DNA of 64,000 nucleotides. It comes from Patescibacteria group bacterium (GTDB lineage: Bacteria > Patescibacteriota > Patescibacteriia > Patescibacteriales > JAQTRU01). Below are positions 1-64,000 of the stretch, piece after piece (positions within the stretch are counted from its first letter, which is position 1; every line of letters starts with the position of its first letter). A program made the translations under genes and the position numbers. The notes beneath the pieces are model-generated. The model searched no databases. It saw nothing but the letters and a program-made list of their open reading frames with translations, and was not told the origin of the DNA. The stretch covers positions 6,648 through 70,647 of the forward strand of contig JAQTRU010000001.1 of NCBI GenBank assembly GCA_028711655.1, in the 5' to 3' direction.

Positions 1-139
1 CTAAGCTCTAAATCCTAAACAAATTCTAAATTCAAATTATCAAAATTCAAAACTTCATATTTTGATAGCTGTTTGGGATATTTGGATTTTGGTAATTTGG
101 TATTGTTTAGGATTTAGAGTTTCGGATTTCGGATTTATA

Positions 140-2131
140 CTAAGGGCATTCGCTCCCCGCTGTTGGCGCGCCGGCGCAACAGGAAGGATTGCCGGCGCAG
201 CCCGGCCCCGAGCTCGGCTTAAAACAATTCTGATTTATGTCTTTTACCCCGGAACCGACTTGCGCCCGATACCTAGTTGAATCATTAAAGGTGGAGTGCC
301 TTATTTCCACCCTTGTCCCGTCCGGGTCGCCATCATCATTATTATCTATATTATTTTTCGCTATCCAATATCCCGGCAATTCCGGATCCGGTTCAGGAGG
401 AGAGAGGGTGGATTTTGCAGAAATTAGATTAATCAACTTATGTTCAATATCGTCTCTGCCATTATTTATTATTATACTGCCCGTTCTCAAGCTGGAAGAC
501 ATCATCGCTTTGTTAAAATCTATTAAAATCGGCTTGGCCAAATGAGCGCCGGTAGCCCCCTGACTAAGGAGCCGCTCTTCTCCGAACGAATTTTCCTGGG
601 AAGTGGCGGTAATTTCCGGCGGGCTTAAATCAACTATCTCACTAATGGAAAAAAGCCATTGATAATTATCGCCGGCAAGGGGATTGGGGCTGTTTTCATT
701 ATAAAAACTGGCTGGGCCGTCAGCATCTCCGTCTCGATTGCCATCCAGGGAATTGAAAGCCATGTCAGCCACCCCGGCCAGGGGAAGCAGGGATAGGGGA
801 TAATTCTTCCCCTCCCCATCCTGACAATGGCTGTTAGCGCATGTATTGTAAGGGCTGCGGCTGGCGCAATTATCAGCTCCGCAATCAGCCAAAACCGCCG
901 CTTTTATTTCTACTTTTATCTGGCTGTCTCCGGGCAGGCAGTAAATTTTTTCTCCGCAGCCGTTAACTCCGCATTGAATATCGCTTATAAACTCTATGGT
1001 TTTGTATTGATTGGAAATATTAAATTTCCCTTTAAGGCAGGTATCGGCTCCGCAGGAAAAATACCCATCGTTAGCCGGATTGCAATCAACTCCGCCTACG
1101 CATTTTACCGCTATCTGGCCGCTTACCTCTTCCGCGTTGCCGGAAACGGTTAAGGGGTTGATGGCTTCGTTAAAATTTATCTGAATAACAGAGTTTCTCG
1201 GCTTAGTACTGCCCGGCTTGGGCAAAATTCCCCCTTTATCCGCCGCTCTTACTTGCGGTGGGGTTAAATCAAGTTTTTCGCTCACTTTAAACTGCCACTC
1301 CAAATAGTCTCGGCTGCAAGAACTAAAAACATTGCCCCCGTCCGACTTTTTTATGTCATTGCTTAAATAAACCGTATACCAAACGCTTTCCGAAGGAGAA
1401 CCAAGATAAGCTTTCGGGGAAAAAACAAAAACCTTGTTGTCCTTTGTAATAACATTAATTCCGGTAATAATGCTGTTTGGATCGCTAGTTTTGAATAATT
1501 TGACATGGTTGTCCGAAGGGACGCTTTCTTTTTTAATCTCATCGCCGGCATCGCAAAAAACTCCGTTATTATTGGTGTCATCACAAATGGTTTTGGGGTC
1601 AATTTCTTCCCTGAAACTTACTATAATGGAAGTGTTTCTTGGCACCTCCTGCTGGCTGGGTTCAGGATAAACGCTTTCTACCGAGCAGGAGCCCAAAACG
1701 CCGATGCCGCCGCCAGCGCCCCCGCTCGGGCCGCCGCCAGCGCCCCCGCTCGGGCCGCCAAAAGTCGCTCCCATCAATCTGTTTAAAACAAAACTGGCAA
1801 TGGCAAAAGAGGACAAAATAATTACCAAACCGATAATAGCGTTTTTCAAAATATTCTTGGCTTTGGCAATTTTTTCTTCGTTGCCTTCGGAAACCATCCA
1901 CATCCAGCCGGCGTACATAATCAAACAAACCGCTATAATTCCCAAGAATCCCAAAGCCGCTTGAATAACCCGGGCGATTATAATGCGCGGGTCATCTCCG
2001 CTTAACCCGATTTGCTCTCCGTATTCCATTCCTAAATCGGCCTGGGCGTAAACAAAATCAGCTATCACAAAACTAGCTATAGCTAAAAACATTACTATAA
2101 TTATTAAATTTTTTTTGGATTTAAACACCAT
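140..2131 (-). CDS. Secreted/surface protein: signal peptide, two-TM TrbC/VirB2-pilin-like N-terminal module, tandem GGPSGGAGG linker, long Cys/Asp/Gly/Asn-rich extracellular C-terminal region
   Basis: 663-aa ORF. N-terminus MVFKSKKNLIIIVMFLAIASFVIADFVYA (signal peptide) then two hydrophobic helices separated by EGNEEKIAKAKN, which is the T4SS pilin-like fold. Exact 27-bp tandem duplicate at ~1700-1760 encodes GGPSGGAGG twice. More than 30 Cys in the C-terminal half. Confidence 0.6.
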   Translation of the reverse strand: MVFKSKKNLIIIVMFLAIASFVIADFVYAQADLGMEYGEQIGLSGDDPRIIIARVIQAALGFLGIIAVCLIMYAGWMWMVSEGNEEKIAKAKNILKNAIIGLVIILSSFAIASFVLNRLMGATFGGPSGGAGGGPSGGAGGGIGVLGSCSVESVYPEPSQQEVPRNTSIIVSFREEIDPKTICDDTNNNGVFCDAGDEIKKESVPSDNHVKLFKTSDPNSIITGINVITKDNKVFVFSPKAYLGSPSESVWYTVYLSNDIKKSDGGNVFSSCSRDYLEWQFKVSEKLDLTPPQVRAADKGGILPKPGSTKPRNSVIQINFNEAINPLTVSGNAEEVSGQIAVKCVGGVDCNPANDGYFSCGADTCLKGKFNISNQYKTIEFISDIQCGVNGCGEKIYCLPGDSQIKVEIKAAVLADCGADNCASRSPYNTCANSHCQDGEGKNYPLSLLPLAGVADMAFNSLDGNRDGDADGPASFYNENSPNPLAGDNYQWLFSISEIVDLSPPEITATSQENSFGEERLLSQGATGAHLAKPILIDFNKAMMSSSLRTGSIIINNGRDDIEHKLINLISAKSTLSPPEPDPELPGYWIAKNNIDNNDDGDPDGTRVEIRHSTFNDSTRYRAQVGSGVKDINQNCFKPSSGPGCAGNPSCCAGAPTAGSECP

Positions 2132-2529
2132 TTTGTAAAATTTCTAATTTCTCCCGCCACTTTATTATATTCATGGCGGACGGGATCCTCCGCCTCTGGC
2201 GGGGTGATAATTCACCCCGGTAGTAAAAACCTTGTTTCACTGCGGGGCAGACCTAATTTCTAAAAAATGTCTAATTCCTGAATTTCTAATGTCAAAAATG
2301 TTTCTAATTTGGAAATTAGACATTTGGACATTTGAATTTTTACCTGCCCGCTAGCCTACGGCAGCTAGGTAGGCGGGTTAGAAATTAGAAATTGGGTCAA
2401 TTAGGAATTTTTTATATTATCTTGTTATTTTATTATTTTATTATTTTATTATTTCCGCCGCGTTGACTATTCCCCTCTTTTGTTATTTAATACTATTATA
2501 ACATAAATAAAAGCCAGAGGGCAAACAAA

Positions 2530-3986
2530 ATGACAATTGAACAAATAGTAAAAAAAATTAAAGAAAATAATCCCAAAGCGGATACGGACATGCTGAAACT
2601 GGCATATGATTTTGCCATGAAGGCCCATGGCGAACAAAAAAGGAAGACGGGGGAACCATATATCCAGCACTGCCTGCATACAGCCTTTGTTTTGGCGCAA
2701 ATTAAGGCGGATTTAAATACAGTCATCGCCGGCATCCTCCATGATATTCCCGAGGATACCGATTATACTCTGGAGGATATAAAAAACAATTTCGGAGAAG
2801 AAACCGCTTATTTGGTTGAGGGAATCACCAAATTAAGCAAAATAAAATATCGCGGCATTGAAAGATACCGGGAAAGTTTAAGAAAAATGTTCCTATCCAT
2901 GGCAAGCGACTTAAGGATTATTATAATTAAATTTGCTGACCGTCTCCACAACTTAAGGACCTTGGAAGGGCTGCCGCCGGAAAAACGCCTGCGTATCGCC
3001 AAGGAAACCCTGGAAATTTACGCTCCCATTGCCGGACTTCTGGGAATCTGGAGTTTGAAATGGCAGATGGAAGACATTTGTTTTAAGCATCTTTACCCGG
3101 AAGAATATAAAAAAATAGAGTATAAATACGAAGTGGAAAAGAAGGTTGAACATACCCAATATATCCAAAGGATAAAAAATATTTTAAAGAAAAATTTTGA
3201 AGAAGCCGGCATTAAATATAAAATAGAAAGCCGATTTAAACACCTTTACAGTATTTACCAAAAAATGCAGAAAAAAGACAGGCAATTTAATGAAATTTAT
3301 GATGTTTTCGCCCTCCGGGTTATTGTGCCAAACGTTAATGATTGTTATAAAGTCTTGGGAATCATCCATACTCTTTGGAAGCCAAAAGCCAACCGCTTTA
3401 AGGATTATATCGCCTCGCCAAAACCTAATGGCTACAAAAGCCTGCACACCACCGTCTTTGGTCTGGAAGAAAAAGCCATTGAATTTCAAATCAGAACCAA
3501 AGAAATGAATGACGAAGCCCTTTACGGTCTCGCCGCCCATTGGTATTACAAACAAAAAAGGGGCGGCAAAGAGGAAAACCGCTTTATTGGTTCAGAGAAA
3601 TCTTAGATATCCAGCGGGAAGCTGAGGATACGAATGACTTCGTAAAAAAAATAAAATTTGACATCTTCGGCAACAGAATTTTCGTTTTTTCTCCCAAGGG
3701 CGATGTTTTTGAACTTCCGGAAGGATCTACGCCGATTGATTACGCTTACGCTGTCCACACCGAAATCGGCAATAAGGCAACCAGGGCCCTGGTTAACGAT
3801 AAAATAGCCGATTTGGATAAAGAATTAAAAAGCGGGGATCTGGTGGAAATTATCATAGATAAAAACCGCCCGGGACCAAACCGGGCCTGGCTAAAATTTG
3901 TTAAAACCGCCAACGCCCGCAACCGGATAAAACATTATTCCAAGACACCCATGGAAAACTTTAAAAATTTTTTTCCAAAATTTTAG
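2530..3986 (+). pseudogene. rel: RelA/SpoT-family (p)ppGpp synthetase/hydrolase (HD, synthetase, TGS), interrupted by a frameshift in an A6 run (~3554-3559)
   Basis: ORF 2530..3606 has the HD motif HDIPEDT and the synthetase domain. ORF 3540..3986 in another frame continues with a TGS domain (VFSPKGDVFELPEGSTPIDYAYAVHTEIG). The overlap contains the homopolymer caaaaaag. Confidence 0.7.
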
Positions 3987-3992
3987 AATGAC

Positions 3993-4026
3993 AAAAACCC
4001 CGCCCTTCACGAAGGGCGGGGTTTTA
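3993..4026. terminator. Bidirectional rho-independent terminator between convergent rel and yqeY
   Basis: aaaaaCCCCGCCCttcacgaaGGGCGGGGtttt, perfect GC stem flanked by A and T runs. Confidence 0.7.
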
Positions 4027-4037
4027 TTTTATACGAA

Positions 4038-4517
4038 TTATTTTTTGCTTTCAGCTAAAACTTTTTTAACCGCTTCGCTCGCTTTATTGCCATCGGCTTG
4101 GCCTTTAACCCTGGCCATAACCTGCCCCATAATTTTCCCAAAATCATTTTCGCTCGCTTCCTCCAAAGAATTTATGGTTTCTTTGACAATTTTCTCCAAT
4201 TCTTCATCGCTTATCTGGGGCGGCATGTATAATTCCAATATTTCTTCTTCCTTTTTTTCCTTGTCGGCTAAGTCTTGCCGGCCGCCGGCTTTATAGGCCT
4301 CAACTGAATCTTTGCGTTTTTTTATTTCGGATTTTACAACTTCGATAATCTGTTCATCAGCCAATTTTATTTCTTCGCCCTTGCGCAGGGATATTTCTTT
4401 GTTCCGAATAGCGCTAATAAGCATACGCAAAACGGAAACGGCTATCTCGTTTTTTTCCTGCATGGCCATTTTCAGGTCTCCGTTAATTTTTTCCGATAAA
4501 TTTGGCATAAAAATCAC
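4038..4517 (-). CDS. yqeY: GatB/YqeY domain protein
   Basis: 159 aa, Glu/Lys-rich helical protein with a YqeY-like sequence pattern. Confidence 0.6.
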   Translation of the reverse strand: MIFMPNLSEKINGDLKMAMQEKNEIAVSVLRMLISAIRNKEISLRKGEEIKLADEQIIEVVKSEIKKRKDSVEAYKAGGRQDLADKEKKEEEILELYMPPQISDEELEKIVKETINSLEEASENDFGKIMGQVMARVKGQADGNKASEAVKKVLAESKK

Positions 4518-4528
4518 GCTTAGATAAA

Positions 4529-4768
4529 CTATCGCTTTCTCTTGAAATTATCCTCAACCAGTTTTCCTGTTTTTCTCAAATATTCTTTTTCTTTCCTTAA
4601 GCGCAAACTCGTCAAAGCATACTCTTTCTGTTGCCTTTTGTTCTTCTTCGGTTCCCGATGTTGCTTCTGGCGAGCCACATAAAGCCTTCCGCTCTGTTTC
4701 AGGGCCTTATTGAATCTTCTTAAAAAACCCTCAAAACTTTCACCCTTTTTCCTTTTGAATTCAGCCAC
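4529..4768 (-). CDS. rpsU: 30S ribosomal protein S21
   Basis: VAEFKRKKGESFEGFLRRFNKALKQSGRLYVARQKQHREPKKNKRQQK matches S21. GTG start at 4768 with SD GGAGGTG. The annotated ORF extends upstream spuriously. Confidence 0.8.
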   Translation of the reverse strand: MAEFKRKKGESFEGFLRRFNKALKQSGRLYVARQKQHREPKKNKRQQKEYALTSLRLRKEKEYLRKTGKLVEDNFKRKR

Positions 4769-4787
4769 CTTACACCTCCGTTCTAGC

Positions 4788-4808
4788 CCCGCCTTCAAGA
4801 AGGGCGGG
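4788..4808. terminator. Terminator hairpin after hisS; sequence-related to the 3993-4026 hairpin
   Basis: CCCGCCttcaagaaGGGCGGG. Confidence 0.5.
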
Positions 4809-4891
4809 ATTAATATATTTAATATTATTATAGCGCTTGCGCCTTCCCGCTGTTTCAATTAGCTTCTAAAAAGAAGCGCAAGCAATGATTA

Positions 4892-6259
4892 TTATTTTTC
4901 TTTATTTAAATTCAACTTTTTTTCTATTTCTTCTTTTATTTTTTTCTGGGTGATAACCTCCTGAATCCCGGAATCCATATCCCTGAATAAAATGGTCCCG
5001 TCCATAACTTCTTTCTGCCCCAAAATAAGGCTAAATTTCGCCCCTATCCGATTAGCTTCTTCTAATTGGACTTTTAGGCTGTCCTTGGTGAAAGCTTGCC
5101 GAATTTTAAATCCGGCCCGGCGCAACTCTTCAAATAAAACAAAAGCTTTGCGCTTGGCCTGCTCCCCTAACTGGGCTAAAAATATTAGATCCCCTTCCTC
5201 GCTTTTCAGGGGGATATTTTTTTCCCTTATTCTGGTTATCGTTCTTTCTATCCCCACGGCAAATCCGCAAGCCGGTGTCGGCCGACCGCCCATATATTTT
5301 ACCAGGCCGTCATACCGACCGCCGCCGCCCAAGGCTAGTTTGCTCGGCATCGCCCCGCCTTCTTCAACCGCCCAAATTTCAAATACGGTCCGGTTATAAT
5401 AATCCAACCCCCTTACCAAATAAGGGTTCAGATTGTAATTAATATCCAATTCGTCCAAATATTCCAAAACTTTAATAAAATGCTCCCGGCAACTGTCGCA
5501 TAAATAATCCACTATCTGCGGAGCTTCTTCCCTGGCTTCCAAACATTTTTCTTCTTTGCAATCAAGGAGCCGCAAGGGATTTTTTATTATTCTCTTCTTG
5601 CAATCGCCGCACAATTTAGACCGTCGCCCCCTCTCTTTGTAAAATTCAAGGAGTTTGGCCAAATATTCTTTGCGGCATTCTTCGCACCCAATGCTATTAA
5701 TCTGAATTTGGGCGTTAATCTGCAGTTCGCAGAAAAAATTATAAGCCAGTAGAATTAATAAAACATCAGCTACCGGCGCCTCTTCGCCGAATATTTCCAA
5801 ATTAAATTGAAATGACTGCCGATACCGGCCGGCTTGCGGTTTCTCATGCCTGAAAATAGGACCCAGCCAAAACATCTTAACCGGCTGGGGCAGGTTAAAC
5901 ATGCCATGCTCAATATAAGACCTCACTAAAGAAGGGGTGGCTTCCGGGCGCAAAGAAATTTTTTCTCCGTTTTTGTCAACAAAGGTATACATCTCCTTGG
6001 TGACGATGTCGCTGCTTCTGCCGCTTGATCTTTCATATAATTTTGTGTTTTCCAAAACCGGAGTTTCAATTCTTTTGAAACCATAAGCTCGCGCCAATTC
6101 CGTCGCTTTCTTTGTCACCAAATCCCAGTATCTGTATTCGTCAAACAAAACATCTTTCATTCCTTTTAAGCGGGAAAATGCGAAACCGCCGCTTTTCTCT
6201 TTTTCTTTTACTCTCCTGATTTTTGGCTTTTGATTTTTTGTGTTTTTTCTTCTCAGCAT
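4892..6259 (-). CDS. hisS: Histidyl-tRNA synthetase (class II); start may be the internal Met at ~6160
   Basis: Motifs RGLDYYNRTVFEIW and GGGGRYDGL. The N-terminal 33 aa is Lys/Arg-rich and may not be translated. Confidence 0.85.
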   Translation of the reverse strand: MLRRKNTKNQKPKIRRVKEKEKSGGFAFSRLKGMKDVLFDEYRYWDLVTKKATELARAYGFKRIETPVLENTKLYERSSGRSSDIVTKEMYTFVDKNGEKISLRPEATPSLVRSYIEHGMFNLPQPVKMFWLGPIFRHEKPQAGRYRQSFQFNLEIFGEEAPVADVLLILLAYNFFCELQINAQIQINSIGCEECRKEYLAKLLEFYKERGRRSKLCGDCKKRIIKNPLRLLDCKEEKCLEAREEAPQIVDYLCDSCREHFIKVLEYLDELDINYNLNPYLVRGLDYYNRTVFEIWAVEEGGAMPSKLALGGGGRYDGLVKYMGGRPTPACGFAVGIERTITRIREKNIPLKSEEGDLIFLAQLGEQAKRKAFVLFEELRRAGFKIRQAFTKDSLKVQLEEANRIGAKFSLILGQKEVMDGTILFRDMDSGIQEVITQKKIKEEIEKKLNLNKEK

Positions 6260-6260
6260 A

Positions 6261-6824
6261 TTAATATTGGTATTCAGGCAATTTAAACAGGCTGATCCGG
6301 CTAAAAGGCCAGCCGCGGAGCAACACCCGCCCGGTTAAAAAACTTCGGTTGACCGGACCGAAACTGCGGGAATCTTTTGAGGAATTGCGATTATCTCCTA
6401 GAACAAAATATTCTTTCTCGCCCAAACTTACTATATCCTCTGATAAGCTATAGGTTTTGGTCCCGCTGGCCAAATACGGTTCGTCCAAAATAAAACTATT
6501 TAAATCGCTATCATTGGCAATATGAACCTGCCCGTCTTTTATCTGAATTTTTTCGCCGGGCAAAGCAACAATTCTTTTTATAAAATACTCCTGCGGATTT
6601 TTCGGATAACGGAAAACTATAATATCTCCCCGGGTAGGTTCTCTGAATCTATAACTAATTTCATCAATAATTAAATATTCATGATCATAAAAATTAGGCT
6701 CCATAGAAGCGCCTTTGACATAAAACGGCTGGACTAAAAAGTACCTGATTGGAATTATAATTACCAAAGATATAACGATGATTTTGACTAATTCAAAGAC
6801 AAAACTAAAAAAACTCCTTAACAT
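6261..6824 (-). CDS. lepB: Signal peptidase I (S26)
   Basis: GASMEPNF ... GDNRNSSKDSRSFGPV. Confidence 0.85.
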   Translation of the reverse strand: MLRSFFSFVFELVKIIVISLVIIIPIRYFLVQPFYVKGASMEPNFYDHEYLIIDEISYRFREPTRGDIIVFRYPKNPQEYFIKRIVALPGEKIQIKDGQVHIANDSDLNSFILDEPYLASGTKTYSLSEDIVSLGEKEYFVLGDNRNSSKDSRSFGPVNRSFLTGRVLLRGWPFSRISLFKLPEYQY

Positions 6825-6835
6825 TTAATTTAAAA

Positions 6836-6940
6836 ATAATAAAATAATAAAATAATATAAAAATTTAAGAGAAAAATCTATTATATAGATTTCTAGGTTA
6901 TTTTATTTCTATATTATTTTATTATTTTATTTCTACAACA
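6836..6940. repeat. Inverted arrays of the word aataaaat / attttatt flanking the lepB upstream region
   Basis: aataataaaataataaaataata ... tattattttattattttatttc. Confidence 0.7.
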
Positions 6941-6965
6941 ACTATAACACTAAGCGAAAAAAAAA

Positions 6966-8090
6966 TCAAATTTCGGGCCTACGCGGACTATCATAGATAA
7001 ACATCGCGTCTCCATAGCTATAAAACCGGTATTTCCTTTTTATGGCCTCACTATAAGCTTTATCAATATTTTTCTTTCCGGCCAAAGCGCAAACCAGCAT
7101 TAAAAGGGTGGATTTGGGCAGATGAAAATTGGTAATCAGGCCATCAACAATCTTAAATTTATAGCCAGGATAAATGAAAATATCCGTCCAACCGGAATAA
7201 TCGCGTATCGCATAACGCATATCGCATAACGAATTTGAAGTTTGTAATTTATTTGCGATATGCGATTTGCGACTAGCGATATGCGAAAAAATCGTTTCCA
7301 GCGCCCTCGCGCTCGTTGTCCCTACCGCTATCACTCTTCTGCCTTCAGATTTGGCCAAAAAAATTCTAGCGATAGTTTTTTTATCTACTTCCGCCCACTC
7401 CGCATGCATTTTGTGTTTTTTTATATTATTAACCTTAACGGGCGCAAAAGTTCCCAAGCCAACATGAAGAGTCACATATTCTATATGTACGCCTTTTTTC
7501 TCCAATTTCTTTAACAAGGCCGGGGTAAAATGAAAACCGGCGGTCGGGGCGGCTACGGATCCTGTTTTTTTTTCGCTGGCGTAAACCGTCTGATAATTCA
7601 TGTCGTCAGATTTCTGTTTTTTATCTCTTTTTATATAGGGAGGCAGGGGCATCAATCCGATTTTATTTACGATTTTTACAAATTCTTTTTTATTTTTATT
7701 AAATTTTAATTCCCAGGTTCCATTTTGATTATTTTTTATAATTTTAGCTTCCATTTTTTTCTTAAATTCAATTTCTAGACCGACTCTCGCTCCCCGCCCG
7801 CCGATCAAGCATTGCCAAATCGCCGACGAATTTTTTTTCAAAAGAAAAACCTCAATTTTTCCTCCCGTATCTTTTTTCCTTCCAAATAATCTCGCCGGCA
7901 TTACCTTGGAATTATTAAGGACGAGAACATCGCCTGGCCGAAAACAATCAACAATATTATAAAAATGGTCATGTTTTATTTCTCCTGTTTTTTTTGATAA
8001 TAAAAGAAGCCGCGAGCGGTCTCGCGGTTTAACAGGCTTTTGGGCAATTAAATTTTTCGGCAGAAGGTAGTCAAAATCTTTTAACTTCAT
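6966..8090 (-). CDS. queA: S-adenosylmethionine:tRNA ribosyltransferase-isomerase
   Basis: MKLKDFDYLLPKNLIAQKP ... GWTDIFIYPGYKFKIVDGLITNFHLPKSTLLML. Contains an in-frame palindromic insertion (see 7203-7290). Confidence 0.85.
   Translation of the reverse strand: MKLKDFDYLLPKNLIAQKPVKPRDRSRLLLLSKKTGEIKHDHFYNIVDCFRPGDVLVLNNSKVMPARLFGRKKDTGGKIEVFLLKKNSSAIWQCLIGGRGARVGLEIEFKKKMEAKIIKNNQNGTWELKFNKNKKEFVKIVNKIGLMPLPPYIKRDKKQKSDDMNYQTVYASEKKTGSVAAPTAGFHFTPALLKKLEKKGVHIEYVTLHVGLGTFAPVKVNNIKKHKMHAEWAEVDKKTIARIFLAKSEGRRVIAVGTTSARALETIFSHIASRKSHIANKLQTSNSLCDMRYAIRDYSGWTDIFIYPGYKFKIVDGLITNFHLPKSTLLMLVCALAGKKNIDKAYSEAIKRKYRFYSYGDAMFIYDSPRRPEI
7203..7290. repeat. Palindromic array of the cgcata word inside the queA coding sequence (in frame)
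   Basis: cgcgtatcgcataacgcatatcgcataacg-(loop)-gcgatatgcgatttgcgactagcgatatgcg, translated as ...SHIANKLQTSNSLCDMRYAIRD. Confidence 0.7.
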
Positions 8091-8091
8091 A

Positions 8092-8634
8092 TCAAATATG
8101 ATGAGCAACTTTACACTTTTCCACTAACTTAATAATAACATCCCTTACTTGATCCGGATTCGGAACCTCATGGAAAAAAAATCTTTCTTTAGCCCCGGCT
8201 GTTTGCACATAAACATTGCCGTATTTTAAAATAGTCGGGAAAAATCCCTTGGTTTCGCTGGTAACGTCCTGAACCCGGTCTAGTCTCTGTTCAGAAATTG
8301 TCCGGGCGAAAAACCCCTGTTGTTCTATATTAATAATTCTCTCGCTGGTTATTATCCAAATATCCAGATAATAATCAATAAAAGAAAAAAAGAAAAACAC
8401 CCAAAGAAATAGATAATAAAAGCTTACTATTAAAAGAAAAATGGGATGGGAAATCTGCCCATAAAGAATGTCCGGATAAATAGAAGTAACTACCAAATAA
8501 AAAAGTACCAAGGGCAGAACTAAGAGCAAAATAAAAAATAAAATTTTTTTTATAAGAATAAAAACATCCCGCCTTAGCACTTTTATAATTTTTTCATCGG
8601 GAAGTTTTCCCGGCAAACGGTAAAGTAAAAGCAT
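8092..8634 (-). CDS. Membrane protein with bacterial PH (bPH_2/YdbS-like) domain
   Basis: Two N-terminal TM helices, then a PH-like domain (ERIINIEQQGFFARTISEQRLDRVQDV). Confidence 0.55.
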   Translation of the reverse strand: MLLLYRLPGKLPDEKIIKVLRRDVFILIKKILFFILLLVLPLVLFYLVVTSIYPDILYGQISHPIFLLIVSFYYLFLWVFFFFSFIDYYLDIWIITSERIINIEQQGFFARTISEQRLDRVQDVTSETKGFFPTILKYGNVYVQTAGAKERFFFHEVPNPDQVRDVIIKLVEKCKVAHHI

Positions 8635-8641
8635 AGGCTAC

Positions 8642-8896
8642 TTAAAAAGAAAATTCTAAATCTAGCAAGTCCCCAAAAATAGTAACATTCATTTGCCAAT
8701 CAATTTGGCTCAAATATTTATAAGAAAATAAAAGCATAAGAATGGAAATGGCGATATAAATAAAAATCGTGAAAAAAGTGGTAAAATTTAAAAAGCCGTA
8801 TTTAAACATATGGTAAATCGCGATAAAACTAAATATCAGCCAGCCCAAAAGAAAGATAAGATAAATTATTAAAAAAATGTATAAAGGGAAAGTCAT
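8642..8896 (-). CDS. Small multi-TM membrane protein, hypothetical; likely start at MTFPLYIF
   Basis: The ORF N-terminus MKISNFITFNFITFNFITFN is a translation of the upstream tandem repeat. Confidence 0.4.
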   Translation of the reverse strand: MTFPLYIFLIIYLIFLLGWLIFSFIAIYHMFKYGFLNFTTFFTIFIYIAISILMLLFSYKYLSQIDWQMNVTIFGDLLDLEFSF

Positions 8897-8995
8897 ACGG
8901 GAGTTAAAAGTTATAAAGTTAAAAGTTATAAAGTTAAAAGTTATAAAGTTACTAATTTTCAAATACTTTATAACTTTATGGACTTTATAAACTTT
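8884..8995. repeat. Palindromic array of the word aagttataaagtt; same family as 36885-36962
   Basis: gttataaagttaaaag x3, then inverted ctttataactttatggactttataaacttt. Confidence 0.75.
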
Positions 8996-9023
8996 CCAAC
9001 TAATCTGCTAATTTAATATAACT

Positions 9024-10070
9024 CTAAATTTGTAAACTTACGGGATTATTTTCATCTCTATTCCGTTTTAAGTGCTTATAGCCGATGTCAGTAACGATCC
9101 GACCGCGCGGAGAACGGTCAATAAAACCCAACTGCATTAGATACGGCTCATAAATTTCTTCAATAGTCGCCATCTCCTCGCCGGTGGCCGCGGCAATAGC
9201 GTTTAGGCCTGCCGGCCCGCCGTTAAATTTATCAACTATCGTTTCTATAATTTTCCGGTCAATCCAGTCCAGGCCCAAATCATCAACGTCCAATATTTTA
9301 AAAGCTTCTTCGCAGATTCCATTCTCAACATCCCCGTTTCCTTTGACCTGGCAATAATCGCGGACTCTCTTTAATAACCGGTTGGCAATGCGGGGAGTGC
9401 GGCGAGAACGCCCGGCAATAACCTCCACCGCTTCCGGCTCTACTTTTACCCCCAGGATGTTGGCGCTCCGGCTGATAATTCTATTAATATCTTCCAGGCC
9501 GTAAAAATCAAGACGATAAGTAAGCCCGAAACGGTCGCGCAAAGGCGCGGATAATAAACTTACTTTAGTGGTGGCGCCGATTATGGTAAAACGCGGCAAG
9601 TCAATTCGCAAAGTCCTGGCGGACGGCCCTTTACCGATAATAATATCCAGAGCGTAGTCCTCCATGGCCGGATAAAGAATTTCTTCAATGGTTTTATTTA
9701 AACGGTGAATCTCGTCAATAAATAAAATGTCGCCTTCGCCCAAATTAGTTAAAATGGCAGCCAAATCGCCGCTTTTTTCAATGGCCGGCCCGGAAGTAAT
9801 TCTGATGTTGGCGCCCAACTCATTGGAAATCACATGCGCCAACGTTGTTTTTCCCAATCCGGCCGGGCCATGCAGGAGCACATGCTCAATCGGCTCTCCC
9901 CGGCCTTGCGCCGCGGCCATGGTAATTTTCAAGCTTTCCTTTATTTTATCCTGCCCCACATATTCGCCCAATCTTTTCGGCCGCAAAGTCAAATCCAGGG
10001 CATTATCATTGCCCAGTTCTTCTGGATTTATTATTCTATCATTTAAATTTTTAGTTTGTTTATCTGCCAT
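9024..10070 (-). CDS. ruvB: Holliday junction branch migration ATPase RuvB
   Basis: Walker A LLHGPAGLGKTTLA, Walker B IDEIHRL, and the RuvB C-terminal winged helix. Confidence 0.9.
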   Translation of the reverse strand: MADKQTKNLNDRIINPEELGNDNALDLTLRPKRLGEYVGQDKIKESLKITMAAAQGRGEPIEHVLLHGPAGLGKTTLAHVISNELGANIRITSGPAIEKSGDLAAILTNLGEGDILFIDEIHRLNKTIEEILYPAMEDYALDIIIGKGPSARTLRIDLPRFTIIGATTKVSLLSAPLRDRFGLTYRLDFYGLEDINRIISRSANILGVKVEPEAVEVIAGRSRRTPRIANRLLKRVRDYCQVKGNGDVENGICEEAFKILDVDDLGLDWIDRKIIETIVDKFNGGPAGLNAIAAATGEEMATIEEIYEPYLMQLGFIDRSPRGRIVTDIGYKHLKRNRDENNPVSLQI

Positions 10071-10073
10071 ATT

Positions 10074-10610
10074 TTATTTTTTAATCCTCGGAGATTTTTT
10101 TGCTTTTTTCACTATCTCCTTAATTAACTTTTCTTTCTTCGCTGTATAAATTTTTCTTGAGTTTTGATATTTTTTAGCTAATTTTTCTTTTAATTCGGAA
10201 TACTTTTCTGCTGCCCTCCTGTCTTCGCAAAGGTAATCTCTAAATAAAATCATATCTTCGATGTAACCACTGCCAACTTTCCCTATATGGAGATAGTGTG
10301 TCCGTTTCTTTTCCGGACCTTTTGTAAAAAATAATCTTTTTTTATTTGTATCGTCTTTCTTTATATTATACCCTATCTTTTTTAAGTTTTCCTCATAGCG
10401 CCCCACTTTGGTGATTGACGGAACAAGTAGAGCAATGTCAATTATTGGTTTGGCCACCATCCCCGGGACAGAAGTACTCCCAACATGTTGAATATCAAGC
10501 GCCTTTCTACTAAAAATCTTTTTTATCTTCTTTTTCTCGCGCTCAAAGCTTTGCGACCATTTTAAATTGTGAATAACTAATCTAACTGTTCCTCGTTTTA
10601 ACCCAATCAT
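10074..10610 (-). CDS. GrpB/UPF0157 family protein (nucleotidyltransferase-like)
   Basis: HVGSTSVPGMVAKPIIDI motif. Confidence 0.6.
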   Translation of the reverse strand: MIGLKRGTVRLVIHNLKWSQSFEREKKKIKKIFSRKALDIQHVGSTSVPGMVAKPIIDIALLVPSITKVGRYEENLKKIGYNIKKDDTNKKRLFFTKGPEKKRTHYLHIGKVGSGYIEDMILFRDYLCEDRRAAEKYSELKEKLAKKYQNSRKIYTAKKEKLIKEIVKKAKKSPRIKK

Positions 10611-10731
10611 AGATTTATTATTTTTTACATCTTGCCACGCCTTTTATACTTTAATCTTACCACTTTCTTTAAAATTCACAAATCTGCGTCATTCGCTATA
10701 TTCGCATAAATTCGCATCTATTAGCGTTATC

Positions 10732-11199
10732 TTAAAAATAAAACACTAAATACATAAACAGCAAAACCGCGTAGTTAAAAAGCATAAACCATTTATTTGA
10801 CCAGTTTATGCCGGAAAAATGGAAACGGGAAAATGGCCAAAGGATCGGGGTGGGGAAAAACTCCGAGGTATGGGTAAAAATATCTAAAAATATATGGAGC
10901 CCCCAGGCATAAAAAATAACCACGGCCAGATCTAAACCTAAAATTTTTAAAATTAAAAATATTGCCAGCCAAATTACTAAACTATGGGTAATGTCATAAA
11001 GTCTAAAAACATACTTCGGAATCCCTGATGGCATTGGCGCTTCAAAATGCAAGGTTCTCCTAAAAAAATTTCTAACGGTCATATAAGAAAAACTGATTAA
11101 ATCTGGGAACAACCCGAATAAAACCGCCACGCCCCTTTGCTCCATCGGCAGTTCTTTAAAAATTAAGTTTGTCCACAAAGCGTGGGAAAGTATATCCAT
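10732..11199 (-). CDS. Membrane-bound metal-dependent hydrolase (YdjM/DUF457-like); start at MDILSHALW
   Basis: MDILSHALWTNLIF ... HIFLDIFTHT. The first 38 codons of the ORF translate the attcgga repeat. Confidence 0.5.
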   Translation of the reverse strand: MDILSHALWTNLIFKELPMEQRGVAVLFGLFPDLISFSYMTVRNFFRRTLHFEAPMPSGIPKYVFRLYDITHSLVIWLAIFLILKILGLDLAVVIFYAWGLHIFLDIFTHTSEFFPTPILWPFSRFHFSGINWSNKWFMLFNYAVLLFMYLVFYF

Positions 11200-11214
11200 A
11201 AGATAATCCAAATC

Positions 11215-11290
11215 TACGAATTTATCCGAATGCCCCGAATGCTTTGATTTAGGAATTCGGAGCATTCGGATAAAATTCGGATTAATTCGG
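11215..11290. repeat. Palindromic array of the word attcgga/gaatgc
   Basis: ccgaatgctttgatttaggaattcggagcattcggataaaattcggattaattcggattacg; same word family as at 60530-60625. Confidence 0.7.
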
Positions 11291-11291
11291 A

Positions 11292-14200
11292 TTACGACTT
11301 CCTGAATTCGCAAATATCTTTAAAATCGCAAAACTGGCAAAGCGCGGAAGGCTTTGGCGGAAATTCGCCTTTTTTTATGGCGGCAATGGTGTTTATGATC
11401 TTTTCTTTTGTTTTGTCCAGCTCATCCTGGCTGCCCAGAAATTCAACTTCAGTATTGTTGTCCAAATAATAAAAGGCCAAAGAATCTACTTTTTGCCGAA
11501 AAAGCTCCTCGGCGGCCAACTGATAAATTAAAAGCTGATATTTTTCGTCAAGGCTTAATTTGTCTTTCGGGGTTCCGGTTTTATAGTCAATAATTTTTAT
11601 TTTGCCTGCCCCGTTGCTGCGGTGGCCGTTTATCTCATCAATCCTGTCCATTACCCCGCGCACGGTATAGAGCTCGTTGCCGACCCTGACCTTGGAATTA
11701 AATCCTTTTTCCAGAAAAATCACGTTCGGCCATGCATCTTGATGCTTTTCATAAAACTTCTTTAAAATTTCCTTGCCTTTCTTTTTATATTCCTCTTTCC
11801 GCGCCTTGGTCTCATACCAATCGTCAATCCAGCTCTGCTCGTATAATTTTAAAATTTCTTCCAAACTGATTTTAACATTTTTTTTGGCTGCTTGCGTTGA
11901 ACTTGCCGAAGCACCAAATAAATCCGTCTGCTCCCGCTTCTTTCTTTCCTCGATTAAACTGAATAATTTCTGCAAAGTAATGTGCAAGGTTTTGCCAAAA
12001 GAAAAAACATGTTTTCCCCGGACCGGAATTCTTAAAATATGGGCAAAACGGTATTGGTAAGGACAATTGGAAAACGCCGCCAATTGCGTATAAGAAAAAT
12101 AAGACGGCACCACCGACTTTACAACCTCTTTTGCCGGAACAGAAATTCTTGTCTTTAAAATATCGCCATCTTGTATTTTTGCCTGCCCCTCGAAGCCCTG
12201 GCGCAGTAGGGTGTTTTTGCCTGCCCCTCGAAGCCCTGGCGTAGCGGGGTATTTTTGTGTTTTTGTGTTTTCTTGAACAAACCCGCATTCCTCTAAAAAA
12301 CGAGAAGGTTTTTTGAGTCGAGCGCCGCCATAGTCAGCCGCCCAAGAAAAATATAAATCGTTTTTTGCCCGCGTCATGGCTACGTAAAACAATCTTCTTT
12401 CCTCTTCTAAATGGATATCGCCTTCCGGTAAAATTTCCTTGACTAAAGCGTCCGGAATGGCAATCTGCTCGCTTCTCTCAATCGTGGGAAAACGCTTATC
12501 AACTAAACCGGCAATAAAAACATACTTAAATTCCAATCCCTTGGCCCCGTGAACCGTCATTACTTTTATGGTTTCCGGACCGGCCTCCCAGTCAACCGGC
12601 ATCGCCCCTTCTTCCCCGGCGTCAATTTCCATCTGCAGTTGGGCCAAAAACGCTTTAACGCTTCTATCGTCACTGCCCTTTTCAAATTCCTCAACCCGCT
12701 TCATAAACTGGTTAAGACAGGAAGCCGCCTCCCGGCTTTTTTGCTCATCTTGGCTCATCAGATATTTCAAATAACCGCTGTCATTTAAAAAAACAAAAAT
12801 AATTTCACTGGCGTTTTTATCTCTGGCGAGGCCGGCATGCTTATCAATTAAAGATAAAACCGCGACCACTTTCTTCTGCAATTCCGGCCCCAGATTTAAA
12901 GCGGAGACATTGCGCAGAACTTCATAAAGCGACCAGGCTTTTTTATTGGCCCAATAATTAAAATTAACCAACTCGTTATAGGTAAACTTAAAAATCGGCA
13001 GGTTTAAAACGCGATAAGCCGCCGCGCTTTCATGGTAATCGTCCAATAATTTTAAATAAGCGATTATGTCCATTATTACCGGCTTGGCATAAAGGCCGCG
13101 GGAAGATAAAAATTGGTAGGGCAATTCGGCCGCGGCCAAAAATGAGCAAATTTCTTTCGCGCTTTCATTGGCTCTGACCAAAATCGCAAAATCGTCCCAA
13201 GTAGAATTTTTATCCTTAATTTTTAAATCCGCGATTTTCTCAATTACCATTCTTATCTCCTCATTCAAATCTTTGCCTTCTATAACTTCTATCACCCCCT
13301 CCCCCTTATTATCAGCTACCAGCTTTTTGCTTAATTCCGTTTTTGTGTTTCTGCTCGCCCCTCGAAGCTTTAGCGTAGTGGGGTGTTTTTGTGTTTTTGT
13401 GTTCAGTTGATACTCCAGCCGATTCGGGTCATTTTGCTTGATAAATTTATAAGACAAATTCAGAATATTCTGCTTATTGCGGTAATTATTGATTAAAAAA
13501 ATCTGCCCGGCCCGCGAATAATCTTTTTGAAACTGCAAAATATTAGATACCGAAGCCCCGCGAAATTTATAAATTGACTGGTCATCATCGCCAACGACCA
13601 CTAAGTTATTTTTCGGGGCGGCCAGCATTTTTATCAGCTCATACTGCGCCCAGTTAGTATCCTGAAATTCGTCCAGCAGTATATATTTAAATTTATCCCG
13701 ATATTTTTTTAAAATCGCCGGCCGGGCGCGGAATAATTTCAAGCAGTAGTTTATTAAATCTCCGAAATCCAAAGAGCTGCTGTCTAAAAGCAGTTGCTGG
13801 TAAACATGATAAGCGTTCGCCACTTCGTTTATCCTTGCCACTTCCTGACTTGCTATTTCTTTATTAAACTCACCTCTTTCTGTCATTGCGAGTCCCGAAG
13901 TCTCGGGACGAAGCAATCTCTGGTTAGACGCGCTTGACCGGAGATTGCCGCGTCGCTCGTTGCGCTTCGCTCCACTCGCTCCTCGCAATGACATATTAGG
14001 GGCTCCGCTCAACATATTGTCTAAATTTTCCTTCAACTCATTAGCGTATTCAAGATACTGGGCCGGATTTATATCCTCGTCTTTGGTCCGGGAAAAATGC
14101 TTTATCAAGGCGCGGATAAATTTCGTCGGATTGCCCATCGGCCGATAATAATCCAGATCAAGTTTATCCAAATTATTTTTTATTAGAGCATATTGTTCAA

Positions 14201-14567
14201 ACTCATTCAGCAATTTAAAATCATTAGGTAGCCCGATATCAAGGCCGTGTTCTTTCAAAATTCTTTCCCCAAAGCCGTGAAAAGTGGAAATCCATAAATC
14301 CAAATAGCCAATCGGCAACAACCGATCGACTCGTTCCTCCATTTCCCCGGCCGCTTTTTCCGTAAAAGTTAAAGCTAAAATTTCGTCTGATTTAGCCCAC
14401 CCCTGCTCTATCATATAGGCGATTCTTTGTGTAATAACCGTGGTTTTGCCAGTGCCAGCTCCGGCCACAATCAACAAAGGGCCGTCTTTATGTTGGACAG
14501 CCTGTAATTGTTCTTTATTCAAATTTTCCATCAAATTTTCCATATTATTATCATAGCTAATAATCAA
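11292..14567 (-). CDS. UvrD/PcrA-type helicase fused to a C-terminal Cas4/AddB-like PD-(D/E)xK nuclease with a Cys cluster
   Basis: N-terminus LLIVAGAGTGKTTVIT (Walker A), UvrD motifs, C-terminus ...CPYQYRF ... CQFCDFKDICEF. Four in-frame repeat insertions (see repeat features). Confidence 0.8.
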   Translation of the reverse strand: MIISYDNNMENLMENLNKEQLQAVQHKDGPLLIVAGAGTGKTTVITQRIAYMIEQGWAKSDEILALTFTEKAAGEMEERVDRLLPIGYLDLWISTFHGFGERILKEHGLDIGLPNDFKLLNEFEQYALIKNNLDKLDLDYYRPMGNPTKFIRALIKHFSRTKDEDINPAQYLEYANELKENLDNMLSGAPNMSLRGASGAKRNERRGNLRSSASNQRLLRPETSGLAMTERGEFNKEIASQEVARINEVANAYHVYQQLLLDSSSLDFGDLINYCLKLFRARPAILKKYRDKFKYILLDEFQDTNWAQYELIKMLAAPKNNLVVVGDDDQSIYKFRGASVSNILQFQKDYSRAGQIFLINNYRNKQNILNLSYKFIKQNDPNRLEYQLNTKTQKHPTTLKLRGASRNTKTELSKKLVADNKGEGVIEVIEGKDLNEEIRMVIEKIADLKIKDKNSTWDDFAILVRANESAKEICSFLAAAELPYQFLSSRGLYAKPVIMDIIAYLKLLDDYHESAAAYRVLNLPIFKFTYNELVNFNYWANKKAWSLYEVLRNVSALNLGPELQKKVVAVLSLIDKHAGLARDKNASEIIFVFLNDSGYLKYLMSQDEQKSREAASCLNQFMKRVEEFEKGSDDRSVKAFLAQLQMEIDAGEEGAMPVDWEAGPETIKVMTVHGAKGLEFKYVFIAGLVDKRFPTIERSEQIAIPDALVKEILPEGDIHLEEERRLFYVAMTRAKNDLYFSWAADYGGARLKKPSRFLEECGFVQENTKTQKYPATPGLRGAGKNTLLRQGFEGQAKIQDGDILKTRISVPAKEVVKSVVPSYFSYTQLAAFSNCPYQYRFAHILRIPVRGKHVFSFGKTLHITLQKLFSLIEERKKREQTDLFGASASSTQAAKKNVKISLEEILKLYEQSWIDDWYETKARKEEYKKKGKEILKKFYEKHQDAWPNVIFLEKGFNSKVRVGNELYTVRGVMDRIDEINGHRSNGAGKIKIIDYKTGTPKDKLSLDEKYQLLIYQLAAEELFRQKVDSLAFYYLDNNTEVEFLGSQDELDKTKEKIINTIAAIKKGEFPPKPSALCQFCDFKDICEFRKS
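12180..12268. repeat. Tandem duplicate of a ~44-bp GC-rich element inside the helicase CDS
   Basis: ttttgcctgcccctcgaagccctggcg(c/t)ag(t/c)gggt(g/a)ttttt x2. The two copies are read in different frames (KNTLLRQGFEGQAK vs KYPATPGLRGAGKNT). Confidence 0.75.
13340..13410. repeat. Third copy of the same element inside the helicase CDS
   Basis: ctcgcccctcgaagctttagcgtagtggggtgtttttgtgtttttgtgtt, encoding NTKTQKHPTTLKLRGASRNTKTE. Confidence 0.7.
13862..13992. repeat. GC-rich inverted-repeat insertion (gtcattgcgag...ctcgcaatgac) inside the helicase CDS
   Basis: The arms gtcattgcgag / ctcgcaatgac flank ~100 nt of GC-rich sequence with internal hairpin tcccgaagtctcggga. The 5' end resembles the element at 48194. 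Confidence 0.6.
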
Positions 14568-14599
14568 TAAATCGGCAAATCAAAAACCTGACTAATCAT

Positions 14600-14930
14600 C
14601 GCTTATTTTCTATTATAAAAATAATCCCTTGCCAAAGGGAAAAGCGCGCCAAGACTGACCGAAAAACATTTTTCGGAAAAAGTTTCCTCGGCGCAGGTGG
14701 AAAAACATCAAAAAGGAGTTTTCGCCATGAAACGCTCCTTTGCCACCAACAACTCGTCCTAAATGTGCCCGATGCCAGGCGACTTAGGTCTCGCGAGGTT
14801 CTCTCTACCTGAATCGCAACCCTTCGCCTAGGGTCAAAAATTGGTGGGGTAAAAACGAGAGAGGGACAAAAGAGTTGTTGGTTAAAAGAGGTAAACGGGA
14901 TGAATCCTTGTGGTTCATCCCTATTTTTTT
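14600..14930 (+). ncRNA. Candidate small transcript or structured RNA on the plus strand, with an 11-codon ORF (MKRSFATNNSS, 14727-14762) and intrinsic terminator 14897-14930
   Basis: GC-rich island between divergently oriented ackA and helicase. Several hairpins; AAAGGAG SD before the ATG; terminator gggatgaatccttgtggttcatccc+T7 on the plus strand. Confidence 0.3.
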
Positions 14931-14941
14931 ATAACAAAATA

Positions 14942-14967
14942 AAGGCGAGACTCGCTGATCTCGCCTT
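14942..14967 (-). terminator. ackA terminator
   Basis: aaggcgagactcgctgatctcgcctt, followed on the minus strand by T-rich sequence. Confidence 0.6.
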
Positions 14968-14981
14968 CTTTGTTTTAATTC

Positions 14982-16184
14982 TTATCCCTCCTGCCCGCTA
15001 ACCACCCTGACCGTCTCTCTGGCCACGATTATTTCCTCATTGGTTTCGAGGACAACGGCTTTGATGGACGAGCAAGGATCGCTTATAATCTGCTCATCTC
15101 TCATATTCGCTACATCGTCAAGGACAAAGCCGAGGAATCCGAGCGAACCAAGAACTTCAGCCCGAAGTGTCGGCTCTTTCTGCCCTATCCCGCCGGAAAA
15201 GCAAATTGCATCCACGCCGCCCATGAGAAGAATATAGGCGCCCATATAGAACTTGATGTCGTAGATGAGCTTAGCGCGGGCAAGTCGGCAGCGTTCGGCC
15301 AACGGGCCGCCTTTTTCTATCTCGTGGAGGATGTCCCGCATATCACCGGACGTTCCAGAAAGCCCTTTCAAGCCACCGTTGGTGGCAAGTTCGCGAAATA
15401 CTTCTTCCATTGAGAGGCCGGTTTTTCCCATAATAAATGGAATGGCAAAAGCGTCAATATCGCCAACTCGTGCCCCCTGGATAAGACCGGATTGCGGAGT
15501 CAGACCCATGGAAGTGTCAATGGAACGCCCGTCCTTATATGCGCAAACTGATGAAGAGCCGCCCAAATGGCAGGCAATGATTTTGTGAAATTTCTGATCA
15601 AGCCCGAGAATCTGAATGGTTTCGCCGGTCACGAACCGCAAGGAAGCGCCATGATAGCCGTATTTGAGAAGCCCGTACTTTTCGTACCATTCATAAGGAA
15701 CGCCATAAACACTGGCATACTCCGGCTTCCCGGTGTGAAACCCCGGCTCAAAAACTCCGACCCGCGGCGTATCCGGCAAAAGCTTGGCAAACATCCGAAT
15801 CGCTTGAAGGTACGGCGGATTGTGCGCCGGCGCCAAATCACTGTACTCTTCCATGGCGCAAAGAACATCATCGGTCAAAAACACTGACCCGTTCTTTTCT
15901 CCGGCCTGGACCGTCTTGAACCCAACAGCCTCAATCTCGGAAAGACCCGAGACTGCGCCTTCTAAGAAATCAAGGCAATTTTGGACAGCCTCACATTGAG
16001 TCGGAACATATTCCGATCTCTCAATTGCCGGCACTTTTCTATCGCCCCTGTAGAATTTTATCGTGGAGTCGCGATAACCAACCCGCTCAATGCCGCCCCG
16101 GGCAAGGACTTTTTCCCCGTTACCCATGTCAAGAAGCTGAAACTTGAACGACGTAGACCCGATGTTGCAGACTAAAACTTTCAT
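14982..16184 (-). CDS. ackA: Acetate kinase
   Basis: MKVLVCNIGSTSFKFQL with SD AAGGAG. Acetate/propionate kinase motifs. Higher GC than neighbouring genes. Confidence 0.85.
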   Translation of the reverse strand: MKVLVCNIGSTSFKFQLLDMGNGEKVLARGGIERVGYRDSTIKFYRGDRKVPAIERSEYVPTQCEAVQNCLDFLEGAVSGLSEIEAVGFKTVQAGEKNGSVFLTDDVLCAMEEYSDLAPAHNPPYLQAIRMFAKLLPDTPRVGVFEPGFHTGKPEYASVYGVPYEWYEKYGLLKYGYHGASLRFVTGETIQILGLDQKFHKIIACHLGGSSSVCAYKDGRSIDTSMGLTPQSGLIQGARVGDIDAFAIPFIMGKTGLSMEEVFRELATNGGLKGLSGTSGDMRDILHEIEKGGPLAERCRLARAKLIYDIKFYMGAYILLMGGVDAICFSGGIGQKEPTLRAEVLGSLGFLGFVLDDVANMRDEQIISDPCSSIKAVVLETNEEIIVARETVRVVSGQEG

Positions 16185-16314
16185 AGCTCTCTCCTTGTAA
16201 AATGTGATGTGAAATGTGCGAAAAAACAACTTTAAAAATAATATAACTAAATAGCGTTAATATCAATCAGTTAATGTCAATCTAATTCGTTCAATTTCGT
16301 CCCGTTCGTGTATG

Positions 16315-17577
16315 TTAAAACTTCAAAATCTTCTCAAACTTTTTTTTGTCTTTAAATGGTCCGATTATTGCTAAATTCAATTTATTATTTGTAAAAATTT
16401 CACCGGCCAATTTTTTCATGTCGCCTGCTTTCACCAAATCTATTTTTCTGAAAAAATCTTCAGGAGATAAAGTTTTTCCGCCTAAAATTAAATGCTCCAT
16501 ATACCAGCTGGCCATATCATCAGACGCTTCCAGTCTTATCACCGAACGGCCGCGAATCAAATCTTTGGTTCTTTTTAATTCTTGGCCGCCCACCAAAATC
16601 TTCGTTAGCTTTTTATATTCGGATAAAATTATTTTTATGGCCTCTTCAATTTTGTCAACCGGAACGCCGGCCTGCGTAGTCAGATAACCGCTATCGGTAT
16701 AAAATTCGGATTGAGTCCTTACATAATAAGCCAAACCCTTTTTCTCTCTTAATTCCGTAAATAAGCGAGAGCTCATGGAGCCGCCGAGAATCGTAGACAT
16801 TACTTTCAAAATAAATTCTTTTTTATGGCCGAACGGTAGCGCCCTCACTCCCAGGGAAATAGTCGCCTGGTTTGTTTTTTTGTAGTGGATTTTAATCTGC
16901 GGTTTTATCTGATTTTCTATTACTTTAACTTTATCCTGAAAGTCATTTTTTCTTAATCCGGAGAAATACCGGCTAACCGCTTTTTCCGAATTATTTTTTA
17001 TATTCCCAGCCAAACAAACAATCGCGCTCTCCGTGCCGTATTGGGAATTAAAATAATTGATAAAATCTTTTCGGGAAAAATTCAAAACATTTTCTTTGCG
17101 GCCGCTTACATACCAGCCGGCCGGCGCATCTCCGTAGAGGCATTCTTCAAAAACATCTTCAATATGAATCAAGGGGTTGTCGGTTCTCATATTTATTTCT
17201 TCCACAATTACGCCTTTCTCCCTCCCTATCTCTTTTGCGTCAAATTTGGAGTTAAGAAGCATGTCGCTTACAATATCAACCGCCAATTCTATTTTTGAAC
17301 TATCTACTTTCACGAAATAACCCGTATATTCTTTGGAAGTAAAGGCGTTAAATTCCGCGCCTATGCTGTCCAGTCCTCCCGCGATCGCCAAAGCTGTCGG
17401 CCTCTTCTTTGTGCCTTTAAAAAACATATGCTCCAAAAAATGAGAAATGCCGTTATTTTTTTTATTCTCATATTTCGAGCCGGTTTTAAGCATCACTAAA
17501 ATCGTTATGGTCTTTGTCCCGGTCATCGGCACGGTAATAAGTTTCAGCCCGTTTTTTAATTTTTTTTGTTTAAACAT
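16315..17577 (-). CDS. M16-family (insulinase/pitrilysin-like) zinc peptidase
   Basis: Inverted zinc motif HFLEH; start probably MFKQKKLKNGLKLITVP. Confidence 0.8.
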   Translation of the reverse strand: MFKQKKLKNGLKLITVPMTGTKTITILVMLKTGSKYENKKNNGISHFLEHMFFKGTKKRPTALAIAGGLDSIGAEFNAFTSKEYTGYFVKVDSSKIELAVDIVSDMLLNSKFDAKEIGREKGVIVEEINMRTDNPLIHIEDVFEECLYGDAPAGWYVSGRKENVLNFSRKDFINYFNSQYGTESAIVCLAGNIKNNSEKAVSRYFSGLRKNDFQDKVKVIENQIKPQIKIHYKKTNQATISLGVRALPFGHKKEFILKVMSTILGGSMSSRLFTELREKKGLAYYVRTQSEFYTDSGYLTTQAGVPVDKIEEAIKIILSEYKKLTKILVGGQELKRTKDLIRGRSVIRLEASDDMASWYMEHLILGGKTLSPEDFFRKIDLVKAGDMKKLAGEIFTNNKLNLAIIGPFKDKKKFEKILKF

Positions 17578-17584
17578 AATATTT

Positions 17585-17680
17585 CTTACCCACAAATCTA
17601 CAAACAATTTGACAAATGTACAAATATTATCCCTCCGTATTTGTAAATTTGTATTGGATTTGGAGATTTGTGGGAGCTAT
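17585..17680. repeat. Palindromic array of the acaaat / atttgt word directly upstream of the M16 peptidase start
   Basis: caaatctacaaacaatttgacaaatgtacaaatatta ... tttgtaaatttgtattggatttggagatttgtggg. Confidence 0.7.
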
Positions 17681-17691
17681 ACAACTAGCAT

Positions 17692-19065
17692 TTAGAAATC
17701 TTCTAAACCATCTCTCACCACCATACCAACAACAAACCAAGAAAACAAGACTCCAAAATGCAAACTCCAATACCAATGGTCAACCATCATTATTATAACT
17801 AAGCTAGCGAGAATAGACAAACCAAAATATTTTTTATTTTTTATTAAATTCCATCCCAAAAATCCTAAGAGTCCCAAAAATCCCAATAATCCTACCACCC
17901 CCACTTCCGCCCAAACCAATAAAAATACATTATGGACCGGCTGATAATTCCAGCTCTCCTGACCCGGTTTCATTTCCTTTAAAGCCAAGGTGTAATTTCC
18001 CATCCCGGCGCCAAATAACCAATTATTTTTTATTAACTCTTTAGCATCAACTAAAGACTCCTTTCTTTCCGTATTAGATTTAACTTCCAGTCTCGTATCT
18101 TTAGATAACCGCGTTAAAACTAAATTATTGTAAAAATTAAATAAAATAAAAACTAAAATCCCGGCCGCCAAAATTATTTTCAACAGTTCCCTCTGCTTTA
18201 AATAATCTTTCTTTATTAAAAATATAACCAGCATCAATAAAATTCCGACTATAACTCCGGCCCAAGCTCCGCGGGAAAAAGTGAAAAACAGCGCTAATAA
18301 AAATAATAAAATAATAAAATAATAAAATAACTTAAACCTTGTTTGAAAATTTAGAAATTTAAAATTGTTTGAAAATTGAAAATTGCCAGCCAGCGGCTGG
18401 TCCGCCTCTGGCGGAAAAATTGAAAATTTATTAACTAAAAAACAAATTACTATCAATACGCCCGCAACTAAAATCCCTCCCAAAACATTCGGATGATCCA
18501 ATCCCCCATAAGCCCGAAGCCACCTTTCGCCAATCCCATCAGCGCCAATTGTTTCCACAACCGAAACCCCGAGTTCAGCCGGATTATGCATCGCCATTCC
18601 CAACCACTTAGAGGCAAAACTTGATTGGGATAAAAATTGGTAAATCCCCAAACCGGCTTGAAAAAAAATTCCCGCCAACAAGCTCCACAACAATTTCATT
18701 CTGTTATAATTCGCGCTCGTCACGAGCCAAAACAATCCCACCCCCAATAAAAACCAACCGTATTTATACAAGGCCAGCCATTTGTCAGAAGCAGAAAATA
18801 TAGAAATAAAAATAAATAAATCCAAAACCGCTATCACCCACCAAATTTTTGAAAATTTAGAAATTGAAAATTGTTTGAAAATTGAAAATTGAAAATTGAA
18901 AATTACGAATAATAATAGGAGCGCCAGCAAAATTATATCTACCCCATACAAACTATACGTCGCATATTCCGTCTCTCCGGCCCTGATAATCCACCTCGTC
19001 TGCCAAGGCAGTAAGAAAATTAATAAATACAAACCATATTTAATTATTTTTTCCAGTATTGTCAT
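17692..19065 (-). CDS. O-antigen ligase/polymerase (Wzy_C-like) polytopic membrane protein
   Basis: More than 10 TM segments and a large periplasmic loop with WLRAYGGLDHPNVLGGILVAG. Carries two in-frame word-repeat insertions. Confidence 0.55.
   Translation of the reverse strand: MTILEKIIKYGLYLLIFLLPWQTRWIIRAGETEYATYSLYGVDIILLALLLLFVIFNFQFSIFKQFSISKFSKIWWVIAVLDLFIFISIFSASDKWLALYKYGWFLLGVGLFWLVTSANYNRMKLLWSLLAGIFFQAGLGIYQFLSQSSFASKWLGMAMHNPAELGVSVVETIGADGIGERWLRAYGGLDHPNVLGGILVAGVLIVICFLVNKFSIFPPEADQPLAGNFQFSNNFKFLNFQTRFKLFYYFIILLFLLALFFTFSRGAWAGVIVGILLMLVIFLIKKDYLKQRELLKIILAAGILVFILFNFYNNLVLTRLSKDTRLEVKSNTERKESLVDAKELIKNNWLFGAGMGNYTLALKEMKPGQESWNYQPVHNVFLLVWAEVGVVGLLGFLGLLGFLGWNLIKNKKYFGLSILASLVIIMMVDHWYWSLHFGVLFSWFVVGMVVRDGLEDF
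18290..18420. repeat. Intergenic-type cassette inside the CDS: aataaaat array, gaaaatt array and GATCCGCCTCTGGCGG hairpin
   Basis: aataataaaataataaaataataaaataa ... gtttgaaaatttagaaatttaaaattgtttgaaaattgaaaatt gccagccagcggctggtccgcctctggcgg. Confidence 0.7.
18838..18905. repeat. gaaaatt tandem array inside the CDS
   Basis: ttgaaaatttagaaattgaaaattgtttgaaaattgaaaattgaaaattgaaaattacg. Confidence 0.7.
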
Positions 19066-20033
19066 AAAGCAGTTTTTAGTTTTTCACTTTTCGCTTTTAG
19101 TTTTTCTTTGTATTCCTCTCTTCTGTCATTAACATGAAGTTTTATTATTCTGCCATCAACCACTACCCGGCTGTCTATATTCATAATATCTTTTATTTGT
19201 CTCGGCATTATTTCCAGTTGGATCTCTTTAATTCTTCTTTCCAGCCCGCCCAAAAGCATATCAGCCACGTTGCGGTAAAATCGAGAAAAACTTTTGCCGG
19301 CATCCCGCCTATAATTAATTCCCCCGGCTTCCCAATTAGACAAATAATTTTTTAGCCAGCCATTGGCTTTAATAAATTTATTATAAATATTATCTCTATT
19401 ATAAACCGGCGCTAATCCGGCCAGCCAATAGATAAAATAAATATCTCGCCCGCCCCCCAGCATTAATTTTTCCAGATTCATGGCTTCTTCGCTTATAAAA
19501 AAACTTAAGCAAATTTTATCTTTCATGTTTTTCGGTTTCGGCCGCAGGCCCAATATTTTTATAATTAAAACGCAAAAAAATCTCGTTAGCCAAACCCTCC
19601 CATCTTCCGTGATAATAAATAAATCAATATCGCTTTCCTTTTTTAGATTATGCGCCCCGATTATATTTCCAACCGCGATCATTTTTATCCAAGGAATAAA
19701 TTTGAAAATTTTAGCCAGCCAAACCGCCCGCTTGAATTTCTTATCCGTATAATTATATCTTGCCATCCTTTGCCTTATAATTTCTTCTCGGCCGGCTAAA
19801 AAATAAAAACGATTCTTTTCTCCTATGCCCAAAAGGGGTTCAACCCCCAATTTGGGGGTTGAACCCCTTCGCTCTACTAAAACTTCTAAAACTTCACTCA
19901 ACTCGCACTTTACACCCGTATATTTCCAAACCTCAAATCCGGTTAGCGGGTAAGAGAACAAGTCAAAAAAAGCAATTGTCTCCACAATTGCCTCCTCGAG
20001 TTCCGCTTGTTTTTTTGCGTAATCAATTCCCAT
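19062..20033 (-). CDS. Hypothetical protein, possible nucleotidyltransferase fold
   Basis: ESDIDLFIITEDG resembles an NTase hG[GS]...DxD motif. Contains the palindrome insertion at 19835-19867. Confidence 0.35.
   Translation of the reverse strand: MGIDYAKKQAELEEAIVETIAFFDLFSYPLTGFEVWKYTGVKCELSEVLEVLVERRGSTPKLGVEPLLGIGEKNRFYFLAGREEIIRQRMARYNYTDKKFKRAVWLAKIFKFIPWIKMIAVGNIIGAHNLKKESDIDLFIITEDGRVWLTRFFCVLIIKILGLRPKPKNMKDKICLSFFISEEAMNLEKLMLGGGRDIYFIYWLAGLAPVYNRDNIYNKFIKANGWLKNYLSNWEAGGINYRRDAGKSFSRFYRNVADMLLGGLERRIKEIQLEIMPRQIKDIMNIDSRVVVDGRIIKLHVNDRREEYKEKLKAKSEKLKTAL
19835..19867. repeat. Perfect 15-bp-arm palindrome inside the CDS
   Basis: GGGGTTCAACCCCCAATTTGGGGGTTGAACCCC, translated ...PKLGVEPLLGIGE. 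Confidence 0.8.
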
Positions 20034-20037
20034 ATCC

Positions 20038-21129
20038 TTATTCCATTTTGGGTTTATCTAGCGCCATCGGCTCAATTTTTGATTCGCCCTCGGTAATTTT
20101 TATCACGTCTTTATCCATTTTTTTAAATTCTTTGTAGGCATTATTATAATGATTAACAGTGGTGGACATGCTAATGCCCAATTTTTTCATAAAGTCATCA
20201 TAGCTTAAAAGGTGACGGCCCAATTTTTCCACGTTAATTTTGATCGCCTTGGCGCTTTCTTCAATCTGCAAAGCCCGCAAGCCCTGAAGAACAGTTTGCA
20301 GATAAGCTAAAAATGAAGTTGGAGAAACAATAATCACGTGTTTGTCGCGAAAAGCGTATTCTATCAAATCTCTGGTATTTACCTGAACAGCGCCGACTTT
20401 ATTTATAAGCAGATCATAATAAATCGCTTCGCTGGGAATAAACATAAAAGCAAAATCCATAGTTTTTTCCGCCGGCTTTACATATTTAGAAGTTTCATCA
20501 ATTCTATTTTTCAAATCTTGTTTGAATTGCTTTTCCAGTTTTTCTTTTGTGCCCGCATCAGAGCAATTTAATATTTTTTCATAATTTTCCAAAGAAAATT
20601 TGGAATCAACCGGAATAATTTTGTCTTTCACAAACACGACGGCGTCAACAATGCTCCCGTCTTTGAAAGGATATTGCATCTGATAAGAATTCGGGGGTAA
20701 AACATTTCTCAAAGTTTCTTCCAAAAAATATTCACCCAAAACTCCGCGCTGTTTCGGATTTTTTAAAATATCCTGCAGATTCTGAAGCTGGGCCGAAAAA
20801 TTTACTACTTGCTTATTGGTCTCATCCAATTTGGTCAATCTCTCGGTCACATCGCTAATCAGTTTGGCCGACTGCCCGGTTATGCCCTGAATAATTTTAG
20901 TGGCTTGGCCGAATTGCTCCTGCGTCGCCCGATGGGTTTCCGACAGCTTGCCGTCCATAGCTTGGCGCAATTCTTTGTTTTGCTCCGCTAGCTGGGACAG
21001 TTTTTCCATCATCGTAATCAGTTTCTCTCCATCTCCGTTTTCTGTTTTTTTCCGCAATAAAAGAAAGATAATGGCAATTACCCCGAGAATCAAAAGAATT
21101 AATAAAAATGTCATTAACTGGTTCGGCAT
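20038..21129 (-). CDS. rmuC: DNA recombination protein RmuC
   Basis: N-terminal TM helix, long coiled coil, and the RmuC C-terminal domain (DFAFMFIPSEAIYYDLL). Confidence 0.75.
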   Translation of the reverse strand: MPNQLMTFLLILLILGVIAIIFLLLRKKTENGDGEKLITMMEKLSQLAEQNKELRQAMDGKLSETHRATQEQFGQATKIIQGITGQSAKLISDVTERLTKLDETNKQVVNFSAQLQNLQDILKNPKQRGVLGEYFLEETLRNVLPPNSYQMQYPFKDGSIVDAVVFVKDKIIPVDSKFSLENYEKILNCSDAGTKEKLEKQFKQDLKNRIDETSKYVKPAEKTMDFAFMFIPSEAIYYDLLINKVGAVQVNTRDLIEYAFRDKHVIIVSPTSFLAYLQTVLQGLRALQIEESAKAIKINVEKLGRHLLSYDDFMKKLGISMSTTVNHYNNAYKEFKKMDKDVIKITEGESKIEPMALDKPKME

Positions 21130-21379
21130 CTTAAGTAAAAAGTTTAAAGTTTTAAAATTTATAAAGCAAAATAATGTAAAATATCGACCAAAATTGCCAA
21201 ATAGTATGCGATACGCATTATACGTTCCACGTTATGCGATAGTTTCATCTTATCAATATTATCTGGCTTCGGCAAGGGTGAAAAAAGGATATCGCAAACC
21301 CCTGCCCCCTTCGCCGAAGTGGCTACGGAGACCAAGCATGGATTTACGATATCCTAAAAAATTCGGCAATAAAAAAAGA

Positions 21380-21412
21380 CCCCGGATATTCTTTCTCAAG
21401 AATTATCCGGGG
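21380..21412 (-). terminator. Terminator of the 21434-22063 gene
   Basis: ccccggatattctttctcaagaattatccgggg with an adjacent A/T run. Confidence 0.55.
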
Positions 21413-21433
21413 TTATTGTATGTGTTTATTTTT

Positions 21434-22063
21434 TCAAATGTTCGGGACGATCTGGAGTATTTTCTCGAGATCGCGGACCGGGCGCATGACATTGTCGGTA
21501 AAAACCATTGAATATTTCAGGGAGTCTCCTGAAAGATCAACTTCGCAGGGAGTATTGTTAATCCGAAAATGAACTGTTTCTCCCTGTCTTTTGTCCGGAA
21601 AATTCACACGATAGTTGCGGCGTTCTGCTTTCCCCACTACTTCTTTTCGAATTTCGTTGAACATCTTGTTCAACTCGGCATCGCGGCGCGCTTTTTCCGG
21701 GCCCTGGCAAGCATGGGAAAGAGCTAATTCCAGAAGACCGTAATGGTACTCTTCCGAAAGCTGCGGATATTGCCTGGTATCCAGAGTGGCAGTAAACTTG
21801 CCGTCCGTCGTTTCGATGCCCACCGTAATACGATCAAACTCCTTTTCCTTCCCGTTCCAGTCAGCTATGAAAACTTCCTTGTTTATGGATATAGGCGTGG
21901 TGAGCGGGAGATGATGTCTCGTGAGCGCCGACTTGACGAGATAATTTTCGACCCTATTAAGGCCGTCAATCTTGACATTCAGGGTTTCCTCTTCAGCCTG
22001 GACGCTGGCGACGAGAACGGTGAGAATAGCGATGACGACGAACAGAGCTTTGAATGCTTTCAT
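21434..22063 (-). CDS. Secreted hypothetical protein (signal peptide); start at MKAFKALF
   Basis: MKAFKALFVVIAILTVLVASVQA signal peptide. Noticeably higher GC and GC3-rich codons than neighbouring genes. Confidence 0.5.
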   Translation of the reverse strand: MKAFKALFVVIAILTVLVASVQAEEETLNVKIDGLNRVENYLVKSALTRHHLPLTTPISINKEVFIADWNGKEKEFDRITVGIETTDGKFTATLDTRQYPQLSEEYHYGLLELALSHACQGPEKARRDAELNKMFNEIRKEVVGKAERRNYRVNFPDKRQGETVHFRINNTPCEVDLSGDSLKYSMVFTDNVMRPVRDLEKILQIVPNI

Positions 22064-22273
22064 AGCATCCTCCTTAAAAATGTGAGAAACGAAAACGACG
22101 AAAACGATAAATAACTTTATATATAATGTAAAGATCAATTAATATTATTAATAACCATTATCAAATAATTATAGCATACTTTAAAATATTTGTCAAGGAT
22201 TTTAACTGATTATTCACTTTTTTATTTAATATTAGATAAAAAAGGACTGCTTTATAACAGTCCTTTTGAAAAA

Positions 22274-22810
22274 TCAATTTCCGCTTGCGAAAATCTTAAA
22301 AGAATCTTTGGTAATTTTTCGGCCATAATTTTTTATTTCATCTATGGCGTAGTCCCCGAAAGGCGCCAAACCTTCGTGATATAACATTCCCTTCTCATCT
22401 TTTAGATTCATATTTTGCCGCTCAAATTCAACCGGCCAGACATAATAAATTTCTGAATTTAAACCGTATTCTTCGCCCACGCCCCACAAAATATTTCTGG
22501 TGACAAAATATAAATTGCCAAAAGCTGGTTTTATTTCTTTTCTGCGGGGAGCGAGAACAACGTAAATTGAATCAGATTCAACTAGAACCCTTAAAGCCTT
22601 TTCGCTATAAAAAGCAAAATAAAAATCGCCGTATTCTTCCCAGACCGCTTTTCCGTCCTTGAATTCGATTTCTTTAGAAGGTTTCCAGCCTTCGGAAATC
22701 TTAATTTTTGAAAGATCGGCTCTGACAACGATATTTATATCACCAAAAGCAAGGCAAACTCCCAAGGCCATAAAAATGGCCACAGACAATGCAACTGTTA
22801 CCGTTTTCAT
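22274..22810 (-). CDS. Secreted hypothetical protein
   Basis: MKTVTVALSVAIFMALGVCLAFG signal peptide. Confidence 0.5.
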   Translation of the reverse strand: MKTVTVALSVAIFMALGVCLAFGDINIVVRADLSKIKISEGWKPSKEIEFKDGKAVWEEYGDFYFAFYSEKALRVLVESDSIYVVLAPRRKEIKPAFGNLYFVTRNILWGVGEEYGLNSEIYYVWPVEFERQNMNLKDEKGMLYHEGLAPFGDYAIDEIKNYGRKITKDSFKIFASGN

Positions 22811-22819
22811 TCCAATCCT

Positions 22820-22880
22820 CCTTGTTTGTTATCTTAATTGTCCTAAAAATCTTAAAAATCCCAAGAGCCCCAAGAATCTC
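22820..22880. repeat. Copy of the dispersed cccaaaaatcccaagaatc element
   Basis: ctaaaaatcttaaaaatcccaagagccccaagaatc; related copies at 17848-17895 (inside a CDS) and 28766-28800. Confidence 0.6.
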
Positions 22881-22886
22881 ACCGTT

Positions 22887-25670
22887 CTACACCCAGGTCA
22901 CGCAGGCGACTTTATCGCTCGCTTCTTTAAAGCGCATCAATCTTACGCCCTGCGTATCCCGGCCCAATTGGTTAACTGACTTGAAAGGCAGTCTTATCAC
23001 CTGGCCCTTTTCTGAAATCACGATTAAATCTTTTTCCGCCATTGCCTCTATATTAACAATAAAGGCATTCACCAGTTTTCCGGTTTTACTTGTTACTTTA
23101 GCAGTTTTGATTCCGGATCCGCCCCGGCCCTGCAACTTATAAAAACCCAGAGCGGTCCGCTTGCCAAAGCCCTGCTCCATAATAATCATAACCTGATATT
23201 TTTTCATTTTTTCTTTATCGCCTTTGATAACTCCCATGCCAATCATAATATCGTCTTTTTTCAGCCGAATTCCCCGCACCCCGGCAGCATTGCGTCCCAT
23301 ATCGCGGACATCAGATTCCTTGAAGCGCACAGATTGGCCTCCGGCCGTAATCAACTGAATATGGTCATTGCCGCCGGTCGGCTTGGCCCAAATTAATTTA
23401 TCTTCGCCTTTTATTTTAATGGCAATAAGGCCTGACCGGCGGACATTGGCAAAGGCTTCCAGCTTGACTTTTTTCACCAACCCCTTTTCTGTCGCAAAAA
23501 ATAAAAACTTGCTGTTGGAAATTTTGTCTAAAGGCAAAACCGAAGTTATTTTCTCCCCGCCCAAAAGCTGCAAGAAATTAACAATCGGCGTGCCTTTGGC
23601 GGTCCGAGAGGCCTGCGGCACCTCGTAAGCTTTTAATTGAAATACCCGGCCGCGGGTAGTAAAAAATAAAATATCAGTATGGGTAAAAGTAGTAAACATA
23701 AATTCAACCGTATCTTCTTCCTTGGTGGACAGACCGATTACGCCCTTGCCGCCGCGCGCTTGTACTTTAAAAGTATCCGGGGCTAAACGCTTAATATAAC
23801 CGTCCCGCGTCATTACAATCATGGTTTCTTCGTTCGGCACCAAATCTTCAACGCTGAAATCTTTTACGCCGTGGGCGATAACCTCTGTCCTGCGCTTATC
23901 GCCGAATTTATCCGCCAAATCTTTAATTTCGTTTTTTATGATTCCCCTTATCTTTGCTTGGGATTTTAAAATTTCTTCCAAATCTTTTATAATCTTCTTT
24001 TTCTCCTTTAATTCCTCTTCTATTTTTAACCTCTCTAAATTAGCCAAATTCTGTAATCTCATTTCCAAAATAGCCGTTGCCTGCAAATCGCTAAGCTTGA
24101 ATTTTTTCATCAAATTCACCTTAGCCACTTCCTTGTCCCGCGACGCTTTAATCGTCTTGATGACTGCGTCAATGTTCTTCAAAGCAATCATCAAACCCTC
24201 TAAAATATGGGCTCGCGCCTTGGCTTTGTCCAAATCAAATTGGGTCCGGCGCCTTACTACTTCCTCGCGGTGCTTGATATATTCCTCCAAAATCATTTTC
24301 AAGGTAAGAACTTTCGGCTGAATCCCGTCCACTAAAGCCAGCATATTAATATGAAAAGTTTCCTGCAATTGGGTATGCTTATACAGGCTGTTCAAAATTT
24401 TCTTCGGATAGGTTTCTTTTTTTAATTCCACTACTATGCGCACCCCTTCTTTATCCGATTCGTCCCGCAAATCTTTTATGCCTTCTATTTTTTTGTCTTT
24501 CACCAAGTCGGCAATTTTTTCTACCAAAGTGGCCTTGTTAACCTGATAAGGGATCTCGGTAATAATAATATGAAAATTTCCCCCCTTGGTTTCTTCAATG
24601 TTGGCCCGACCGCGCATAACGACCCCACCCTTGCCGGTAGCATAAGCCTGAAGGATATCTTTATTATTATAAATAAATCCGCCAGTTGGGAAATCCGGGC
24701 CTTTGACGAATTCCATTAAATCTTCAACGGTTGCGGCCGGCTTGTCTATTAAATAAATTATGGCGCTGGTTAATTCCGATAAATTGTGGGGAGGAATATT
24801 GGTCGCCATGCCTACGGCGATGCCCATTGTGCCGTTAAGAAGAAGGTTGGGGAGTTTGGCCGGAACCACTCTCGGTTCTTTCTGCGAACCGTCAAAATTC
24901 GGAGTAAAGTCCACGGTATTTTTGTCAATATCAAAAAGCAATTCCTCGGTGATGGACGCCAACTTGGCTTCCGTATAACGCATAGCGGCCGCGTTGTCTC
25001 CGTCCATGGACCCGAAATTTCCCTGTCCGCGCACCAAAGGATAACGCATGGAAAAATCCTGGGCCATGCGGACCATTGAATCATAAACGGCCGAATCGCC
25101 ATGGGGATGATATTTGCCAAGAACTTCACCGACAACGGTTGCCGACTTTCTAAATTTAGCCCCGGCCCGAAGGCCGATGCTCCACATGGCGTATAAAATT
25201 CTCCTGTGCACCGGCTTTAAGCCGTCCCGGACATCAGGCAGAGCCCGGCTTACAATTACGCTCATGGCGTAATCCAGGTAAGAAACGCTCATCTCTTCCA
25301 CAATTGCCTGTGGCTCCACCAAACCATACTCTGTTCTTCTGCGGCTGTCTACCACTTGCGATTTTATGGTTTTATCGCCTTCTTTCCCCGCCGCCTCAAC
25401 AACTTCTTTGCCCGGCTGTTCTTTGTCTGTTTCACCTTCTTTCTCCGGCAATTTGGAAACAGATTTCTTAGTTTCTTCTTCCCCGGCTTTCTTCACAATT
25501 TTTTCCTTATCAACTTTTTTCGCCGCCTTAACCAACCTTTCGGATTTTACCTTCTCTTTCCGCTTAGGCAATTTGCTTTTTTGCTTGCCCCGCAAAGCTC
25601 CGCCTGCCGGCGAGGCAAGCTTGGCGTCGTGGGGTTTTTTTGCTTTTGCGCTTTTGTGCTTAACCGCCAT
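22887..25670 (-). CDS. gyrA: DNA gyrase subunit A with ~110-aa lysine-rich N-terminal extension
   Basis: [33 protein letters not shown], then the full GyrA and C-terminal beta-pinwheel. ATG at 25670; upstream [11 protein letters not shown]...[10 protein letters not shown] tail. Confidence 0.9.
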
Positions 25671-25680
25671 ATTCAAATCA

Positions 25681-26250
25681 TTATTTATTATTTTCTATCT
25701 CCTCCTCTAATTCTTTTAACCTGTTTTTTAATTCCTCAAGATTTTCCTCTTTTATTTCCGCCTCGGGCGAAGAAAAATCGGCATTTTTATTCGGCAATAA
25801 ATTGCTCTCATCTAAATTATTTTCAGTAGAAGTGGAAATATTATCTATAACGCTTACTTGTTTTAATTCTTCAAGCCCCTTTTTTATCTGCTCTATCGTC
25901 TGGCCAAAGTCGCCGGTAAGCTTATCCCATTCAAATTGCCGGTAATTGTTTCTCGCTTCCTTCGCCCCCCTAAAAACGCTTCTCATATTCAGAACCCAAC
26001 CGGCAAAAATTAAAACCATAAAAAAACTTACTCCCGCCCACATCATTAATTTTTTATCCCGTTCAATCTTTTCATCTTGGAAAAGACGGGGTTTTCCGAT
26101 TTCCCTTTTTACCGGCTTTTCCGATTTTTCTCTTGACTCAATTTTTTCTTGAGCGCGGCCGATTTCCCTTTCGGCTTTGGCTTTGGGAGTTTTTTGAACC
26201 TTTACTTTTAACTTAATTTTTTTTACCCTATCCGCCATATAACAAAACAA
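25681..26250 (-). CDS. Lys/Glu-rich single-TM coiled-coil protein, hypothetical; stop 10 nt before gyrA
   Basis: Basic N-terminus, one TM ([19 protein letters not shown]), acidic coiled-coil C-terminus. Confidence 0.45.
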
Positions 26251-26470
26251 TAAAAACCACTCGACTGCAGAGTGAAATTATGCTTCTATTGTAGCAAGAA
26301 TAATAAAAAAAGTAAACCCCGCAGAAATGAACATTAATGCGAAATTAACTCAAAAATATAATTATAACTTAATAAAATAAGGGGCGGTTTTCTTGGCGGG
26401 GCAAACCTCTTGGCAAGTTTACACTAAAAATTAAAATTTACTAAATAAAAATAAAAAAACTCAAGGTTTT

Positions 26471-26499
26471 TTGCTAAATAAAAAAGCTGTTGATATTAT
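26471..26499 (+). promoter_or_regulatory. Candidate rRNA promoter P1
   Basis: TTGCTA-17 nt-TATTAT. Confidence 0.45.
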
Positions 26500-26513
26500 G
26501 TTTATAAAGGCCC

Positions 26514-26542
26514 TTGACATTAAATAAATAATAGTTTACTAT
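26514..26542 (+). promoter_or_regulatory. Candidate rRNA promoter P2
   Basis: TTGACA-17 nt-TACTAT. Confidence 0.5.
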
Positions 26543-26706
26543 TAAAGATACGAAAAATACAAAAGAATAGCAGGCAGGAGGCAAGGAAACAGTAATATTA
26601 ATTTAAATTTAATATTCCTGTTTTTTTGCTGCTTGCCCGGTAATAATTCCGGGGAGAAGGAATGCCCTTTAACAATTTATTAAATTTTGGTGAACAAAAA
26701 AATTTT

Positions 26707-26722
26707 TGGCGCTAGCAGGCGC
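26707..26722 (+). promoter_or_regulatory. 16S leader half of the long-range processing stem (pairs with trailer 28678-28690)
   Basis: Leader GCTAGCAGGCGCC is exactly complementary to trailer GGCGCCTGCTAGC; RNase III-type stem enclosing the 16S. Confidence 0.6.
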
Positions 26723-26989
26723 CGATTTAATCCTGTCGTCCTCGGACGACGGGGCAAGGATAACGAAATTTACCCGGGGCAACCCGGGTCTCAAATAGAA
26801 GTTAAAAGCTTCAACAGGGAAGAAAACCTGTTTAAAAACTTTCTCTTGGATAGTAAACCAAGTAAAAAACTTTAAGAGAGTTTTCAGCCAGAGGCTGATC
26901 CGCCTTTGGCGGAGATCCTGGCCTGCCCGCAAGGGCAGGTTAAAACTGGAGTACTGAAAACTTTCCTTGGATAGTAAACCAAGTAAAAA

Positions 26990-28603
<1,614 letters not shown>

Positions 28604-28718
28604 TCTAGGGAGATATTCGGTGAAAAAAACGAATGTGTCGACCTACTTAAATTTTTATAAAATCTAGGTGGGAAATTGGCGCCTGCTAGCTTTGAAATTT
28701 TGATCATCAAATAAAAAA

Positions 28719-28746
28719 ATACGCGAGTTGATCGCGTATTTTTTGT
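28719..28746 (+). terminator. Terminator downstream of 16S
   Basis: atacgcgagttgatcgcgtattttttg. Confidence 0.65.
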
Positions 28747-28808
28747 TGTAAAAATTTTAAAATAAATTCCCAAAAATCCCAAGAATCATTATGATCCCAG
28801 GGATCCCG

Positions 28809-29804
28809 CTAATTAATCCCCATTCTCTCTTTTACTCTTCTTAAAGTTTCATCCGCAATCGGCTTAACTTTCTTTGCCCCGTCTTCCATGATTTTTTTCG
28901 CTTCTTTATCACTAATTATTTTATACCTTTCCTGGAAATCTGCCAAGAACTTCTTTACCACTTCGGCCAAATCTTTTTTAAAGTCGCCGTATCCCTTGCC
29001 CCGGTATTTAGCTTCCAGTTTTTTTATTGGCTCATCAGAGAGTAAAGAATAAATAGTCAACAGATTAGAAATTGCCGGCTTGCTTTTTGGGTCATATTTA
29101 ATTTCCGAACCGGAATCAGTTACGGCCTTCATAATTTTTTTAGCCGCCGCTTCCGGATTATCCGTTAAGCCAATAAAATTATATTCGCTTTCTGCGCTCT
29201 TGCTCATTTTCTTGCTCGGGTCGTCCAGGCCCATAATCCGCGCTCCTTCTTTTCTAATAACCACTTCCGGAATTTTAAACGTTTCACCGAATTGCGAATT
29301 AAACCTACGCCCTAAAGTCCGACAAAGTTCAACATGCTGGGCCTGGTCTTCTCCAACCGGCACGGCATCGGTATTATAAAGTAAAATATCCGAAGCCATT
29401 AAAACCGGGTAATCAAAAAGGCCGATCCCAACATTTTCCTGTCCTTCTCCGGCCTTATCTTTAAACTGGGTCATTTTATTTAAATCGGAAATCCGGGCTA
29501 CGCAATTTAAGATCCAAGTTAATTCCGTGTGCGCGCTAATATCAGACTGCTGGAAAATAATTGATTTTTTCGGGTCAATGCCGGACGCTAAATAAATTTT
29601 AGCCACTTCTATAATTTTTTTCTTTAGCGCTTCTGGGTCCTGCTTAACCGTAATGGCGTGATAATCAACCACGCAAAAAATGCATTGATTTTTCTCCTGC
29701 ATTACCACCCACTGGGCAATCGCGCCCAGATAATTGCCAAGATGCAGATTGCCGCTGGGTTGGACCCCGGAAAAGACTATAGGTTTATTAAGCATAATTA
29801 TCAA
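28809..29804 (-). CDS. trpS: Tryptophanyl-tRNA synthetase
   Basis: GNLHLGNYLGA (HIGH region) and KMSKS. Confidence 0.9.
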   Translation of the reverse strand: MIIMLNKPIVFSGVQPSGNLHLGNYLGAIAQWVVMQEKNQCIFCVVDYHAITVKQDPEALKKKIIEVAKIYLASGIDPKKSIIFQQSDISAHTELTWILNCVARISDLNKMTQFKDKAGEGQENVGIGLFDYPVLMASDILLYNTDAVPVGEDQAQHVELCRTLGRRFNSQFGETFKIPEVVIRKEGARIMGLDDPSKKMSKSAESEYNFIGLTDNPEAAAKKIMKAVTDSGSEIKYDPKSKPAISNLLTIYSLLSDEPIKKLEAKYRGKGYGDFKKDLAEVVKKFLADFQERYKIISDKEAKKIMEDGAKKVKPIADETLRRVKERMGIN

Positions 29805-29807
29805 ATT

Positions 29808-29852
29808 ATATAGTATTCGTATATTCGTAAATAATTCGTAATTCGTAGGAAT
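29808..29852. repeat. attcgta element copy upstream of trpS, ~36-nt near-identical to 37806-37843
   Basis: tattcgtatattcgtaaataattcgtaattcgtagg. Confidence 0.75.
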
Positions 29853-29894
29853 ATACTATTATTGTAATTTAATTATTGGTTTTAAGCAAGAAAA

Positions 29895-29930
29895 AGGTGG
29901 AGACAAGACGGCATCTCGTCTCCACCTAAA
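29895..29930 (-). terminator. Terminator of the small zinc-ribbon gene pair
   Basis: GGTGGAGACaagacggcatctcGTCTCCACC followed by T5 on the minus strand. Confidence 0.6.
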
Positions 29931-29934
29931 ACCA

Positions 29935-30072
29935 TTACTGCCTGCCGTTCCGTTTTTGGAACTGGCTCTTTCTAGCGCTTTTGTCGCATTTCGGACAACG
30001 CTTTACGGTTTTGCCGCCGGGCAAATAGAACGTTTGAATTCTTTCACCATGAACACTGCATTTCTTAGCCAT
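29935..30072 (-). CDS. Small zinc-ribbon protein (45 aa), not in the ORF track
   Basis: MAKKCSVHGERIQTFYLPGGKTVKRCPKCDKSARKSQFQKRNGRQ with SD GGAGAAGG. Coordinates +/-1. Confidence 0.5.
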   Translation of the reverse strand: MAKKCSVHGERIQTFYLPGGKTVKRCPKCDKSARKSQFQKRNGRQ

Positions 30073-30087
30073 AAATCCTTCTCCTAA

Positions 30088-30291
30088 TTACCCATTACAA
30101 AAACCACCTGATGGTGAAGAACCAGACTCCCCGCTTGTACCACCTACAGGAGTGGTAAATCCGAAACCAACGGAATTACGCGGTTTATCTCTTCCTGTAC
30201 TTGTCTCTTTCTTTTGCCCGCATACCAAACAAACGCCGTCAATGACTCTACCGCCGCAACCAGGTTTAGAACAAATTAATTCTTCAGCCAT
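30088..30291 (-). CDS. Small zinc-ribbon protein with Gly/Ser-rich tail (start at MAEEL)
   Basis: MAEELICSKPGCGGRVIDGVCLVCGQKK... with SD GGAGG. Confidence 0.5.
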   Translation of the reverse strand: MAEELICSKPGCGGRVIDGVCLVCGQKKETSTGRDKPRNSVGFGFTTPVGGTSGESGSSPSGGFCNG

Positions 30292-30369
30292 GATAGGCCT
30301 CCATGTTAAGAATGAACAATTAAATATACAATGAATGAACAATTCCTTTCCGCATTAGTCCGCATCAGT

Positions 30370-30690
30370 CTGTATTAGTCCGTGAAAAGAAAAAAGCTTC
30401 CCATCTCTTAAGCATAACTAAATCATGCTCAAGGGACGAAAAGCTTTTGCTTTACGCGGTACCACCCCTTTTCCCGCCAAACTTTTGCGAACAAAACTTA
30501 GGCGGGCACTTTTACTGACTCTGACCCCTCTCGACAAGCTCAGGGCGACATCAGTTAGCCCATGATTACGGAGGCAACCGGGTCTTCACTCTCGCAAAAA
30601 CCACCCTTCCGCCAATTGACGGATAATTCAGGCCCAACCCCCTGCAAAAAAGCAGAGGACCTGAATAGGTTTTATTGTTTTTAAACTACT
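30370..30690 (-). ncRNA. Candidate structured RNA or long structured 5' leader upstream of the zinc-ribbon genes; identity unresolved
   Basis: ~300-nt GC-rich island with no ORF and multiple stems (CCTCTGC-T6-GCAGGGG; GGCGGGAAAAGGGGTGGTACCGCG...). A P4-like GAAGACCCGGTTGCC / GGCAACCGGGTCTTC segment is ambiguous for RNase P. Confidence 0.3.
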
Positions 30691-30743
30691 AAATACAGAA
30701 TAACATAATAAAAAATTCTATCAAATAACTGGGTTTATTTATC

Positions 30744-31331
30744 CTATTTTGCCTCCTCTAATTGATACCACTTAACATGATAATGAATTTTCTCTTCCTG
30801 GCCGTCCGGAATTTTATTTATATTAGGAATTCTAGAATCCGGACTATTTTCTCGATACACTACCTTAAGACTATTACCGATAGTTCCTTCAACTACCAAC
30901 AACATAGATTTCTCTATCCATCTACTAAATTTTTTTTCGTCTTCTTCTAAATCCTGTCTTGCTTTCTTCAGTCCATCTTCACCTAATCCCCCTCCATATT
31001 TTTTCTCAACATCAATTAAAGTTGGCCTTTGCTTTTTTTCTCTATCTTCTCGCGGAAACACTACTAATTTGTCAAGTTCTCCCATGTCTTTAAAAAAACC
31101 AAAAAACCGAACTTCTGTCTCGGGGTCTATTTTTTCAGACGCTGAAGGAATTACCTTTAAACCTCCTTCGGGATCAATCTTAGCCCTATCTACTTTACCG
31201 TCAGATATAATAAACGCGCCCTCCCTCCCGGGTATTTCAAATAAAGCCTCGGAATAATTAGGAATATCCTTTATTTTATATTTTTTGCCAACTTCCAATG
31301 GCGCGGGCATTTGGTTTGGTTGTTCTTTCAT
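30744..31331 (-). CDS. Hypothetical cytoplasmic protein, Lys/Glu-rich
   Basis: 195-aa ORF with no recognisable motif. Confidence 0.4.
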   Translation of the reverse strand: MKEQPNQMPAPLEVGKKYKIKDIPNYSEALFEIPGREGAFIISDGKVDRAKIDPEGGLKVIPSASEKIDPETEVRFFGFFKDMGELDKLVVFPREDREKKQRPTLIDVEKKYGGGLGEDGLKKARQDLEEDEKKFSRWIEKSMLLVVEGTIGNSLKVVYRENSPDSRIPNINKIPDGQEEKIHYHVKWYQLEEAK

Positions 31332-31515
31332 AATTTTTAACTTTCAAGTACACAATAGCATAATAAAAAAAATTTTGTCAATCACGGCTCGCTCACAATC
31401 CCCTTTAGCAGAGCCGTAGTCCCCCAACCCCGCCGCTGGCGGGGTTAACGGGAGACCATGATTGAACCAATCCTTTTAGAGAAGGCCCTGCCAGAGCGAA
31501 AAGAATAAAAATTTA

Positions 31516-32583
31516 TCACCCGCGCACACAACGAACATAGAGGTTGTAGATTTTGCCGGTGTAGTCCACGAGGCCGTAGCCGAAACTCACGCCCCAGGCG
31601 CTGGTGGTATTGTGAACAACGGTAGTAGAAGACCAATAATAAGTGTTGCTGCCGGGGTTGGTATTAGGGAAATAAGTGGTATTGATGGCTGGCAGAGAAT
31701 TCTGATAATTCACGATGCTCATTAGCTCTTTTACATTTGGCAATCTCCAATTATTATAACCACCAAAAATCAAATTTTGGCATTGGCTTAGAGCATTTTC
31801 CCAGTTAACATTATTGACGTATCCGGCGCAGTTGGTTGTTGAAGTATCCGGCTCCGTGCATTTCTTCCACATCAAACCCGTGCAGTTATCAGTTATAGTA
31901 CCGTTGCCATTGTCTGTGAAAGAAGGATTGCAGGTGGAAGGACTGTTGGCAGAGGTATAATCATTATCTTCGCCATAAGTTGCGGTATAGCTTGAAGTCT
32001 GACCGGTATCAGGAAGAGTTTTAATCCCTGTATAAATCCCTGCCAGGCCAAATATGGTAACTCCGCTTTTAATATTGCCGGCGGCTAAGTCAGTATCTAA
32101 GGCGCTCTTGCTAGTTTGGTTAATAAAGCATTTTCCGCCATTGTTATCAGTACAATCGGTCAGGGTATTACTAGCCAAATCAACTAGATTATTCCAGTTA
32201 GCTTCGGTTAAGGTATCACTAGAAGCTGTAGCTCCGGTAGCCTCGGTATCGCAGTTGCTGCCGCATTTATTGTGAATTTCATTAACAAAAGTATTCCAAT
32301 TACTTTGGCTAAGCTGGCCTGAATCATTAGTTTTAGCGTCATTCCAGGCTGCGTAGACATAAGTAGCGCCAATGGCTAGGAATATTCCGAAAATTAGATA
32401 AATCAGCCGGGAAGAAATAAATCCCGCACCTTTCAGCAGAGCATCAAACCTCGCCGAAAGAATTTTGCCTAAATCCTTCATCCCCGCAACAAAGCTACGA
32501 AATATTAAGGAAAGGTGCGGGATAAATTTTAATGTTTTTTTAAAAATGTTTTTCATATTTTTATTGAGATCGTAGTACCCCAA
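31516..32583 (-). CDS. Secreted/anchored Cys-rich protein with C-terminal DUF1566 (Lcl/C-type-lectin-like) domain
   Basis: N-terminal TM anchor, then WRLPNVKELMSI...YWSSTT...AWGVSFGYG...VRCVRG. The last ~45 aa are N/T/Y/S-rich. Confidence 0.6.
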   Translation of the reverse strand: MGYYDLNKNMKNIFKKTLKFIPHLSLIFRSFVAGMKDLGKILSARFDALLKGAGFISSRLIYLIFGIFLAIGATYVYAAWNDAKTNDSGQLSQSNWNTFVNEIHNKCGSNCDTEATGATASSDTLTEANWNNLVDLASNTLTDCTDNNGGKCFINQTSKSALDTDLAAGNIKSGVTIFGLAGIYTGIKTLPDTGQTSSYTATYGEDNDYTSANSPSTCNPSFTDNGNGTITDNCTGLMWKKCTEPDTSTTNCAGYVNNVNWENALSQCQNLIFGGYNNWRLPNVKELMSIVNYQNSLPAINTTYFPNTNPGSNTYYWSSTTVVHNTTSAWGVSFGYGLVDYTGKIYNLYVRCVRG

Positions 32584-32609
32584 TGGGAGACTGCGACTGA
32601 GTTAAATTT

Positions 32610-33458
32610 TTAATAAATATAACACACGCATGTTGCCCATGATTCATAATTATTTCTGTAACAACCAACACGATTATCTCCGCCACCAGTATATACTGTG
32701 AAATCGTTTCCACCAGTATTACATGTGTTGCTACAAACAGTCCCAACAGTGCATGAATAATCTGAAGTACAATCACTGGGATAGCATTTAACTCCTGTAG
32801 ATGCTAAAGTACCAGCAACCCCAAAAATAGTTACTCCACTTTTTATATTTCCAACAGCCAAATCACTATCCATAGCGGAAAAAGTGGAAGTGTTCATATA
32901 GCAATAACCATTATTGCTAGCGGCCGAACAGGCATTGGCATTAACGTATTTAGCCGTATCATCAACATAACAATTAGTTTTGGTGGTCGTAGTTGAATCA
33001 GCGCATTCCGAGCCAAAAGCATAATAGCTGTTGTCAGTCGGAACAAAACATTGGTTTTCTTTAGCTTCATTACATAAATCAGTCGTCAGATAGCGGGCAG
33101 TAGTATCAACATAGCAGTTTGTTTGGGTGGTGGTAGTTGATTCTCCGCATTCCGTAGAATACCACTCTCCGGCCGTAGTCATCCGATTGGTAATATATTC
33201 CAGCCGTTCTACGATAGAGCCATCTTTATTGGTTGCCACCAAGGACGAGTCAAAATCATTATTCGCGTTGTTGGCGCCCAAAATATTCTGGGTAAAATCC
33301 TGGTCCGAATCCGTTGGCCCGGCGCTTGGTTCAACAAAAGCGGCGTAAACATAAACGGTAACAACCGCGGTTAAGGTTAAAATAACCGTAGTAATTATGC
33401 GCCAGCCAATTCTTCCTAGATAGTCATTCAGTTTGGTTTTTAAGATTTGGTTATCCAT
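32610..33458 (-). CDS. Paralogous secreted Cys-rich protein (shares the TM/SAGPTDSDQDF N-module and the DLAxGNIKSGVTIFG motif)
   Basis: MDSDLAVGNIKSGVTIFGVAG vs LDTDLAAGNIKSGVTIFGLAG in the neighbour; more than 25 Cys. Confidence 0.55.
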   Translation of the reverse strand: MDNQILKTKLNDYLGRIGWRIITTVILTLTAVVTVYVYAAFVEPSAGPTDSDQDFTQNILGANNANNDFDSSLVATNKDGSIVERLEYITNRMTTAGEWYSTECGESTTTTQTNCYVDTTARYLTTDLCNEAKENQCFVPTDNSYYAFGSECADSTTTTKTNCYVDDTAKYVNANACSAASNNGYCYMNTSTFSAMDSDLAVGNIKSGVTIFGVAGTLASTGVKCYPSDCTSDYSCTVGTVCSNTCNTGGNDFTVYTGGGDNRVGCYRNNYESWATCVCYIY

Positions 33459-33464
33459 CCAAGT

Positions 33465-33600
33465 TTTAAATTATCAATTATCAATTTTCTAATTTTCAAT
33501 CAATTACCAATTAACAAATTTTCAATTGATAATTTAATTATTGAAAATTCATTAATAATTGAGACTTGAAAATTGAAAATTTTATCTCGTCCTTATCCAT
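33465..33600. repeat. Palindromic array of the tcaatt / gaaaatt words between the paralogs
   Basis: ttatcaattatcaattttctaattttcaatcaattaccaatt ... ttgaaaattcattaataattgagacttgaaaattgaaaatttta. Confidence 0.7.
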
Positions 33601-33617
33601 TTTCGCTTTTTGCTTCT

Positions 33618-33908
33618 TCAACGGCTGTCCAAATAATCAATAACATATTCTAACCTCTCAATAATGCTACCGTCATTATTGACCACCACCAAAGACGAGT
33701 CAAAATCATTATTCGCGTTGTTGGCGCCCAAGATATTTTGGGTAAAATCCTGGTCAGAATCAGCCGGCCCGGCCGAGGGTTCGATAAAAGCGACGTAAAC
33801 ATAAACGGTAACAACCGCGGTTAAGGTTAGAATAATAACCACAATGGCCTTTTTGCCTAATTCTTTTAGATTTAAGAAATTTATTATTTTTTTAACAAAA
33901 TTTTTCAT
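33618..33908 (-). CDS. Truncated duplicate (N-terminal 96 aa) of the 32610-33458 paralog
   Basis: ~190-bp near-identical DNA (33655-33840 vs 33225-33400). Confidence 0.45.
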   Translation of the reverse strand: MKNFVKKIINFLNLKELGKKAIVVIILTLTAVVTVYVYVAFIEPSAGPADSDQDFTQNILGANNANNDFDSSLVVVNNDGSIIERLEYVIDYLDSR

Positions 33909-34018
33909 ATTTAGATTGCCTATAGCAAAAAATAATCAGAAAAACTACTTTGGTTATCTGAACTTATTTTATCATTATTTTAAAATAATCTCAATATTAA
34001 AAACGCGCTCCGCAAACA

Positions 34019-34047
34019 TTGACAATTAGATTAATCTCCCCTATAAT
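34019..34047 (+). promoter_or_regulatory. clpP promoter (sigma-70 consensus)
   Basis: TTGACA-17 nt-TATAAT. Confidence 0.7.
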
Positions 34048-34098
34048 CTAAACATAAAAAATAAATAATTTTTTATTTTTGATTTCTAATTTTTAATT

Positions 34099-34686
34099 TT
34101 GAAAGATATGCCTTTAATTCCAACAGTTATAGAAAAAGACGGACATGTGGAACGGGCTTATGATATCTATTCCCGGCTTTTAAAAGACCGGATTATATTT
34201 TTAGGCGAGCCTATCACCGACCATGTCGCCAATATCATTATCGCCCAATTTCTGTTTTTGGACGCCGAGAATAAGGACCGGGACATAAAATTTTATATCA
34301 ACTCTCCGGGCGGATCAGTCACGGCCGGTATGGCGATCTATGACACCATGCAATATGTCAAATCCGATGTCTCCACAATTTGTGTCGGCATGGCCGCTTC
34401 TATGGGCGCCACCTTGCTCGCTGCCGGAGCCAAAGGAAAAAGGTTCGCTTTGCCCAATTCGGAAATTATGATCCACCAGATTATGGGCGGAGCCGAAGGC
34501 CAAGCTGTTGACATAAAAATCAGGGCCGAACATATCCTGAAGATAAAAGACAAAATGAATAAAATCCTGGCTTTCCATACCGGGCAAAAAATCTCCGCAA
34601 TTGAAAAAGACACTGACCGCGACCGCTTTATGGATGTGGAAGAAGCGAAAAAGTACGGCATCATTGATAAAATAATTACGAGGTAA
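34099..34686 (+). CDS. clpP: ATP-dependent Clp protease proteolytic subunit
   Basis: [20 protein letters not shown] (Ser) ... MIHQ (His). Confidence 0.9.
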
Positions 34687-34703
34687 TTTTCATTTTCTTG
34701 TTG

Positions 34704-34742
34704 GGAGCTCAACTCCGGGGCCTCGGAGTTGAGCTCTTTTTA
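34704..34742 (+). terminator. clpP terminator
   Basis: ggagctcaactccggggcctcggagttgagctcttttt. Confidence 0.7.
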
Positions 34743-34837
34743 GTTTATTGCCAGATGCCGTTTTCTTGTTTCACCGCTTCAAGCATGATATAATATGATT
34801 ATCGGCCAATAATGGCTGAAAAAACAAGGAGGTTAAT

Positions 34838-34930
34838 GTGAGACCCAAAATCGGCGTAGTCTTTCTTCCTGAAGCGCAAGGCAAAGCCAACGAGAGTCTG
34901 TCGCAGAATTTCCCGAATCCGTTCAACTGA
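34838..34930 (+). CDS. Candidate 30-codon small ORF with strong SD, own -10 element and terminator
   Basis: -10 TATAAT at ~34781; SD AAGGAGG; GTG start; VRPKIGVVFLPEAQGKANESLSQNFPNPFN; terminator 34947-34987 (gggtagacttgctaaacgcgagtctaccc+T7). Confidence 0.3.
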   Translation: MRPKIGVVFLPEAQGKANESLSQNFPNPFN

Positions 34931-35005
34931 TGGCTGTTCCGGTGCAACAAGGGGTAGACTTGCTAAACGCGAGTCTACCCTCTTTTTTTATTTTATTGAA
35001 TAAGT

Positions 35006-35040
35006 TTAGGGACTTAGTCGCCACAGAGGCGACTAAGTCC
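35006..35040. repeat. REP-like palindrome R2, second copy at 55389-55423
   Basis: AGGGACTTAGTCGCCacagaGGCGACTAAGTCCCT. Confidence 0.8.
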
Positions 35041-35365
35041 CTATATTTCAGAATGTGATGATTCTTTTTCCCCATTCAATCTTGATTTTCCAAGCTCTTT
35101 ACAAACCTTAAATCTTATGCTAAGATAATTTTACAAACTTAAATTAAATTAATAACGAATAGTGTTGTTAGGAAAAGGAATAATTTTTTAAAGATTTTTC
35201 CAATATCATCGGACAAACCCAATAAATTTGTGAAAATAACTAATTACTCTAGAATATTCTCTGGAACAAAAATCAAAAAATCGTTTGTCGGCCTTAATAA
35301 TTTAGGGCTTATTGTATTGCGAAAAAACAATTAAATTCAACCTCCTGACAACAGAAATAAATTCT

Positions 35366-36880
35366 ATGGAATATGCGATCTACCTTATTCTGGCTGTGGG
35401 CGGTTTTTTTATTGGCTACTGGTTAAGAAAAAGAAAAGCTTTAAGCGAAATTAACAGCGCCGAGGCTCGCGCCGAAAAAATTCTAAACGACACCAAGGTT
35501 AAACAAAAAGAGTTGCTGCTCGTTGCCCAGGATAAAGCTTTGAAAATCATTGAGGAAGCAAAAAAAGAGGAGGGACAAAGGCGAAAAGAAATAAATAACC
35601 TGCAAACCAGACTGGAAAAAAGGGAAACCGCTTTTTCCCAAAAATTATTGGAATTGCAGGAAAAGCAACAGCAGCTTTTTGACAAAGTCAACAGAGTGGA
35701 GGAAGTAAAGGAAAAAATAAAACAAATCAAAGAGGAGCAGATGGTAAAACTGGAAAAAATCGCCAAGATGACAAAAGACGAGGCCAAAGAAGTTTTGTTA
35801 AAAAATGTCGAAGAAAAAGTAAAAGAGGATCTGCTTGTCCGCATTAATAAGTTGGAAAAAGAAGCTACGGAGACTATAGATGAAAAAGCCAAAGACCTGA
35901 TGACCGGGGCTATGCAACGCCTGGTTTCTTCCTACACTCCGGAAATAACAACGACCACGGTTGATTTGCCAAACGATGAAATGAAGGGCCGGATTATCGG
36001 CCGGGAAGGCCGCAACATTAAAGCGATTGAACAAATAACCGGCGTGGAAATTATCGTGGATGACACGCCGAACGCCATTACCATCTCCGGCTTCTCACCC
36101 ATAAGGCGACACATTGCCAAAAGGGCTTTGGATTATTTAATTAAAGACGGACGGATCCATCCGACCAAAATTGAAGAAGCGATTGAAGAAGCGAAAAAAG
36201 AACTGGCTTTGGATATTAAAAAAGCCGGGGAAGAAGCCATGTATGAAATCGGTGTGGCCGGCCTTGACCCGAAATTAGTCCAGATTATCGGCCGCTTGAA
36301 ATACCGCTCCAGCTACGGGCAAAACGCCCTTGGCCATTCCATAGAAGTGGCCCATCTTTCCGCTCTTTTAGCCGAGGAATTAAAAGCCGATGTGACCTTA
36401 GCTAAAAAAGCCGGTTTGCTTCATGATATTGGAAAAGCCGTTGACCATGAAGTGCAAGGGACTCATCCGGAAATCGGCCGCGATATCGCCAAAAAATTCA
36501 ATTTGCCCCAAGAAGTTATTGATCCGATTGAAACTCATCACGACGACCATCCGCGCGGCCTGACTGCCGTAATCGTTAAAGTGGCAGACGCGATTTCCGC
36601 GGCCCGTCCAGGAGCCCGTTATGACACTTATGAACGTTATATCCAGCGCCTGGAAGAACTGGAAAAAATCGCCACTTCTTTCCCGGGAGTGGAAAAATCT
36701 TACGCGATTCAGGCCGGACGCGAAGTAAGGGTTTTTGTCATGCCAGAAGAAATTGACGATTTGAAATCTCATGATTTGGCCCGCGACATAGCGAAAAAAA
36801 TAGAAGAAGAGTTGAAATATCCGGGAGAAATAAAAGTTAATGTTATCAGGGAAATGCGGGTAACGGAATATGCGCGCTAA
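35366..36880 (+). CDS. rny: Ribonuclease Y (TM anchor, KH, HD)
   Basis: MEYAIYLILAVGGFFIGYWL, KH GRIIGREGRNI, HD LLHDIGKA. The ORF track starts 18 codons earlier. Confidence 0.9.
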   Translation: MEYAIYLILAVGGFFIGYWLRKRKALSEINSAEARAEKILNDTKVKQKELLLVAQDKALKIIEEAKKEEGQRRKEINNLQTRLEKRETAFSQKLLELQEKQQQLFDKVNRVEEVKEKIKQIKEEQMVKLEKIAKMTKDEAKEVLLKNVEEKVKEDLLVRINKLEKEATETIDEKAKDLMTGAMQRLVSSYTPEITTTTVDLPNDEMKGRIIGREGRNIKAIEQITGVEIIVDDTPNAITISGFSPIRRHIAKRALDYLIKDGRIHPTKIEEAIEEAKKELALDIKKAGEEAMYEIGVAGLDPKLVQIIGRLKYRSSYGQNALGHSIEVAHLSALLAEELKADVTLAKKAGLLHDIGKAVDHEVQGTHPEIGRDIAKKFNLPQEVIDPIETHHDDHPRGLTAVIVKVADAISAARPGARYDTYERYIQRLEELEKIATSFPGVEKSYAIQAGREVRVFVMPEEIDDLKSHDLARDIAKKIEEELKYPGEIKVNVIREMRVTEYAR

Positions 36881-36884
36881 CGCG

Positions 36885-36962
36885 CTAGTAGAAAGTTATA
36901 AAGTTGAAAGTTATAAAGTCTTACTTTCAACTTTATAAACTTTATAACTTTATGAACTTATT
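36885..36962. repeat. aagttataaagtt palindromic element between rny and ymdB
   Basis: gaaagttataaagttgaaagttataaagtcttactttcaactttataaactttataactttatg overlapping the ymdB start. Confidence 0.75.
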
Positions 36963-37743
36963 ATTTCTCGGCGACATTAACGGCAAAATCGGCCGGCAAG
37001 CCGTGGCTAAAATTTTACCCAAACTAAAAAAGTCTAAAAAAATAGACCTCGTTTTTGCCAATGCGGAAAATATCGCCCACGGCACCGGCGTAACCGAAGA
37101 TACCTTGAAAGAATTAAAAGAGGCCGGCGTGGATTATTTTACCGCCGGCGACCACGCTTTTGATAAAATAAAACAGATTGATTGCTATGAAAAATTTCCG
37201 ATTATCCGGCCGGCCAATTTTCCGAACGGAGCGCCGGGGCAGGGTTATGCGGTTTTGGAAAAAGGAAAATATAAAATATTGCTAATTAATCTTATTGGCC
37301 GGGTATTTATGGCCCAAGATTACGACTGCCCTTTTAGGGAAGTGGATAAAATTCTGGCTAAGTTTGCAAAAAAAAGCGTATCTGCTATAATTATTGATAT
37401 ACATGCCGAAGCGACTTCGGAAAAAATTGCCTTAAAACATTATTTGAACGGACGAGCCAGCGCCATTGTCGGAACTCATACGCATGTTATGACTGCGGAC
37501 GCGGAAGTTTCCAAGGAAGGAACAGCTTATATAACGGACATCGGCATGGTTGGTTTTGCTGACGGCTGCATCGGGGTCGATAAAGAAGGTATTATAAAAA
37601 CTTTCTTAACCCAGATGAAACAACCGCACTTCATACCGGAAAACGGACGGACAATCTTTAATGCCGTTTTAGCCGAAATTAATCCTAAAAATGGAAAAAC
37701 CAAAAGCATAAAACCGATAATTAAAACTACTAATATAGAATAA
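36952..37743 (+). CDS. ymdB: YmdB-like 2',3'-cyclic-nucleotide phosphodiesterase (calcineurin-like metallophosphoesterase)
   Basis: MNLLFLGDINGKIGR; conserved rny-ymdB synteny. Confidence 0.75.
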   Translation: MNLLFLGDINGKIGRQAVAKILPKLKKSKKIDLVFANAENIAHGTGVTEDTLKELKEAGVDYFTAGDHAFDKIKQIDCYEKFPIIRPANFPNGAPGQGYAVLEKGKYKILLINLIGRVFMAQDYDCPFREVDKILAKFAKKSVSAIIIDIHAEATSEKIALKHYLNGRASAIVGTHTHVMTADAEVSKEGTAYITDIGMVGFADGCIGVDKEGIIKTFLTQMKQPHFIPENGRTIFNAVLAEINPKNGKTKSIKPIIKTTNIE

Positions 37744-37845
37744 CCCTACGAATTACGAATATATACGAATGTACGAATTCCCCAATAAACGCCTTAATTT
37801 AATATTCGTATATTCGTAACGAATTCGTAATTCGTAGAATAAAAA
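37744..37845. repeat. attcgta palindromic element upstream of hup
   Basis: cctacgaattacgaatatatacgaatgtacgaattcc ... tattcgtatattcgtaacgaattcgtaattcgtag. Confidence 0.75.
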
Positions 37846-37846
37846 T

Positions 37847-38131
37847 ATGAATAAGGCAGGATTAATTGAAAAAATAGCCGAAGCCGCGGCCGTAACGAAA
37901 AAACAGGCTGAGGACATGATTGAAACTTTGGTAAAAACCATTGTCTCCGAATTAAAATCCGGGGGCGAGGTGACCATTGCCGGTTTTGGCACGTTTCTGG
38001 CCAGAACCCGCCACGCCCGGGGCGGTGTTAATCCGCAGAAACCGACGGAAAGAATTAAAATCCCTGAAGTAAAAGTGGCAAAATTCAAAACCGGAAAAAA
38101 TTTAAAGGACGCTTTAAAAGGCAAAATATAA
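37847..38131 (+). CDS. hup: HU-family DNA-binding protein
   Basis: MNKAGLIEKIAE ... GFGTFLARTRHARGGVNPQ. Confidence 0.9.
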   Translation: MNKAGLIEKIAEAAAVTKKQAEDMIETLVKTIVSELKSGGEVTIAGFGTFLARTRHARGGVNPQKPTERIKIPEVKVAKFKTGKNLKDALKGKI

Positions 38132-38154
38132 TTTTTTACAGGTTAAAATAAAAA

Positions 38155-38188
38155 AACAACCCGTTTGTTTTAAGGGGTTGTTTTTTAT
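38155..38188 (+). terminator. hup terminator
   Basis: aacaacccgtttgttttaaggggttgtttttt. Confidence 0.7.
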
Positions 38189-38245
38189 TGAAAAAAATAG
38201 GGTTATGCCGCTCTAGACATAACCCTCGAAGATAAATCAAAACTA

Positions 38246-39190
38246 TTAAAGATACAGCTGACGAAAATCTCTTATGATTTGTCTGGCGGTTTCCGAATTC
38301 TTTGGATCAAAAGGAATTTCCAGACAAATTATTTCCATTGTCCGGAGAGCTTCCTTAACCGCCGGAGAAAAATTGGCAAGGTGATCATGGGTGTCAATCA
38401 ATATTCCCTCGGGGGGTATGCCGGAGAAATGGCAAACCGGACTATGCGGCAAGGCAAGATAATCAGCAACGGCCTGATTAATATCTTTCCATTTCTCGGG
38501 GATTGCCATAAAACCCTTTTTTGCTTGGTTAACCATTACAGCCAAATGGGTAAAGTCAATCAGGCATTTCCAGCCCAACCCCAAAGATCCAAATAAATGT
38601 TCCATATCTTCCGGAGTGCCGCCAAACCCCCAGTAGCTGCTCCGGCTCCATGGGCTTGTGTCCTCATCTGGTGGATAAAAAGATTTACCAACGATCGGAG
38701 GAACGTTTTCCAGTAAAATATTATTCCCGGAAAACGCGGCCAGAGAGGAAACAACCCTTGAAAAAGATATATAATCCGCCTTGCTTTCCCCATAGCCAGG
38801 ATGAACTACTATCCCTCTTGCATTATATCCGAGTTCTTGAGTTTCTTTAGCTATCCTTAGCGACCAGCGCAAGGTCTCAAAATTCCAGTTCTCCCAAGTA
38901 TAAAAAGAAGAATGACGACCAAATACGCCGAGCTCATCAAAATTTTCACCGAAGTCAACGCCAATATTTTCCGCCCCGCAATGGATAACCACTTCTTTGC
39001 CCGGCAACCTTGATAAAATTTTCCTTAACCAAGATTTATCATCCGCCAGGCCGGGCGTAAAACAAGGGTGCGCCACTCGCAACTGGATACCCTGGATAAA
39101 ACCGGCTCTAAAAAGCCCTTGCTGGAGAGTAAAATATTCGTCTCCGGAAACAAGATTTTCCCAAAAAAGACCGCCAAAAATTTGAGGCAT
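38246..39190 (-). CDS. Hypothetical protein (possible TIM-barrel/sugar-phosphate isomerase-like), higher GC than neighbours
   Basis: 314-aa ORF with HCGAEN, VHPGYGE and THDHL motifs. Confidence 0.4.
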   Translation of the reverse strand: MPQIFGGLFWENLVSGDEYFTLQQGLFRAGFIQGIQLRVAHPCFTPGLADDKSWLRKILSRLPGKEVVIHCGAENIGVDFGENFDELGVFGRHSSFYTWENWNFETLRWSLRIAKETQELGYNARGIVVHPGYGESKADYISFSRVVSSLAAFSGNNILLENVPPIVGKSFYPPDEDTSPWSRSSYWGFGGTPEDMEHLFGSLGLGWKCLIDFTHLAVMVNQAKKGFMAIPEKWKDINQAVADYLALPHSPVCHFSGIPPEGILIDTHDHLANFSPAVKEALRTMEIICLEIPFDPKNSETARQIIRDFRQLYL

Positions 39191-39420
39191 GCCAGACCCA
39201 CCTTTCTGATTTTGTCTTTATTTGTTGATATTTTTAAAGGACCATTAAAATTATATCACTCTATCATATTTTCACTATTCAGTCAATCTAAAAATAATTC
39301 CAAAGGATAGGGGGGTTGTTTTTTATTGAAAAATATGCTAATATAATCTTGAACTCCCCTGGGAGTTCTTTAAATTAGCGCTCGTAGCTTCCGCCTTCGT
39401 CCTTCGATAAACTCAGGACT

Positions 39421-39450
39421 GCGGCGGGTAAGCGACTGGATAGAGCGCGT
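39421..39450 (+). other. tRNA-like 5' fragment (acceptor/D-arm-like), pseudo-tRNA
   Basis: gcggcgggtaagcgactggatagagcgcgtg shares ggatagagcgc with the tRNA-Arg D-arm. Confidence 0.3.
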
Positions 39451-39465
39451 GTTTTCCCTGCCTGC

Positions 39466-39487
39466 CGGCAGGCAGGGGACCAATTAT
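39466..39487. repeat. REP-like palindrome R1 copy
   Basis: cCCTGCCTGCCGGCAGGCAGGg. Confidence 0.85.
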
Positions 39488-39554
39488 TTTTTTGCCGTTT
39501 TGCTCCTGTGGTGAAATGGATATCACGCTTGGCGGAGTTTATCCCGCTTAAAGC

Positions 39555-39627
39555 GTACCCGTAGCTCAATGGATAGAGCGCTTGGCTTCGGACCAAGAGG
39601 TTGTGGGTTCGACTCCTGCCGGGTACG
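39555..39627 (+). tRNA. tRNA-Arg (anticodon TCG)
   Basis: Acceptor GTACCCG/CGGGTAC, D-stem GCTC/GAGC, anticodon loop CTTCGGA, T-loop TTCGACT. T-stem has two G-U pairs. Confidence 0.7.
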
Positions 39628-39654
39628 CTTTGTGCGGGAGACCAAGAATTTCGG

Positions 39655-39712
39655 GCCTGCCCCGCACCGCAAAGGGTGCGGGGTTCGAATCCTGACGGGA
39701 GCACACCTGGTA
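39655..39712 (+). other. tRNA-like 3' fragment (T-arm GGTTCGAATCC), pseudo-tRNA
   Basis: gcaccgcaaagggtgcggggttcgaatcctgacgggagca; no complete cloverleaf could be folded. Confidence 0.3.
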
Positions 39713-39745
39713 AAACAAAAATTCTAAGAATTACTTTTTCGACTC

Positions 39746-39765
39746 CCTGCCTACCGGCAGGCAGG
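39746..39765. repeat. REP-like palindrome R1 copy (variant)
   Basis: CCTGCCTACCGGCAGGCAGG, followed by ctgccgggcgcgctttgcgcgggagact, a near-repeat of the tRNA-Arg 3' end plus flank. Confidence 0.8.
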
Positions 39766-39818
39766 CTGCCGGGCGCGCTTTGCGCGGGAGACTGGGAACC
39801 AAAAATAAATCAATAGCT

Positions 39819-40085
39819 ATGGATTATCATCTTATTATTTATTTTTTAGCTGGCGTTCTGCAAGACTTCTTACTAACCCTTAATTGGCGATTTATAGCTA
39901 AAGAGAAAGCTATTTCTGCGGCCGTTCTTTCTTTCGCCGTAACTATAGTAACAATGCTTGTGCTTTATAATATTTTAACCCAACTTGATAAGCAACGGAG
40001 TCTAATCGCAATTATAGTTTATGCTTTAGGCATAAGCGCGGGCACAATTTTGGGAATAAAAACAAAAATTACTTCTAAAAATTAA
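39819..40085 (+). CDS. Small 2-3-TM membrane protein, hypothetical
   Basis: MDYHLIIYFLAGVLQDFLLTLNW... Confidence 0.4.
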   Translation: MDYHLIIYFLAGVLQDFLLTLNWRFIAKEKAISAAVLSFAVTIVTMLVLYNILTQLDKQRSLIAIIVYALGISAGTILGIKTKITSKN

Positions 40086-40147
40086 AAATTGTCGCAATAG
40101 CGACACCTAAATTTTACATTTTAAATTTTACATTTTAATTTATTTAT

Positions 40148-40221
40148 GGCTGGGTAGCTCAGTTGGTTAGAGCGTAGCACTCATAACGCTAAGGTCGAGG
40201 GTCCGATCCCCTCCCCAGCCA
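40148..40221 (+). tRNA. tRNA-Met (anticodon CAT; could be initiator, elongator or Ile2)
   Basis: GGCTGGG/CCCAGCC acceptor, anticodon loop CTCATAA, T-arm GAGGG-TCCGATC-CCCTC (C55 unusual). Confidence 0.65.
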
Positions 40222-40278
40222 CAAAGAATTTCAGATTTATGATTTTAGATTTTAGATTTAAATCTGAAATCGGCAATC

Positions 40279-40298
40279 CCTGCCTGCCGGCAGGCAGG
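40279..40298. repeat. REP-like palindrome R1 copy
   Basis: CCTGCCTGCCGGCAGGCAGG. Confidence 0.85.
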
Positions 40299-40317
40299 TT
40301 AAATCAAAAATCAAGGG

Positions 40318-40390
40318 GCACCGTTAGCTCAATTGGTAGAGCAGATCCCTCTTAAGGATAAGGTTGCAGGTTCGATTCCTGCACGGTGCA
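40318..40390 (+). tRNA. tRNA-Lys (anticodon CTT)
   Basis: GCACCGT/ACGGTGC acceptor, anticodon loop CTCTTAA, T-arm GCAGG-TTCGATT-CCTGC. Confidence 0.8.
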
Positions 40391-40397
40391 CAAAAAA

Positions 40398-40437
40398 ATC
40401 GTAGAGGTGAAAAGTTTTTTACCTCTACGATTTTTTT
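40398..40437 (+). terminator. Terminator after the tRNA cluster
   Basis: atcgtagaggtgaaaagttttttacctctacgattttttt. Confidence 0.75.
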
Positions 40438-40452
40438 GTACTATAATCCTAT

Positions 40453-41793
40453 TTAAAGATTCTTTTCCAAAAATTCTCTTACCTCTTTTTCTTTTTCCTC
40501 GGCGATTTCTTTCGTTTCCCCCTCAATCGTAATCCTAAGCAATGGCTCGGTATTGGACGGCCGAATATTAATCCACCAATCTTTATATTCAACGGTTAAG
40601 CCGTCCAATTCATCCTGCGCCCCGTCTTTAAATCTTTCCCGAGCGGCCGCTATTATTTCTTCGGTTTTTTCAGTTTTCATATTGATTTCGTCCAAACGGT
40701 AATAAGGATTAAGCCCGCTTACAATTTCTGATAATTTTTTTTCCTCTTTGGAAATCAGGGCCAGGAGGATAACAAAAGCAATAAAGCCGGAGTCGGCGTA
40801 ATAATTGTCCCGAAAACAGTAATGCGCCGAAACTTCTCCCCCCATAATTCCGCCATTGTCTTTCATGGCTTTGGCCACATTGACAAACCCGACGGCGGCG
40901 CGCAAAGGCCGGCCGCCCCAGTCTTTTACTTTTTCCCGAACCGCCCGGCTGCAAATCGCGTTATAGGCGATACCGGCGCCCGGTTCTTTTTTTAAAAAAT
41001 ATTTTGCTAAAATCAACAGGGTGGTGTCAGCTTGAATAAATTCTCCTTTTTCATCAGTAAAAAACAAACGATCGGTATCCCCATCCATTATTATGCCAAA
41101 ATTCGCATTTTCTTCCCTTACTTTTTCCGAAATCTGTACCTTTGATTCGGGCAGCAAAGGATTGGAAGGGTGGGCGGGGAAATTTCCATCAAGCTCAAAA
41201 TTCAAAGGAATTAGCCGGCAGGGCAATTTGGCAAAAAGCAAGGGCATAACTTTTCCGGCCATGCCATTGCCGGCATCAACCACAATTTTAAAAGGTTTGA
41301 TTTCCCCCATATCGGCGAAAGATAAAACATGCTTTAAATAATCGAAAATTACATCTCTCTCTTTAATTTCACCCCTTGGCTCTTTGGAAGCAAAATTTTT
41401 GCCGCGCAAAAATTCATATAATTGGTTTCCCCGTATCATCTCTATGCCGTTATCTCTCACCACCATCTTAAAGCCGTTATATTCTTTCGGGTTATGCGAA
41501 GCCGTCACCATTATTCCGCCGTCATATTTATAATGGCCGACAGAAAAATAAACCGCATCAATCGGCACCTGGCCCAAATCGTCAACATTAACCCCCTGGT
41601 CAGCCAAACCGGCGGCAAATCTTTCCCCGAGACTGTCAGAGCCGATTCTCATATCCCGGCCGATTGCCACCTTTTTCACGCCGGTTAAGTTGGCATAGGC
41701 CTGACCGGCTAAAAAAGCGGTGGCTTCATTCAGCTCATCCGGATAAATTCCCCGGATATCGTAAGATTTGAATATTTTTGGATTTAGAGTCAT
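40453..41793 (-). CDS. glmM: Phosphohexomutase (phosphoglucosamine mutase / phosphomannomutase family)
   Basis: Active-site TASHNPKEYNGFK; metal-binding DGDTDR. Confidence 0.8.
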   Translation of the reverse strand: MTLNPKIFKSYDIRGIYPDELNEATAFLAGQAYANLTGVKKVAIGRDMRIGSDSLGERFAAGLADQGVNVDDLGQVPIDAVYFSVGHYKYDGGIMVTASHNPKEYNGFKMVVRDNGIEMIRGNQLYEFLRGKNFASKEPRGEIKERDVIFDYLKHVLSFADMGEIKPFKIVVDAGNGMAGKVMPLLFAKLPCRLIPLNFELDGNFPAHPSNPLLPESKVQISEKVREENANFGIIMDGDTDRLFFTDEKGEFIQADTTLLILAKYFLKKEPGAGIAYNAICSRAVREKVKDWGGRPLRAAVGFVNVAKAMKDNGGIMGGEVSAHYCFRDNYYADSGFIAFVILLALISKEEKKLSEIVSGLNPYYRLDEINMKTEKTEEIIAAARERFKDGAQDELDGLTVEYKDWWINIRPSNTEPLLRITIEGETKEIAEEKEKEVREFLEKNL

Positions 41794-41797
41794 AAAT

Positions 41798-42522
41798 TTA
41801 TTTTTTAGCAATTTTCCAAAAAGTCCGGAAATATTGCAGATAACCTAAAGCCACTTCTTTATTAATTATTTCAATTAAAATAAGCGGAGTCGTATATATC
41901 TGGATAAAAACCCTGTCTTTAAAAATTTCCGTATTGGCTGGGACTAAATACTTTTCCGGCAGATACTTAGTCGTCCGGGCAAAACTGCTTTGATGCTCTT
42001 CTATCTCTTTTCTCTGCCAGGAAAAAGCGATCATACTTAAAACAATTTTTTTTTCTTTCAAAAAATTCTCATAGCTTAAAAATAAATTTCCCATGGCTTC
42101 TACCCATTTATCGCCCCCGGCGCCGATTGTATAAACTTTATCTCCCCTTTTTAAATCTTTCATAACTCGGCGGTACGCCGTCTGCCAGCCTTCTTTTCCT
42201 TCATAAATATTAACCTGCGGGGCTTTAAAACGGCTTTTAGTCCTTATTTCGCAAGCGACCTTTACCGCCAGATCAAATTGGTCCCTAGCCTGATTACTTA
42301 AAACTTCGGGGTTGCCTACTTTAAAATATTTCTTTCCTTTTTTTATCGTTTCCTTAACCAAATCTCTTTTTTTAAGATTATCAAGGCTCTCATAAACAAT
42401 ATTCCGGTGTTTGCCAGTTTTTTTATTATTTCTCCCGAAGGCGTTTCCCCGCTTTCAAGCAAAGCGCAAAAAACCAAAGATTCATTCGGGGATAAACCTA
42501 ATTTTATCAGTTCTTCCCGCAT
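41798..42522 (-). pseudogene. TrmB-family winged-helix transcriptional regulator, frameshifted at an A7 (T7 on plus) run 42418-42424
   Basis: The frame from ATG ~42522 gives MREELIKLGLSPNESLVFCALLESGETPSGEIIKK. The wHTH continues (TGKHRNIVYESLDNLKKRDLVKE...) only in the frame of ORF 41798..42361; one extra A would restore it. Confidence 0.6.
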
Positions 42523-42585
42523 ATGGATAATTTTACCCTATTTTTAGTAAAAAAACAAGTTTAAATAACTATCATCATAAAAGTA

Positions 42586-42614
42586 TTGACATATTATATA
42601 AACTATGCTATATT
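42586..42614 (+). promoter_or_regulatory. Promoter of the 42661 gene
   Basis: TTGACA-17 nt-TATATT. Confidence 0.55.
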
Positions 42615-42660
42615 AATATATTAAAAATGTTCCTTTTATTTCAACCCTTTATCAGGAGGT

Positions 42661-43260
42661 ATGGCCATGAAAAAGCTGCTGATCACCCTCGTTCTGTCTG
42701 CCCTGCTTTTCGCCAGCTCGGCTTCAGGCCAACATCTGTTTGATACCCGCTTTTTGCTCGGAAATTCAGCTTCGCTGAAATTTGATCATTTTCACGACTG
42801 GCAGAATTGGACCAGCTTTGTGGAAATTTCGCCGACCGGACAATACGCTCTGCTTGAGTTCGGGCCGAAATTCAACCTGCCGATCGGCGCCTTAAAACTG
42901 CGAGCCGGCTTCAACATAACTTCAACTTCAGCCGGGGCTGAATATATCGACCAGCAGGCTCTAGTATTTCTCGGCCACTGGGGTAACCTGACCCTGCTCT
43001 CCGTTAATGAAATAGAAGATATAACCAGAGGCGATCCTTTCCATTGGTCAGCTGACCAATATTATTATGAGCATGATCTAAAATACGGCTGGCTGGGGAT
43101 TCATGCTGAAGCGGTCTGGTGGGAGAAAAATTACAAACCCTTTACCGGACCGACTTTTTCCTTCCCGGTCGGCCAAGGCCATTTGGTTGTCTGGCCGGGC
43201 TGGCAAATAGGCGAAGGAAAAAGAACTCTGGCGGTTGAATACAATCTTTTCTTTAAATGA
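42661..43260 (+). CDS. Secreted beta-rich protein (outer-membrane beta-barrel-like), GC-rich codon usage
   Basis: MKKLLITLVLSALLFASSASGQ signal peptide, alternating hydrophobic strands, aromatic C-terminus; CTG/CTC/GCC-rich unlike flanking genes. Confidence 0.5.
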   Translation: MAMKKLLITLVLSALLFASSASGQHLFDTRFLLGNSASLKFDHFHDWQNWTSFVEISPTGQYALLEFGPKFNLPIGALKLRAGFNITSTSAGAEYIDQQALVFLGHWGNLTLLSVNEIEDITRGDPFHWSADQYYYEHDLKYGWLGIHAEAVWWEKNYKPFTGPTFSFPVGQGHLVVWPGWQIGEGKRTLAVEYNLFFK

Positions 43261-43324
43261 TTTATAAGGAAAATACAAAGCGGACTTCTTAAGACAAGAA
43301 ATCCGCTTTTTTATATCAAGCCCT

Positions 43325-44494
43325 CTAAGCTTTTCGGAAAGCCAGCCAAATTCCTCCAAGCCCCCACCAAAGCGCGACTAAAGCTAAAATCCAGCCGACA
43401 AAAGGGATGGAAAAAATAAACCAGCAGATGACAATGCCGACAATCATGGCCCAAATTAAAGAATCTTTTTTATTTTTCCAAAATTTCTCCAAAAGATTTC
43501 GCCCAATCATAATACCGGTTAAAATTTTGGCCGCAAAAAGAGCAATTGCCCAAACGCCGAGCAAAAGCAAGGCCAACGGAATACCAATAAAGGTAAATAA
43601 CAATAGAATTGAAATAATTGGAGTTAAAAACATGATTACCGCGCCCCAACCAATAGAAGCCCCAACCTTCTCAAGCATTCTGTCGGTCAGTTCCACAATC
43701 TGTTTGCGCCATAGGCTGATTAAAACCAAACCAATTACCAGGGCGGCAAAAATTGAATATAATCTTCCCCAAAACCAACCGACAAACCTGAATTCCCCTC
43801 CCTTTTCCGCTTTTGGCAAATTATGTTTAATCTCGCCAACCACAAAAGATTTTTCAGAAATATCCGCCTCGTTACTTCCGGTATAAGTTAAATTCCTCCC
43901 GATTTTAGCATTATCGGCAATAATCAAAAGTTCATTTTTGTCGTGATAGCTAATTCCTTTATTTTCCGCGCGTATTTTATCTCTAAGCTTTATTCTTACA
44001 TCCCTGCCTATTTCTCCGGCAATGGTAACTTTAGGACTGGCGCCATATAAATCCTGGCCGACTTTCCCTCTCGCTTCCATTGTGGCTCCGGCAAAAAGCA
44101 TGCTCCAGCCCACCTCCGCATTTTTGTCCAAAATAATAGAAGCGCCAAAAGCATTAACGTTGCGGGCAATCTTACCGCCCAAATTAATAGAATTTCCCGC
44201 CACTCTTAAATTCCCGCCTATTTCGCCCGAGATATTGATTGACTGACCGGCGCAGATAACATCGCCCTCTACTTTCCCGTTGATATTGATTGACTGACCG
44301 GCGCAGATAACATCGCCCTTAATAGTACCGTCAATTGTAATATTGGTCGCAACCGAATATAAACTTCCTTCTATGGTTTCATCTTCCGCAATATAAACTG
44401 AATCGCCGGTTTTAATTGAAAAAGCTTTTACGGCCAAAGGCGAAACCAAAAAGAAAATAAGAGAAAAAATAATAATTAATCTTGTTTTTGTCAT
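43325..44494 (-). CDS. Signal peptide, beta-helix repeat (bactofilin/DUF4097-like) domain and C-terminal polytopic membrane domain
   Basis: Repeats GDVICAGQSININGKVE x2, GEIGGNLRVAGNSINLGGKI... then ~6 TM helices. Confidence 0.5.
   Translation of the reverse strand: MTKTRLIIIFSLIFFLVSPLAVKAFSIKTGDSVYIAEDETIEGSLYSVATNITIDGTIKGDVICAGQSININGKVEGDVICAGQSINISGEIGGNLRVAGNSINLGGKIARNVNAFGASIILDKNAEVGWSMLFAGATMEARGKVGQDLYGASPKVTIAGEIGRDVRIKLRDKIRAENKGISYHDKNELLIIADNAKIGRNLTYTGSNEADISEKSFVVGEIKHNLPKAEKGGEFRFVGWFWGRLYSIFAALVIGLVLISLWRKQIVELTDRMLEKVGASIGWGAVIMFLTPIISILLLFTFIGIPLALLLLGVWAIALFAAKILTGIMIGRNLLEKFWKNKKDSLIWAMIVGIVICWFIFSIPFVGWILALVALWWGLGGIWLAFRKA
44230..44318. repeat. Recent 51-bp tandem duplication inside the beta-helix CDS
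   Basis: gatattgattgactgaccggcgcagataacatcgccct occurs twice, 51 nt apart. Confidence 0.8.
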
Positions 44495-44551
44495 AATTTT
44501 ATGGTTAAGTGTATAAGTGCTAATATTATATCAAATTTATTATACCAAATT

Positions 44552-46150
44552 CACATGCCAGAAGCAATAAAAGAATTACTAAAATCAAATATAAAATCAA
44601 GGGACGAATTAACCGCGGCCAAGAGAAAGGCGGCGAAGCAGTTTAAGATTGGCATTTTTCTTAATTCTGATATTTTAAAGGGATATAAAAGATTAATTAA
44701 GCAGGGAAAAATTAAACCAAAACCGGCCTTGGAAAAAATCCTGCGGAAGAGAACTGTCAGAACTTTATCCGGAATCGCCCCGGTCGCGGTTTTGATAAAG
44801 CCCTACCCTTGCCCGGGCAAATGCGTTTATTGCCCTTCGGAAAAAGGCGTGCCCCAAAGCTATTTATCTAATGAACCGGCCGTCATGCGGGCTATCCGTT
44901 GCAATTACGATCCATACAAACAAGTCCAGTTTCGCTTGCGCGCTTTGGAGGCCAACGGACATGAGCCGAATAAAATTGAATTAATCGTTATTGGCGCCAC
45001 TTGGTCAGTTGTGCCGGAAAAATATAAATACTGGTTTATAGGGGAATGCTTTCGGGCAGCAAATGAATATAATAAAAATAAAAAATTAAAAATAAAAAAT
45101 AAAAAACTGATATCTAATATTAAAATTCTAAAAAAAGAATTAGCTAAAGAACAAAGTAAAAATGAAAAAACTGAATACAGAATTATTGGCATCACTCTAG
45201 AAACCCGGCCGGATTATATTAGCCAAAAAGAACTGTGGCAGATGCGGGAATTGGGTTGTACGCGAGTGGAATTGGGCGCGCAGGCGCTTGATGATAAAAT
45301 TCTAAAATTAAATAAACGGGGCCATGGCGTAGCCGAAACTGTCCAAGCCACAAAGCTTTTAAAAAATTTTGGCTTTAAGGTCACTTACCATATTATGCCC
45401 GGACTGCCTGGCTCCACTCCGAGCAAAGATTTTTTAATGTTTAAGCAACTTTTTTCTGATAAGCGCTTTCAGCCGGACCAGATTAAATTTTATCCTACGG
45501 TCGTCACCCGCGGCAGTCTATTATATAAATGGTGGAAAACGAAAAAATATAAACCTTATACTGATAAACAGCTGCAAAATCTAATTATAAAATGCAAAAA
45601 AATTATTCCGCCTTATGTCCGCATCATCAGGCTAATCCGCGATATTCCGCAGGAATCAATTATCGCCGGCAATCTGATTACCAACTTGCGCCAAATCATG
45701 AAGGACCGGGGCGTGAAATGCGGGTGCATCCGCTGCCGGGAAGCGGGGAATAAGCAATTCAAAATCAAAAATGCAAAATTAACAATTAAAAAATATAAGG
45801 CCTCCGGAGGACAAGAATATTTTATTAGTTACGAAAGTAAAAACAAAAAAACCTTATACGGCTTTTGCAGACTAAGGTTGCCAAATACCGTAAAGACGCA
45901 AGATTTTGCGTCTTTACAAAATTCCGCCCTTATCCGCGAACTGCACGTTTACGGCGAATTGGTTCCGGTTGGAAAAGATAAAATTATCCAGCATGCCGGC
46001 TTGGGCAAAAAATTAATGAAAGAGGCGGAAAAAATCGCCAAGGGTTGCGGATTTAAAAAAATTATTGTAATATCGGGAATAGGAGTTCGGGAATATTACA
46101 AAAAACTTGGCTACAAGTTGGAAAATACCTACATGGTAAAAACTCTTTAA
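44552..46150 (+). CDS. elp3: Elp3-family radical-SAM/GNAT tRNA-modification enzyme (ELP3/KAT9-like)
   Basis: Radical SAM CPGKCVYCPS, Elp3 core, C-terminal GNAT (HVYGELVPVG...LGKKLMKEAEKIA); Lys-rich insertion NKNKKLKIKNKKL. Confidence 0.75.
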   Translation, partial: HMPEAIKELLKSNIKSRDELTAAKRKAAKQFKIGIFLNSDILKGYKRLIKQGKIKPKPALEKILRKRTVRTLSGIAPVAVLIKPYPCPGKCVYCPSEKGVPQSYLSNEPAVMRAIRCNYDPYKQVQFRLRALEANGHEPNKIELIVIGATWSVVPEKYKYWFIGECFRAANEYNKNKKLKIKNKKLISNIKILKKELAKEQSKNEKTEYRIIGITLETRPDYISQKELWQMRELGCTRVELGAQALDDKILKLNKRGHGVAETVQATKLLKNFGFKVTYHIMPGLPGSTPSKDFLMFKQLFSDKRFQPDQIKFYPTVVTRGSLLYKWWKTKKYKPYTDKQLQNLIIKCKKIIPPYVRIIRLIRDIPQESIIAGNLITNLRQIMKDRGVKCGCIRCREAGNKQFKIKNAKLTIKKYKASGGQEYFISYESKNKKTLYGFCRLRLPNTVKTQDFASLQNSALIRELHVYGELVPVGKDKIIQHAGLGKKLMKEAEKIAKGCGFKKIIVISGIGVREYYKKLGYKLENTYMVKTL

Positions 46151-46324
46151 GGGGAGTGAAAACAATGAAAAAAATTCTCGAAATCATTGGTAAATGCCTG
46201 TACGCAGTTGTTCTTTTCTTCGTTTTAACCTTCAAGGTCTTTATTTGCCCTGAAATTTAATTTCCGGGCAAAAAATTCCAGGCGTCCTGTCCGCAGATCG
46301 GACGCCTTTTTCGTTAAAAATAAT

Positions 46325-46353
46325 TTGACATAAAAAAGCCTAAGTGATAATTT
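46325..46353 (+). promoter_or_regulatory. Promoter of the 46420 gene
   Basis: TTGACA-17 nt-TAATTT. Confidence 0.5.
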
Positions 46354-46419
46354 AATATATCAACCTGAAATTATTTCGTCCTTTAAAATAAACTATTCTT
46401 TTAATGAGGGAAAACCACG

Positions 46420-47484
46420 ATGGTTATTCAGAACAGTTTCGTAGTGCTGGGCGGGACCGGCAACCATGATTTAGATAAAGGCATTCTTGCCGTAGTCAAC
46501 GACCTGGCAAGAACGCGCCTATCCTTTCTCCACCTGAACATGGATGATTTTTCCGACGGTGAAGACGATTTCCGAATAACCCATCCGGAAAAAATCGCCG
46601 GTAAGCACGTAATCCTGTTCCAAAGCCTGCATAGCGATTCCCGGCAAAACCTGGAAAGGCAATTTCTTACCCTGGCCTGGGCGGCGAAATTCCAATACGG
46701 GGCAAAGTCCATTGTCGCTGTTGTGCCCTTTATGAGCTATCGGCGCCAGGACCATCCGGAAAAAACGGATGAAATCCACCGCAATCTCTGGCTCTTACAT
46801 AACATGAAAGCTAACGGCGTTGACAAGTTGATTCTCTGTGATATTCATTCCTGTGTCACCCTGGAGAACTGTAAAAAGGTCGGCATTGAAGCCTGGAATG
46901 TTGACCCTTCTGCGGCTTTTGCCGAAATTTTAAAACCGAGGGTTGACCTTTCCCGATCCAGAAGCCAGCCGTTTTTCGTTTATTCTCCCGATAAGGGGTC
47001 AATAAGAAGGGCGGTTTCCCTGGCTAGAGAGTTCGGGGTGCCGGTAATAGTCAGCTTGAAAAATCGCCTTCATGATTGCTCCGTGGCTGCGGAAGAAAAC
47101 CCGGAGAAATTGACGACGATAGAAGTTGAATTGGCTGAACTGCAAGAAAAATTCGGCGTGCCGATCTCTCTGGCCGAAGAAAGCTTGAATGGTGCCAGTA
47201 TTTGTATCCGAGAAGACGAATTGTCCACCGGGGCTACGGCCGTATTGACCGGAAAATCCCTTAAGCAGGCCGGAGCCAAAGAAATTTTCTTCTGCGCCAC
47301 CCATCCGGTTTGCACCAAGGGCTGGAAAAGAAAAATCATTGATAACAACCCTTTTGACGCCATTATTTTGGGCGACACTGTTCCCCGCCCCTACCGCAAA
47401 GAAACCGGCGGCGAAGTAATTACGGTTTCAATGGCGCGAGTTATCGCCAACCAGCTGTTCGTAATAATTATGGACAGCATCTGA
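46420..47484 (+). CDS. Divergent ribose-phosphate pyrophosphokinase (PRPP synthetase)-like protein, GC-rich
   Basis: FMSYRRQDHPEK resembles the Prs YARQDRK loop; PRTase-type C-terminal half; GC visibly above the local average. Confidence 0.45.
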   Translation: MVIQNSFVVLGGTGNHDLDKGILAVVNDLARTRLSFLHLNMDDFSDGEDDFRITHPEKIAGKHVILFQSLHSDSRQNLERQFLTLAWAAKFQYGAKSIVAVVPFMSYRRQDHPEKTDEIHRNLWLLHNMKANGVDKLILCDIHSCVTLENCKKVGIEAWNVDPSAAFAEILKPRVDLSRSRSQPFFVYSPDKGSIRRAVSLAREFGVPVIVSLKNRLHDCSVAAEENPEKLTTIEVELAELQEKFGVPISLAEESLNGASICIREDELSTGATAVLTGKSLKQAGAKEIFFCATHPVCTKGWKRKIIDNNPFDAIILGDTVPRPYRKETGGEVITVSMARVIANQLFVIIMDSI

Positions 47485-47526
47485 TCTTTTTAAAAAAGGC
47501 ATCTCTACCCGGGTGCCTTTTTTCTT

Positions 47527-47555
47527 TTGACAAATTGGGTAGAAATGATAAAGTA
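47527..47555 (+). promoter_or_regulatory. Possible promoter (TTGACA with extended -10 TGaTAAAGT)
   Basis: TTGACAaattgggtagaaaTGaTAAAGT. Confidence 0.35.
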
Positions 47556-47578
47556 AAGACAGGAATTAACTTAAAAAT

Positions 47579-48172
47579 ATGCCTATCAAAAATATCGTTA
47601 ATTTTATCTTTGAATTAAACCAATTAAAACGCCAAAGGCGAAGCGGCTTTCAGTTGGCAGGAATAAAAAATCCGGATACGGTAGCCGAACACGTGATGCG
47701 GGCCGCGCAAATCGGCTACATTTTAGCGGTGATGGAAGGAGACGCTAATCCGGAAAAAGTGGCCGCCATGATTTTGGTTCATGACAATGGCGAAGCTCGA
47801 ATTGGCGACCAAAATAAAGTAAGCGCCCGGTATTTTGACAATAGCCAAGCCGAGCAAGATGCTTTTTGCGATCAGGTAAAAAATCTGGGCGGACAGATTG
47901 AAAAAAAGTGGAAAAAATATTTTTCCGAATTTGAAAACAGAAACACGAAAGAAGGCATTGTCGCCAAAGATGCTGATTGGCTAGAGGTTGCTTTCCAGGC
48001 TAAGGAATACCTTGATTTGGGTTGCCCGTCAGTAGATAACTGGATTAGTAATGTGGAAAAAGCCTTAGAAACAAAATCGGCCAAGGCTTTAATAAAAGAA
48101 ATGAAAAAAACAAAATTCACTGACTGGTGGAAGGGCTTAAAAAAAATGACTTACAAGAAACTTTATAAATAA
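47579..48172 (+). CDS. HD-domain phosphohydrolase (YfbR-like)
   Basis: HVMRAAQIGYILAVMEG ... ILVHDNGEARIGD. Confidence 0.7.
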   Translation: MPIKNIVNFIFELNQLKRQRRSGFQLAGIKNPDTVAEHVMRAAQIGYILAVMEGDANPEKVAAMILVHDNGEARIGDQNKVSARYFDNSQAEQDAFCDQVKNLGGQIEKKWKKYFSEFENRNTKEGIVAKDADWLEVAFQAKEYLDLGCPSVDNWISNVEKALETKSAKALIKEMKKTKFTDWWKGLKKMTYKKLYK

Positions 48173-48189
48173 AAAATAAAACTGTCATT

Positions 48190-48470
48190 GCAAACAACAA
48201 ATTTGTTTCTGTCATTCCCGCGAAAGCGGGAATCCAGCCTGCCTGCCGGTAGGCAGGAATTAGTCCGCAGGAAGTTCGGTTTGTTAAAATTGTGATAAAA
48301 TAAATGTCCTTACCTCTTAACCCTAGATCCTCTGGTCACCGGCCAGCTCCCCCGCCAAGCTTCGCATAGCGGGGCGTGGCGCTAGCGGGGCAGGCAAGCC
48401 CGAAGATGACAAGAGATGAACGGAAGGGAAAAAGCCACAATGACAAATAAGGGGTCTTTCGGCCTTCTTT
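48190..48470 (+). ncRNA. GC-rich non-coding island (candidate sRNA or structured element) containing an R1 REP copy and ending in a T-run
   Basis: gtcattcccgcgaaagcgggaatc hairpin; R1 at 48238-48257; repeated tagcggggc; ends aaggggtctttcggccttcttttttt immediately before the glyA promoter. Confidence 0.3.
48238..48257. repeat. REP-like palindrome R1 copy (variant)
   Basis: CCTGCCTGCCGGTAGGCAGG. Confidence 0.8.
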
Positions 48471-48472
48471 TT

Positions 48473-48501
48473 TTGACAAAATAAGCTATTGGGCTTATCA
48501 T
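48473..48501 (+). promoter_or_regulatory. glyA promoter
   Basis: TTGACA-17 nt-TATCAT. Confidence 0.55.
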
Positions 48502-48531
48502 AAAATTACTAACTATTATACTTTAACCTGC

Positions 48532-48560
48532 GTAAGAACAGGGTATTACCCTGTTCTTAC
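48532..48560 (+). promoter_or_regulatory. Perfect 12-bp hairpin in the glyA 5' UTR, 13 nt before the ATG
   Basis: GTAAGAACAGGGtattaCCCTGTTCTTAC. Confidence 0.6.
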
Positions 48561-48573
48561 CTAATATAAACCT

Positions 48574-49821
48574 ATGCTATCTTATAAAAATTTATCAAAA
48601 AATGATCCGGAAATATTTTCCGCGGTGAAAAAGGAAATGAAAAGGCAAAGCGAGGAAATGGAATTAATCGCCTCGGAAAATTATGTTTCCAAAGCGGTCC
48701 TGGAAACCATGGGCACGGTCCTAACCAATAAATACAGCGAAGGCTACCCGGGCCACCGCTATTATGGCGGCAACCAGATTATTGACGAGGTAGAAACCCT
48801 TGCTATTGAGCGGGCGAAAAAATTATTTTCCGCCGAGCATGCCAATGTCCAGCCCCTTTCCGGCTCCCCGGCTAACGCCGCCGTTTATTTCGCTTTTATA
48901 AAACCCGGAGATAAAGTTTTGGGCTTAAGGCTTGACCACGGAGGTCATCTTTCTCACGGCCACCCCATAAATTTTTCCGGCATGCTCTATAATTTCGTCC
49001 AATACGAGGTGGACGCCGAAACCGGACGCCTGGATATGGAAAAAGTCAGGGAAGTGGCTTTACGGGAAAAACCAAAAATGATTGTGGCTGGCTACAGCGC
49101 TTACTCGCGAGAAATCGACTGGCAAAAATTTAAGGAAATCGCTGACGAAGTCGGGGCTTTTACTTTTGCCGATATTGCCCATACCGCCGGTTTAATCGCG
49201 GCCGGTTTGATGAACAATCCGGTGCCGATTTTTGATGTTGTCACCACCACCATCCACAAAACTTTGCGCGGCCCCAGGGGCGCCATGATAATGTGCAAGG
49301 AAAAATACGCCAAGCAGGTTAACCGGGCGGTTTTCCCCGGCATGCAGGGCGGTCCCCATGACCATATTCAGGCCGCCAAGGCGGTCGCCTTTGGCGAGGC
49401 CTTAAAGCCGGAATTTAAAGAATACGCTATGCAGGTTATGATGAACGCGAGGATCCTGGCCCGGGAATTCCTAAACATGGGGTATGAAATAGTTTCTGGA
49501 GGCACGGATAACCACCTGATGGTCGTAGACATGACCTCAAAAGGCTTAAATGGAAAAGAAGCCGAAGATATTTTAAATGAAGTCGGAATTTCTGTAAGCC
49601 GCTCTACAATTCCCAATGATCCCAACCCGCCCATGAAGCCGTCCGGCGTCAGATTCGGCACCCCGGCCATTACCACTCGCGGCATGAAAGAAAAAGAAGT
49701 GAAACAAATTGCCGCCTGGGTTAATGAAACATTAGACAATAGAAATGACGAAAAAATTTTGGATAAAATAAAAAAGGAAGTGAGAAAAATGTGCTTAAAT
49801 TTTCCCATCCCAAGCATCTAA
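48574..49821 (+). CDS. glyA: Serine hydroxymethyltransferase
   Basis: HLSHGHPINFSG ... VTTTIHKTLRGPRGA (PLP-Lys). Confidence 0.9.
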   Translation: MLSYKNLSKNDPEIFSAVKKEMKRQSEEMELIASENYVSKAVLETMGTVLTNKYSEGYPGHRYYGGNQIIDEVETLAIERAKKLFSAEHANVQPLSGSPANAAVYFAFIKPGDKVLGLRLDHGGHLSHGHPINFSGMLYNFVQYEVDAETGRLDMEKVREVALREKPKMIVAGYSAYSREIDWQKFKEIADEVGAFTFADIAHTAGLIAAGLMNNPVPIFDVVTTTIHKTLRGPRGAMIMCKEKYAKQVNRAVFPGMQGGPHDHIQAAKAVAFGEALKPEFKEYAMQVMMNARILAREFLNMGYEIVSGGTDNHLMVVDMTSKGLNGKEAEDILNEVGISVSRSTIPNDPNPPMKPSGVRFGTPAITTRGMKEKEVKQIAAWVNETLDNRNDEKILDKIKKEVRKMCLNFPIPSI

Positions 49822-49825
49822 ATAT

Positions 49826-49930
49826 ATTTATTACAAATACACAAATATTATCACAAATAACACAAATAAAAAAAGATGCTGTATAAAATTTGTGAATTTG
49901 CGTTTTGATTTGTGAATTTGTAATTATATT
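49826..49930. repeat. acaaata / tttgtga palindromic array ending 3 nt before the folD ATG
   Basis: ttacaaatacacaaatattatcacaaataacacaaataaa ... tttgtgaatttgcgttttgatttgtgaatttgtaatt. Confidence 0.75.
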
Positions 49931-49932
49931 TT

Positions 49933-50802
49933 ATGCCCGCAAAAATAATTGACGGCCAGATCCTGGCGAAAAAAATTAAAGACCAGCTCGTAAAAGAAAT
50001 CCTTAAACTTAATGATAACAAGCCGGATTGCCAAAAACGTCCCAATCTGGCAATTATTTTAGTTGGGGACCGGGAGGATTCAAAACTTTATGTTGGCCTG
50101 AAAGAAAGAGAAGCAAAAAAAGTTGGAATTGATACTCATATTTACAGATGCCCGGATAACACAGAAGAAAAAAAAATTTTAGAAACCATAGAATGCTTAA
50201 ATAAAGATAAATTAATTGACGGAATTTTAGTCCAGCTCCCCCTGCCTGTTGGTTTTGACACTAATAAAATCATAAAAACGATAAATCCGGAAAAGGATGT
50301 GGATTGCTTCCATCCGGAAAATTTAAAGATAATTTTAGGAAGCTGCCGCCATAATCATATTTTATCACCTGTTTTTTCGGCCGTTCTGGAAATGTTAAAA
50401 AACATTAATTGCCAGTTAAAAGGCAAGCAAGTTTGTATTATAGCCAACTCGGATATCTTTGGTAAAAGTTTAGCTAAAATTCTTGAGTGCCAAGGAGCAA
50501 AAGTGAAAATCGCCAAGGCCAACGACCAGAACCTGGCCAGCAAGACAAGCCAAGCCGATGTTTTAATTACGGCGATCGGCAAGCCAAGGTTTATAAAAAA
50601 AAATATGGTAAAAAAAGAAGTGGTGGTGATTGATATAGGCATAACAAAAGAAGGTGAAAAAGTTTGCGGCGATGTTGACTTTGCCGAAGTTAAAAATAAA
50701 GCTGGTTATATTACGCCTGTGCCGGGCGGTGTTGGGCCCTTGACTATAGCCATGCTATTTAGAAATACTCTAGAGTTATACAAGAATAAAATAACAAAAT
50801 AG
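49933..50802 (+). CDS. folD: Methylene-THF dehydrogenase / methenyl-THF cyclohydrolase
   Basis: VQLPLP ... PVPGGVGPLTIAML. Confidence 0.85.
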   Translation: MPAKIIDGQILAKKIKDQLVKEILKLNDNKPDCQKRPNLAIILVGDREDSKLYVGLKEREAKKVGIDTHIYRCPDNTEEKKILETIECLNKDKLIDGILVQLPLPVGFDTNKIIKTINPEKDVDCFHPENLKIILGSCRHNHILSPVFSAVLEMLKNINCQLKGKQVCIIANSDIFGKSLAKILECQGAKVKIAKANDQNLASKTSQADVLITAIGKPRFIKKNMVKKEVVVIDIGITKEGEKVCGDVDFAEVKNKAGYITPVPGGVGPLTIAMLFRNTLELYKNKITK

Positions 50803-50903
50803 CTTAAATAATAAAATATTAAAATAATATGAAAATAAAATAAAAAGATAAGAAGTGCTATTTTTAAATTATTTTATTATTTTTTTATTTTATTTTTAAA
50901 ACC

Positions 50904-52181
50904 ATGAACCAATACGAACAATGCTTGGAACAGCTTGATAGAATCTGCGCCATTATAAAAAAAATGGAAAATGCCAGCGAAGCGGCGGAACTTACTTCCC
51001 GAGAAGCGGAAATTTTAAAGCATCCCAACCGAGTAACCGAAGTTTCCATTCCGGTTAAAATGGATAACGGGGATTTAAAAATTTTTACCGGCTACCGCGT
51101 CCAACATTCAAACGCCCGCGGTCCTTATAAGGGCGGAATCCGTTTTCATCCCCAGGTTGACTTGAATGAAGTTAAATCTCTGGCTTTCTGGATGACGATA
51201 AAATGCGCCGCTGCGGATATCCCCTACGGCGGAGCTAAGGGCGGCATAACCGTCGACTCAAAAAATTTAAGTGCAGGAGAACTGGAAAGATTAACCAGGG
51301 GATATGTCCGGGCCATTGCCAATATTGTCGGACCGGATATTGATATCCCGGCTCCGGACGTTTACACTAATCCGCAGATTATGGCTTGGTTTATGGATGA
51401 ATACAGCCGAATCCAAGGCAGAAACATGCCGGCCGTGGTTACGGGCAAACCGGTTGAAGTCGGCGGCTCCTTAGGCCGGGACAACGCCACGGGTCAGGGC
51501 GGATTTTATGTTTTAGAAGAGGTCTTAAAAAAAATCCAAAATTTTTCCGGCGGGGGAAATAAAAAAGATATCACCATTGCTGTCCAAGGTTTTGGCAATG
51601 TCGGTTTGAATTTTGCCAAAATAGCCCATGACGCCGGTTACCGGGTCGTAGCTGTTTCCGATTCAAAAGGCGGAATCTATAATGAAGAAGGCCTTGATAT
51701 TGAAAAAGTCATAGAGCATAAAAACGCCAACGGCTCGGTTCTTGACTTCCCCGGCGCCAAAAATATTTCCAACGAAGAAATTCTAACTTTGCCCGTGACA
51801 ATTTTAGCCCCAGCCGCTTTTGAAAATGTTATTACTATGGAAATGGTTAATGATATAAAAGCCAAAATCATCCTAGAACTAGCCAACGGCCCGATGAAAA
51901 TAGAAGTAAGCGAAGCTTTGGCGGAAAAAGATATTTTAATTATCCCGGATGTTTTAGCCAATGCCGGCGGCGTAATTGTTTCTTATTTTGAATGGGTGCA
52001 GAATCTCCGGCAGTATTACTGGGAATTGGAAAAAGTGCAAAGCCGGTTAAAAGAAAAAATAACCCAAGCCACCAGTTTAATTTGGGAAACTAAAGAAAGA
52101 TATGGGGTGGATATGCGCACCGCCGCCTATATCGTAGCGGTGGAAAGATTGCGGAAAGCCATAAAGATGAGAGGCATCTAG
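50904..52181 (+). CDS. gdhA: Glutamate dehydrogenase
   Basis: GYRVQHSNARGPYKGGIRFHP ... GFGNVG. Confidence 0.85.
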   Translation: MNQYEQCLEQLDRICAIIKKMENASEAAELTSREAEILKHPNRVTEVSIPVKMDNGDLKIFTGYRVQHSNARGPYKGGIRFHPQVDLNEVKSLAFWMTIKCAAADIPYGGAKGGITVDSKNLSAGELERLTRGYVRAIANIVGPDIDIPAPDVYTNPQIMAWFMDEYSRIQGRNMPAVVTGKPVEVGGSLGRDNATGQGGFYVLEEVLKKIQNFSGGGNKKDITIAVQGFGNVGLNFAKIAHDAGYRVVAVSDSKGGIYNEEGLDIEKVIEHKNANGSVLDFPGAKNISNEEILTLPVTILAPAAFENVITMEMVNDIKAKIILELANGPMKIEVSEALAEKDILIIPDVLANAGGVIVSYFEWVQNLRQYYWELEKVQSRLKEKITQATSLIWETKERYGVDMRTAAYIVAVERLRKAIKMRGI

Positions 52182-52240
52182 CCACGGACTTATGCGGACT
52201 GACGCGGACTCAAGCGGAAATTAAAATAAAAAAGCCCGGC

Positions 52241-53146
52241 CTAAACGGCTGGGCTTTGCGTTTTTAAAAAACTCCTTACAATTTTTTGCGGACGAAGGGG
52301 ATAACAGAAAAAAACACTCACGAAGACGGTTGCGTCTGCTCCGGCATCAAAAAATTCTTGGCAATCATCCGCGGTATAAATTCCGCCTCCTCCGAATATC
52401 GGAATGCAGATTTGCGGCCGGACTTTTCTAATAACCTCCAAAGCGATTGGCTTGATAGCGCGTCCGGAAAGCCCGCATTCGCCGAAACCGAGTACAAATT
52501 GAGGAACGGTATTTATCAGGCTGACGGCGTTAAACCCGCACTTTTCCGCAATTATCACTCTTTCAATAATATCTCCGGTCGGACCGAATTTGGCGATAAG
52601 CGGATGTTGGCTGAATTTCCTGGCTTCTCTCATAAAATCTTCTATTATCCGCAAATCATCTCGGGATAATATTTTGACATGCGGACAAGAGAAATTAATT
52701 TCAATCGCCAAGATATTAAGAGGGTTCAGCATTTCCAACATCCACAACAAGCTTTTGATATCTTTTAAATCAAAAACACCGATTGAAACTACTAGGTTTT
52801 TCAGCCCGATTCCGGGATAAAGAGAAATGAATTTATCAAGGCCGAAATTATTCCAGCCGAACCGGTTTAGCCATCCATTCTCCGCCGGACGCAAAACTTC
52901 CCACGGTTTCCACCAGCGATAATTCCCCTTCCATGGAGGCAAGGTGAGGGTTTTCGTAATTACTGCTCCGAAAATTTCCCAATTCATCAAATGAAAAAAA
53001 CATAATAAAAAACTTAACGGATTTTCATACAGCTCGTATCCCAAGCCATACTTAGCCGGTCCGGAACCGACAATAAAACGATTCTTCATTTTTATGCCGT
53101 TCAAATCTATCATGTCGCCCTCTCTTTTTTTTGTAAAAAGAACCAA
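52241..53146 (-). CDS. pyrD: Dihydroorotate dehydrogenase-like flavoprotein (PyrD family, class 1-like)
   Basis: NRFIVGSGP ... EINFSCPH ... IFGGGGI..GADAT. Confidence 0.6.
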   Translation of the reverse strand: MVLFTKKREGDMIDLNGIKMKNRFIVGSGPAKYGLGYELYENPLSFLLCFFHLMNWEIFGAVITKTLTLPPWKGNYRWWKPWEVLRPAENGWLNRFGWNNFGLDKFISLYPGIGLKNLVVSIGVFDLKDIKSLLWMLEMLNPLNILAIEINFSCPHVKILSRDDLRIIEDFMREARKFSQHPLIAKFGPTGDIIERVIIAEKCGFNAVSLINTVPQFVLGFGECGLSGRAIKPIALEVIRKVRPQICIPIFGGGGIYTADDCQEFFDAGADATVFVSVFFCYPLRPQKIVRSFLKTQSPAV

Positions 53147-53200
53147 AATTGCCTCCTCTTTCCTAATCTGCTAATATTAAGTTAGTTTAATAGAAAAATT

Positions 53201-53229
53201 TTGTCAACAGGAGAATGGCTAAGTATAAT
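53201..53229 (+). promoter_or_regulatory. recQ promoter
   Basis: TTGTCA-17 nt-TATAAT. Confidence 0.6.
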
Positions 53230-53259
53230 TTGTAAATTTGTAAAAGATTTGTAATTTGT

Positions 53260-55374
53260 ATGAATATAAAAAAACAACAACTTCTGGAACTCCTTGAAAT
53301 CCATTATGGTTTTAAAAATTTCTGGCCGGGCCAGGAAAAAGCCATTGATAATATTTTAGCCGGTTTAAGTTCGGTCGTTATTATGCCGACCGGCGGGGGC
53401 AAATCTTTAATTTACCAACTCCCGGCTCTAATCTTGGACGGAGTCACGATTGTTATTTCTCCTTTAATCGCTTTAATGAAAGACCAGGTGGACAATTTGA
53501 AAAAAGTCGGCATCCCGGCCAATTTTGTCAATTCTTCAATTTCTCCCGATGAGACTTATGAACGGCTGGAAGAGGTGAAAAAAAATCAGTATAAGCTTCT
53601 TTTTATTGCCCCGGAAAGATTTTATAATCAGGAATTCGTAAAAACCCTAACGGACATCAAAGTAAGTTTATTTGCCATAGACGAAGCTCATTGCATCAGC
53701 CAATGGGGACATGATTTCCGTCCCAGTTATTTAAAGTTAAAGAACGCCCTTGACCTAATTGGCAATCCGCCGGTGGTGGCTTTAACCGCGACCGCCACGC
53801 CGGAAGTCCGGGAAGATATTGTAAAGCAGCTTAATTTAAAAAACCCGGAACTGATAATAACCGGCTTTGCCCGGCCAAACCTCCAATTCGGAGTTATTCA
53901 AGCCAGTGACGCGCAAAAACCCAGTCTGGTTTTGGATGCTTTAAAATCTACCGAAGGATCCGGAATTGTTTATGTGGGCACCCGAGCCAAAGCCGATGAC
54001 TTGGCCCGGACTTTGCTGGAAGAAGATATTCCGGCCGTGGTCTATCATGCCGGCATGGATCCTTCTGACAGAACCTGGGTGCAGGAAAATTTTATGGCGG
54101 GAAAAGTAAAGGTAATTGTGGCCACTAACGCTTTTGGCTTGGGAATTGATAAAAAAGATATCCGCTTTGTCATCCATTATGACATGCCCGGAACGATCGA
54201 AGCTTATTATCAGGAAGCGGGCCGGGCGGGGCGGGACGGCAAACCCAGCTTTTGCCTCCTTCTTTACTCTCCCCGCGACCGTTATTTGCGCGAATTCTTT
54301 ATCAAAGGCGATAACCCTCCGCCTAATATCATCTTGGAAATCTACAAAATTTTAACTGACTACGAGTCAGATACGGTTTTAATCACTTATGCCGACTTGG
54401 CCGAAATGCTTTCAGACAACGTCCCGGAAATGGCTATCGGCACCTCTTTAAAAATCCTGGAACGGGAAGGATATATCAGCCGGCCCAACGAAAAAACCGC
54501 TAATGCTTTTTTAAAGCTAAGCAAGGATTTTGCCTCTGTTCTAGACTCCTTTGGCAGCCGGGCTAAAACCAAAATTGATATATTCCACAAGCTCTATGAC
54601 CGCTTCGGGCAAGATTTAGAAGCTGGCTGGAATTTTTCTTTTGAAGAAGCCGCCGGCATGATTAAAGTAAAAAAGGAGTCTTTTGTCCGTTTAGCGCGCC
54701 ATCTGGCGGAAAATAATTTAGCCGAATATCAACCGCCGTTTCGGGGAACAGAAATTAACATTTTAAAAAGGGTTGATCCGGGCGAACTAAAAATTGATTT
54801 CACCGCCTTAAAAGAAAAATTAAAAAGAGCTTATGCCAAGTTGGACAAAATGGAAGACTATATTTATTATTTTGGCTGTCGGCAGGAATATATTTTGAAA
54901 TATTTCGGGGACGCCAATGCCAAAACCTGCGGAAAATGCGATAACTGCTTAACTGCCGGCGGCTACGAAAGGAAGCGCCAACAGCCGCGGGGAAAAAATC
55001 GTGAGGAAAAAATTTCTAAAAATAATTTGGATGACATGGTGGAAAAACCGAGTTCCAAACCGGCCTTGAGCACGAAATTAACCCAGCTGGAAACTTTTGA
55101 CTTATACAATAAAGGCCTGGCGATTGAGGCTATTGCCGAGGAGCGGAAATTAACCGTTGGCACAATTGTCGGGCATCTTATTTTTTTAATGGAAAAGAAA
55201 CTAATTAGATTTGAAGAGATTAATAAATTAGTTGACAATAATAAGCAAAAAAAAATAAAAGCCGCTATAGCCAAAGTCGGCGCGGAAAAATTAAACCCAA
55301 TAAAGGAAATCGTCGGGGAAGAAATCAGCTACGAAGAAATAAAATTAGTTTTAGCAAAAAAGAAAAATTCTTAA
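53260..55374 (+). CDS. recQ: ATP-dependent DNA helicase RecQ
   Basis: [14 protein letters not shown], Zn-binding Cys cluster [12 protein letters not shown]...CGKCDNC, and HRDC-like C-terminus. Confidence 0.9.
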
Positions 55375-55388
55375 TTTTTTAGAAATTT

Positions 55389-55423
55389 AGGGACTTAGTC
55401 GCCACAAAGGCGACTAAGTCCCT
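55389..55423. repeat. REP-like palindrome R2 copy
   Basis: AGGGACTTAGTCGCCacaaaGGCGACTAAGTCCCT. Confidence 0.8.
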
Positions 55424-55436
55424 TATAAATTCAAAC

Positions 55437-55465
55437 TTGACTTTCTGCCAAAATTAACCTAAAAT
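55437..55465 (+). promoter_or_regulatory. purM promoter
   Basis: TTGACT-17 nt-TAAAAT. Confidence 0.5.
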
Positions 55466-55544
55466 ACTATCAGATAACCAAGGGGGATTTATTAATCGCT
55501 CTTTTTATTTTTGCTTAAATCTAAAAACAGAAAAGAGGTGAGCC

Positions 55545-56762
55545 ATGCCAAGGGATGCTTACAAGAATGAAGTGATTGACCCGGGTGACCAGGCTTCGCA
55601 ATTGGCGAAAGAAGTATGCTTTGAGAGCCATAAAAATTGTCCGGCCGTTAGAATTATTGCCCATCAGCCAGGAAATTTCAGGGGGCCGGTTGGTTTTAAC
55701 TGGCAGCCGCATATCCTAAGAGCGATGGCCGAAGGAACGGAAATTTCCTGGAAACTGCTTGAGGAAATAGAAACTGACGGCGCTGGCGGCAAACCGCAAT
55801 TTTTCGCTCTTATCGGCACCCCTGAAGTCTTCCACGGTCTGGGGTGGGAAATTATTTGCATGACCGCCGATGATTTCACCCGGTCCGGAAGATTCCCGAC
55901 TATCATGAATAACACCATTGACACCAAGAGGGTAGTAGAAAAAAATTTCCATCTAGTAAAGGCCTTGTTCGAAGGCTTTGGGGAAGCTTTGCGAATAGCC
56001 GGTTTAGTTAATATTACCGGTGAATTCGCTATTATGAAACACAGTGTGACCGCTTTTTGCGACACCGACGAAGATGGCCAGTTAATCCTTAACTGGAGCG
56101 CGTCTTGCTTGGGCCTCTGCCATCATGACAGACTTATAGACGGCTCTAAAATCAAACCGGGTATGCCGATTATCGGGTTTGAAGAAAATGGCTATCGGTG
56201 CAACGGCGGTACTTTTTTCACTAATCTTATCCTCGCCCATTGGGGCCCGGATATAAAAAAAATTTTGGGAAACCAAACCGCCATTGAGTTTACCCGGAAA
56301 CTGACTGTTCCTTCGGTCTATTACGGGAAAACCTTAATAAGGGTGAATGGTTGGAATCCCGACGGCAGTATCGCAGATCCGATCGTAAACATGGCTGGTA
56401 TTGCCCACATCACCGGCGGAGGAATTTGGGGCAAATTCCGGGAACTTTTGCCGGAAGGTGTTGGGGCGAATCTGAACACAATGCCAAAACCTCCGGAAAT
56501 TTTGCGGGAAGCGCAAGAGCTGTCGTTGAGTCATAAGGGATTAGAGTTATCCGATCTTCAGGCCCATGGCACTTTTCACGGCGGTTGCGGAATGATCGTG
56601 GTTTGCGCCTCGGAAAAGGACGCTGACACTCTCATCGAAGAGGCCGCCAAAGACGGAATTCGAGCCAACAGAATTGGCGAAACTACTGAGTCGCCAATGC
56701 GAGAAGTTATAATCAACTCACAATTCAAAGAAGGCCGAATTCTTTCATCAAACGAACTGTAA
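55545..56762 (+). CDS. purM: AIR-synthetase-family protein (PurM-like), unusually long
   Basis: GEALRIAGLVNITGEFAIM ... AHITGGGIWGKFRELLPEG. Confidence 0.6.
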   Translation: MPRDAYKNEVIDPGDQASQLAKEVCFESHKNCPAVRIIAHQPGNFRGPVGFNWQPHILRAMAEGTEISWKLLEEIETDGAGGKPQFFALIGTPEVFHGLGWEIICMTADDFTRSGRFPTIMNNTIDTKRVVEKNFHLVKALFEGFGEALRIAGLVNITGEFAIMKHSVTAFCDTDEDGQLILNWSASCLGLCHHDRLIDGSKIKPGMPIIGFEENGYRCNGGTFFTNLILAHWGPDIKKILGNQTAIEFTRKLTVPSVYYGKTLIRVNGWNPDGSIADPIVNMAGIAHITGGGIWGKFRELLPEGVGANLNTMPKPPEILREAQELSLSHKGLELSDLQAHGTFHGGCGMIVVCASEKDADTLIEEAAKDGIRANRIGETTESPMREVIINSQFKEGRILSSNEL

Positions 56763-56777
56763 TTTACGGAACAAAAA

Positions 56778-56810
56778 AGAGGGCGGACTTGTTTTTCCGC
56801 CCTTTTCTTT
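56778..56810 (+). terminator. Terminator after purM
   Basis: agagggcggacttgtttttccgcccttttcttttt. Confidence 0.7.
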
Positions 56811-56916
56811 TTACCTGAAAAATGATAGTTTTAAATCAGACAACTTTTATTAATCTCCCGATTTACGCGTTCTTTCGCGCTGGTCCGTATAAGTCCGCGA
56901 AAATTCGCATAAGTCA

Positions 56917-57633
56917 ATGTCCGATATGGATAAGCAAACCCAAAAAAATCTGCTAAATCTGGTCAAAGCTAACTACGAGGAAATTTCTGGCCAATTTAAC
57001 CAAACCCGAAAAAAATATTTATGGCCGGAACTAATTAAGTTAACGGAAAAAATTAAAACCGGGGATAAAATTTTAGATGTGGGTTGCGGCAACGGCCGCT
57101 TGCTGGAAGCGTTTAAAAATAAAAGGATTGACTACTTGGGGATTGACTCTAGTGAAAATCTTATAGAACACGCCAAAAAACTTCATCCTAAAAATAAATT
57201 TATTGTCGGTGATATTTTGGATTTAGGCAAAATCCCGGAAATAAACTTTGATTATGTTTTCTCCATTGCCCTTTTTCATCATCTCCCCGGTGATGATTTA
57301 CGGATCGCCGCCTTAAGGCAGTTGAAAAATAAAGTGGGCGAAGAGGGAAAAATAATCATTGCGGTCTGGAATCTATGGAGCCAGGCGAAATTCAGAAAAT
57401 TAATTTTTAAATTCACTTTGCTCAAAATAATTAAAAAAAATCTGCCCGCGGGCAGAATGGATTTTGGCGATATTTTGTTTGACTGGAAAAGTCCGGATGG
57501 CAAGGCCCAAAGCCGACGCTACTACCATGCTTTCACAAAAATGGAATTAAGAAAAATCATAAAAAAAGCTGGTTTAAAAATTGAAAAACTATACAAAGAT
57601 AAATATAATTATTACGCGATTTTAAAAAAATAA
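56917..57633 (+). CDS. Class I SAM-dependent methyltransferase
   Basis: Motif I ILDVGCGNGRL. Confidence 0.7.
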   Translation: MSDMDKQTQKNLLNLVKANYEEISGQFNQTRKKYLWPELIKLTEKIKTGDKILDVGCGNGRLLEAFKNKRIDYLGIDSSENLIEHAKKLHPKNKFIVGDILDLGKIPEINFDYVFSIALFHHLPGDDLRIAALRQLKNKVGEEGKIIIAVWNLWSQAKFRKLIFKFTLLKIIKKNLPAGRMDFGDILFDWKSPDGKAQSRRYYHAFTKMELRKIIKKAGLKIEKLYKDKYNYYAILKK

Positions 57634-57671
57634 TTTAATTTAATGGCTCTTTCAACAACGGGAGGTATAAT

Positions 57672-58970
57672 ATGAAAGTTTTGGTCATCGGTTTAGGCGG
57701 GAGAGAAAGCTCTTTGGCACGGGAAATTCGTAAATCAAGTTTGGTGGACAGAATTTTCTGCGCTCCGGGGAATGCTGGCACCGGCCAAATAGCCAGAAAT
57801 GTTGCTATTGGAGCAAACGAAATCCAAAAACTGGCAGAATTCGCCCAAGCAGAGGCAATTGATTTAACAATTGTCGGCCCGGAAGTGCCTTTAGTCAACG
57901 GCATTGTGGACAAATTTACGGCCGCGGGTTTACTGATTTTTGGACCATCAAAAAAAGCGGCCCGGCTGGAAAGCTCAAAAGTTTTTACTAAACAGCTCCT
58001 TAGAGAGATTGGGGTGCCGACAGCGGAATTTGAGGTATTTACCGATGCTAGCATGGCCGCTAGCAGGATTGGCCGTTGTTTAAGAAACTTCGGATTGCCA
58101 ATAGTAATAAAAGTTGATGGTTTAGCCGCCGGCAAAGGGGCGATGGTATGTCATACTGCAGAAGAAGTCTCTGCGGTTTTGGTTAGGATCAAGGGAGGAG
58201 AATTTGGCCCAGCTGGAAAAAAATTCCTGATAGAAAAATTTCTCCCCGGCGAAGAGATTTCCTACATTGTCTTGGTTGACAAAAATGGGCATATTCTCCC
58301 GCTCGCCACATCGCAAGACCACAAAACTATTTTTGATCATGATAGCGGAATATTCCCAAATCCCAATACCGGGGGCATGGGAGCTATTTCACCATCTCCG
58401 ATTGTAACTCCGGAACTGGAAAAACTAATTCTCGCCGAAATTATCAGACCCACCATTGAAGCCATGGCGAAAAAAGGCATCCCTTTTACCGGCGTGCTTT
58501 ATGCCGGTCTGATGATTGATGAGGCGGGCAATCCGAGTGTTTTGGAGTTTAATTGCCGTTTTGGCGACCCGGAAACCCAGCCAATTTTGGCCCGGATGAG
58601 ATCTGATCTAATTGACGTTATCTTAAAAGCTCTAGAAGGTAATTTGGATAAAGTCAAAATAGATTGGGACCCCAGACCGGCAGTTTGCGTAGTAATGGCT
58701 TCCGACGGTTACCCCGGTACCTACGAAAAGGGTTACCTAATTTCCGGCCTTAAAGAAGCGGCAAAAACCGGATCTATAATTGACCACGCCGGAACAGCTT
58801 TAGACCGCCACGGCAGAATCATAACTGCCGGCGGAAGAGTCCTTGGAGTAACAGCCCTGGGAGACGATTTTCAGCAAGCGCGAACAAACGCTTACCAGGC
58901 GGTAAAAAAAATATCTTGGCCCGGATGTCACTTCCGGCAAGATATCGGCTGGCAAGGGTTTGAAAAATAA
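57672..58970 (+). CDS. purD: Phosphoribosylamine--glycine ligase
   Basis: MKVLVIGLGGRESSLA, ATP-grasp, C-terminus RVLGVTALG. Confidence 0.9.
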   Translation: MKVLVIGLGGRESSLAREIRKSSLVDRIFCAPGNAGTGQIARNVAIGANEIQKLAEFAQAEAIDLTIVGPEVPLVNGIVDKFTAAGLLIFGPSKKAARLESSKVFTKQLLREIGVPTAEFEVFTDASMAASRIGRCLRNFGLPIVIKVDGLAAGKGAMVCHTAEEVSAVLVRIKGGEFGPAGKKFLIEKFLPGEEISYIVLVDKNGHILPLATSQDHKTIFDHDSGIFPNPNTGGMGAISPSPIVTPELEKLILAEIIRPTIEAMAKKGIPFTGVLYAGLMIDEAGNPSVLEFNCRFGDPETQPILARMRSDLIDVILKALEGNLDKVKIDWDPRPAVCVVMASDGYPGTYEKGYLISGLKEAAKTGSIIDHAGTALDRHGRIITAGGRVLGVTALGDDFQQARTNAYQAVKKISWPGCHFRQDIGWQGFEK

Positions 58971-59032
58971 TAAGTTTTTTCAGAAAACAAAAAGCAGCCC
59001 TTAATAGCCATAGGCTGCTTTTTTTAATTTTT

Positions 59033-59329
59033 TTAGTTTCTCAACTCCCCTAAAACTTCCTTTATATCTTTTAAATCCCCTTCTGTTAAGCCCAGTTTTA
59101 ACCGATTCTGATAAAGCCGGTATGATTCATTCCTTAAATTAACGGAAGAAATGCCAATTCCCTTCCTTAAGTAAGACTTATATTTTTTCACTAAATCCAA
59201 AATAATTTTTCTATTGGCGCTTCCTAAATTTCTGTAACGATAATTATTTCTTACCAGCTCATTCAATTTCCTTTCAAATTCATAATCTTTTAAATTTTTG
59301 GCGTTAGCCATTAAATCTTTTATATCCAT
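59033..59329 (-). CDS. Hypothetical 98-aa protein
   Basis: ORF with a 35-bp perfect palindrome abutting its start codon. Confidence 0.4.
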   Translation of the reverse strand: MDIKDLMANAKNLKDYEFERKLNELVRNNYRYRNLGSANRKIILDLVKKYKSYLRKGIGISSVNLRNESYRLYQNRLKLGLTEGDLKDIKEVLGELRN

Positions 59330-59331
59330 AA

Positions 59332-59391
59332 TGCGACAATTGACAATTAACTATTAACAATTAATAGTTAATTGTCAAGTGTCAATTGTCG
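59332..59391. promoter_or_regulatory. Operator-like perfect palindrome touching the start codon of 59033..59329
   Basis: GACAATTAACTATTAAcaaTTAATAGTTAATTGTC flanked by gacaattgacaatt / gtcaagtgtcaattgtc. Confidence 0.55.
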
Positions 59392-59519
59392 TTATGAGCG
59401 GGTAATCCCGCAAAGTTCGCTATCGCTCACTACGGGACGGGCGGGAATTGAAAAGAATTCTTCAAAAAATTCTGAAATCTAAAATCTGAAATCTAAAATC
59501 TGAAATTAACAGGGAGCGG

Positions 59520-59592
59520 GTAGGGGGAATCGAACCCCCATCTTCAGCTTGGAAGGCTAACATAATAAACCATTATACGATACCCGCAGAAA
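59520..59592 (-). tRNA. tRNA-Gly (anticodon TCC)
   Basis: rc: GCGGGTA...TTAGC-CTTCCAA-GCTGA...GGGGG-TTCGATT-CCCCC-TACCCGC-T. Confidence 0.75.
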
Positions 59593-59633
59593 TCAATTTT
59601 CAATTTTAAATTTTCAATTTTAAATTACCTAAA

Positions 59634-60458
59634 CTATCCAATCTTTTTATCTTTTTTAATCTTATAGACTAAAAGAACAAAAGTCAATAAGATGATAATC
59701 AAGCTGGCAATCTGGGGAAATCTTAAATTCCAGATAACCGGGGTTTCGTCTATCCTGATAAATTCTAAACTGAAACGCAAAACAGAATACGTTATTAGAT
59801 AAAAAATAAAAAATAAAAAATAAAAAAAAATTTTAAACTGCCCTTTTTTTATAACCCAAACATGGAAAGAAATTAAAATTAGAAAAATTAAAAAATTGCC
59901 GATTGATTCATACAAAAATGTCGGGTGAAAAAAATCCGAGGAAATATATTCAAGCGGCCGCCCCATAATATCAATCGGAATGCCCCAGTCTAAATTAGTC
60001 GGCTTGCCAAAAAGCTCCCTATTAAAATAATTACCCCACCGGCCAATGGCCTGCGCCAAAGCCAGCCCCGGCGCTATCACGGCGGCCAAAAGCCAAAAAT
60101 TTAAATTGCGCTTTCGGGCGAAAAACCAGATTACAAATAAACCGGCAATAATCGCCCCGTGGATTGCCAGCCCACCCTGCCAGACCTTAAAAATATCCAA
60201 AGGATATTGCCAGTAATAAGGCAACTCCAAAAAAATATGATAAATTCGGGCGCCGATTATCCCCCCGAGAATCAGCCAAAAAGCCAAATCAACAATAGTT
60301 TCTTTTTTTAGGCCGTAATAGGAAGAAATCTTTAAGGCCGTAGCTATAGCGGCCAAAGACCCCAAAACAATAAAAAAACCATACCAATAAATATGGATAG
60401 GGCCGAAAGAAACTAAAATCGGATCAGGATTGAAGGTATGAAAAAAATTCATGTTCAA
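59634..60458 (-). CDS. lgt: Prolipoprotein diacylglyceryl transferase
   Basis: GGIIGARIYHIF ... RWGNYFNRELFGKPT. Confidence 0.85.
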   Translation of the reverse strand: MNMNFFHTFNPDPILVSFGPIHIYWYGFFIVLGSLAAIATALKISSYYGLKKETIVDLAFWLILGGIIGARIYHIFLELPYYWQYPLDIFKVWQGGLAIHGAIIAGLFVIWFFARKRNLNFWLLAAVIAPGLALAQAIGRWGNYFNRELFGKPTNLDWGIPIDIMGRPLEYISSDFFHPTFLYESIGNFLIFLILISFHVWVIKKGQFKIFFYFLFFIFYLITYSVLRFSLEFIRIDETPVIWNLRFPQIASLIIILLTFVLLVYKIKKDKKIG

Positions 60459-60529
60459 GACGTCAATTTATTTTTAAACCTTTAGATGAACCATTGATCC
60501 GAATTCTACTGTGCTTATCTTCACGAACT

Positions 60530-60625
60530 TTGAATTAATCCGAATGCCACGAATTAGTATTCGGAGCATTCGGATTATGGCAGGAAGATTTAAGTCCATA
60601 GGCAGAATTCGGATTAAAGGATTAT
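60530..60625. repeat. attcgga/gaatgc word palindromic array (same family as 11215-11290)
   Basis: tccgaatgccacgaattagtattcggagcattcggattatgg ... ggcagaattcggattaaagg. Confidence 0.7.
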
Positions 60626-60726
60626 CTAGGGGTTTAGAGCCGAAAAAATTTCTTCTACTTAGTATTATATAATAAAAAACCCAAATGAAAAAGCCGGAGA
60701 GTATTTTTTCCCCGGCTTTTTTGTGT

Positions 60727-60963
60727 TTATTGAAAAAATTTTTCTTCTTTGCTCCGATCGAAATCAGTAAATGCCGCCCAGTAAAAAACCAGGGCGCCCA
60801 CACACATCAGAGCTAAATACTGGACGTTAGCCCATTGCTGCTGCGGGTAAGGAAAGACCGGGGCATTAACCACTTTCAAAAAACAAAAAATAGTTATCGC
60901 AAGACCGAAAATGGAAACAGATATTCTTGCGACCATTCTCTTTGTGAGTGTTTTCTCCGCCAT
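60727..60963 (-). CDS. Small 2-TM membrane protein (start at MAEKTLTKR)
   Basis: Hydrophobic helices; downstream terminator aaaaagccggagagtattttttccccggcttttttg. Confidence 0.4.
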   Translation of the reverse strand: MAEKTLTKRMVARISVSIFGLAITIFCFLKVVNAPVFPYPQQQWANVQYLALMCVGALVFYWAAFTDFDRSKEEKFFQ

Positions 60964-61108
60964 TGCATCCTCCTTTGGCTTTTGGAAAAAACTACTCACC
61001 CCCATGAGATATTTATATCATATCATATTTATCAAAATATGTCAATATAAGAAAAAAAGCCCGAATATTAAATAAAATTCAGGCTTTTTAATTTTTTCTT
61101 TTGACTTG

Positions 61109-61198
61109 TTAGCCACGGCTGCAAATTAACAAAAAAGCTACAACGGTCGCCAAAATAAGCGCCGCTTCCGGCCAATGTCTCTTAAAAAATTCTTTCAT
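61109..61198 (-). CDS. Candidate 29-aa single-TM peptide, not in the ORF track
   Basis: SD GAGGAG 6 nt upstream; MKEFFKRHWPEAALILATVVAFLLICSRG. Confidence 0.3.
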   Translation of the reverse strand: MKEFFKRHWPEAALILATVVAFLLICSRG

Positions 61199-61283
61199 CG
61201 CGCACTCCTCTTTTTTAAGGTTACATTGCCAAGATACCATTCTTAATTCTTAAATCTTAATTCCCCTACGGTGGGGATAGAGA

Positions 61284-61305
61284 CCTGCCTGCCGCGGCAG
61301 GCAGG
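61284..61305. repeat. REP-like palindrome R1 copy (extended variant)
   Basis: CCTGCCTGCCGCGGCAGGCAGG. Confidence 0.8.
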
Positions 61306-61326
61306 GACTCGTCCCGCACGGGTTGC

Positions 61327-61354
61327 CCCACATGCTCCTAAGGCATGCGTGCCC
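61327..61354. other. Duplicated fragment of tRNA-Leu (D-stem 3' side + anticodon arm) ~100 nt from the gene
   Basis: cacatgctcctaaggcatgcgtg is identical to 61432-61454 inside the tRNA gene. Confidence 0.6.
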
Positions 61355-61393
61355 CGCCTCATTTTAAAAAAATTTAACTATGAATACCACTGC

Positions 61394-61478
61394 TGGTGGG
61401 CAAGAAAGGACTCGAACCTTCACGCCTTTCGGCACATGCTCCTAAGGCATGCGTGTATACCAATTTCACCACTTGCCC
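61394..61478 (-). tRNA. tRNA-Leu (anticodon TAG), long variable arm, CCA encoded
   Basis: rc: GGGCAAG-TG-GTG-AAATTGGTATA-CAC-G-CATGC-CTTAGGA-GCATG-TGCCGAAAGGCGT-GAAGG-TTCGAGT-CCTTT-CTTGCCC-A-CCA. Confidence 0.8.
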
Positions 61479-61724
61479 ATATTTTATACTAAAAATGAGG
61501 CGGGGTAAATATACCAAACTGTCCCGTCCCTTTTAAAGGCGCGGGGTTTCACTATATCCCCCTTGCTCCTTTATTCTTAAACCAATTTGTATTTTATGTC
61601 AATGTTTTTATTATAGCAAAAATTGTGTTATGATAATAATATCCATAAATAATTAATTATCGCGTTCTTCCGCGTGAGTCCGCGTTAGTCAGTATAAGTC
61701 CGCGTGAGTCCGCAACAAAAAAAT

Positions 61725-62054
61725 ATGGCTAAACAAGAAAGTAAAAAAAATTCTGCCAATCCTGACGTAAAAACCAACAAAAACATTGCCGCCCTGTCTT
61801 ATGTCTGGATTCTCTGTTTAGTGCCGCTTTTAGGGAAAAAGGATTCTGAATTCGCCCAATTTCACGCCAAGCAAGGTTTGGTTTTGTTTGTCATAGAATT
61901 GGTGGCCGGATTATTTATCTGGTTCCCATTTTTCGGGCAACTTCTGATGCTGGCCCTGATTGTTGTTTCGGTGATGGGAATTGTCAAAACTTATAACGGA
62001 GAATGGTGGGAAATTCCCTTTATTTACGAATGGAGCAAAAAAATTAATTTATAA
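61725..62054 (+). CDS. DUF4870-like small membrane protein (start at MAKQESKK)
   Basis: IAALSYVWILCLVPLLGKKDSEFAQFHAKQGLVL; the GTG-initiated N-terminus of the ORF translates the agtccgc repeat. Confidence 0.5.
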   Translation: MAKQESKKNSANPDVKTNKNIAALSYVWILCLVPLLGKKDSEFAQFHAKQGLVLFVIELVAGLFIWFPFFGQLLMLALIVVSVMGIVKTYNGEWWEIPFIYEWSKKINL

Positions 62055-62160
62055 AAGTTACGAATTACAAATCTTATACAAATATTACAAATAATTAAAA
62101 AACGATTATTTTGGTATTTGTAAAATTTGTAATGAATTTGTAATTTGTAACTAAGACAAC
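62055..62160. repeat. acaaata / atttgtaa palindromic array ending 13 nt before the ppsA ATG
   Basis: gttacgaattacaaatcttatacaaatattacaaataatt ... ggtatttgtaaaatttgtaatgaatttgtaatttgtaac. Confidence 0.75.
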
Positions 62161-64000
62161 ATGCCCAAATCTAATAAATTCATAAAATTTTTCAACCAAT
62201 TAACAATAAAAGATGTGCCGTCGGTCGGGGGTAAAAACGCCTCTCTGGGAGAAATGTACCGAAAACTTTCGGGAAGGGGCGTTAATGTTCCCAACGGCTT
62301 TGCCACGACCGCTTCCGCTTATAATTATTTTTTGGAAAAAACCGGAGAAAAAAAAGAAATAAAAAAAATTCTTAAAGGCCTTAATACCCATAATGTAATG
62401 GACCTGATGCGCCGCGGAGCCGCTGTACGCAAATTAATAACCAATACGCCTCTCCCGGAAGATTTTGAGAAAGAAATCATTGGCGCTTACAAAAAACTTT
62501 CGGCTGAATACGGGGTTAAAAACCTATCCGTAGCCGTCCGCTCTTCGGCCACAGCCGAAGATTTGCCGGACGCTTCTTTCGCCGGACAGCAGGACACTTA
62601 TTTAAATATCAGCGGAGAAAAAGAATTGCTTCTGGCCGTAAGAAAATGCATTGCTTCCTTGTTTACTAACCGGGCGATTTCCTATCGCGTTGACAAAAAA
62701 TTTGTCCATTTCAAAATCGCCCTTTCCGTCGGCGTGCAAAAAATGATCCGAGCCGATTTGGCCGCTTCCGGCGTAATATTTACGATTGACACCGAATCCG
62801 GATTTCCCAACGCTGTCCTGATTAACTCCATTTACGGGCTGGGAGAAAATATTGTTCAGGGCAAAGTTAACCCGGACGAATTTTATTTCTTCAAGCCTAC
62901 CGGCGCCATAATTTCCCGTTCTATCGGATGCAAAAAGTTAAAAATGGTTTACAACAATGACCCGAAACAACCGACTAAAAATGTAAGGCTTAAGCCAAAA
63001 GAGCAGGTTAAACAATCAATTACCGACGAACAGATAAAAAAATTGGGCCAGTGGGCCATGATTATTGAAAAGCATTATGGTCGGCCCATGGACATTGAAT
63101 GGGCCTTGGACGGACAGGACAAAAAACTATACATAATTCAGGCCCGGCCGGAAACCGTGCAAAGCCTTAGAAATTACAACATATTGGAGGAATATAAATT
63201 AGAAAAAAGAGGGAAAATTATAACTCGCGGCCAAAGCGTCGGCAACAAAATCGGCATGGGAGTGGCTAACCGAATTATGGAAGTGGGCGGCATTAAAAAC
63301 TTTAAACCCGGGCAAGTCTTGGTGACAGACATGACCGATCCAGACTGGGAACCGATTATGAAAATCGCTTCGGCGATTGTTACTGACAAGGGGGGCCGCA
63401 CCTGCCACGCCGCCATTGTCTCCCGCGAGCTTGGCATTCCTTGTATTGTCGGCACCAATAATGTCTCTTATCGGGTTAAAACCGGAAAAAAGGTGACTAT
63501 AAGCTGCGCCGAAGGAGAAGAGGGCTACGTTTATGAAGGCATCCTGCCTTTTAAGGTCAAAAAAACCAATGTTAAAAAATTAAAAAGGCCGAAAACCAAA
63601 ATTATGATGAATATCGGCGAACCGGACATGGCTTTTTCCACCTCCTTTATTCCCAATGACGGCGTGGGGCTGGCCAGATTAGAATTCATAATAAACAATT
63701 ACATCAAAATTCACCCCCTGGCTTTAATTAATTACGATAAGATAAAAGACAAAAATGTTAAAAAGAAAATAGATAATTTGACTGTGGGTTACGAAAACAA
63801 AAAGCAGTTCTTTGTTGATAAGTTAGCCGAAGGAGTGGCCATGATTGCCGCGGCTTTTTATCCCAAAGACGTGATTATCCGGCTTTCCGATTTTAAAACC
63901 AATGAGTATGCTAACCTGGTTGGCGGGGCCAAATATGAGCCGATTGAATCCAATCCGATGATCGGCTGGCGCGGCGCTTCCCGCTATTACTCGCCTAAAT
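62161..64000 (+). CDS. ppsA: Phosphoenolpyruvate synthase / pyruvate,water dikinase (5' portion; runs off the window)
   Basis: MPKSNKFIKFFNQL..VPSVGGKNASLGEM (ATP-grasp), phosphohistidine domain GGRTCHAAIVSRELGIPCIVG. Confidence 0.85.
   Translation, partial: MPKSNKFIKFFNQLTIKDVPSVGGKNASLGEMYRKLSGRGVNVPNGFATTASAYNYFLEKTGEKKEIKKILKGLNTHNVMDLMRRGAAVRKLITNTPLPEDFEKEIIGAYKKLSAEYGVKNLSVAVRSSATAEDLPDASFAGQQDTYLNISGEKELLLAVRKCIASLFTNRAISYRVDKKFVHFKIALSVGVQKMIRADLAASGVIFTIDTESGFPNAVLINSIYGLGENIVQGKVNPDEFYFFKPTGAIISRSIGCKKLKMVYNNDPKQPTKNVRLKPKEQVKQSITDEQIKKLGQWAMIIEKHYGRPMDIEWALDGQDKKLYIIQARPETVQSLRNYNILEEYKLEKRGKIITRGQSVGNKIGMGVANRIMEVGGIKNFKPGQVLVTDMTDPDWEPIMKIASAIVTDKGGRTCHAAIVSRELGIPCIVGTNNVSYRVKTGKKVTISCAEGEEGYVYEGILPFKVKKTNVKKLKRPKTKIMMNIGEPDMAFSTSFIPNDGVGLARLEFIINNYIKIHPLALINYDKIKDKNVKKKIDNLTVGYENKKQFFVDKLAEGVAMIAAAFYPKDVIIRLSDFKTNEYANLVGGAKYEPIESNPMIGWRGASRYYSPK

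Follow-up and report, generated by a model that had tools for sequence, protein, structure and literature searches.

A clpP-trpS interval encoding mosaic, probably exported proteins in a Patescibacteria genome, one with a tip resembling a diversity-generating retroelement target

We found that the interval between clpP and trpS, located within the 64,000-nt stretch of DNA analysed here (the window), encodes a fast-changing cluster of probably exported mosaic proteins in a small Patescibacteria genome. The explanation we favour, with a probability of about 65%, is that this interval is a hot spot for adhesin-like surface proteins whose parts recombine at a conserved motif (J), and that one of them, gene A, ends in a tip of the type diversified by diversity-generating retroelements (DGRs). 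Patescibacteria live attached to other cells, and few of the proteins with which they recognise their hosts are known. The clpP-trpS locus would provide a concrete candidate family for host recognition and, as it has a fixed address, repertoires could be compared between strains. The features discussed are as follows.

28809 to 29804, minus strand: trpS (ORF), conserved right-hand anchor of the island
30088 to 30342, minus strand: small zinc-ribbon-like ORF (CxxC...CxxC) adjoining trpS, conserved island edge
30744 to 31331, minus strand: 195-aa ORFan located 3′ of A, unrelated to A, B and C
31516 to 32556, minus strand: gene A (ORF), 346 aa
31519 to 31638, minus strand: DGR-type variable-region-like segment of A, its last 40 codons (YWSSTT...YVRCVRG), from template alignment and codon bias
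32035 to 32094, minus strand: J motif of A (DLAAGNIKSGVTIFGLAGIY), where the conserved N-module gives way to the exchangeable tip
32610 to 33458, minus strand: gene B (ORF), 282 aa
32805 to 32864, minus strand: J motif of B (..DSDLAVGNIKSGVTIFGVAG), from module comparison
33191 to 33385, no strand assigned: N1-module direct repeat, B copy, 195 nt, partner in C
33618 to 33908, minus strand: ORF C, 96 aa, N1 leader and N1 domain only, ending in ...EYVIDYLDSR before the stop (ORF and module map)
33641 to 33835, no strand assigned: N1-module direct repeat, C copy, 195 nt, partner in B
34099 to 34686, plus strand: clpP (ORF), conserved left-hand anchor, followed by rny and ymdB

According to the proposed mechanism, the interval would be a hot spot of disulfide-rich mosaic proteins that belong to a lineage-specific family and are predicted to be exported and surface-located. 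Each protein would consist of a Sec-type leader or anchor, an N1 or N2 stalk, optional Cys repeats ending in J, and an exchangeable C-terminal domain that may serve as a ligand-binding tip, attachment to the surface of a host or partner cell being the most plausible role. Diversity would arise at two levels. Comparison of islands shows that homologous recombination at conserved modules, above all at J, shifts tips between stalks and remodels the island. In addition, the Lcl_C/C-type-lectin tip of A would carry a DGR-type variable region on which adenine-specific retro-mutagenesis has acted. This could be happening at present, with template and reverse transcriptase (RT) on another contig or at a distance of more than 30 kb, or it could have happened recently, before recombination brought the tip, but not its cassette, into this island. 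Gene B, with its small 8-Cys beta tip, would be a sibling that shows no DGR signature.

The minus-strand ORFs A, B and C were all confirmed at their stated coordinates. An initial annotation of this DNA had described 30744-33908 as a cluster of paralogs; this holds for the modules of A, B and C, but the same interval also includes the ORFan, whose sole homologue among 5.8 billion proteins was itself, which had no Pfam match, and which was missing from the orthologous island of the related contig L003 (the L003 alignment passes over it). The order ymdB-rny-clpP / island / trpS was found in four related contigs (L003, L004, L006 and L007), with syntenic CLP_protease, RNase_Y and YmdB genes on one side and the PF00579 gene, syntenic with trpS, on the other. 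Between these anchors, the four contigs had 2 to 9 differing island genes and differed in module combinations, except that L006 and L007, derived from separate samples, had almost identical islands. The zinc-ribbon-like ORF had a 66-aa counterpart in L003 (12784-12984). A GC-rich hairpin was also observed approximately 75 nt downstream of A; a search at Rfam gathering thresholds from 28605 to 39554 detected zero RNA families, and this hairpin thus corresponds to no known family.

Three kinds of module recur within the family: an N1 or N2 export leader with its stalk, a repeat that contains Cys and closes with DLxxGNIKSGVTIFGxxG (J), and a C-terminal domain that can be exchanged; the leaders had a conserved (T/V)YVYA↓A(W/F) site. 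The family, whose N1, N2 and repeat modules are without a Pfam model, comprises ~1,200 representative clusters: a profile search (E<=1e-3) recovered 1236 representative proteins, among them large ones in which up to 17 repeats occur. Homologues of the A type (N2) were 54-80% identical as far as J and then continued into at least six unrelated tip classes. The same tip classes were also found behind N1 leaders, namely Lcl_C, GWSGNC, a small IKC-type Cys domain, CWY and a degenerate Lcl form. A chimera in L003, P0009, combined the 5′ part of C, the middle of B and the tip of A, matching the window at 34025-33641 (C), 33385-32833 (B) and 32079-31853 (A), and its switch from B to A fell inside a 20-nt overlap in the GNIKSGV core of J. 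The differing content of islands, the chimera junction in J and the occurrence of the same tips behind both leader types together argue for tip swapping over evolutionary time, and comparison of these genes thus supports recombinational exchange of C-terminal domains as an evolutionary process. Recombination fusing domains to the C-type-lectin variable-region end was proposed earlier in a DGR survey (PMC8144416), and the locus may be a worked example of that idea, in which DGR variable-region tips are spread onto different scaffolds by intragenic recombination.

Gene A most likely starts at the ATG at 32556 (MKNIFKK...), and the resulting 346-aa form was 100% identical to P0001, a protein of a GenBank Patescibacteria MAG encoded on a 77,379-bp contig. 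It consists of an N2 leader, a helical N2 stalk with two Cys pairs, the J motif and an Lcl_C/DUF1566 C-type-lectin-like tip. The hydropathy profile showed one hydrophobic segment in the leader, with probable cleavage at TYVYA↓AW, and no tandem duplication was detectable in a 34-aa insertion in this leader. AlphaFold2 predicted two helices in the post-leader module (H84-109 and H118-131) and modelled the tip with pLDDT >90. The assignment of A to DUF1566 with a C-type-lectin-like fold was borne out by a match to Pfam PF07603 (Lcl_C, DUF1566) over model positions 1-117 of 117 (E=1.5e-37; 128.8 bits vs a gathering cut-off of 34.9), and by the closest structures to the modelled tip, which were the C-terminal domain of Legionella Lcl (8q4e) and the C-type-lectin tip of Bdellovibrio Bd2740 (8oks). 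The best of these was the Legionella pneumophila Lcl adhesin, the founding member of the same Pfam family; however, Lcl has a collagen-like stalk which A does not have, and sequence identity was only 23%.

Gene B was 100% identical to P0121 and consists of an N1 leader and domain, two ECxxSTTxTxTNCYVDDTAxY repeats, J and a small 8-Cys C-terminal beta domain, with 16 Cys overall. It had zero Pfam matches, and its AlphaFold2 model was of low confidence outside the leader and tip (pLDDT <50 for N1 and the repeats), and a fold search with it yielded nothing significant. As had been noted previously, A and B have an internal motif in common, DLA(A/V)GNIKSGVTIFG; at the DNA level the two J motifs were 68% identical, with exact runs of 10 nt or less. 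The reported direct repeat between B and C also exists and spans 195 nt, but it is not almost identical as had been described, showing 83% DNA and 77% protein identity with a longest exact run of 38 nt. Nor could C be regarded as a truncated duplicate of B: it has zero cysteine, its N-terminal 21 residues agree with the first gene of the orthologous L003 island and not with B, and homologues of 96-97 aa (P0200 and P0252) have the same ...Y(L/F)DSR ending. With a dN/dS of 0.13 against the orthologous L003 5′ end, this N1-only short ORF looks maintained, not decayed. In P0155 and P0168, sequence runs on past the end point of C into a DUF1554-like domain. Bypass of the C stop by TGA read-through or frameshifting was considered and rejected, as the downstream frames encode nothing like this continuation in P0155.

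It has been reported that CPR bacteria are enriched in DGRs and that remote targets exist (PMC8144416), and DUF1566 is a recognised DGR target class (PMC5758913, PMC4159848); for DUF1566 in Patescibacteria, our literature search found only a general DGR survey. We scanned 81 loci, including 79 loci of Lcl_C relatives, for DGR parts. Template repeats (TRs) with 92-100% adenine-specific mismatches were found in 6 of them; 5 of these 6 also had an RT of the IGNLTSQFFAN type, and the RT motif alone was present in 2 further loci. Paralogous variable regions in the template loci differed mainly at codon positions 1 and 2 (for example, 9, 7 and 2 differences in L014). The C-terminal segment of A, situated at the 3′ end of the gene within the C-type-lectin fold, aligned over 118-133 nt to verified templates, without gaps for L011, L014, L044, L046 and L088, while the template of L013 required a single 3-nt gap. 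It had NNY codons at the AAY codons of these templates, and ~20 nt of its 3′ flank were conserved with verified variable regions. Besides, the nearest homologue of the A tip (71% identity) was P0010, a verified DGR target located 6.8 kb from its A-biased TR; next to the TR, the same contig (L088) encodes bAvd and an RVT_1 reverse transcriptase. The last 60 codons of A, to which the codon bias was limited, contained 31 NNC codons vs 19.4 expected (P=6e-4) and 2 NNA codons vs 7.9 expected (P=7e-3) in synonymous resampling, P-values that are moderate once the approximately six tested windows are allowed for. Verified variable regions likewise had an excess of NNC and avoided adenine at third positions. 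The initial annotation had pointed to the dominance of N, T, Y and S in the last 40 residues; their fraction was 0.40 compared with 0.42 in the remaining mature protein, so the amino-acid composition of the tail is not distinctive, and it is the synonymous codon usage that stands out instead.

A similar arrangement is known from the DUF1566/Fib_succ_major/DUF823 DGR proteins (category ‘d’, CLec2, including Legionella LdtA; Wu et al. 2018, PMC5758913; Ye 2014, PMC4159848). Like A, these proteins have a C-type-lectin-like C-terminus, a variable region in the last ~40 codons that ends in ...YVRCVRG with NNY at template AAY, an exported or surface-exposed location (predicted for A) and varied N-terminal appendages. 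Unlike them, A has no TR, Avd or RT within 64 kb, and the appended domains described for this class do not include the N2/J module. Further counterparts were the Patescibacteria/CPR DGR loci L088, L049 (a Saccharibacteria MAG) and L013 (a Nealsonbacteria MAG), all of which share the conserved 3′ flank with A. The templates of L088 and L013 have the variable-region frame of A save single 3-nt indels, and the targets of L049 and L088 have, like A, a leader, a helical stalk and Lcl_C. In contrast to the window, these three loci have bAvd, TR and RT within 0.5-7 kb of the target.

The search for the retroelement confirmed the earlier statement that neither template repeat nor RT is visible in the window. 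No TR was detected in the 64 kb by blastn (word size 7), by an adenine-tolerant scan or by an IUPAC pattern with up to 3 mismatches; the adenine-tolerant scan matched only the A region itself. No RVT_1 match was obtained among scanned window ORFs of at least 150 aa, and the RT motif [IVL]GxxxSQ...YxDD was represented in the window only by a YVDD within gene B. In tblastn against the window, the RTs of L088 and L049 gave a best E of 0.65 (positive controls, 1e-100) and two bAvd sequences a best E of 2.2. The earlier description of A as DGR-target-like was therefore upheld at the level of the target and not for a complete DGR: template alignment, codon bias and the link to P0010 suggest that A looks like a remote or orphaned DGR-type target. 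If so, an excess of NNC combined with avoidance of adenine at third positions, in register with verified templates, may serve as a codon signature that flags DGR-type targets without a retroelement on the same contig, which DGR surveys to date miss by design.

Whether this segment is still being rewritten is a stronger sub-case of the favoured explanation. A would then be a currently active DGR target, and its segment 31519-31638 would be rewritten through adenine-specific mutagenic retrohoming by a TR, Avd and RT located elsewhere in the genome, either in the remaining 13 kb of the contig or on a different contig. We consider this possible but somewhat less likely than the contrary. The variable-region scaffold, the NNY codons and the common 3′ flank agree with it, as do the targeting of P0010 across 6.8 kb and the documented remote targets; in addition, 14 of ~17 variable-position codons end in C despite an AT-rich genome, which argues for recent templating. 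On the other hand, no element was found for at least 30 kb on either side, whereas the verified relatives found here keep their TR within ~7 kb of targets. None of the available templates is A's own, since A differed from every one of them at ~26% of non-adenine positions. Also, an independent Logan contig (L008, run SRR22315508, from the same kind of sample) was 100% identical across the region including the variable-region-like segment, such that population heterogeneity at this segment was not seen in this single contig (n=1). A fuller version, in which A is a live remote target with template and RT more than 30 kb off or on another contig, recombination at J moves the tip, and the 96-aa N1-only protein acts as a base or partner subunit, is offered only tentatively; if true, one hot spot in the chromosome of a reduced-genome episymbiont would bring together tip swapping with retro-mutagenesis as two layers of surface diversification. 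It is unlikely, in our view, that the genes form an ordinary paralogous family without special diversification, in which the codon bias of the 3′ end of A stems from a segment recently recombined from a relative of higher G+C and the likeness to templates from family consensus only. The amino-acid scaffold of the segment is indeed also the general consensus of the Lcl_C subfamily of A, module exchange between lineages is common, and G+C was 0.53 in the last 135 nt vs 0.41 in the rest of the gene. However, the bias was specific to codon position, with third-position adenine nearly absent and C-ending codons located exactly where templates have AAY; the profile of A was shared by C-termini for which a DGR template was verified (NNA fraction 0.02-0.08), whereas many Lcl_C C-termini with no detected template had 0.2-0.5.

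With regard to the island as a whole, it had been suggested that duplicated 5′ modules permit recombinational switching of C-terminal domains. As an evolutionary process this agrees with the differing islands, the P0009 chimera and the tips behind both N1 and N2 leaders. Programmed antigenic variation, in which frequent gene conversion or deletion at the C/B 5′ modules and J motifs switches the expressed tip within a population, appeared very unlikely, even though the shared modules are in direct orientation, past recombination at J is clear and island content differs between genomes. Systems of the pilE/pilS or vls type have one expression site, silent promoterless cassettes and near-identical repeats, whereas here every copy comes with a leader and a start codon of its own, identity between the repeats is only 83% for N1 and 68% for J, with the short exact runs given above, no array of promoterless silent cassettes was present, and the islands of L006 and L007 are nearly the same in separate samples. 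About equally unlikely is a family of polymorphic toxins or bacteriocins, in which the export module delivers variable Cys-rich toxins and downstream genes, such as the ORFan, confer immunity. The island does resemble CdiA-CT and Rhs loci in its conserved N-terminal part, short and sharp junction motif, unrelated C-termini, orphan fragments (leader-only ORFs) and junction recombination, and the ORFan lies immediately 3′ of A and is missing in L003. In contrast to such loci, those tips that could be recognised (Lcl_C, DUF1554, Fib_succ_major and COLFI) belong to binding domains and include no enzyme or pore former; A directly follows B with no candidate immunity gene between them, and neither A, B and C nor the ORFan and ten homologues matched any toxin or immunity family.

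The tip fold instead matches adhesins, as both the Bd2740 tip of the MAT fibres and Legionella Lcl are adhesins (PMC10769870). The MAT fibres of Bdellovibrio bacteriovorus (Caulton et al. 2024, PMC10769870) resemble the island in having paralogs with a conserved module after the signal peptide and varied adhesive tips, and the island family likewise combines paralogs with diverse C-terminal tips, one of them a C-type-lectin variant; the MAT variant of this kind (8oks) is a top structural match to A. MAT proteins are trimeric beta-prism/beta-helix fibres of ~600-1100 aa that have a beta-rich N-domain of ~130 aa and frequently carry an S74 protease (PMC10769870), whereas the island proteins have 100-600 aa and stalks that are helical (N2) or poorly modelled (N1 and repeat), in monomer models only. 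The two groups showed no sequence relation, and a MAT-type ~130-aa beta-rich domain after the signal peptide was absent, the corresponding module being predicted as helical in A and as unstructured or of low confidence in B. Bdellovibrio bacteriovorus, the bearer of MAT fibres, depends like Patescibacteria on attachment to other cells.

The interval between clpP and trpS holds five ORFs, including genes A and B and ORF C, which belong to a family of modular proteins with exchangeable C-terminal domains (tips). The features concerned are as follows.

28809-29804, trpS, one edge of the five-ORF interval
30088-30342, minus strand, zinc-ribbon-like ORF, 84 aa
30744-31331, minus strand, 195-aa ORF downstream of A
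31516-32583 as annotated, minus strand, gene A; translation probably begins at the ATG at 32556 (346 aa)
32610-33458, minus strand, gene B, 282 aa
33191-33385, copy of the N1 direct repeat in B
33618-33908, minus strand, ORF C, 96 aa
33641-33835, copy of the N1 direct repeat in C
34099-34686, plus strand, clpP, opposite edge of the interval

A (P0001) and B (P0121) were 100% identical to GenBank proteins encoded on a 77,379-bp contig of a MAG labelled “Patescibacteria group bacterium”, and contained 10 and 16 Cys residues, respectively; C had none. Otherwise, the genes of the window were ordinary housekeeping ones, with five tRNAs and a 16S rRNA gene that is unlinked. The 195-aa ORFan (30744-31331, minus strand) was Lys/Glu-rich, matched only itself among 5.8 billion proteins and was missing from the orthologous island of the sister genome L003.

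A and B indeed have in common the motif DLA(A/V)GNIKSGVTIFG pointed out in the initial annotation, and the DNA encoding this junction motif (J, DLxxGNIKSGVTIFGxxG) was 68% identical between them. Homologues of A fell into two groups: thousands that matched the Lcl_C domain alone, and a Patescibacteria set that matched the N-terminal ~140 residues alone (54-80% identity). In the second group, the N2 region was composed of a leader, AAWNDAKTG..NWN..CGSNCD..NWNNLVDL..DCTDNNGGKCF and then J, after which the proteins ran into unrelated Cys-rich C-termini. Homologues of B had the N1 leader module, (T/V)YVYAAF(V/I)EPxxGPxDSDQDFxQNILGANNAxNDFDSS..DGSIIERLEYI, which passed directly into DUF1554, Lcl_C, Fib_succ_major, a Gly-rich domain or COLFI, or alternatively into ECxxSTTxTxTNCYVDDTAxY repeats ending in J. 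The tip classes behind N1 and N2 leaders were the same, and some larger proteins had N1 and the ECxxSTT-type repeat at internal positions and as tandem copies. Profile search detected 1236 representative proteins at E<=1e-3; the stricter cut-offs of 1e-10 and 1e-30 left 346 and 89. Pfam scans found no model for N1, N2 or the repeat, and, as far as these scans and literature searches show, the modules are undescribed. The conserved (T/V)YVYA|A(W/F) follows a single hydrophobic segment, which fits a signal peptidase I site, and a lepB gene is present in the window (6261-6824). We infer that the family proteins are exported, probably through Sec, and that they are cleaved or anchored at (T/V)YVYA|A; their stalks would be extracellular and disulfide-stabilised, and the tips may bind surface ligands of partner cells, as the comparison with Lcl and with the MAT fibres of Bdellovibrio (PMC10769870) suggests. 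The A leader also has a 34-aa insertion, PHLSLIFRSFVAGMKDLGKILSARFDALLKGAGF (residues 13-46, window 32418-32519), with no detectable duplication, that was missing from every retrieved N2-type homologue. Elsewhere in the window, a 663-aa protein (140-2131, minus strand) combines a T4SS_pilin domain with a Big_5 domain, and a comparable large T4SS_pilin/Ig-domain protein lies alongside N2-family genes in locus L001.

We found the order ymdB-rny-clpP, island, trpS in four related contigs, and the content of the island differed among them.

Family genes or genes in the islands of related contigs
L003 (GCA_028716725.1): 2 family genes
L004 (JGI metagenome): 9 genes
L006 (JGI/NCBI): 6 genes
L007 (ENA): 5 genes

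The flanks of L003 and the window were ~80-85% identical. P0009, which comes first in the L003 island, aligned successively with the C 5' end (34025-33641), the middle of B (33385-32833) and the Lcl_C domain of A (32079-31853), and its switch from B to A fell in the GNIKSGV core of J, where the two matches overlap by 20 nt. The two genomes therefore carry chimeras relative to each other, with the common motif J as the junction at which tips are exchanged. Recombinational swapping of C-terminal domains, raised in the initial annotation, thus holds as an evolutionary process but not as programmed switching, which is unsupported because the repeats are too diverged, every copy comes with a start and a leader of its own, and the locus lacks silent cassettes. 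The direct repeat of B and C does exist (195 nt common to both), but with 83% identity and exact runs of at most 38 nt, its description as almost identical was too strong. Nor is C a truncated duplicate of B: in the upstream region and over the first 21 residues, C matched the first L003 island gene instead. C ends (...EYVIDYLDSR*) at the exact point where P0155 and P0168 run on into a DUF1554-like domain. Two diverged C homologues of 96-97 aa (P0200 and P0252) end alike, and dN/dS of C against its L003 orthologue was 0.13, comparable to that of B (0.07-0.08). C therefore has the look of an N1-only protein that is maintained, or else of one truncated very recently. In the sister islands, family genes at L004:4490-6306 look disrupted (ORFs of 396 and 218 aa together correspond to a 606-aa L006 gene), and a 268-aa gene at L003:11322-12128 has lost J and the tip through an apparent frameshift, which fits rapid island turnover.

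The assignment of A as DUF1566/C-type-lectin-like was borne out by a full-length Pfam Lcl_C/DUF1566 match (E=1.5e-37) and by an AlphaFold2 model with a confident Lcl_C domain (pLDDT above 90). In structure, this tip came nearest to the C-terminal domain of Legionella Lcl (8q4e) and to the C-type-lectin tip of Bd2740, a Bdellovibrio fibre (8oks); snake-venom C-type lectins ranked next. The supposed N/T/Y/S richness of the C-terminus was not seen (N+T+Y+S was 0.40 in the last 40 residues vs 0.42 elsewhere). Codon usage did carry a signature of the type seen in targets of diversity-generating retroelements (DGRs): when synonymous codons were resampled according to usage in the window itself, A had among its last 60 codons 31 C-ending ones vs 19.4 expected (P=6e-4) and 2 A-ending codons vs 7.9 expected (P=7e-3), and the rest of A and the whole of B had a normal profile. 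A scan of GTDB representative genomes for A-tip relatives gave 79 loci (81 scanned including two fetched earlier). Template repeats (TRs) were found in 6 of the 81, with 92-100% of mismatches to Lcl_C 3' ends at template adenines, and five of the six had an IGNLTSQFFAN-type reverse transcriptase (RT). Paralogous variable regions of these loci differed mainly at codon positions 1 and 2 (in the L014 pair, 9, 7 and 2 differences at positions 1, 2 and 3 over the final 60 codons). The last 120 nt of A aligned without gaps to most verified templates; at template AAC/AAT, the codons of A were GTT, CAC, AAT, AGC, GGC, AGT, GGC, TAC, CTC, GAC, TAC, ACC, GGC, TAC and CTC. About 20 nt of 3' flank (CGCGGGTGATAAATTTTT.T.C.TT) were also common to A and verified variable regions. 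About 26% of non-adenine positions mismatched between A and the available templates, so the template of A itself is not among them. The nearest A-tip homologue is P0010 (71% identity). Its 8.2-kb contig also carries bAvd, an RVT_1 RT and, 6.8 kb from the P0010 variable region, a TR; of the 26 positions at which this variable region differs from the TR, 20 fell on adenines, and the remaining differences were a 3-nt indel and bases past the stop codon. The Lcl_C tip of P0009 had no variable-region profile (NNC 0.32, NNA 0.24, plus an insertion).

The initial annotation saw no TR or RT in the window, and blastn, A-tolerant scan, IUPAC pattern, Pfam, motif scan and tblastn all agreed. A second copy of the A 3' end was not found in the window by blastn, by a scan in which each base could be itself or A, or with an IUPAC pattern allowing 3 mismatches. 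A template for the sense strand of 31519-31638 would have each base unchanged or replaced by A (example core RMMTGGRRMRWRARWTTCRRMWAMRRMMWMRWRRAMWAMAMMRRMAAAAWMWAMAAMMWM). Neither RT nor the accessory protein Avd was detected by Pfam among scanned ORFs of 150 aa or more or by motif scan, and tblastn with RT and Avd of two related DGRs gave a best E of 0.65 against the window (positive controls, about 1e-100). Thus, the DGR hypothesis is supported at the level of the target, with its codon, template and flank signature in A, but no complete DGR was found within the window. It has been reported that DUF1566 is a recognised class of DGR targets (PMC5758913, PMC4159848), that DGRs are abundant in CPR bacteria and that targets remote from the cassette exist (PMC8144416); fusion of domains to the C-lectin variable-region end via recombination has also been proposed (PMC8144416). 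We estimate a probability of about 0.8 that the A tip is of DGR-diversified origin, by adenine-specific mutagenesis that may be past or present. That it is still being diversified in the window genome appears doubtful; the only independent contig covering the variable-region-like segment was identical to the window.

With regard to known systems, A is a member of Pfam Lcl_C and resembles DUF1566-class DGR variable proteins, and the locus works, on a small scale, as mosaic adhesin families such as the MAT fibres do. Membership tests excluded A or the locus from the MAT proteins, the polymorphic toxins and the pilS-type cassette systems. Judging from the Pfam scans and literature searches, the N1, N2 and repeat modules appear to be new, but the principles involved are already known.

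On the P0010 contig (L088), the TR is at 792-943, a second adenine-rich TR-like copy is at the right end (8084-8199) and a further variable-region end is at the left end (1-113), which suggests that this Patescibacteria-like organism has a DGR with several targets and possibly two templates. The AT-rich spacer after A contains a GC-rich element (31400-31470, minus strand, about 50-115 nt past the stop) with a CCCCGCC-AGC-GGCGGGG hairpin; it had no Rfam match, and no conserved counterpart followed the verified variable regions used for comparison.

Several other repeats were observed. The C-B spacer (33461-33585), itself partly self-complementary, is filled by TTGAAAATT-type short repeats, which return 15 kb away (18326-18398 and 18849-18904). 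Repeats with a 10-nt period (TAAGTCCGTA / GTCCGCRTNA) occur at 27095-27169, 30345-30396, 56860-56921 and 61665-61716. One copy sits near the 5' end of a complete bacterial 16S rRNA gene (26991-28604, plus strand), which has 1614 nt vs a 1533-position model, about 80 nt extra; no 23S or 5S match was found in the window. This copy is preceded by an inverted form, TAATGCGGAC TAATGCGGA, and the resulting long hairpin is possibly the 16S insertion. The remaining copies are intergenic, one immediately upstream of the zinc-ribbon ORF adjoining the island. AT-rich intergenic repeats of ATTCGTA/ATTTGTA units (29808-29859, 37797-37848, 53221-53272 and 62056-62152) include some inverted pairs, and one occupies the island edge immediately upstream of trpS. 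Two intergenic 41-nt perfect palindromes, AGGGACTTAGTCGCC-ACAGA-GGCGACTAAGTCCCT (35002-35042 and 55383-55423; 95% identity), look like REP elements or terminators.

Follow-up and report, generated by a model that had tools for sequence, protein, structure and literature searches.

The tRNA-Arg locus of the Patescibacteria bacterium, at positions 39378-39818 of the window (the whole 64-kb stretch of DNA that was analyzed; features are on the plus strand unless stated otherwise), consists of three nested tRNA-Arg genes, which we refer to as resident, mid, and inner. Only the innermost layer (39555-39627) is intact: ARAGORN and Infernal identified exactly one tRNA in the region, a tRNA-Arg(TCG) at 39555-39627/8 that scored 67 bits against RF00005 (gathering score 29). 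The resident, the native gene of the site, is interrupted in its central part by DNA bearing a diverged tRNA-Arg, mid, which was subsequently interrupted in its anticodon loop by the third copy, inner. The ~375 nt between the 5′ and 3′ ends of the resident hold tRNA copies, hairpins, and short spacers and nothing else, and the minimum-free-energy fold of the whole nest is coherent (z-score -4.6). Both outer shells are pseudogenes that later gained palindromic hairpin and REP insertions at loop-coding positions. An initial sequence-only reading of this DNA had described an intact tRNA-Arg embedded in tRNA-gene debris, and the fragments around the tRNA are indeed tRNA-like. Judged by nesting and decay, the only basis for an order in time, the outer layers are probably the older.

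Layers of the nest

The tRNA cluster has a promoter-like block (GGGGGTTGTTTTTTATTGAAAAATRTGCTAATATAAT, 39310-39347, with a TATAAT box at 39342-47) that is nearly invariant in an alignment of the window with the related loci L130, L001, and L117. A consensus promoter scan gave no score for this block; its conservation and position suggest a putative promoter function. Downstream is a leader hairpin native to the locus (GAACTCC-CCTG-GGAGTTC, 39351-39368) that all relatives also have ahead of their simple tRNA-Arg. Resident piece A (positions 1-12, GCGCTCGTAGCT, 39378-39389) directly follows the conserved TTTAAATTA leader and aligns with the opening 12 nt of its tRNA-Arg orthologues in L130, L001, and L117; its acceptor strand (GCGCTCG, 39378-39384) pairs 7/7 with CGGGCGC at 39770-39776. 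This outermost 5′ fragment lies outside the coordinates of the sequence-only reading. Piece B (ACTGGATAGAGCGC, 39435-39448) comprises the D loop and 3′ D stem and corresponds to the L130/L001 allele, including an extra D-loop C that inner and mid do not have. Within the fragment previously taken for an acceptor and D arm (39421-39450), piece B is the tRNA-derived part, and 39421-39434 is the 3′ arm of a hairpin insertion, hp1, rather than an acceptor stem. Piece C (GACCAA, 39478-39483) may represent the end of the anticodon loop and the 3′ strand of the anticodon stem, a tentative assignment made by analogy with the pseudo-tRNA-Lys of L124; it agrees in sequence and location with GGACCAAG in the ancestral allele, over 6 nt.

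Piece D (39766-39777) provides the end of the T stem, the acceptor 3′ strand CGGGCGC, which pairs with 39378-84, and the discriminator G. The native trailer that follows (39778-39818) extends to the ATG of a DUF5698 gene (39819) and is orthologous to the trailers that separate tRNA-Arg from the DUF5698 gene in L117-119, L130, and L132, with flanks 85% identical. The resident gene is without most of its anticodon and T arms, and an ARAGORN cloverleaf was obtained for it after reconstruction. Adjoining the cluster on the minus strand is a 314-aa ORF (38246-39190) that we examined as a possible mobile-element gene: it had no Pfam, NCBIfam, PHROG, or PDB matches, and its homologues form a Patescibacteria family in which two members carry PF01261 (xylose isomerase-like TIM barrel). 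The window also encodes RNase Y, YmdB, and ClpP.

The mid pseudogene is separated from the resident 5′ remnant by spacer L, 18 AT-rich nt (39484-39501), and is followed by the AT-rich spacer R of 40 nt (39704-39743); no homologue was found for spacer L in relatives or the rest of the window, and a homologue search for spacer R likewise found none. The 5′ half of mid (39502-39533) contains the acceptor strand GCTCCTG, the D arm GTGA/TCAC, the anticodon stem strand CTTGG, and C32, as seen in the minimum-free-energy fold and in the ARAGORN cloverleaf after reconstruction. Its 3′ half is in two parts, the first (39640-39655) with G37 and A38, the anticodon stem strand CCAAG, the variable loop AATT, and the T stem strand TCGGG, and the second (39684-39703) with the T loop, the 3′ strand of the T stem, the acceptor strand CGGGAGC, and the discriminator A. 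Between them, at the T-stem/T-loop junction, is hpT, a 28-nt GC-rich hairpin insertion (39656-39683; 10-pair stem, z-score -3.2), removal of which restores the T arm TCGGG-TTCGAAT-CCTGA. The second part pairs with the 5′ half across the intact tRNA. Without the inner insert, the anticodon loop of mid keeps just C32 and G37-A38 in place of seven bases, and ARAGORN recognized mid only when four bases were supplied; with these bases and with both insertions removed, it gave a perfect cloverleaf (21/21 stem pairs). The earlier statement that no cloverleaf can be completed here therefore holds for the contiguous sequence and not for mid reconstructed in this way. The mid allele (GCTCCTGTGGTGAAATGGATATCACGCTTGG) is ~70% identical to all other alleles, and by direct reading six of its stem pairs are altered on both sides and none is broken, from which we conclude that mid was once functional. 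Viral contigs were scanned with the mid 5′ half, the inner allele, and the inner-leader junction, with no matches, and no donor of mid was found.

The inner tRNA-Arg (39555-39627), the sole functional copy, arrived with a leader (GGAGTT-TA-TCCCGCTTAAAGC, 39534-39554), the last 13 nt of which pair with the trailer, and with a trailer (CTTTGTGCGGGA, 39628-39639) homologous to the native trailer at 39778-39789. Together they take the place of 4 nt of the mid anticodon loop, and direct reading of the junctions revealed microhomologies of 3 nt (TGG left, GAC right). Leader and trailer lengthen the acceptor stem to a 20-bp helix (inverted repeat I6, 39542-61/39620-39, 20 nt, 90% complementary) that is probably a native precursor-processing helix and not a transposon end. 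The inner leader has its homologue in the L124/L125 allele, whose leader and trailer, like the native trailer, match the inner flanks; inner came from an orthologous locus of a related lineage and brought ~21 nt of leader and ~12 nt of trailer with it. The copy itself is mosaic, with a body like that of L001 and an acceptor and leader like those of L124.

As the sequence-only reading had noted, the 3′ end and flank of inner recur as a near-copy (family D5; 39616-39642 vs. 39766-39792, 27 nt, 89% identity) that coincides with piece D; its 17-mer core occurs at only two sites in 64 kb (0.25 expected by chance), and the repeated segment includes 15 nt of native downstream flank. This duplication had been ascribed to integrase-mediated insertion or excision. 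An integrase element that integrated in tRNA-Arg and was later almost wholly deleted would fit the direct repeat and the indel polymorphism relative to relatives, and integrating elements often make tRNA gene fragments (PMC9897764) in which, as here, a displaced tRNA piece persists beside an intact copy from incoming DNA. What stands is that the repeat represents a native tRNA 3′ end, displaced when DNA bearing a replacement tRNA interrupted the gene. However, the nest is without integrase or cargo: no integrase-like ORF lies within ~5 kb, Pfam identified no recombinase among the ORFs of 34.1-46.2 kb, and the 123 nt between the repeats (39643-39765) are pseudo-tRNA, hairpin, spacer, and REP only. 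The presence of native downstream flank in the repeat also argues against this origin, as does the duplication of 5′ parts (39378-89, 39435-48, 39502-33) in a nested rather than tandem arrangement, whereas attL/attR predicts direct repeats of 3′ ends only. Moreover, the insertion point of the nest is in the anticodon arm, with loss of anticodon bases, and the same architecture elsewhere contains a GIY-YIG gene and never an integrase. We consider an integrase origin improbable.

Hairpin and REP insertions

The resident D arm is interrupted by hp1, a 45-nt compound hairpin insertion (39390-39434, termini TCCGCC...GGCGGG) that replaces 2 nt (CA), folds as a hairpin, and is missing in relatives; two other Patescibacteria loci, L041 and L019, also have its core, GTCCTTCGATAAACTCAGGAC, as a hairpin motif. 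REP1, a palindrome (TCCCTGCCTGCCGGCAGGCAGGG, 39455-39477), sits where the 5′ strand of the resident anticodon stem and the anticodon belong, and REP2 (39744-39765) differs from it by one mismatch. The window has four REP copies (39455, 39744, 40277, and 48236) vs. none expected by chance, with a variant at 61284, and the sequence is also found in 35 IMG/VR contigs. The copy at 40277-98 has an empty site as its counterpart in L123. REP/MITE-type palindromes, such as the Rickettsia palindromic elements and Correia elements, insert into genes, and the palindromes described here resemble them in being short, GC-rich, and near-identical, in having several dispersed copies, and in being present or absent among relatives. 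They differ in that no transposase or target-site duplication was found and in that they gather in loop-coding positions of dead tRNAs. The suggestion that REP copies generated the pseudogenes holds insofar as REPs are inside the pseudogene pieces and help to destroy them, but it leaves the extra tRNA copies unexplained.

In a broader form of this idea, the tRNA units flanked by inverted repeats and the bare GC hairpins would belong to one non-autonomous, MITE/REP-like family of palindromic mobile elements that insert into loop-coding positions of tRNA genes, some with compensating tRNA cargo, making a homing endonuclease unnecessary. Inverted repeats do bracket the inner tRNAs (Arg, 20 nt; Leu, 14 nt perfect; Met, 13-19 nt), hairpins and REPs are cleanly inserted in D, variable, and T loops, many termini are similar to (T)CCCGCC...GGCGGG(A), and the REP is multi-copy and insertion-polymorphic. 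We nevertheless find this unlikely, because the leader and trailer of inner are homologous to the native ones at the same locus in relatives and so are not transposon ends, L117 has the trailer half of the repeat without the leader half, and intact, non-nested tRNAs of the genome also have complementary leaders and trailers (I1). In addition, the insertions delete 2-4 target bases, with no target-site duplication.

Related loci and GIY-YIG genes

By alignment and sequence reading, the orthologous site is occupied by one uninterrupted tRNA-Arg in L130, L001, L117-119, and L132. Five related genomes have this simple arrangement, so that the nest is a derived insertion, and the comparison with relatives brought out the indel polymorphism on which the sequence-only reading depended. 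Three loci were obtained in a metagenome scan with the start of the DUF5698 gene, of which L130 and L132 were usable; a metagenome scan with the promoter/leader pattern produced no matches, and the contigs for P0004, P0008, and P0011 ended ahead of the cluster or were without it. In the PGM-anchored loci L002-L080, the tRNA cluster is no longer syntenic beyond ~79% PGM identity, and a partial-copy BLAST of these loci identified no additional nests.

Nested or split tRNA genes are not confined to tRNA-Arg. The window also has a tRNA-Leu nest, recognized by direct pairing and a 23-nt identical copy, in which the reconstructed outer pseudo-tRNA-Leu was not recognized by ARAGORN. A split tRNA-Met with an inner tRNA-Met is present in L001, L117-119, L121-123, and L132, with 0-2 further hairpins gained, and L124/L125 have tRNA-Met and tRNA-Lys pseudo-halves. 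The hairpin of the pseudo-tRNA-Lys occupies the same position across divergent lineages, with compensatory changes (TCCGCC/GGCGGA vs. TCCGGC/GCCGGA). Break points fall in the anticodon arm in 11 of the 12 cases observed.

These equivalent nests, which come from independent JGI, ENA, and NCBI assemblies, bear on whether the nest is an assembly artefact that combined strain variants of a single tRNA-Arg locus. The source is a metagenome-assembled genome, and a same-sample Logan contig breaks at 39587, within the inner tRNA. That contig is, however, identical base for base over 38089-39587, which includes resident pieces A and B, hp1, REP1, the mid 5′ half, and the inner-leader junction, and the layers, at ~70% identity, are too diverged for strain variants. 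An artefact is therefore very improbable.

We regard it as equally improbable that the outer layers are functional, with RNA-level removal of the inner tRNA and hairpins leaving a tRNA-like scaffold RNA or a tRNA of the intron-containing, split, or permuted type, even though the nest has a coherent fold and the pseudo-tRNA-Lys hairpin is conserved with compensatory changes. A simple gene suffices in relatives, and ARAGORN, run with introns of up to 400 nt and lowered thresholds, recovered no second tRNA. (At the 80% threshold it made a single extra call, a spurious tRNA-Gln on the minus strand with an intron of 103 nt.) The four anticodon-loop bases of mid are absent, its T loop is interrupted, and the resident retains little of its anticodon and T arms. 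Archaeal intron-containing, split, and permuted tRNAs (PMC3218864, PMC4033280) also have halves that are apart in the DNA and complementary leaders that form a helix, but the organism here is a bacterium, the halves carry further disruptive insertions and cannot join into an anticodon-bearing tRNA, and the fold has no 3-4-3 bulge-helix-bulge motif, only a 9-nt/2-nt asymmetric internal loop and then a 20-bp helix. The split or permuted tRNA offered as an alternative by the sequence-only reading is accordingly rejected. Rfam searches of 39000-40600 at E ≤ 10 returned sub-threshold noise only (YrlA at 18.9 bits, threshold 69; plastid and miRNA families mirroring tRNAs) and no match to group I introns (RF00028). 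Group I introns with homing-endonuclease genes are known from bacterial tRNA anticodon loops (PMC3984707) and share with the nest the anticodon-loop insertion, the GIY-YIG/HNH association, and an intron-homing-like spread; unlike them, the window insert has no ribozyme, and splicing does not restore the interrupted gene, whose function is instead taken over by the complete tRNA in the insert. One such anticodon-loop intron, in L113 (RF00028, 86 bits), provided a positive control.

In six Patescibacteria loci, an intact tRNA and a 5′ pseudo-half still have the gene for a GIY-YIG protein of ~85 aa between them. Such ORFs (PF01541, E = 3.7e-17) separate pseudo-halves from an intact tRNA in L124/L125, L113, L142 (twice), L145, L147, and L148/150/151, with 6-27 nt between the end of each ORF and the tRNA. 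Just upstream, tRNA positions 1-23/28 are copied with 96-100% identity in four of six loci analyzed (L142-Lys, L145, L147, L124); the upstream copy in L142-Glu is just 12 nt, and the copies found in L148 lie downstream. The proteins (77-105 aa) match PF01541 only, apart from a weak T5orf172 match, and have no DNA-binding domain joined to the catalytic one of the kind present in SegB and I-TevI. By tblastn, no gene for a GIY-YIG or any other nuclease was detectable in the 64-kb window (best E = 0.25), where the spacers of 18 and 40 nt are too short to reveal an ORF remnant, and a search of viral contigs with the GIY-YIG protein produced weak partial matches only.

Origin of the nest

As to the mechanism behind this architecture, we infer that the most likely cause, with a probability of about 0.6, is serial tRNA-gene replacement after anticodon-arm breaks, resembling the homing of phage T4 SegB. 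In each round, the tRNA gene in use at the time would suffer a double-strand break in its anticodon-arm region, which would be repaired by capture of a donor tRNA gene via very short homologies such as the TGG and GAC at the inner junctions. Through the captured gene the cell would keep a working tRNA-Arg, with the old halves left as flanking debris. The likeliest source of the breaks would be a small free-standing GIY-YIG nuclease of the kind found beside tRNA pseudo-halves in related genomes, the gene for which would since have been deleted from the window locus. In favor of serial replacement are the recurrence of the architecture, the GIY-YIG genes beside intact tRNAs in related genomes, and the SegB precedent. 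Site-specific cleavage of tRNA genes by a ~85-aa GIY-YIG protein is putative, because these proteins have no DNA-binding domain; the tRNA 5′ parts duplicated beside the ORF at 96-100% identity are the one indirect sign of it. We also count against serial replacement that no nuclease gene was detectable in the window, that no donor of mid was found, that the junction microhomologies are as short as 3 nt, that nesting and decay alone give the order of the layers, and that REP1 with the T-rich run behind it has a terminator-like score, which would bear on transcription of the inner tRNA if the upstream promoter were the sole one.

SegB, a GIY-YIG homing endonuclease encoded in the T4 tRNA cluster, recognizes a conserved motif of the tRNA T arm, and through its action neighboring tRNA genes are preferentially inherited and undergo segmental amplification (PMC2330249, PMC13096335). 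The loci of relatives resemble this system in having a nuclease gene next to a tRNA with duplicated tRNA segments. They differ in that SegB belongs to a phage and the nests to Patescibacteria chromosomes, in that the nuclease of the relatives is a bare ~85-aa catalytic domain, in that the window itself is without a GIY-YIG gene, and in that nested pseudo-halves around an intact copy are undescribed for SegB.

Capture of foreign tRNA genes during natural transformation, by homology-facilitated illegitimate recombination, would need no dedicated nuclease, the tRNA genes serving merely as short conserved anchors. The mosaic tRNA-Arg alleles within the clade, junction microhomologies of only 3 nt, and a tRNA cluster that is rearranged and inverted among relatives are consistent with such capture, yet it leaves unexplained both the clustering of break points in the anticodon arm (11/12) and the GIY-YIG gene exactly at the junction in six independent loci, and we give it a low probability, slightly below that of the palindromic elements.

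A more specific reading, which we put forward tentatively, at somewhat less than even odds, is that Patescibacteria carry an undescribed class of tRNA-gene-replacing mobile cassettes in which the ~85-aa GIY-YIG gene travels with a tRNA gene or its 5′ part. Such cassettes would insert into the anticodon arm of the resident and leave hairpin-marked pseudo-halves around the working copy, and repeated rounds would build the Russian-doll tRNA-Arg and tRNA-Leu loci and drive horizontal turnover of tRNA alleles. If so, the conserved junction hairpin would be a functional part of the element, acting as an immunity patch or as a site for structure-specific recognition.

In practical terms, tRNA finders report one normal tRNA-Arg at this locus and miss the two dead copies that surround it, and similar nests could pass for split or intron-containing tRNAs or break assemblies, as where the same-sample Logan contig ends inside the locus. 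For the organisms themselves, the nests indicate that essential tRNA genes in these reduced genomes are repeatedly replaced by incoming alleles, and the nuclease gene that possibly drives this replacement is still at the junctions in relatives. If confirmed, the proposed mechanism would extend tRNA-linked homing of the SegB type from phages to cellular chromosomes, would reveal a nuclease of minimal size (~85 aa) whose specificity for tRNA genes is possibly guided by structure, and would provide a mechanism for the mosaicism of tRNA alleles in the Candidate Phyla Radiation.

The tRNA-Arg locus and its resident gene

The bacterium from which the window derives belongs to the Patescibacteria (Candidate Phyla Radiation), and the closest homologs of its phosphoglucomutase (PGM) all belong to Patescibacteria metagenome-assembled genomes. 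Neighboring genes encode ClpP, RNase Y, YmdB, HU, PGM, a bactofilin-like protein and an Elp3-like radical-SAM enzyme, and the tRNA-Arg region begins a small cluster of tRNA-Arg(TCG), a DUF5698 gene, tRNA-Met(CAT) and tRNA-Lys(CTT). Among the related loci compared (numbered L001 onward), this Arg-(DUF5698)-Met-Lys cluster (window 39300-40450) is flipped with respect to PGM and HU/YmdB/RNase Y in L001, L117-122, L130 and L132, the window sharing the opposite orientation with L123 and L124/125; the DUF5698 gene is missing from L001 and L124/125. Between HU and the cluster lies a 314-residue ORF (38246-39190, minus strand), not at that position in relatives, for which Pfam, NCBIfam, PHROG and PDB returned no match; its homologs form 39 clusters, all Patescibacteria, two of which carry PF01261 (xylose isomerase-like TIM barrel/AP endonuclease 2 fold). 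Elsewhere, the 16S rRNA gene (26991-28604) is 1614 nt against a 1533-position model, giving ~80 nt of extra sequence, has several GC-rich hairpins just 5' of it (26732-26939), and no adjoining 23S rRNA gene within the window.

The sole tRNA that ARAGORN and Infernal identified in the region is tRNA-Arg(TCG) (39555-39627, 67 bits). Because five independent relatives (L130, L001, L117/118/119, L132) hold a single uninterrupted tRNA-Arg in ~105 nt at the site that spans ~420 nt in the window, the arrangement is, by comparison, a derived insertion complex. Such indel polymorphism, whose absence the sequence-only reading had said would count against it, is therefore present. An assembly artefact is unlikely, as an independent Logan contig from the same sample reproduces 38089-39587 exactly and nests of the same kind are present in assemblies of different origin.

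The outermost layer is the remnant of the resident gene, all of it on the plus strand. In L001, whose PGM is 86% identical, a conserved leader hairpin and TTTAAATTA run directly into a simple tRNA-Arg starting GCACTCGTAGCTCAACTGGATAGAGCGC. The promoter-like block, leader hairpin and TTTAAATTA recur in the window, followed by GCGCTCGTAGCT at 39378-39389, aligned with relatives, where the gene stops. A 45-nt compound hairpin (39390-39434) separates this 5' end from the D loop and D stem (39435-39448), a palindrome copy, REP1 (39455-77), stands in place of the anticodon-stem 5' strand and anticodon, and a second copy, REP2 (39744-65), adjoins the surviving 3' end (CTGCCGGGCGCG, 39766-39777). The acceptor strands GCGCTCG and CGGGCGC pair at 7/7 positions, and the trailer reaches the DUF5698 start codon as in L117-119, L130 and L132, with flanks 85% identical.

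The near-copy of the tRNA 3' end and flank reported from the sequence alone is real (39616-39642 vs. 39766-39792, 27 nt, 89% identity; the window holds just these two occurrences of its 17-mer core), but the orthologous trailer and complete acceptor pairing identify it as the resident gene's native 3' end and trailer. The supposed tRNA half at 39421-39450 is correct in part, its tRNA portion being the resident D loop and the remainder the 3' arm of the hairpin insertion. The same reading took the repeated 3' end as a footprint of integrase-mediated insertion or excision at tRNA-Arg, and while the direct repeat and indel are consistent with this, there is neither recombinase nor cargo, 5' pieces are duplicated too and the pieces are nested in order, which makes an integrase highly improbable.

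The perfect palindrome CCTGCCTGCCGGCAGGCAGG is repeated at dispersed sites in the 64 kb, with copies at 39455-77, 39744-65 and 40277-98, in or near the tRNA-Arg locus, and at 48236-58, and with a variant at 61284-61304; four of the five copies (variant included) lie in or beside tRNA or pseudo-tRNA sequence. The copy at 40277-98 is missing from L123, whose corresponding site is empty. We found the palindrome in 35 IMG/VR contigs (L082-L116); in one of these, the high-GC phage contig L106, a predicted tRNA-Met has the palindrome as its long variable arm. Within the nest, palindromic insertions are gathered in the dead tRNA shells. REP1 and the T-rich run downstream appear terminator-like, and REP1 would complicate the route by which the inner tRNA is transcribed.

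The middle and inner tRNA-Arg copies

The single-strand fold of 39495-39715 (-100.8 kcal/mol, z-score -4.6, much stabler than shuffles) places the intact tRNA atop a long helix enclosed by a second cloverleaf. This middle copy, also on the plus strand, consists of a 5' half (39502-39533; acceptor GCTCCTG, D arm GTGA/TCAC, anticodon stem CTTGG, C32) and a 3' part in two pieces, 39640-39655 (G37 A38, CCAAG, variable loop, T stem TCGGG) and 39684-39703 (T loop TTCGAAT, CCTGA, acceptor CGGGAGC, discriminator A), divided by a second insertion, a 28-nt GC hairpin (39656-39683). With both insertions removed, ARAGORN recovered a perfect cloverleaf when four anticodon-loop bases were supplied and no tRNA when they were not. 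Since the cloverleaf needs these bases, the inner-unit insertion evidently took the place of positions 33-36. The middle copy shares only ~70% identity with each of the other tRNA-Arg alleles observed, and relative to the inner copy six stem pairs are altered on both strands with none broken, from which it is apparent that it was a functional tRNA of a different lineage before it was interrupted. Its donor was not found in the searches made, which included scans of viral contigs. To the extent that sequence can decide, the suggestion of a functional intron-containing, split or permuted tRNA is excluded: no tRNA finder, ARAGORN included, recovered such a tRNA or any second one, the anticodon is absent, and there is no bulge-helix-bulge or group I core.

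The inner unit (39534-39639, plus strand, 106 nt) comprises a 21-nt leader, the intact tRNA and a 12-nt trailer, and its junctions with the middle copy, read directly, show 3-base microhomology on each side (TGG left, GAC right). The tRNA is a mosaic, its body 89-90% identical to the L130/L001 alleles and its acceptor stem (GTACCCG) and leader (TCCCGCYTAAAG) those of the L124/L125 allele, the sole tRNA-Arg there. As the trailer (CTTTGTGCGGGA) matches the locus's native trailer, these affinities together trace the unit, on sequence grounds, to the orthologous locus of a foreign but related lineage. A model in which the tRNA is the cargo of a palindromic element (MITE) accounts for the hairpins and the loop preference; it leaves the homology of the inner flanks to native leader and trailer unexplained, and we consider it unlikely.

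The inner tRNA is enclosed by a 20-bp helix that is probably a native leader-trailer processing helix, because unsplit tRNAs of the same genome also have complementary flanks and the trailer half occurs alone in L117. The tRNA-Met flanks (40108-40157/40211-40260) are AT-rich 50-nt arms of the AAATCTAAAATCTGAAATC type, 72% complementary, and intact tRNA-Gly (59513-59587) is likewise bracketed by AT-rich, mutually complementary AAATCTAAAATCTGAAATC-type repeats. Leader-trailer pairing may be general to tRNA precursors in this organism.

Nests at other tRNA genes and a small GIY-YIG gene

The window's second nest (61272-61561, minus strand) is a pseudo-tRNA-Leu enclosing tRNA-Leu(TAG) (61394-61478), which has perfect 14-bp inverted repeats at 61492-61505/61352-61365. 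The pseudogene has a 5' piece (61547-61561 and 61510-61522, GGGGATA-TA-GTGAAA) with a hairpin between (61523-61546), and a 3' piece containing a 23-nt copy of the anticodon arm (61329-61351, 100% identity), the REP-like palindrome (61284-61304) in its T arm, and an acceptor 3' strand (61272-61283) ending TATCCCCA, which complements the acceptor strand of the 5' piece. Unlike the anticodon-loop insertion, this one lies at the D-arm/position-26 boundary. Elongator tRNA-Met, intact in the window (40148-40221), is split in the anticodon loop in L001, L117-119, L121-123 and L132, the insert being a further tRNA-Met between inverted repeats CCCCGTCACAAAT and ATTTGTGACGGGG (L001 7563-7795; L117 5866-6175; L118, L119, L123, L132), and the outer 3' half carries no extra hairpin (L001), one (L118, L123, L132) or two (L117, L119). 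L124/L125 have a tRNA-Met 5' pseudo-half ahead of an intact copy, as well as one or two tandem tRNA-Lys 5' pseudo-halves followed in order by an intact tRNA-Lys, a small GIY-YIG ORF (PF01541, E = 3.7e-17) and a tRNA-Lys 3' pseudo-part.

We looked up four further families of GIY-YIG homologs, whose loci are in non-syntenic tRNA clusters, and all share one layout: a tRNA 5' pseudo-half, the ORF and an intact tRNA of matching type (Lys as a rule, Glu in one case), with a 3' pseudo-part also in L148, L124 and the L142 tRNA-Glu copy. Each ORF (L124 5469-5720, minus strand; L142 465-719 and 1501-1755; L145 1501-1758; L147 124-384; L148 1501-1761; L113 562-792) encodes ~85 residues without a DNA-binding domain and ends 6-27 nt from the intact tRNA. 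In four of six loci analyzed for duplication, L113 being outside this set, tRNA positions 1-23/28 are duplicated just upstream at 96-100% identity (L142-Lys, L145, L147, L124); L142-Glu has just 12 nt copied upstream and L148 has its copies downstream. The pseudo-tRNA-Lys copies have a GC hairpin in place of the D-stem 3' and anticodon-stem 5' region (L124 ~5830-5990 and ~5390-5440; L142 1465-1485; L147 88-104; L148 1462-1476 and 1850-1864). Its conserved position across divergent lineages and its compensatory changes (TCCGCC...GGCGGA vs. TCCGGC...GCCGGA) suggest a function rather than random decay. L113 has the same layout with the REP palindrome in the pseudo-half D loop; downstream of its REP-bearing 5' pseudo-half and GIY-YIG ORF, a group I intron encoding an HNH-type ORF (RF00028, 86 bits, 1182-1416) splits the anticodon loop of the tRNA (820-1470). 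The window's tRNA-Arg nest is this layout minus the ORF, with spacers of 18 and 40 nt remaining, and tblastn found no GIY-YIG gene in the 64 kb.

A proposed route to nested tRNA genes

The sequences show that the copies are nested, that the outer pieces are orthologous to the gene in relatives, that the middle copy once functioned, that the inner unit is foreign but related, that anticodon bases were lost where it joined, and that palindromes gathered in the dead shells. In the route we consider most likely, each round would open with the working tRNA gene breaking within its anticodon-arm region and being mended by capture of a donor tRNA gene, such that the cell would never be without tRNA-Arg. 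As the source of such breaks, the best candidate is the small GIY-YIG nuclease that relatives carry at these junctions; the lack of its gene in the window and of a DNA-binding domain in the ~85-residue proteins weighs against it. Transformation with illegitimate recombination alone would explain neither the clustering of breaks in the anticodon arm nor the nuclease gene at the junction, and is a doubtful alternative, a little less probable than the palindromic element. A precedent for a junction nuclease encoded in a tRNA cluster is the already known SegB of phage T4, a GIY-YIG homing endonuclease. The motif it recognizes belongs to the tRNA T arm, and its activity drives the tRNA region's inheritance and favors segmental tRNA-gene amplification (PMC2330249, PMC13096335).

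Fragments of tRNA genes beside mobile DNA are well known (PMC9897764). The literature, as incompletely covered here, gave no description of tRNA genes nested in older pseudo-halves or of minimal GIY-YIG genes at such Patescibacteria junctions, absences that are just suggestive. As sequence the nest is debris, yet it is an unusually legible record of the history of a tRNA gene.
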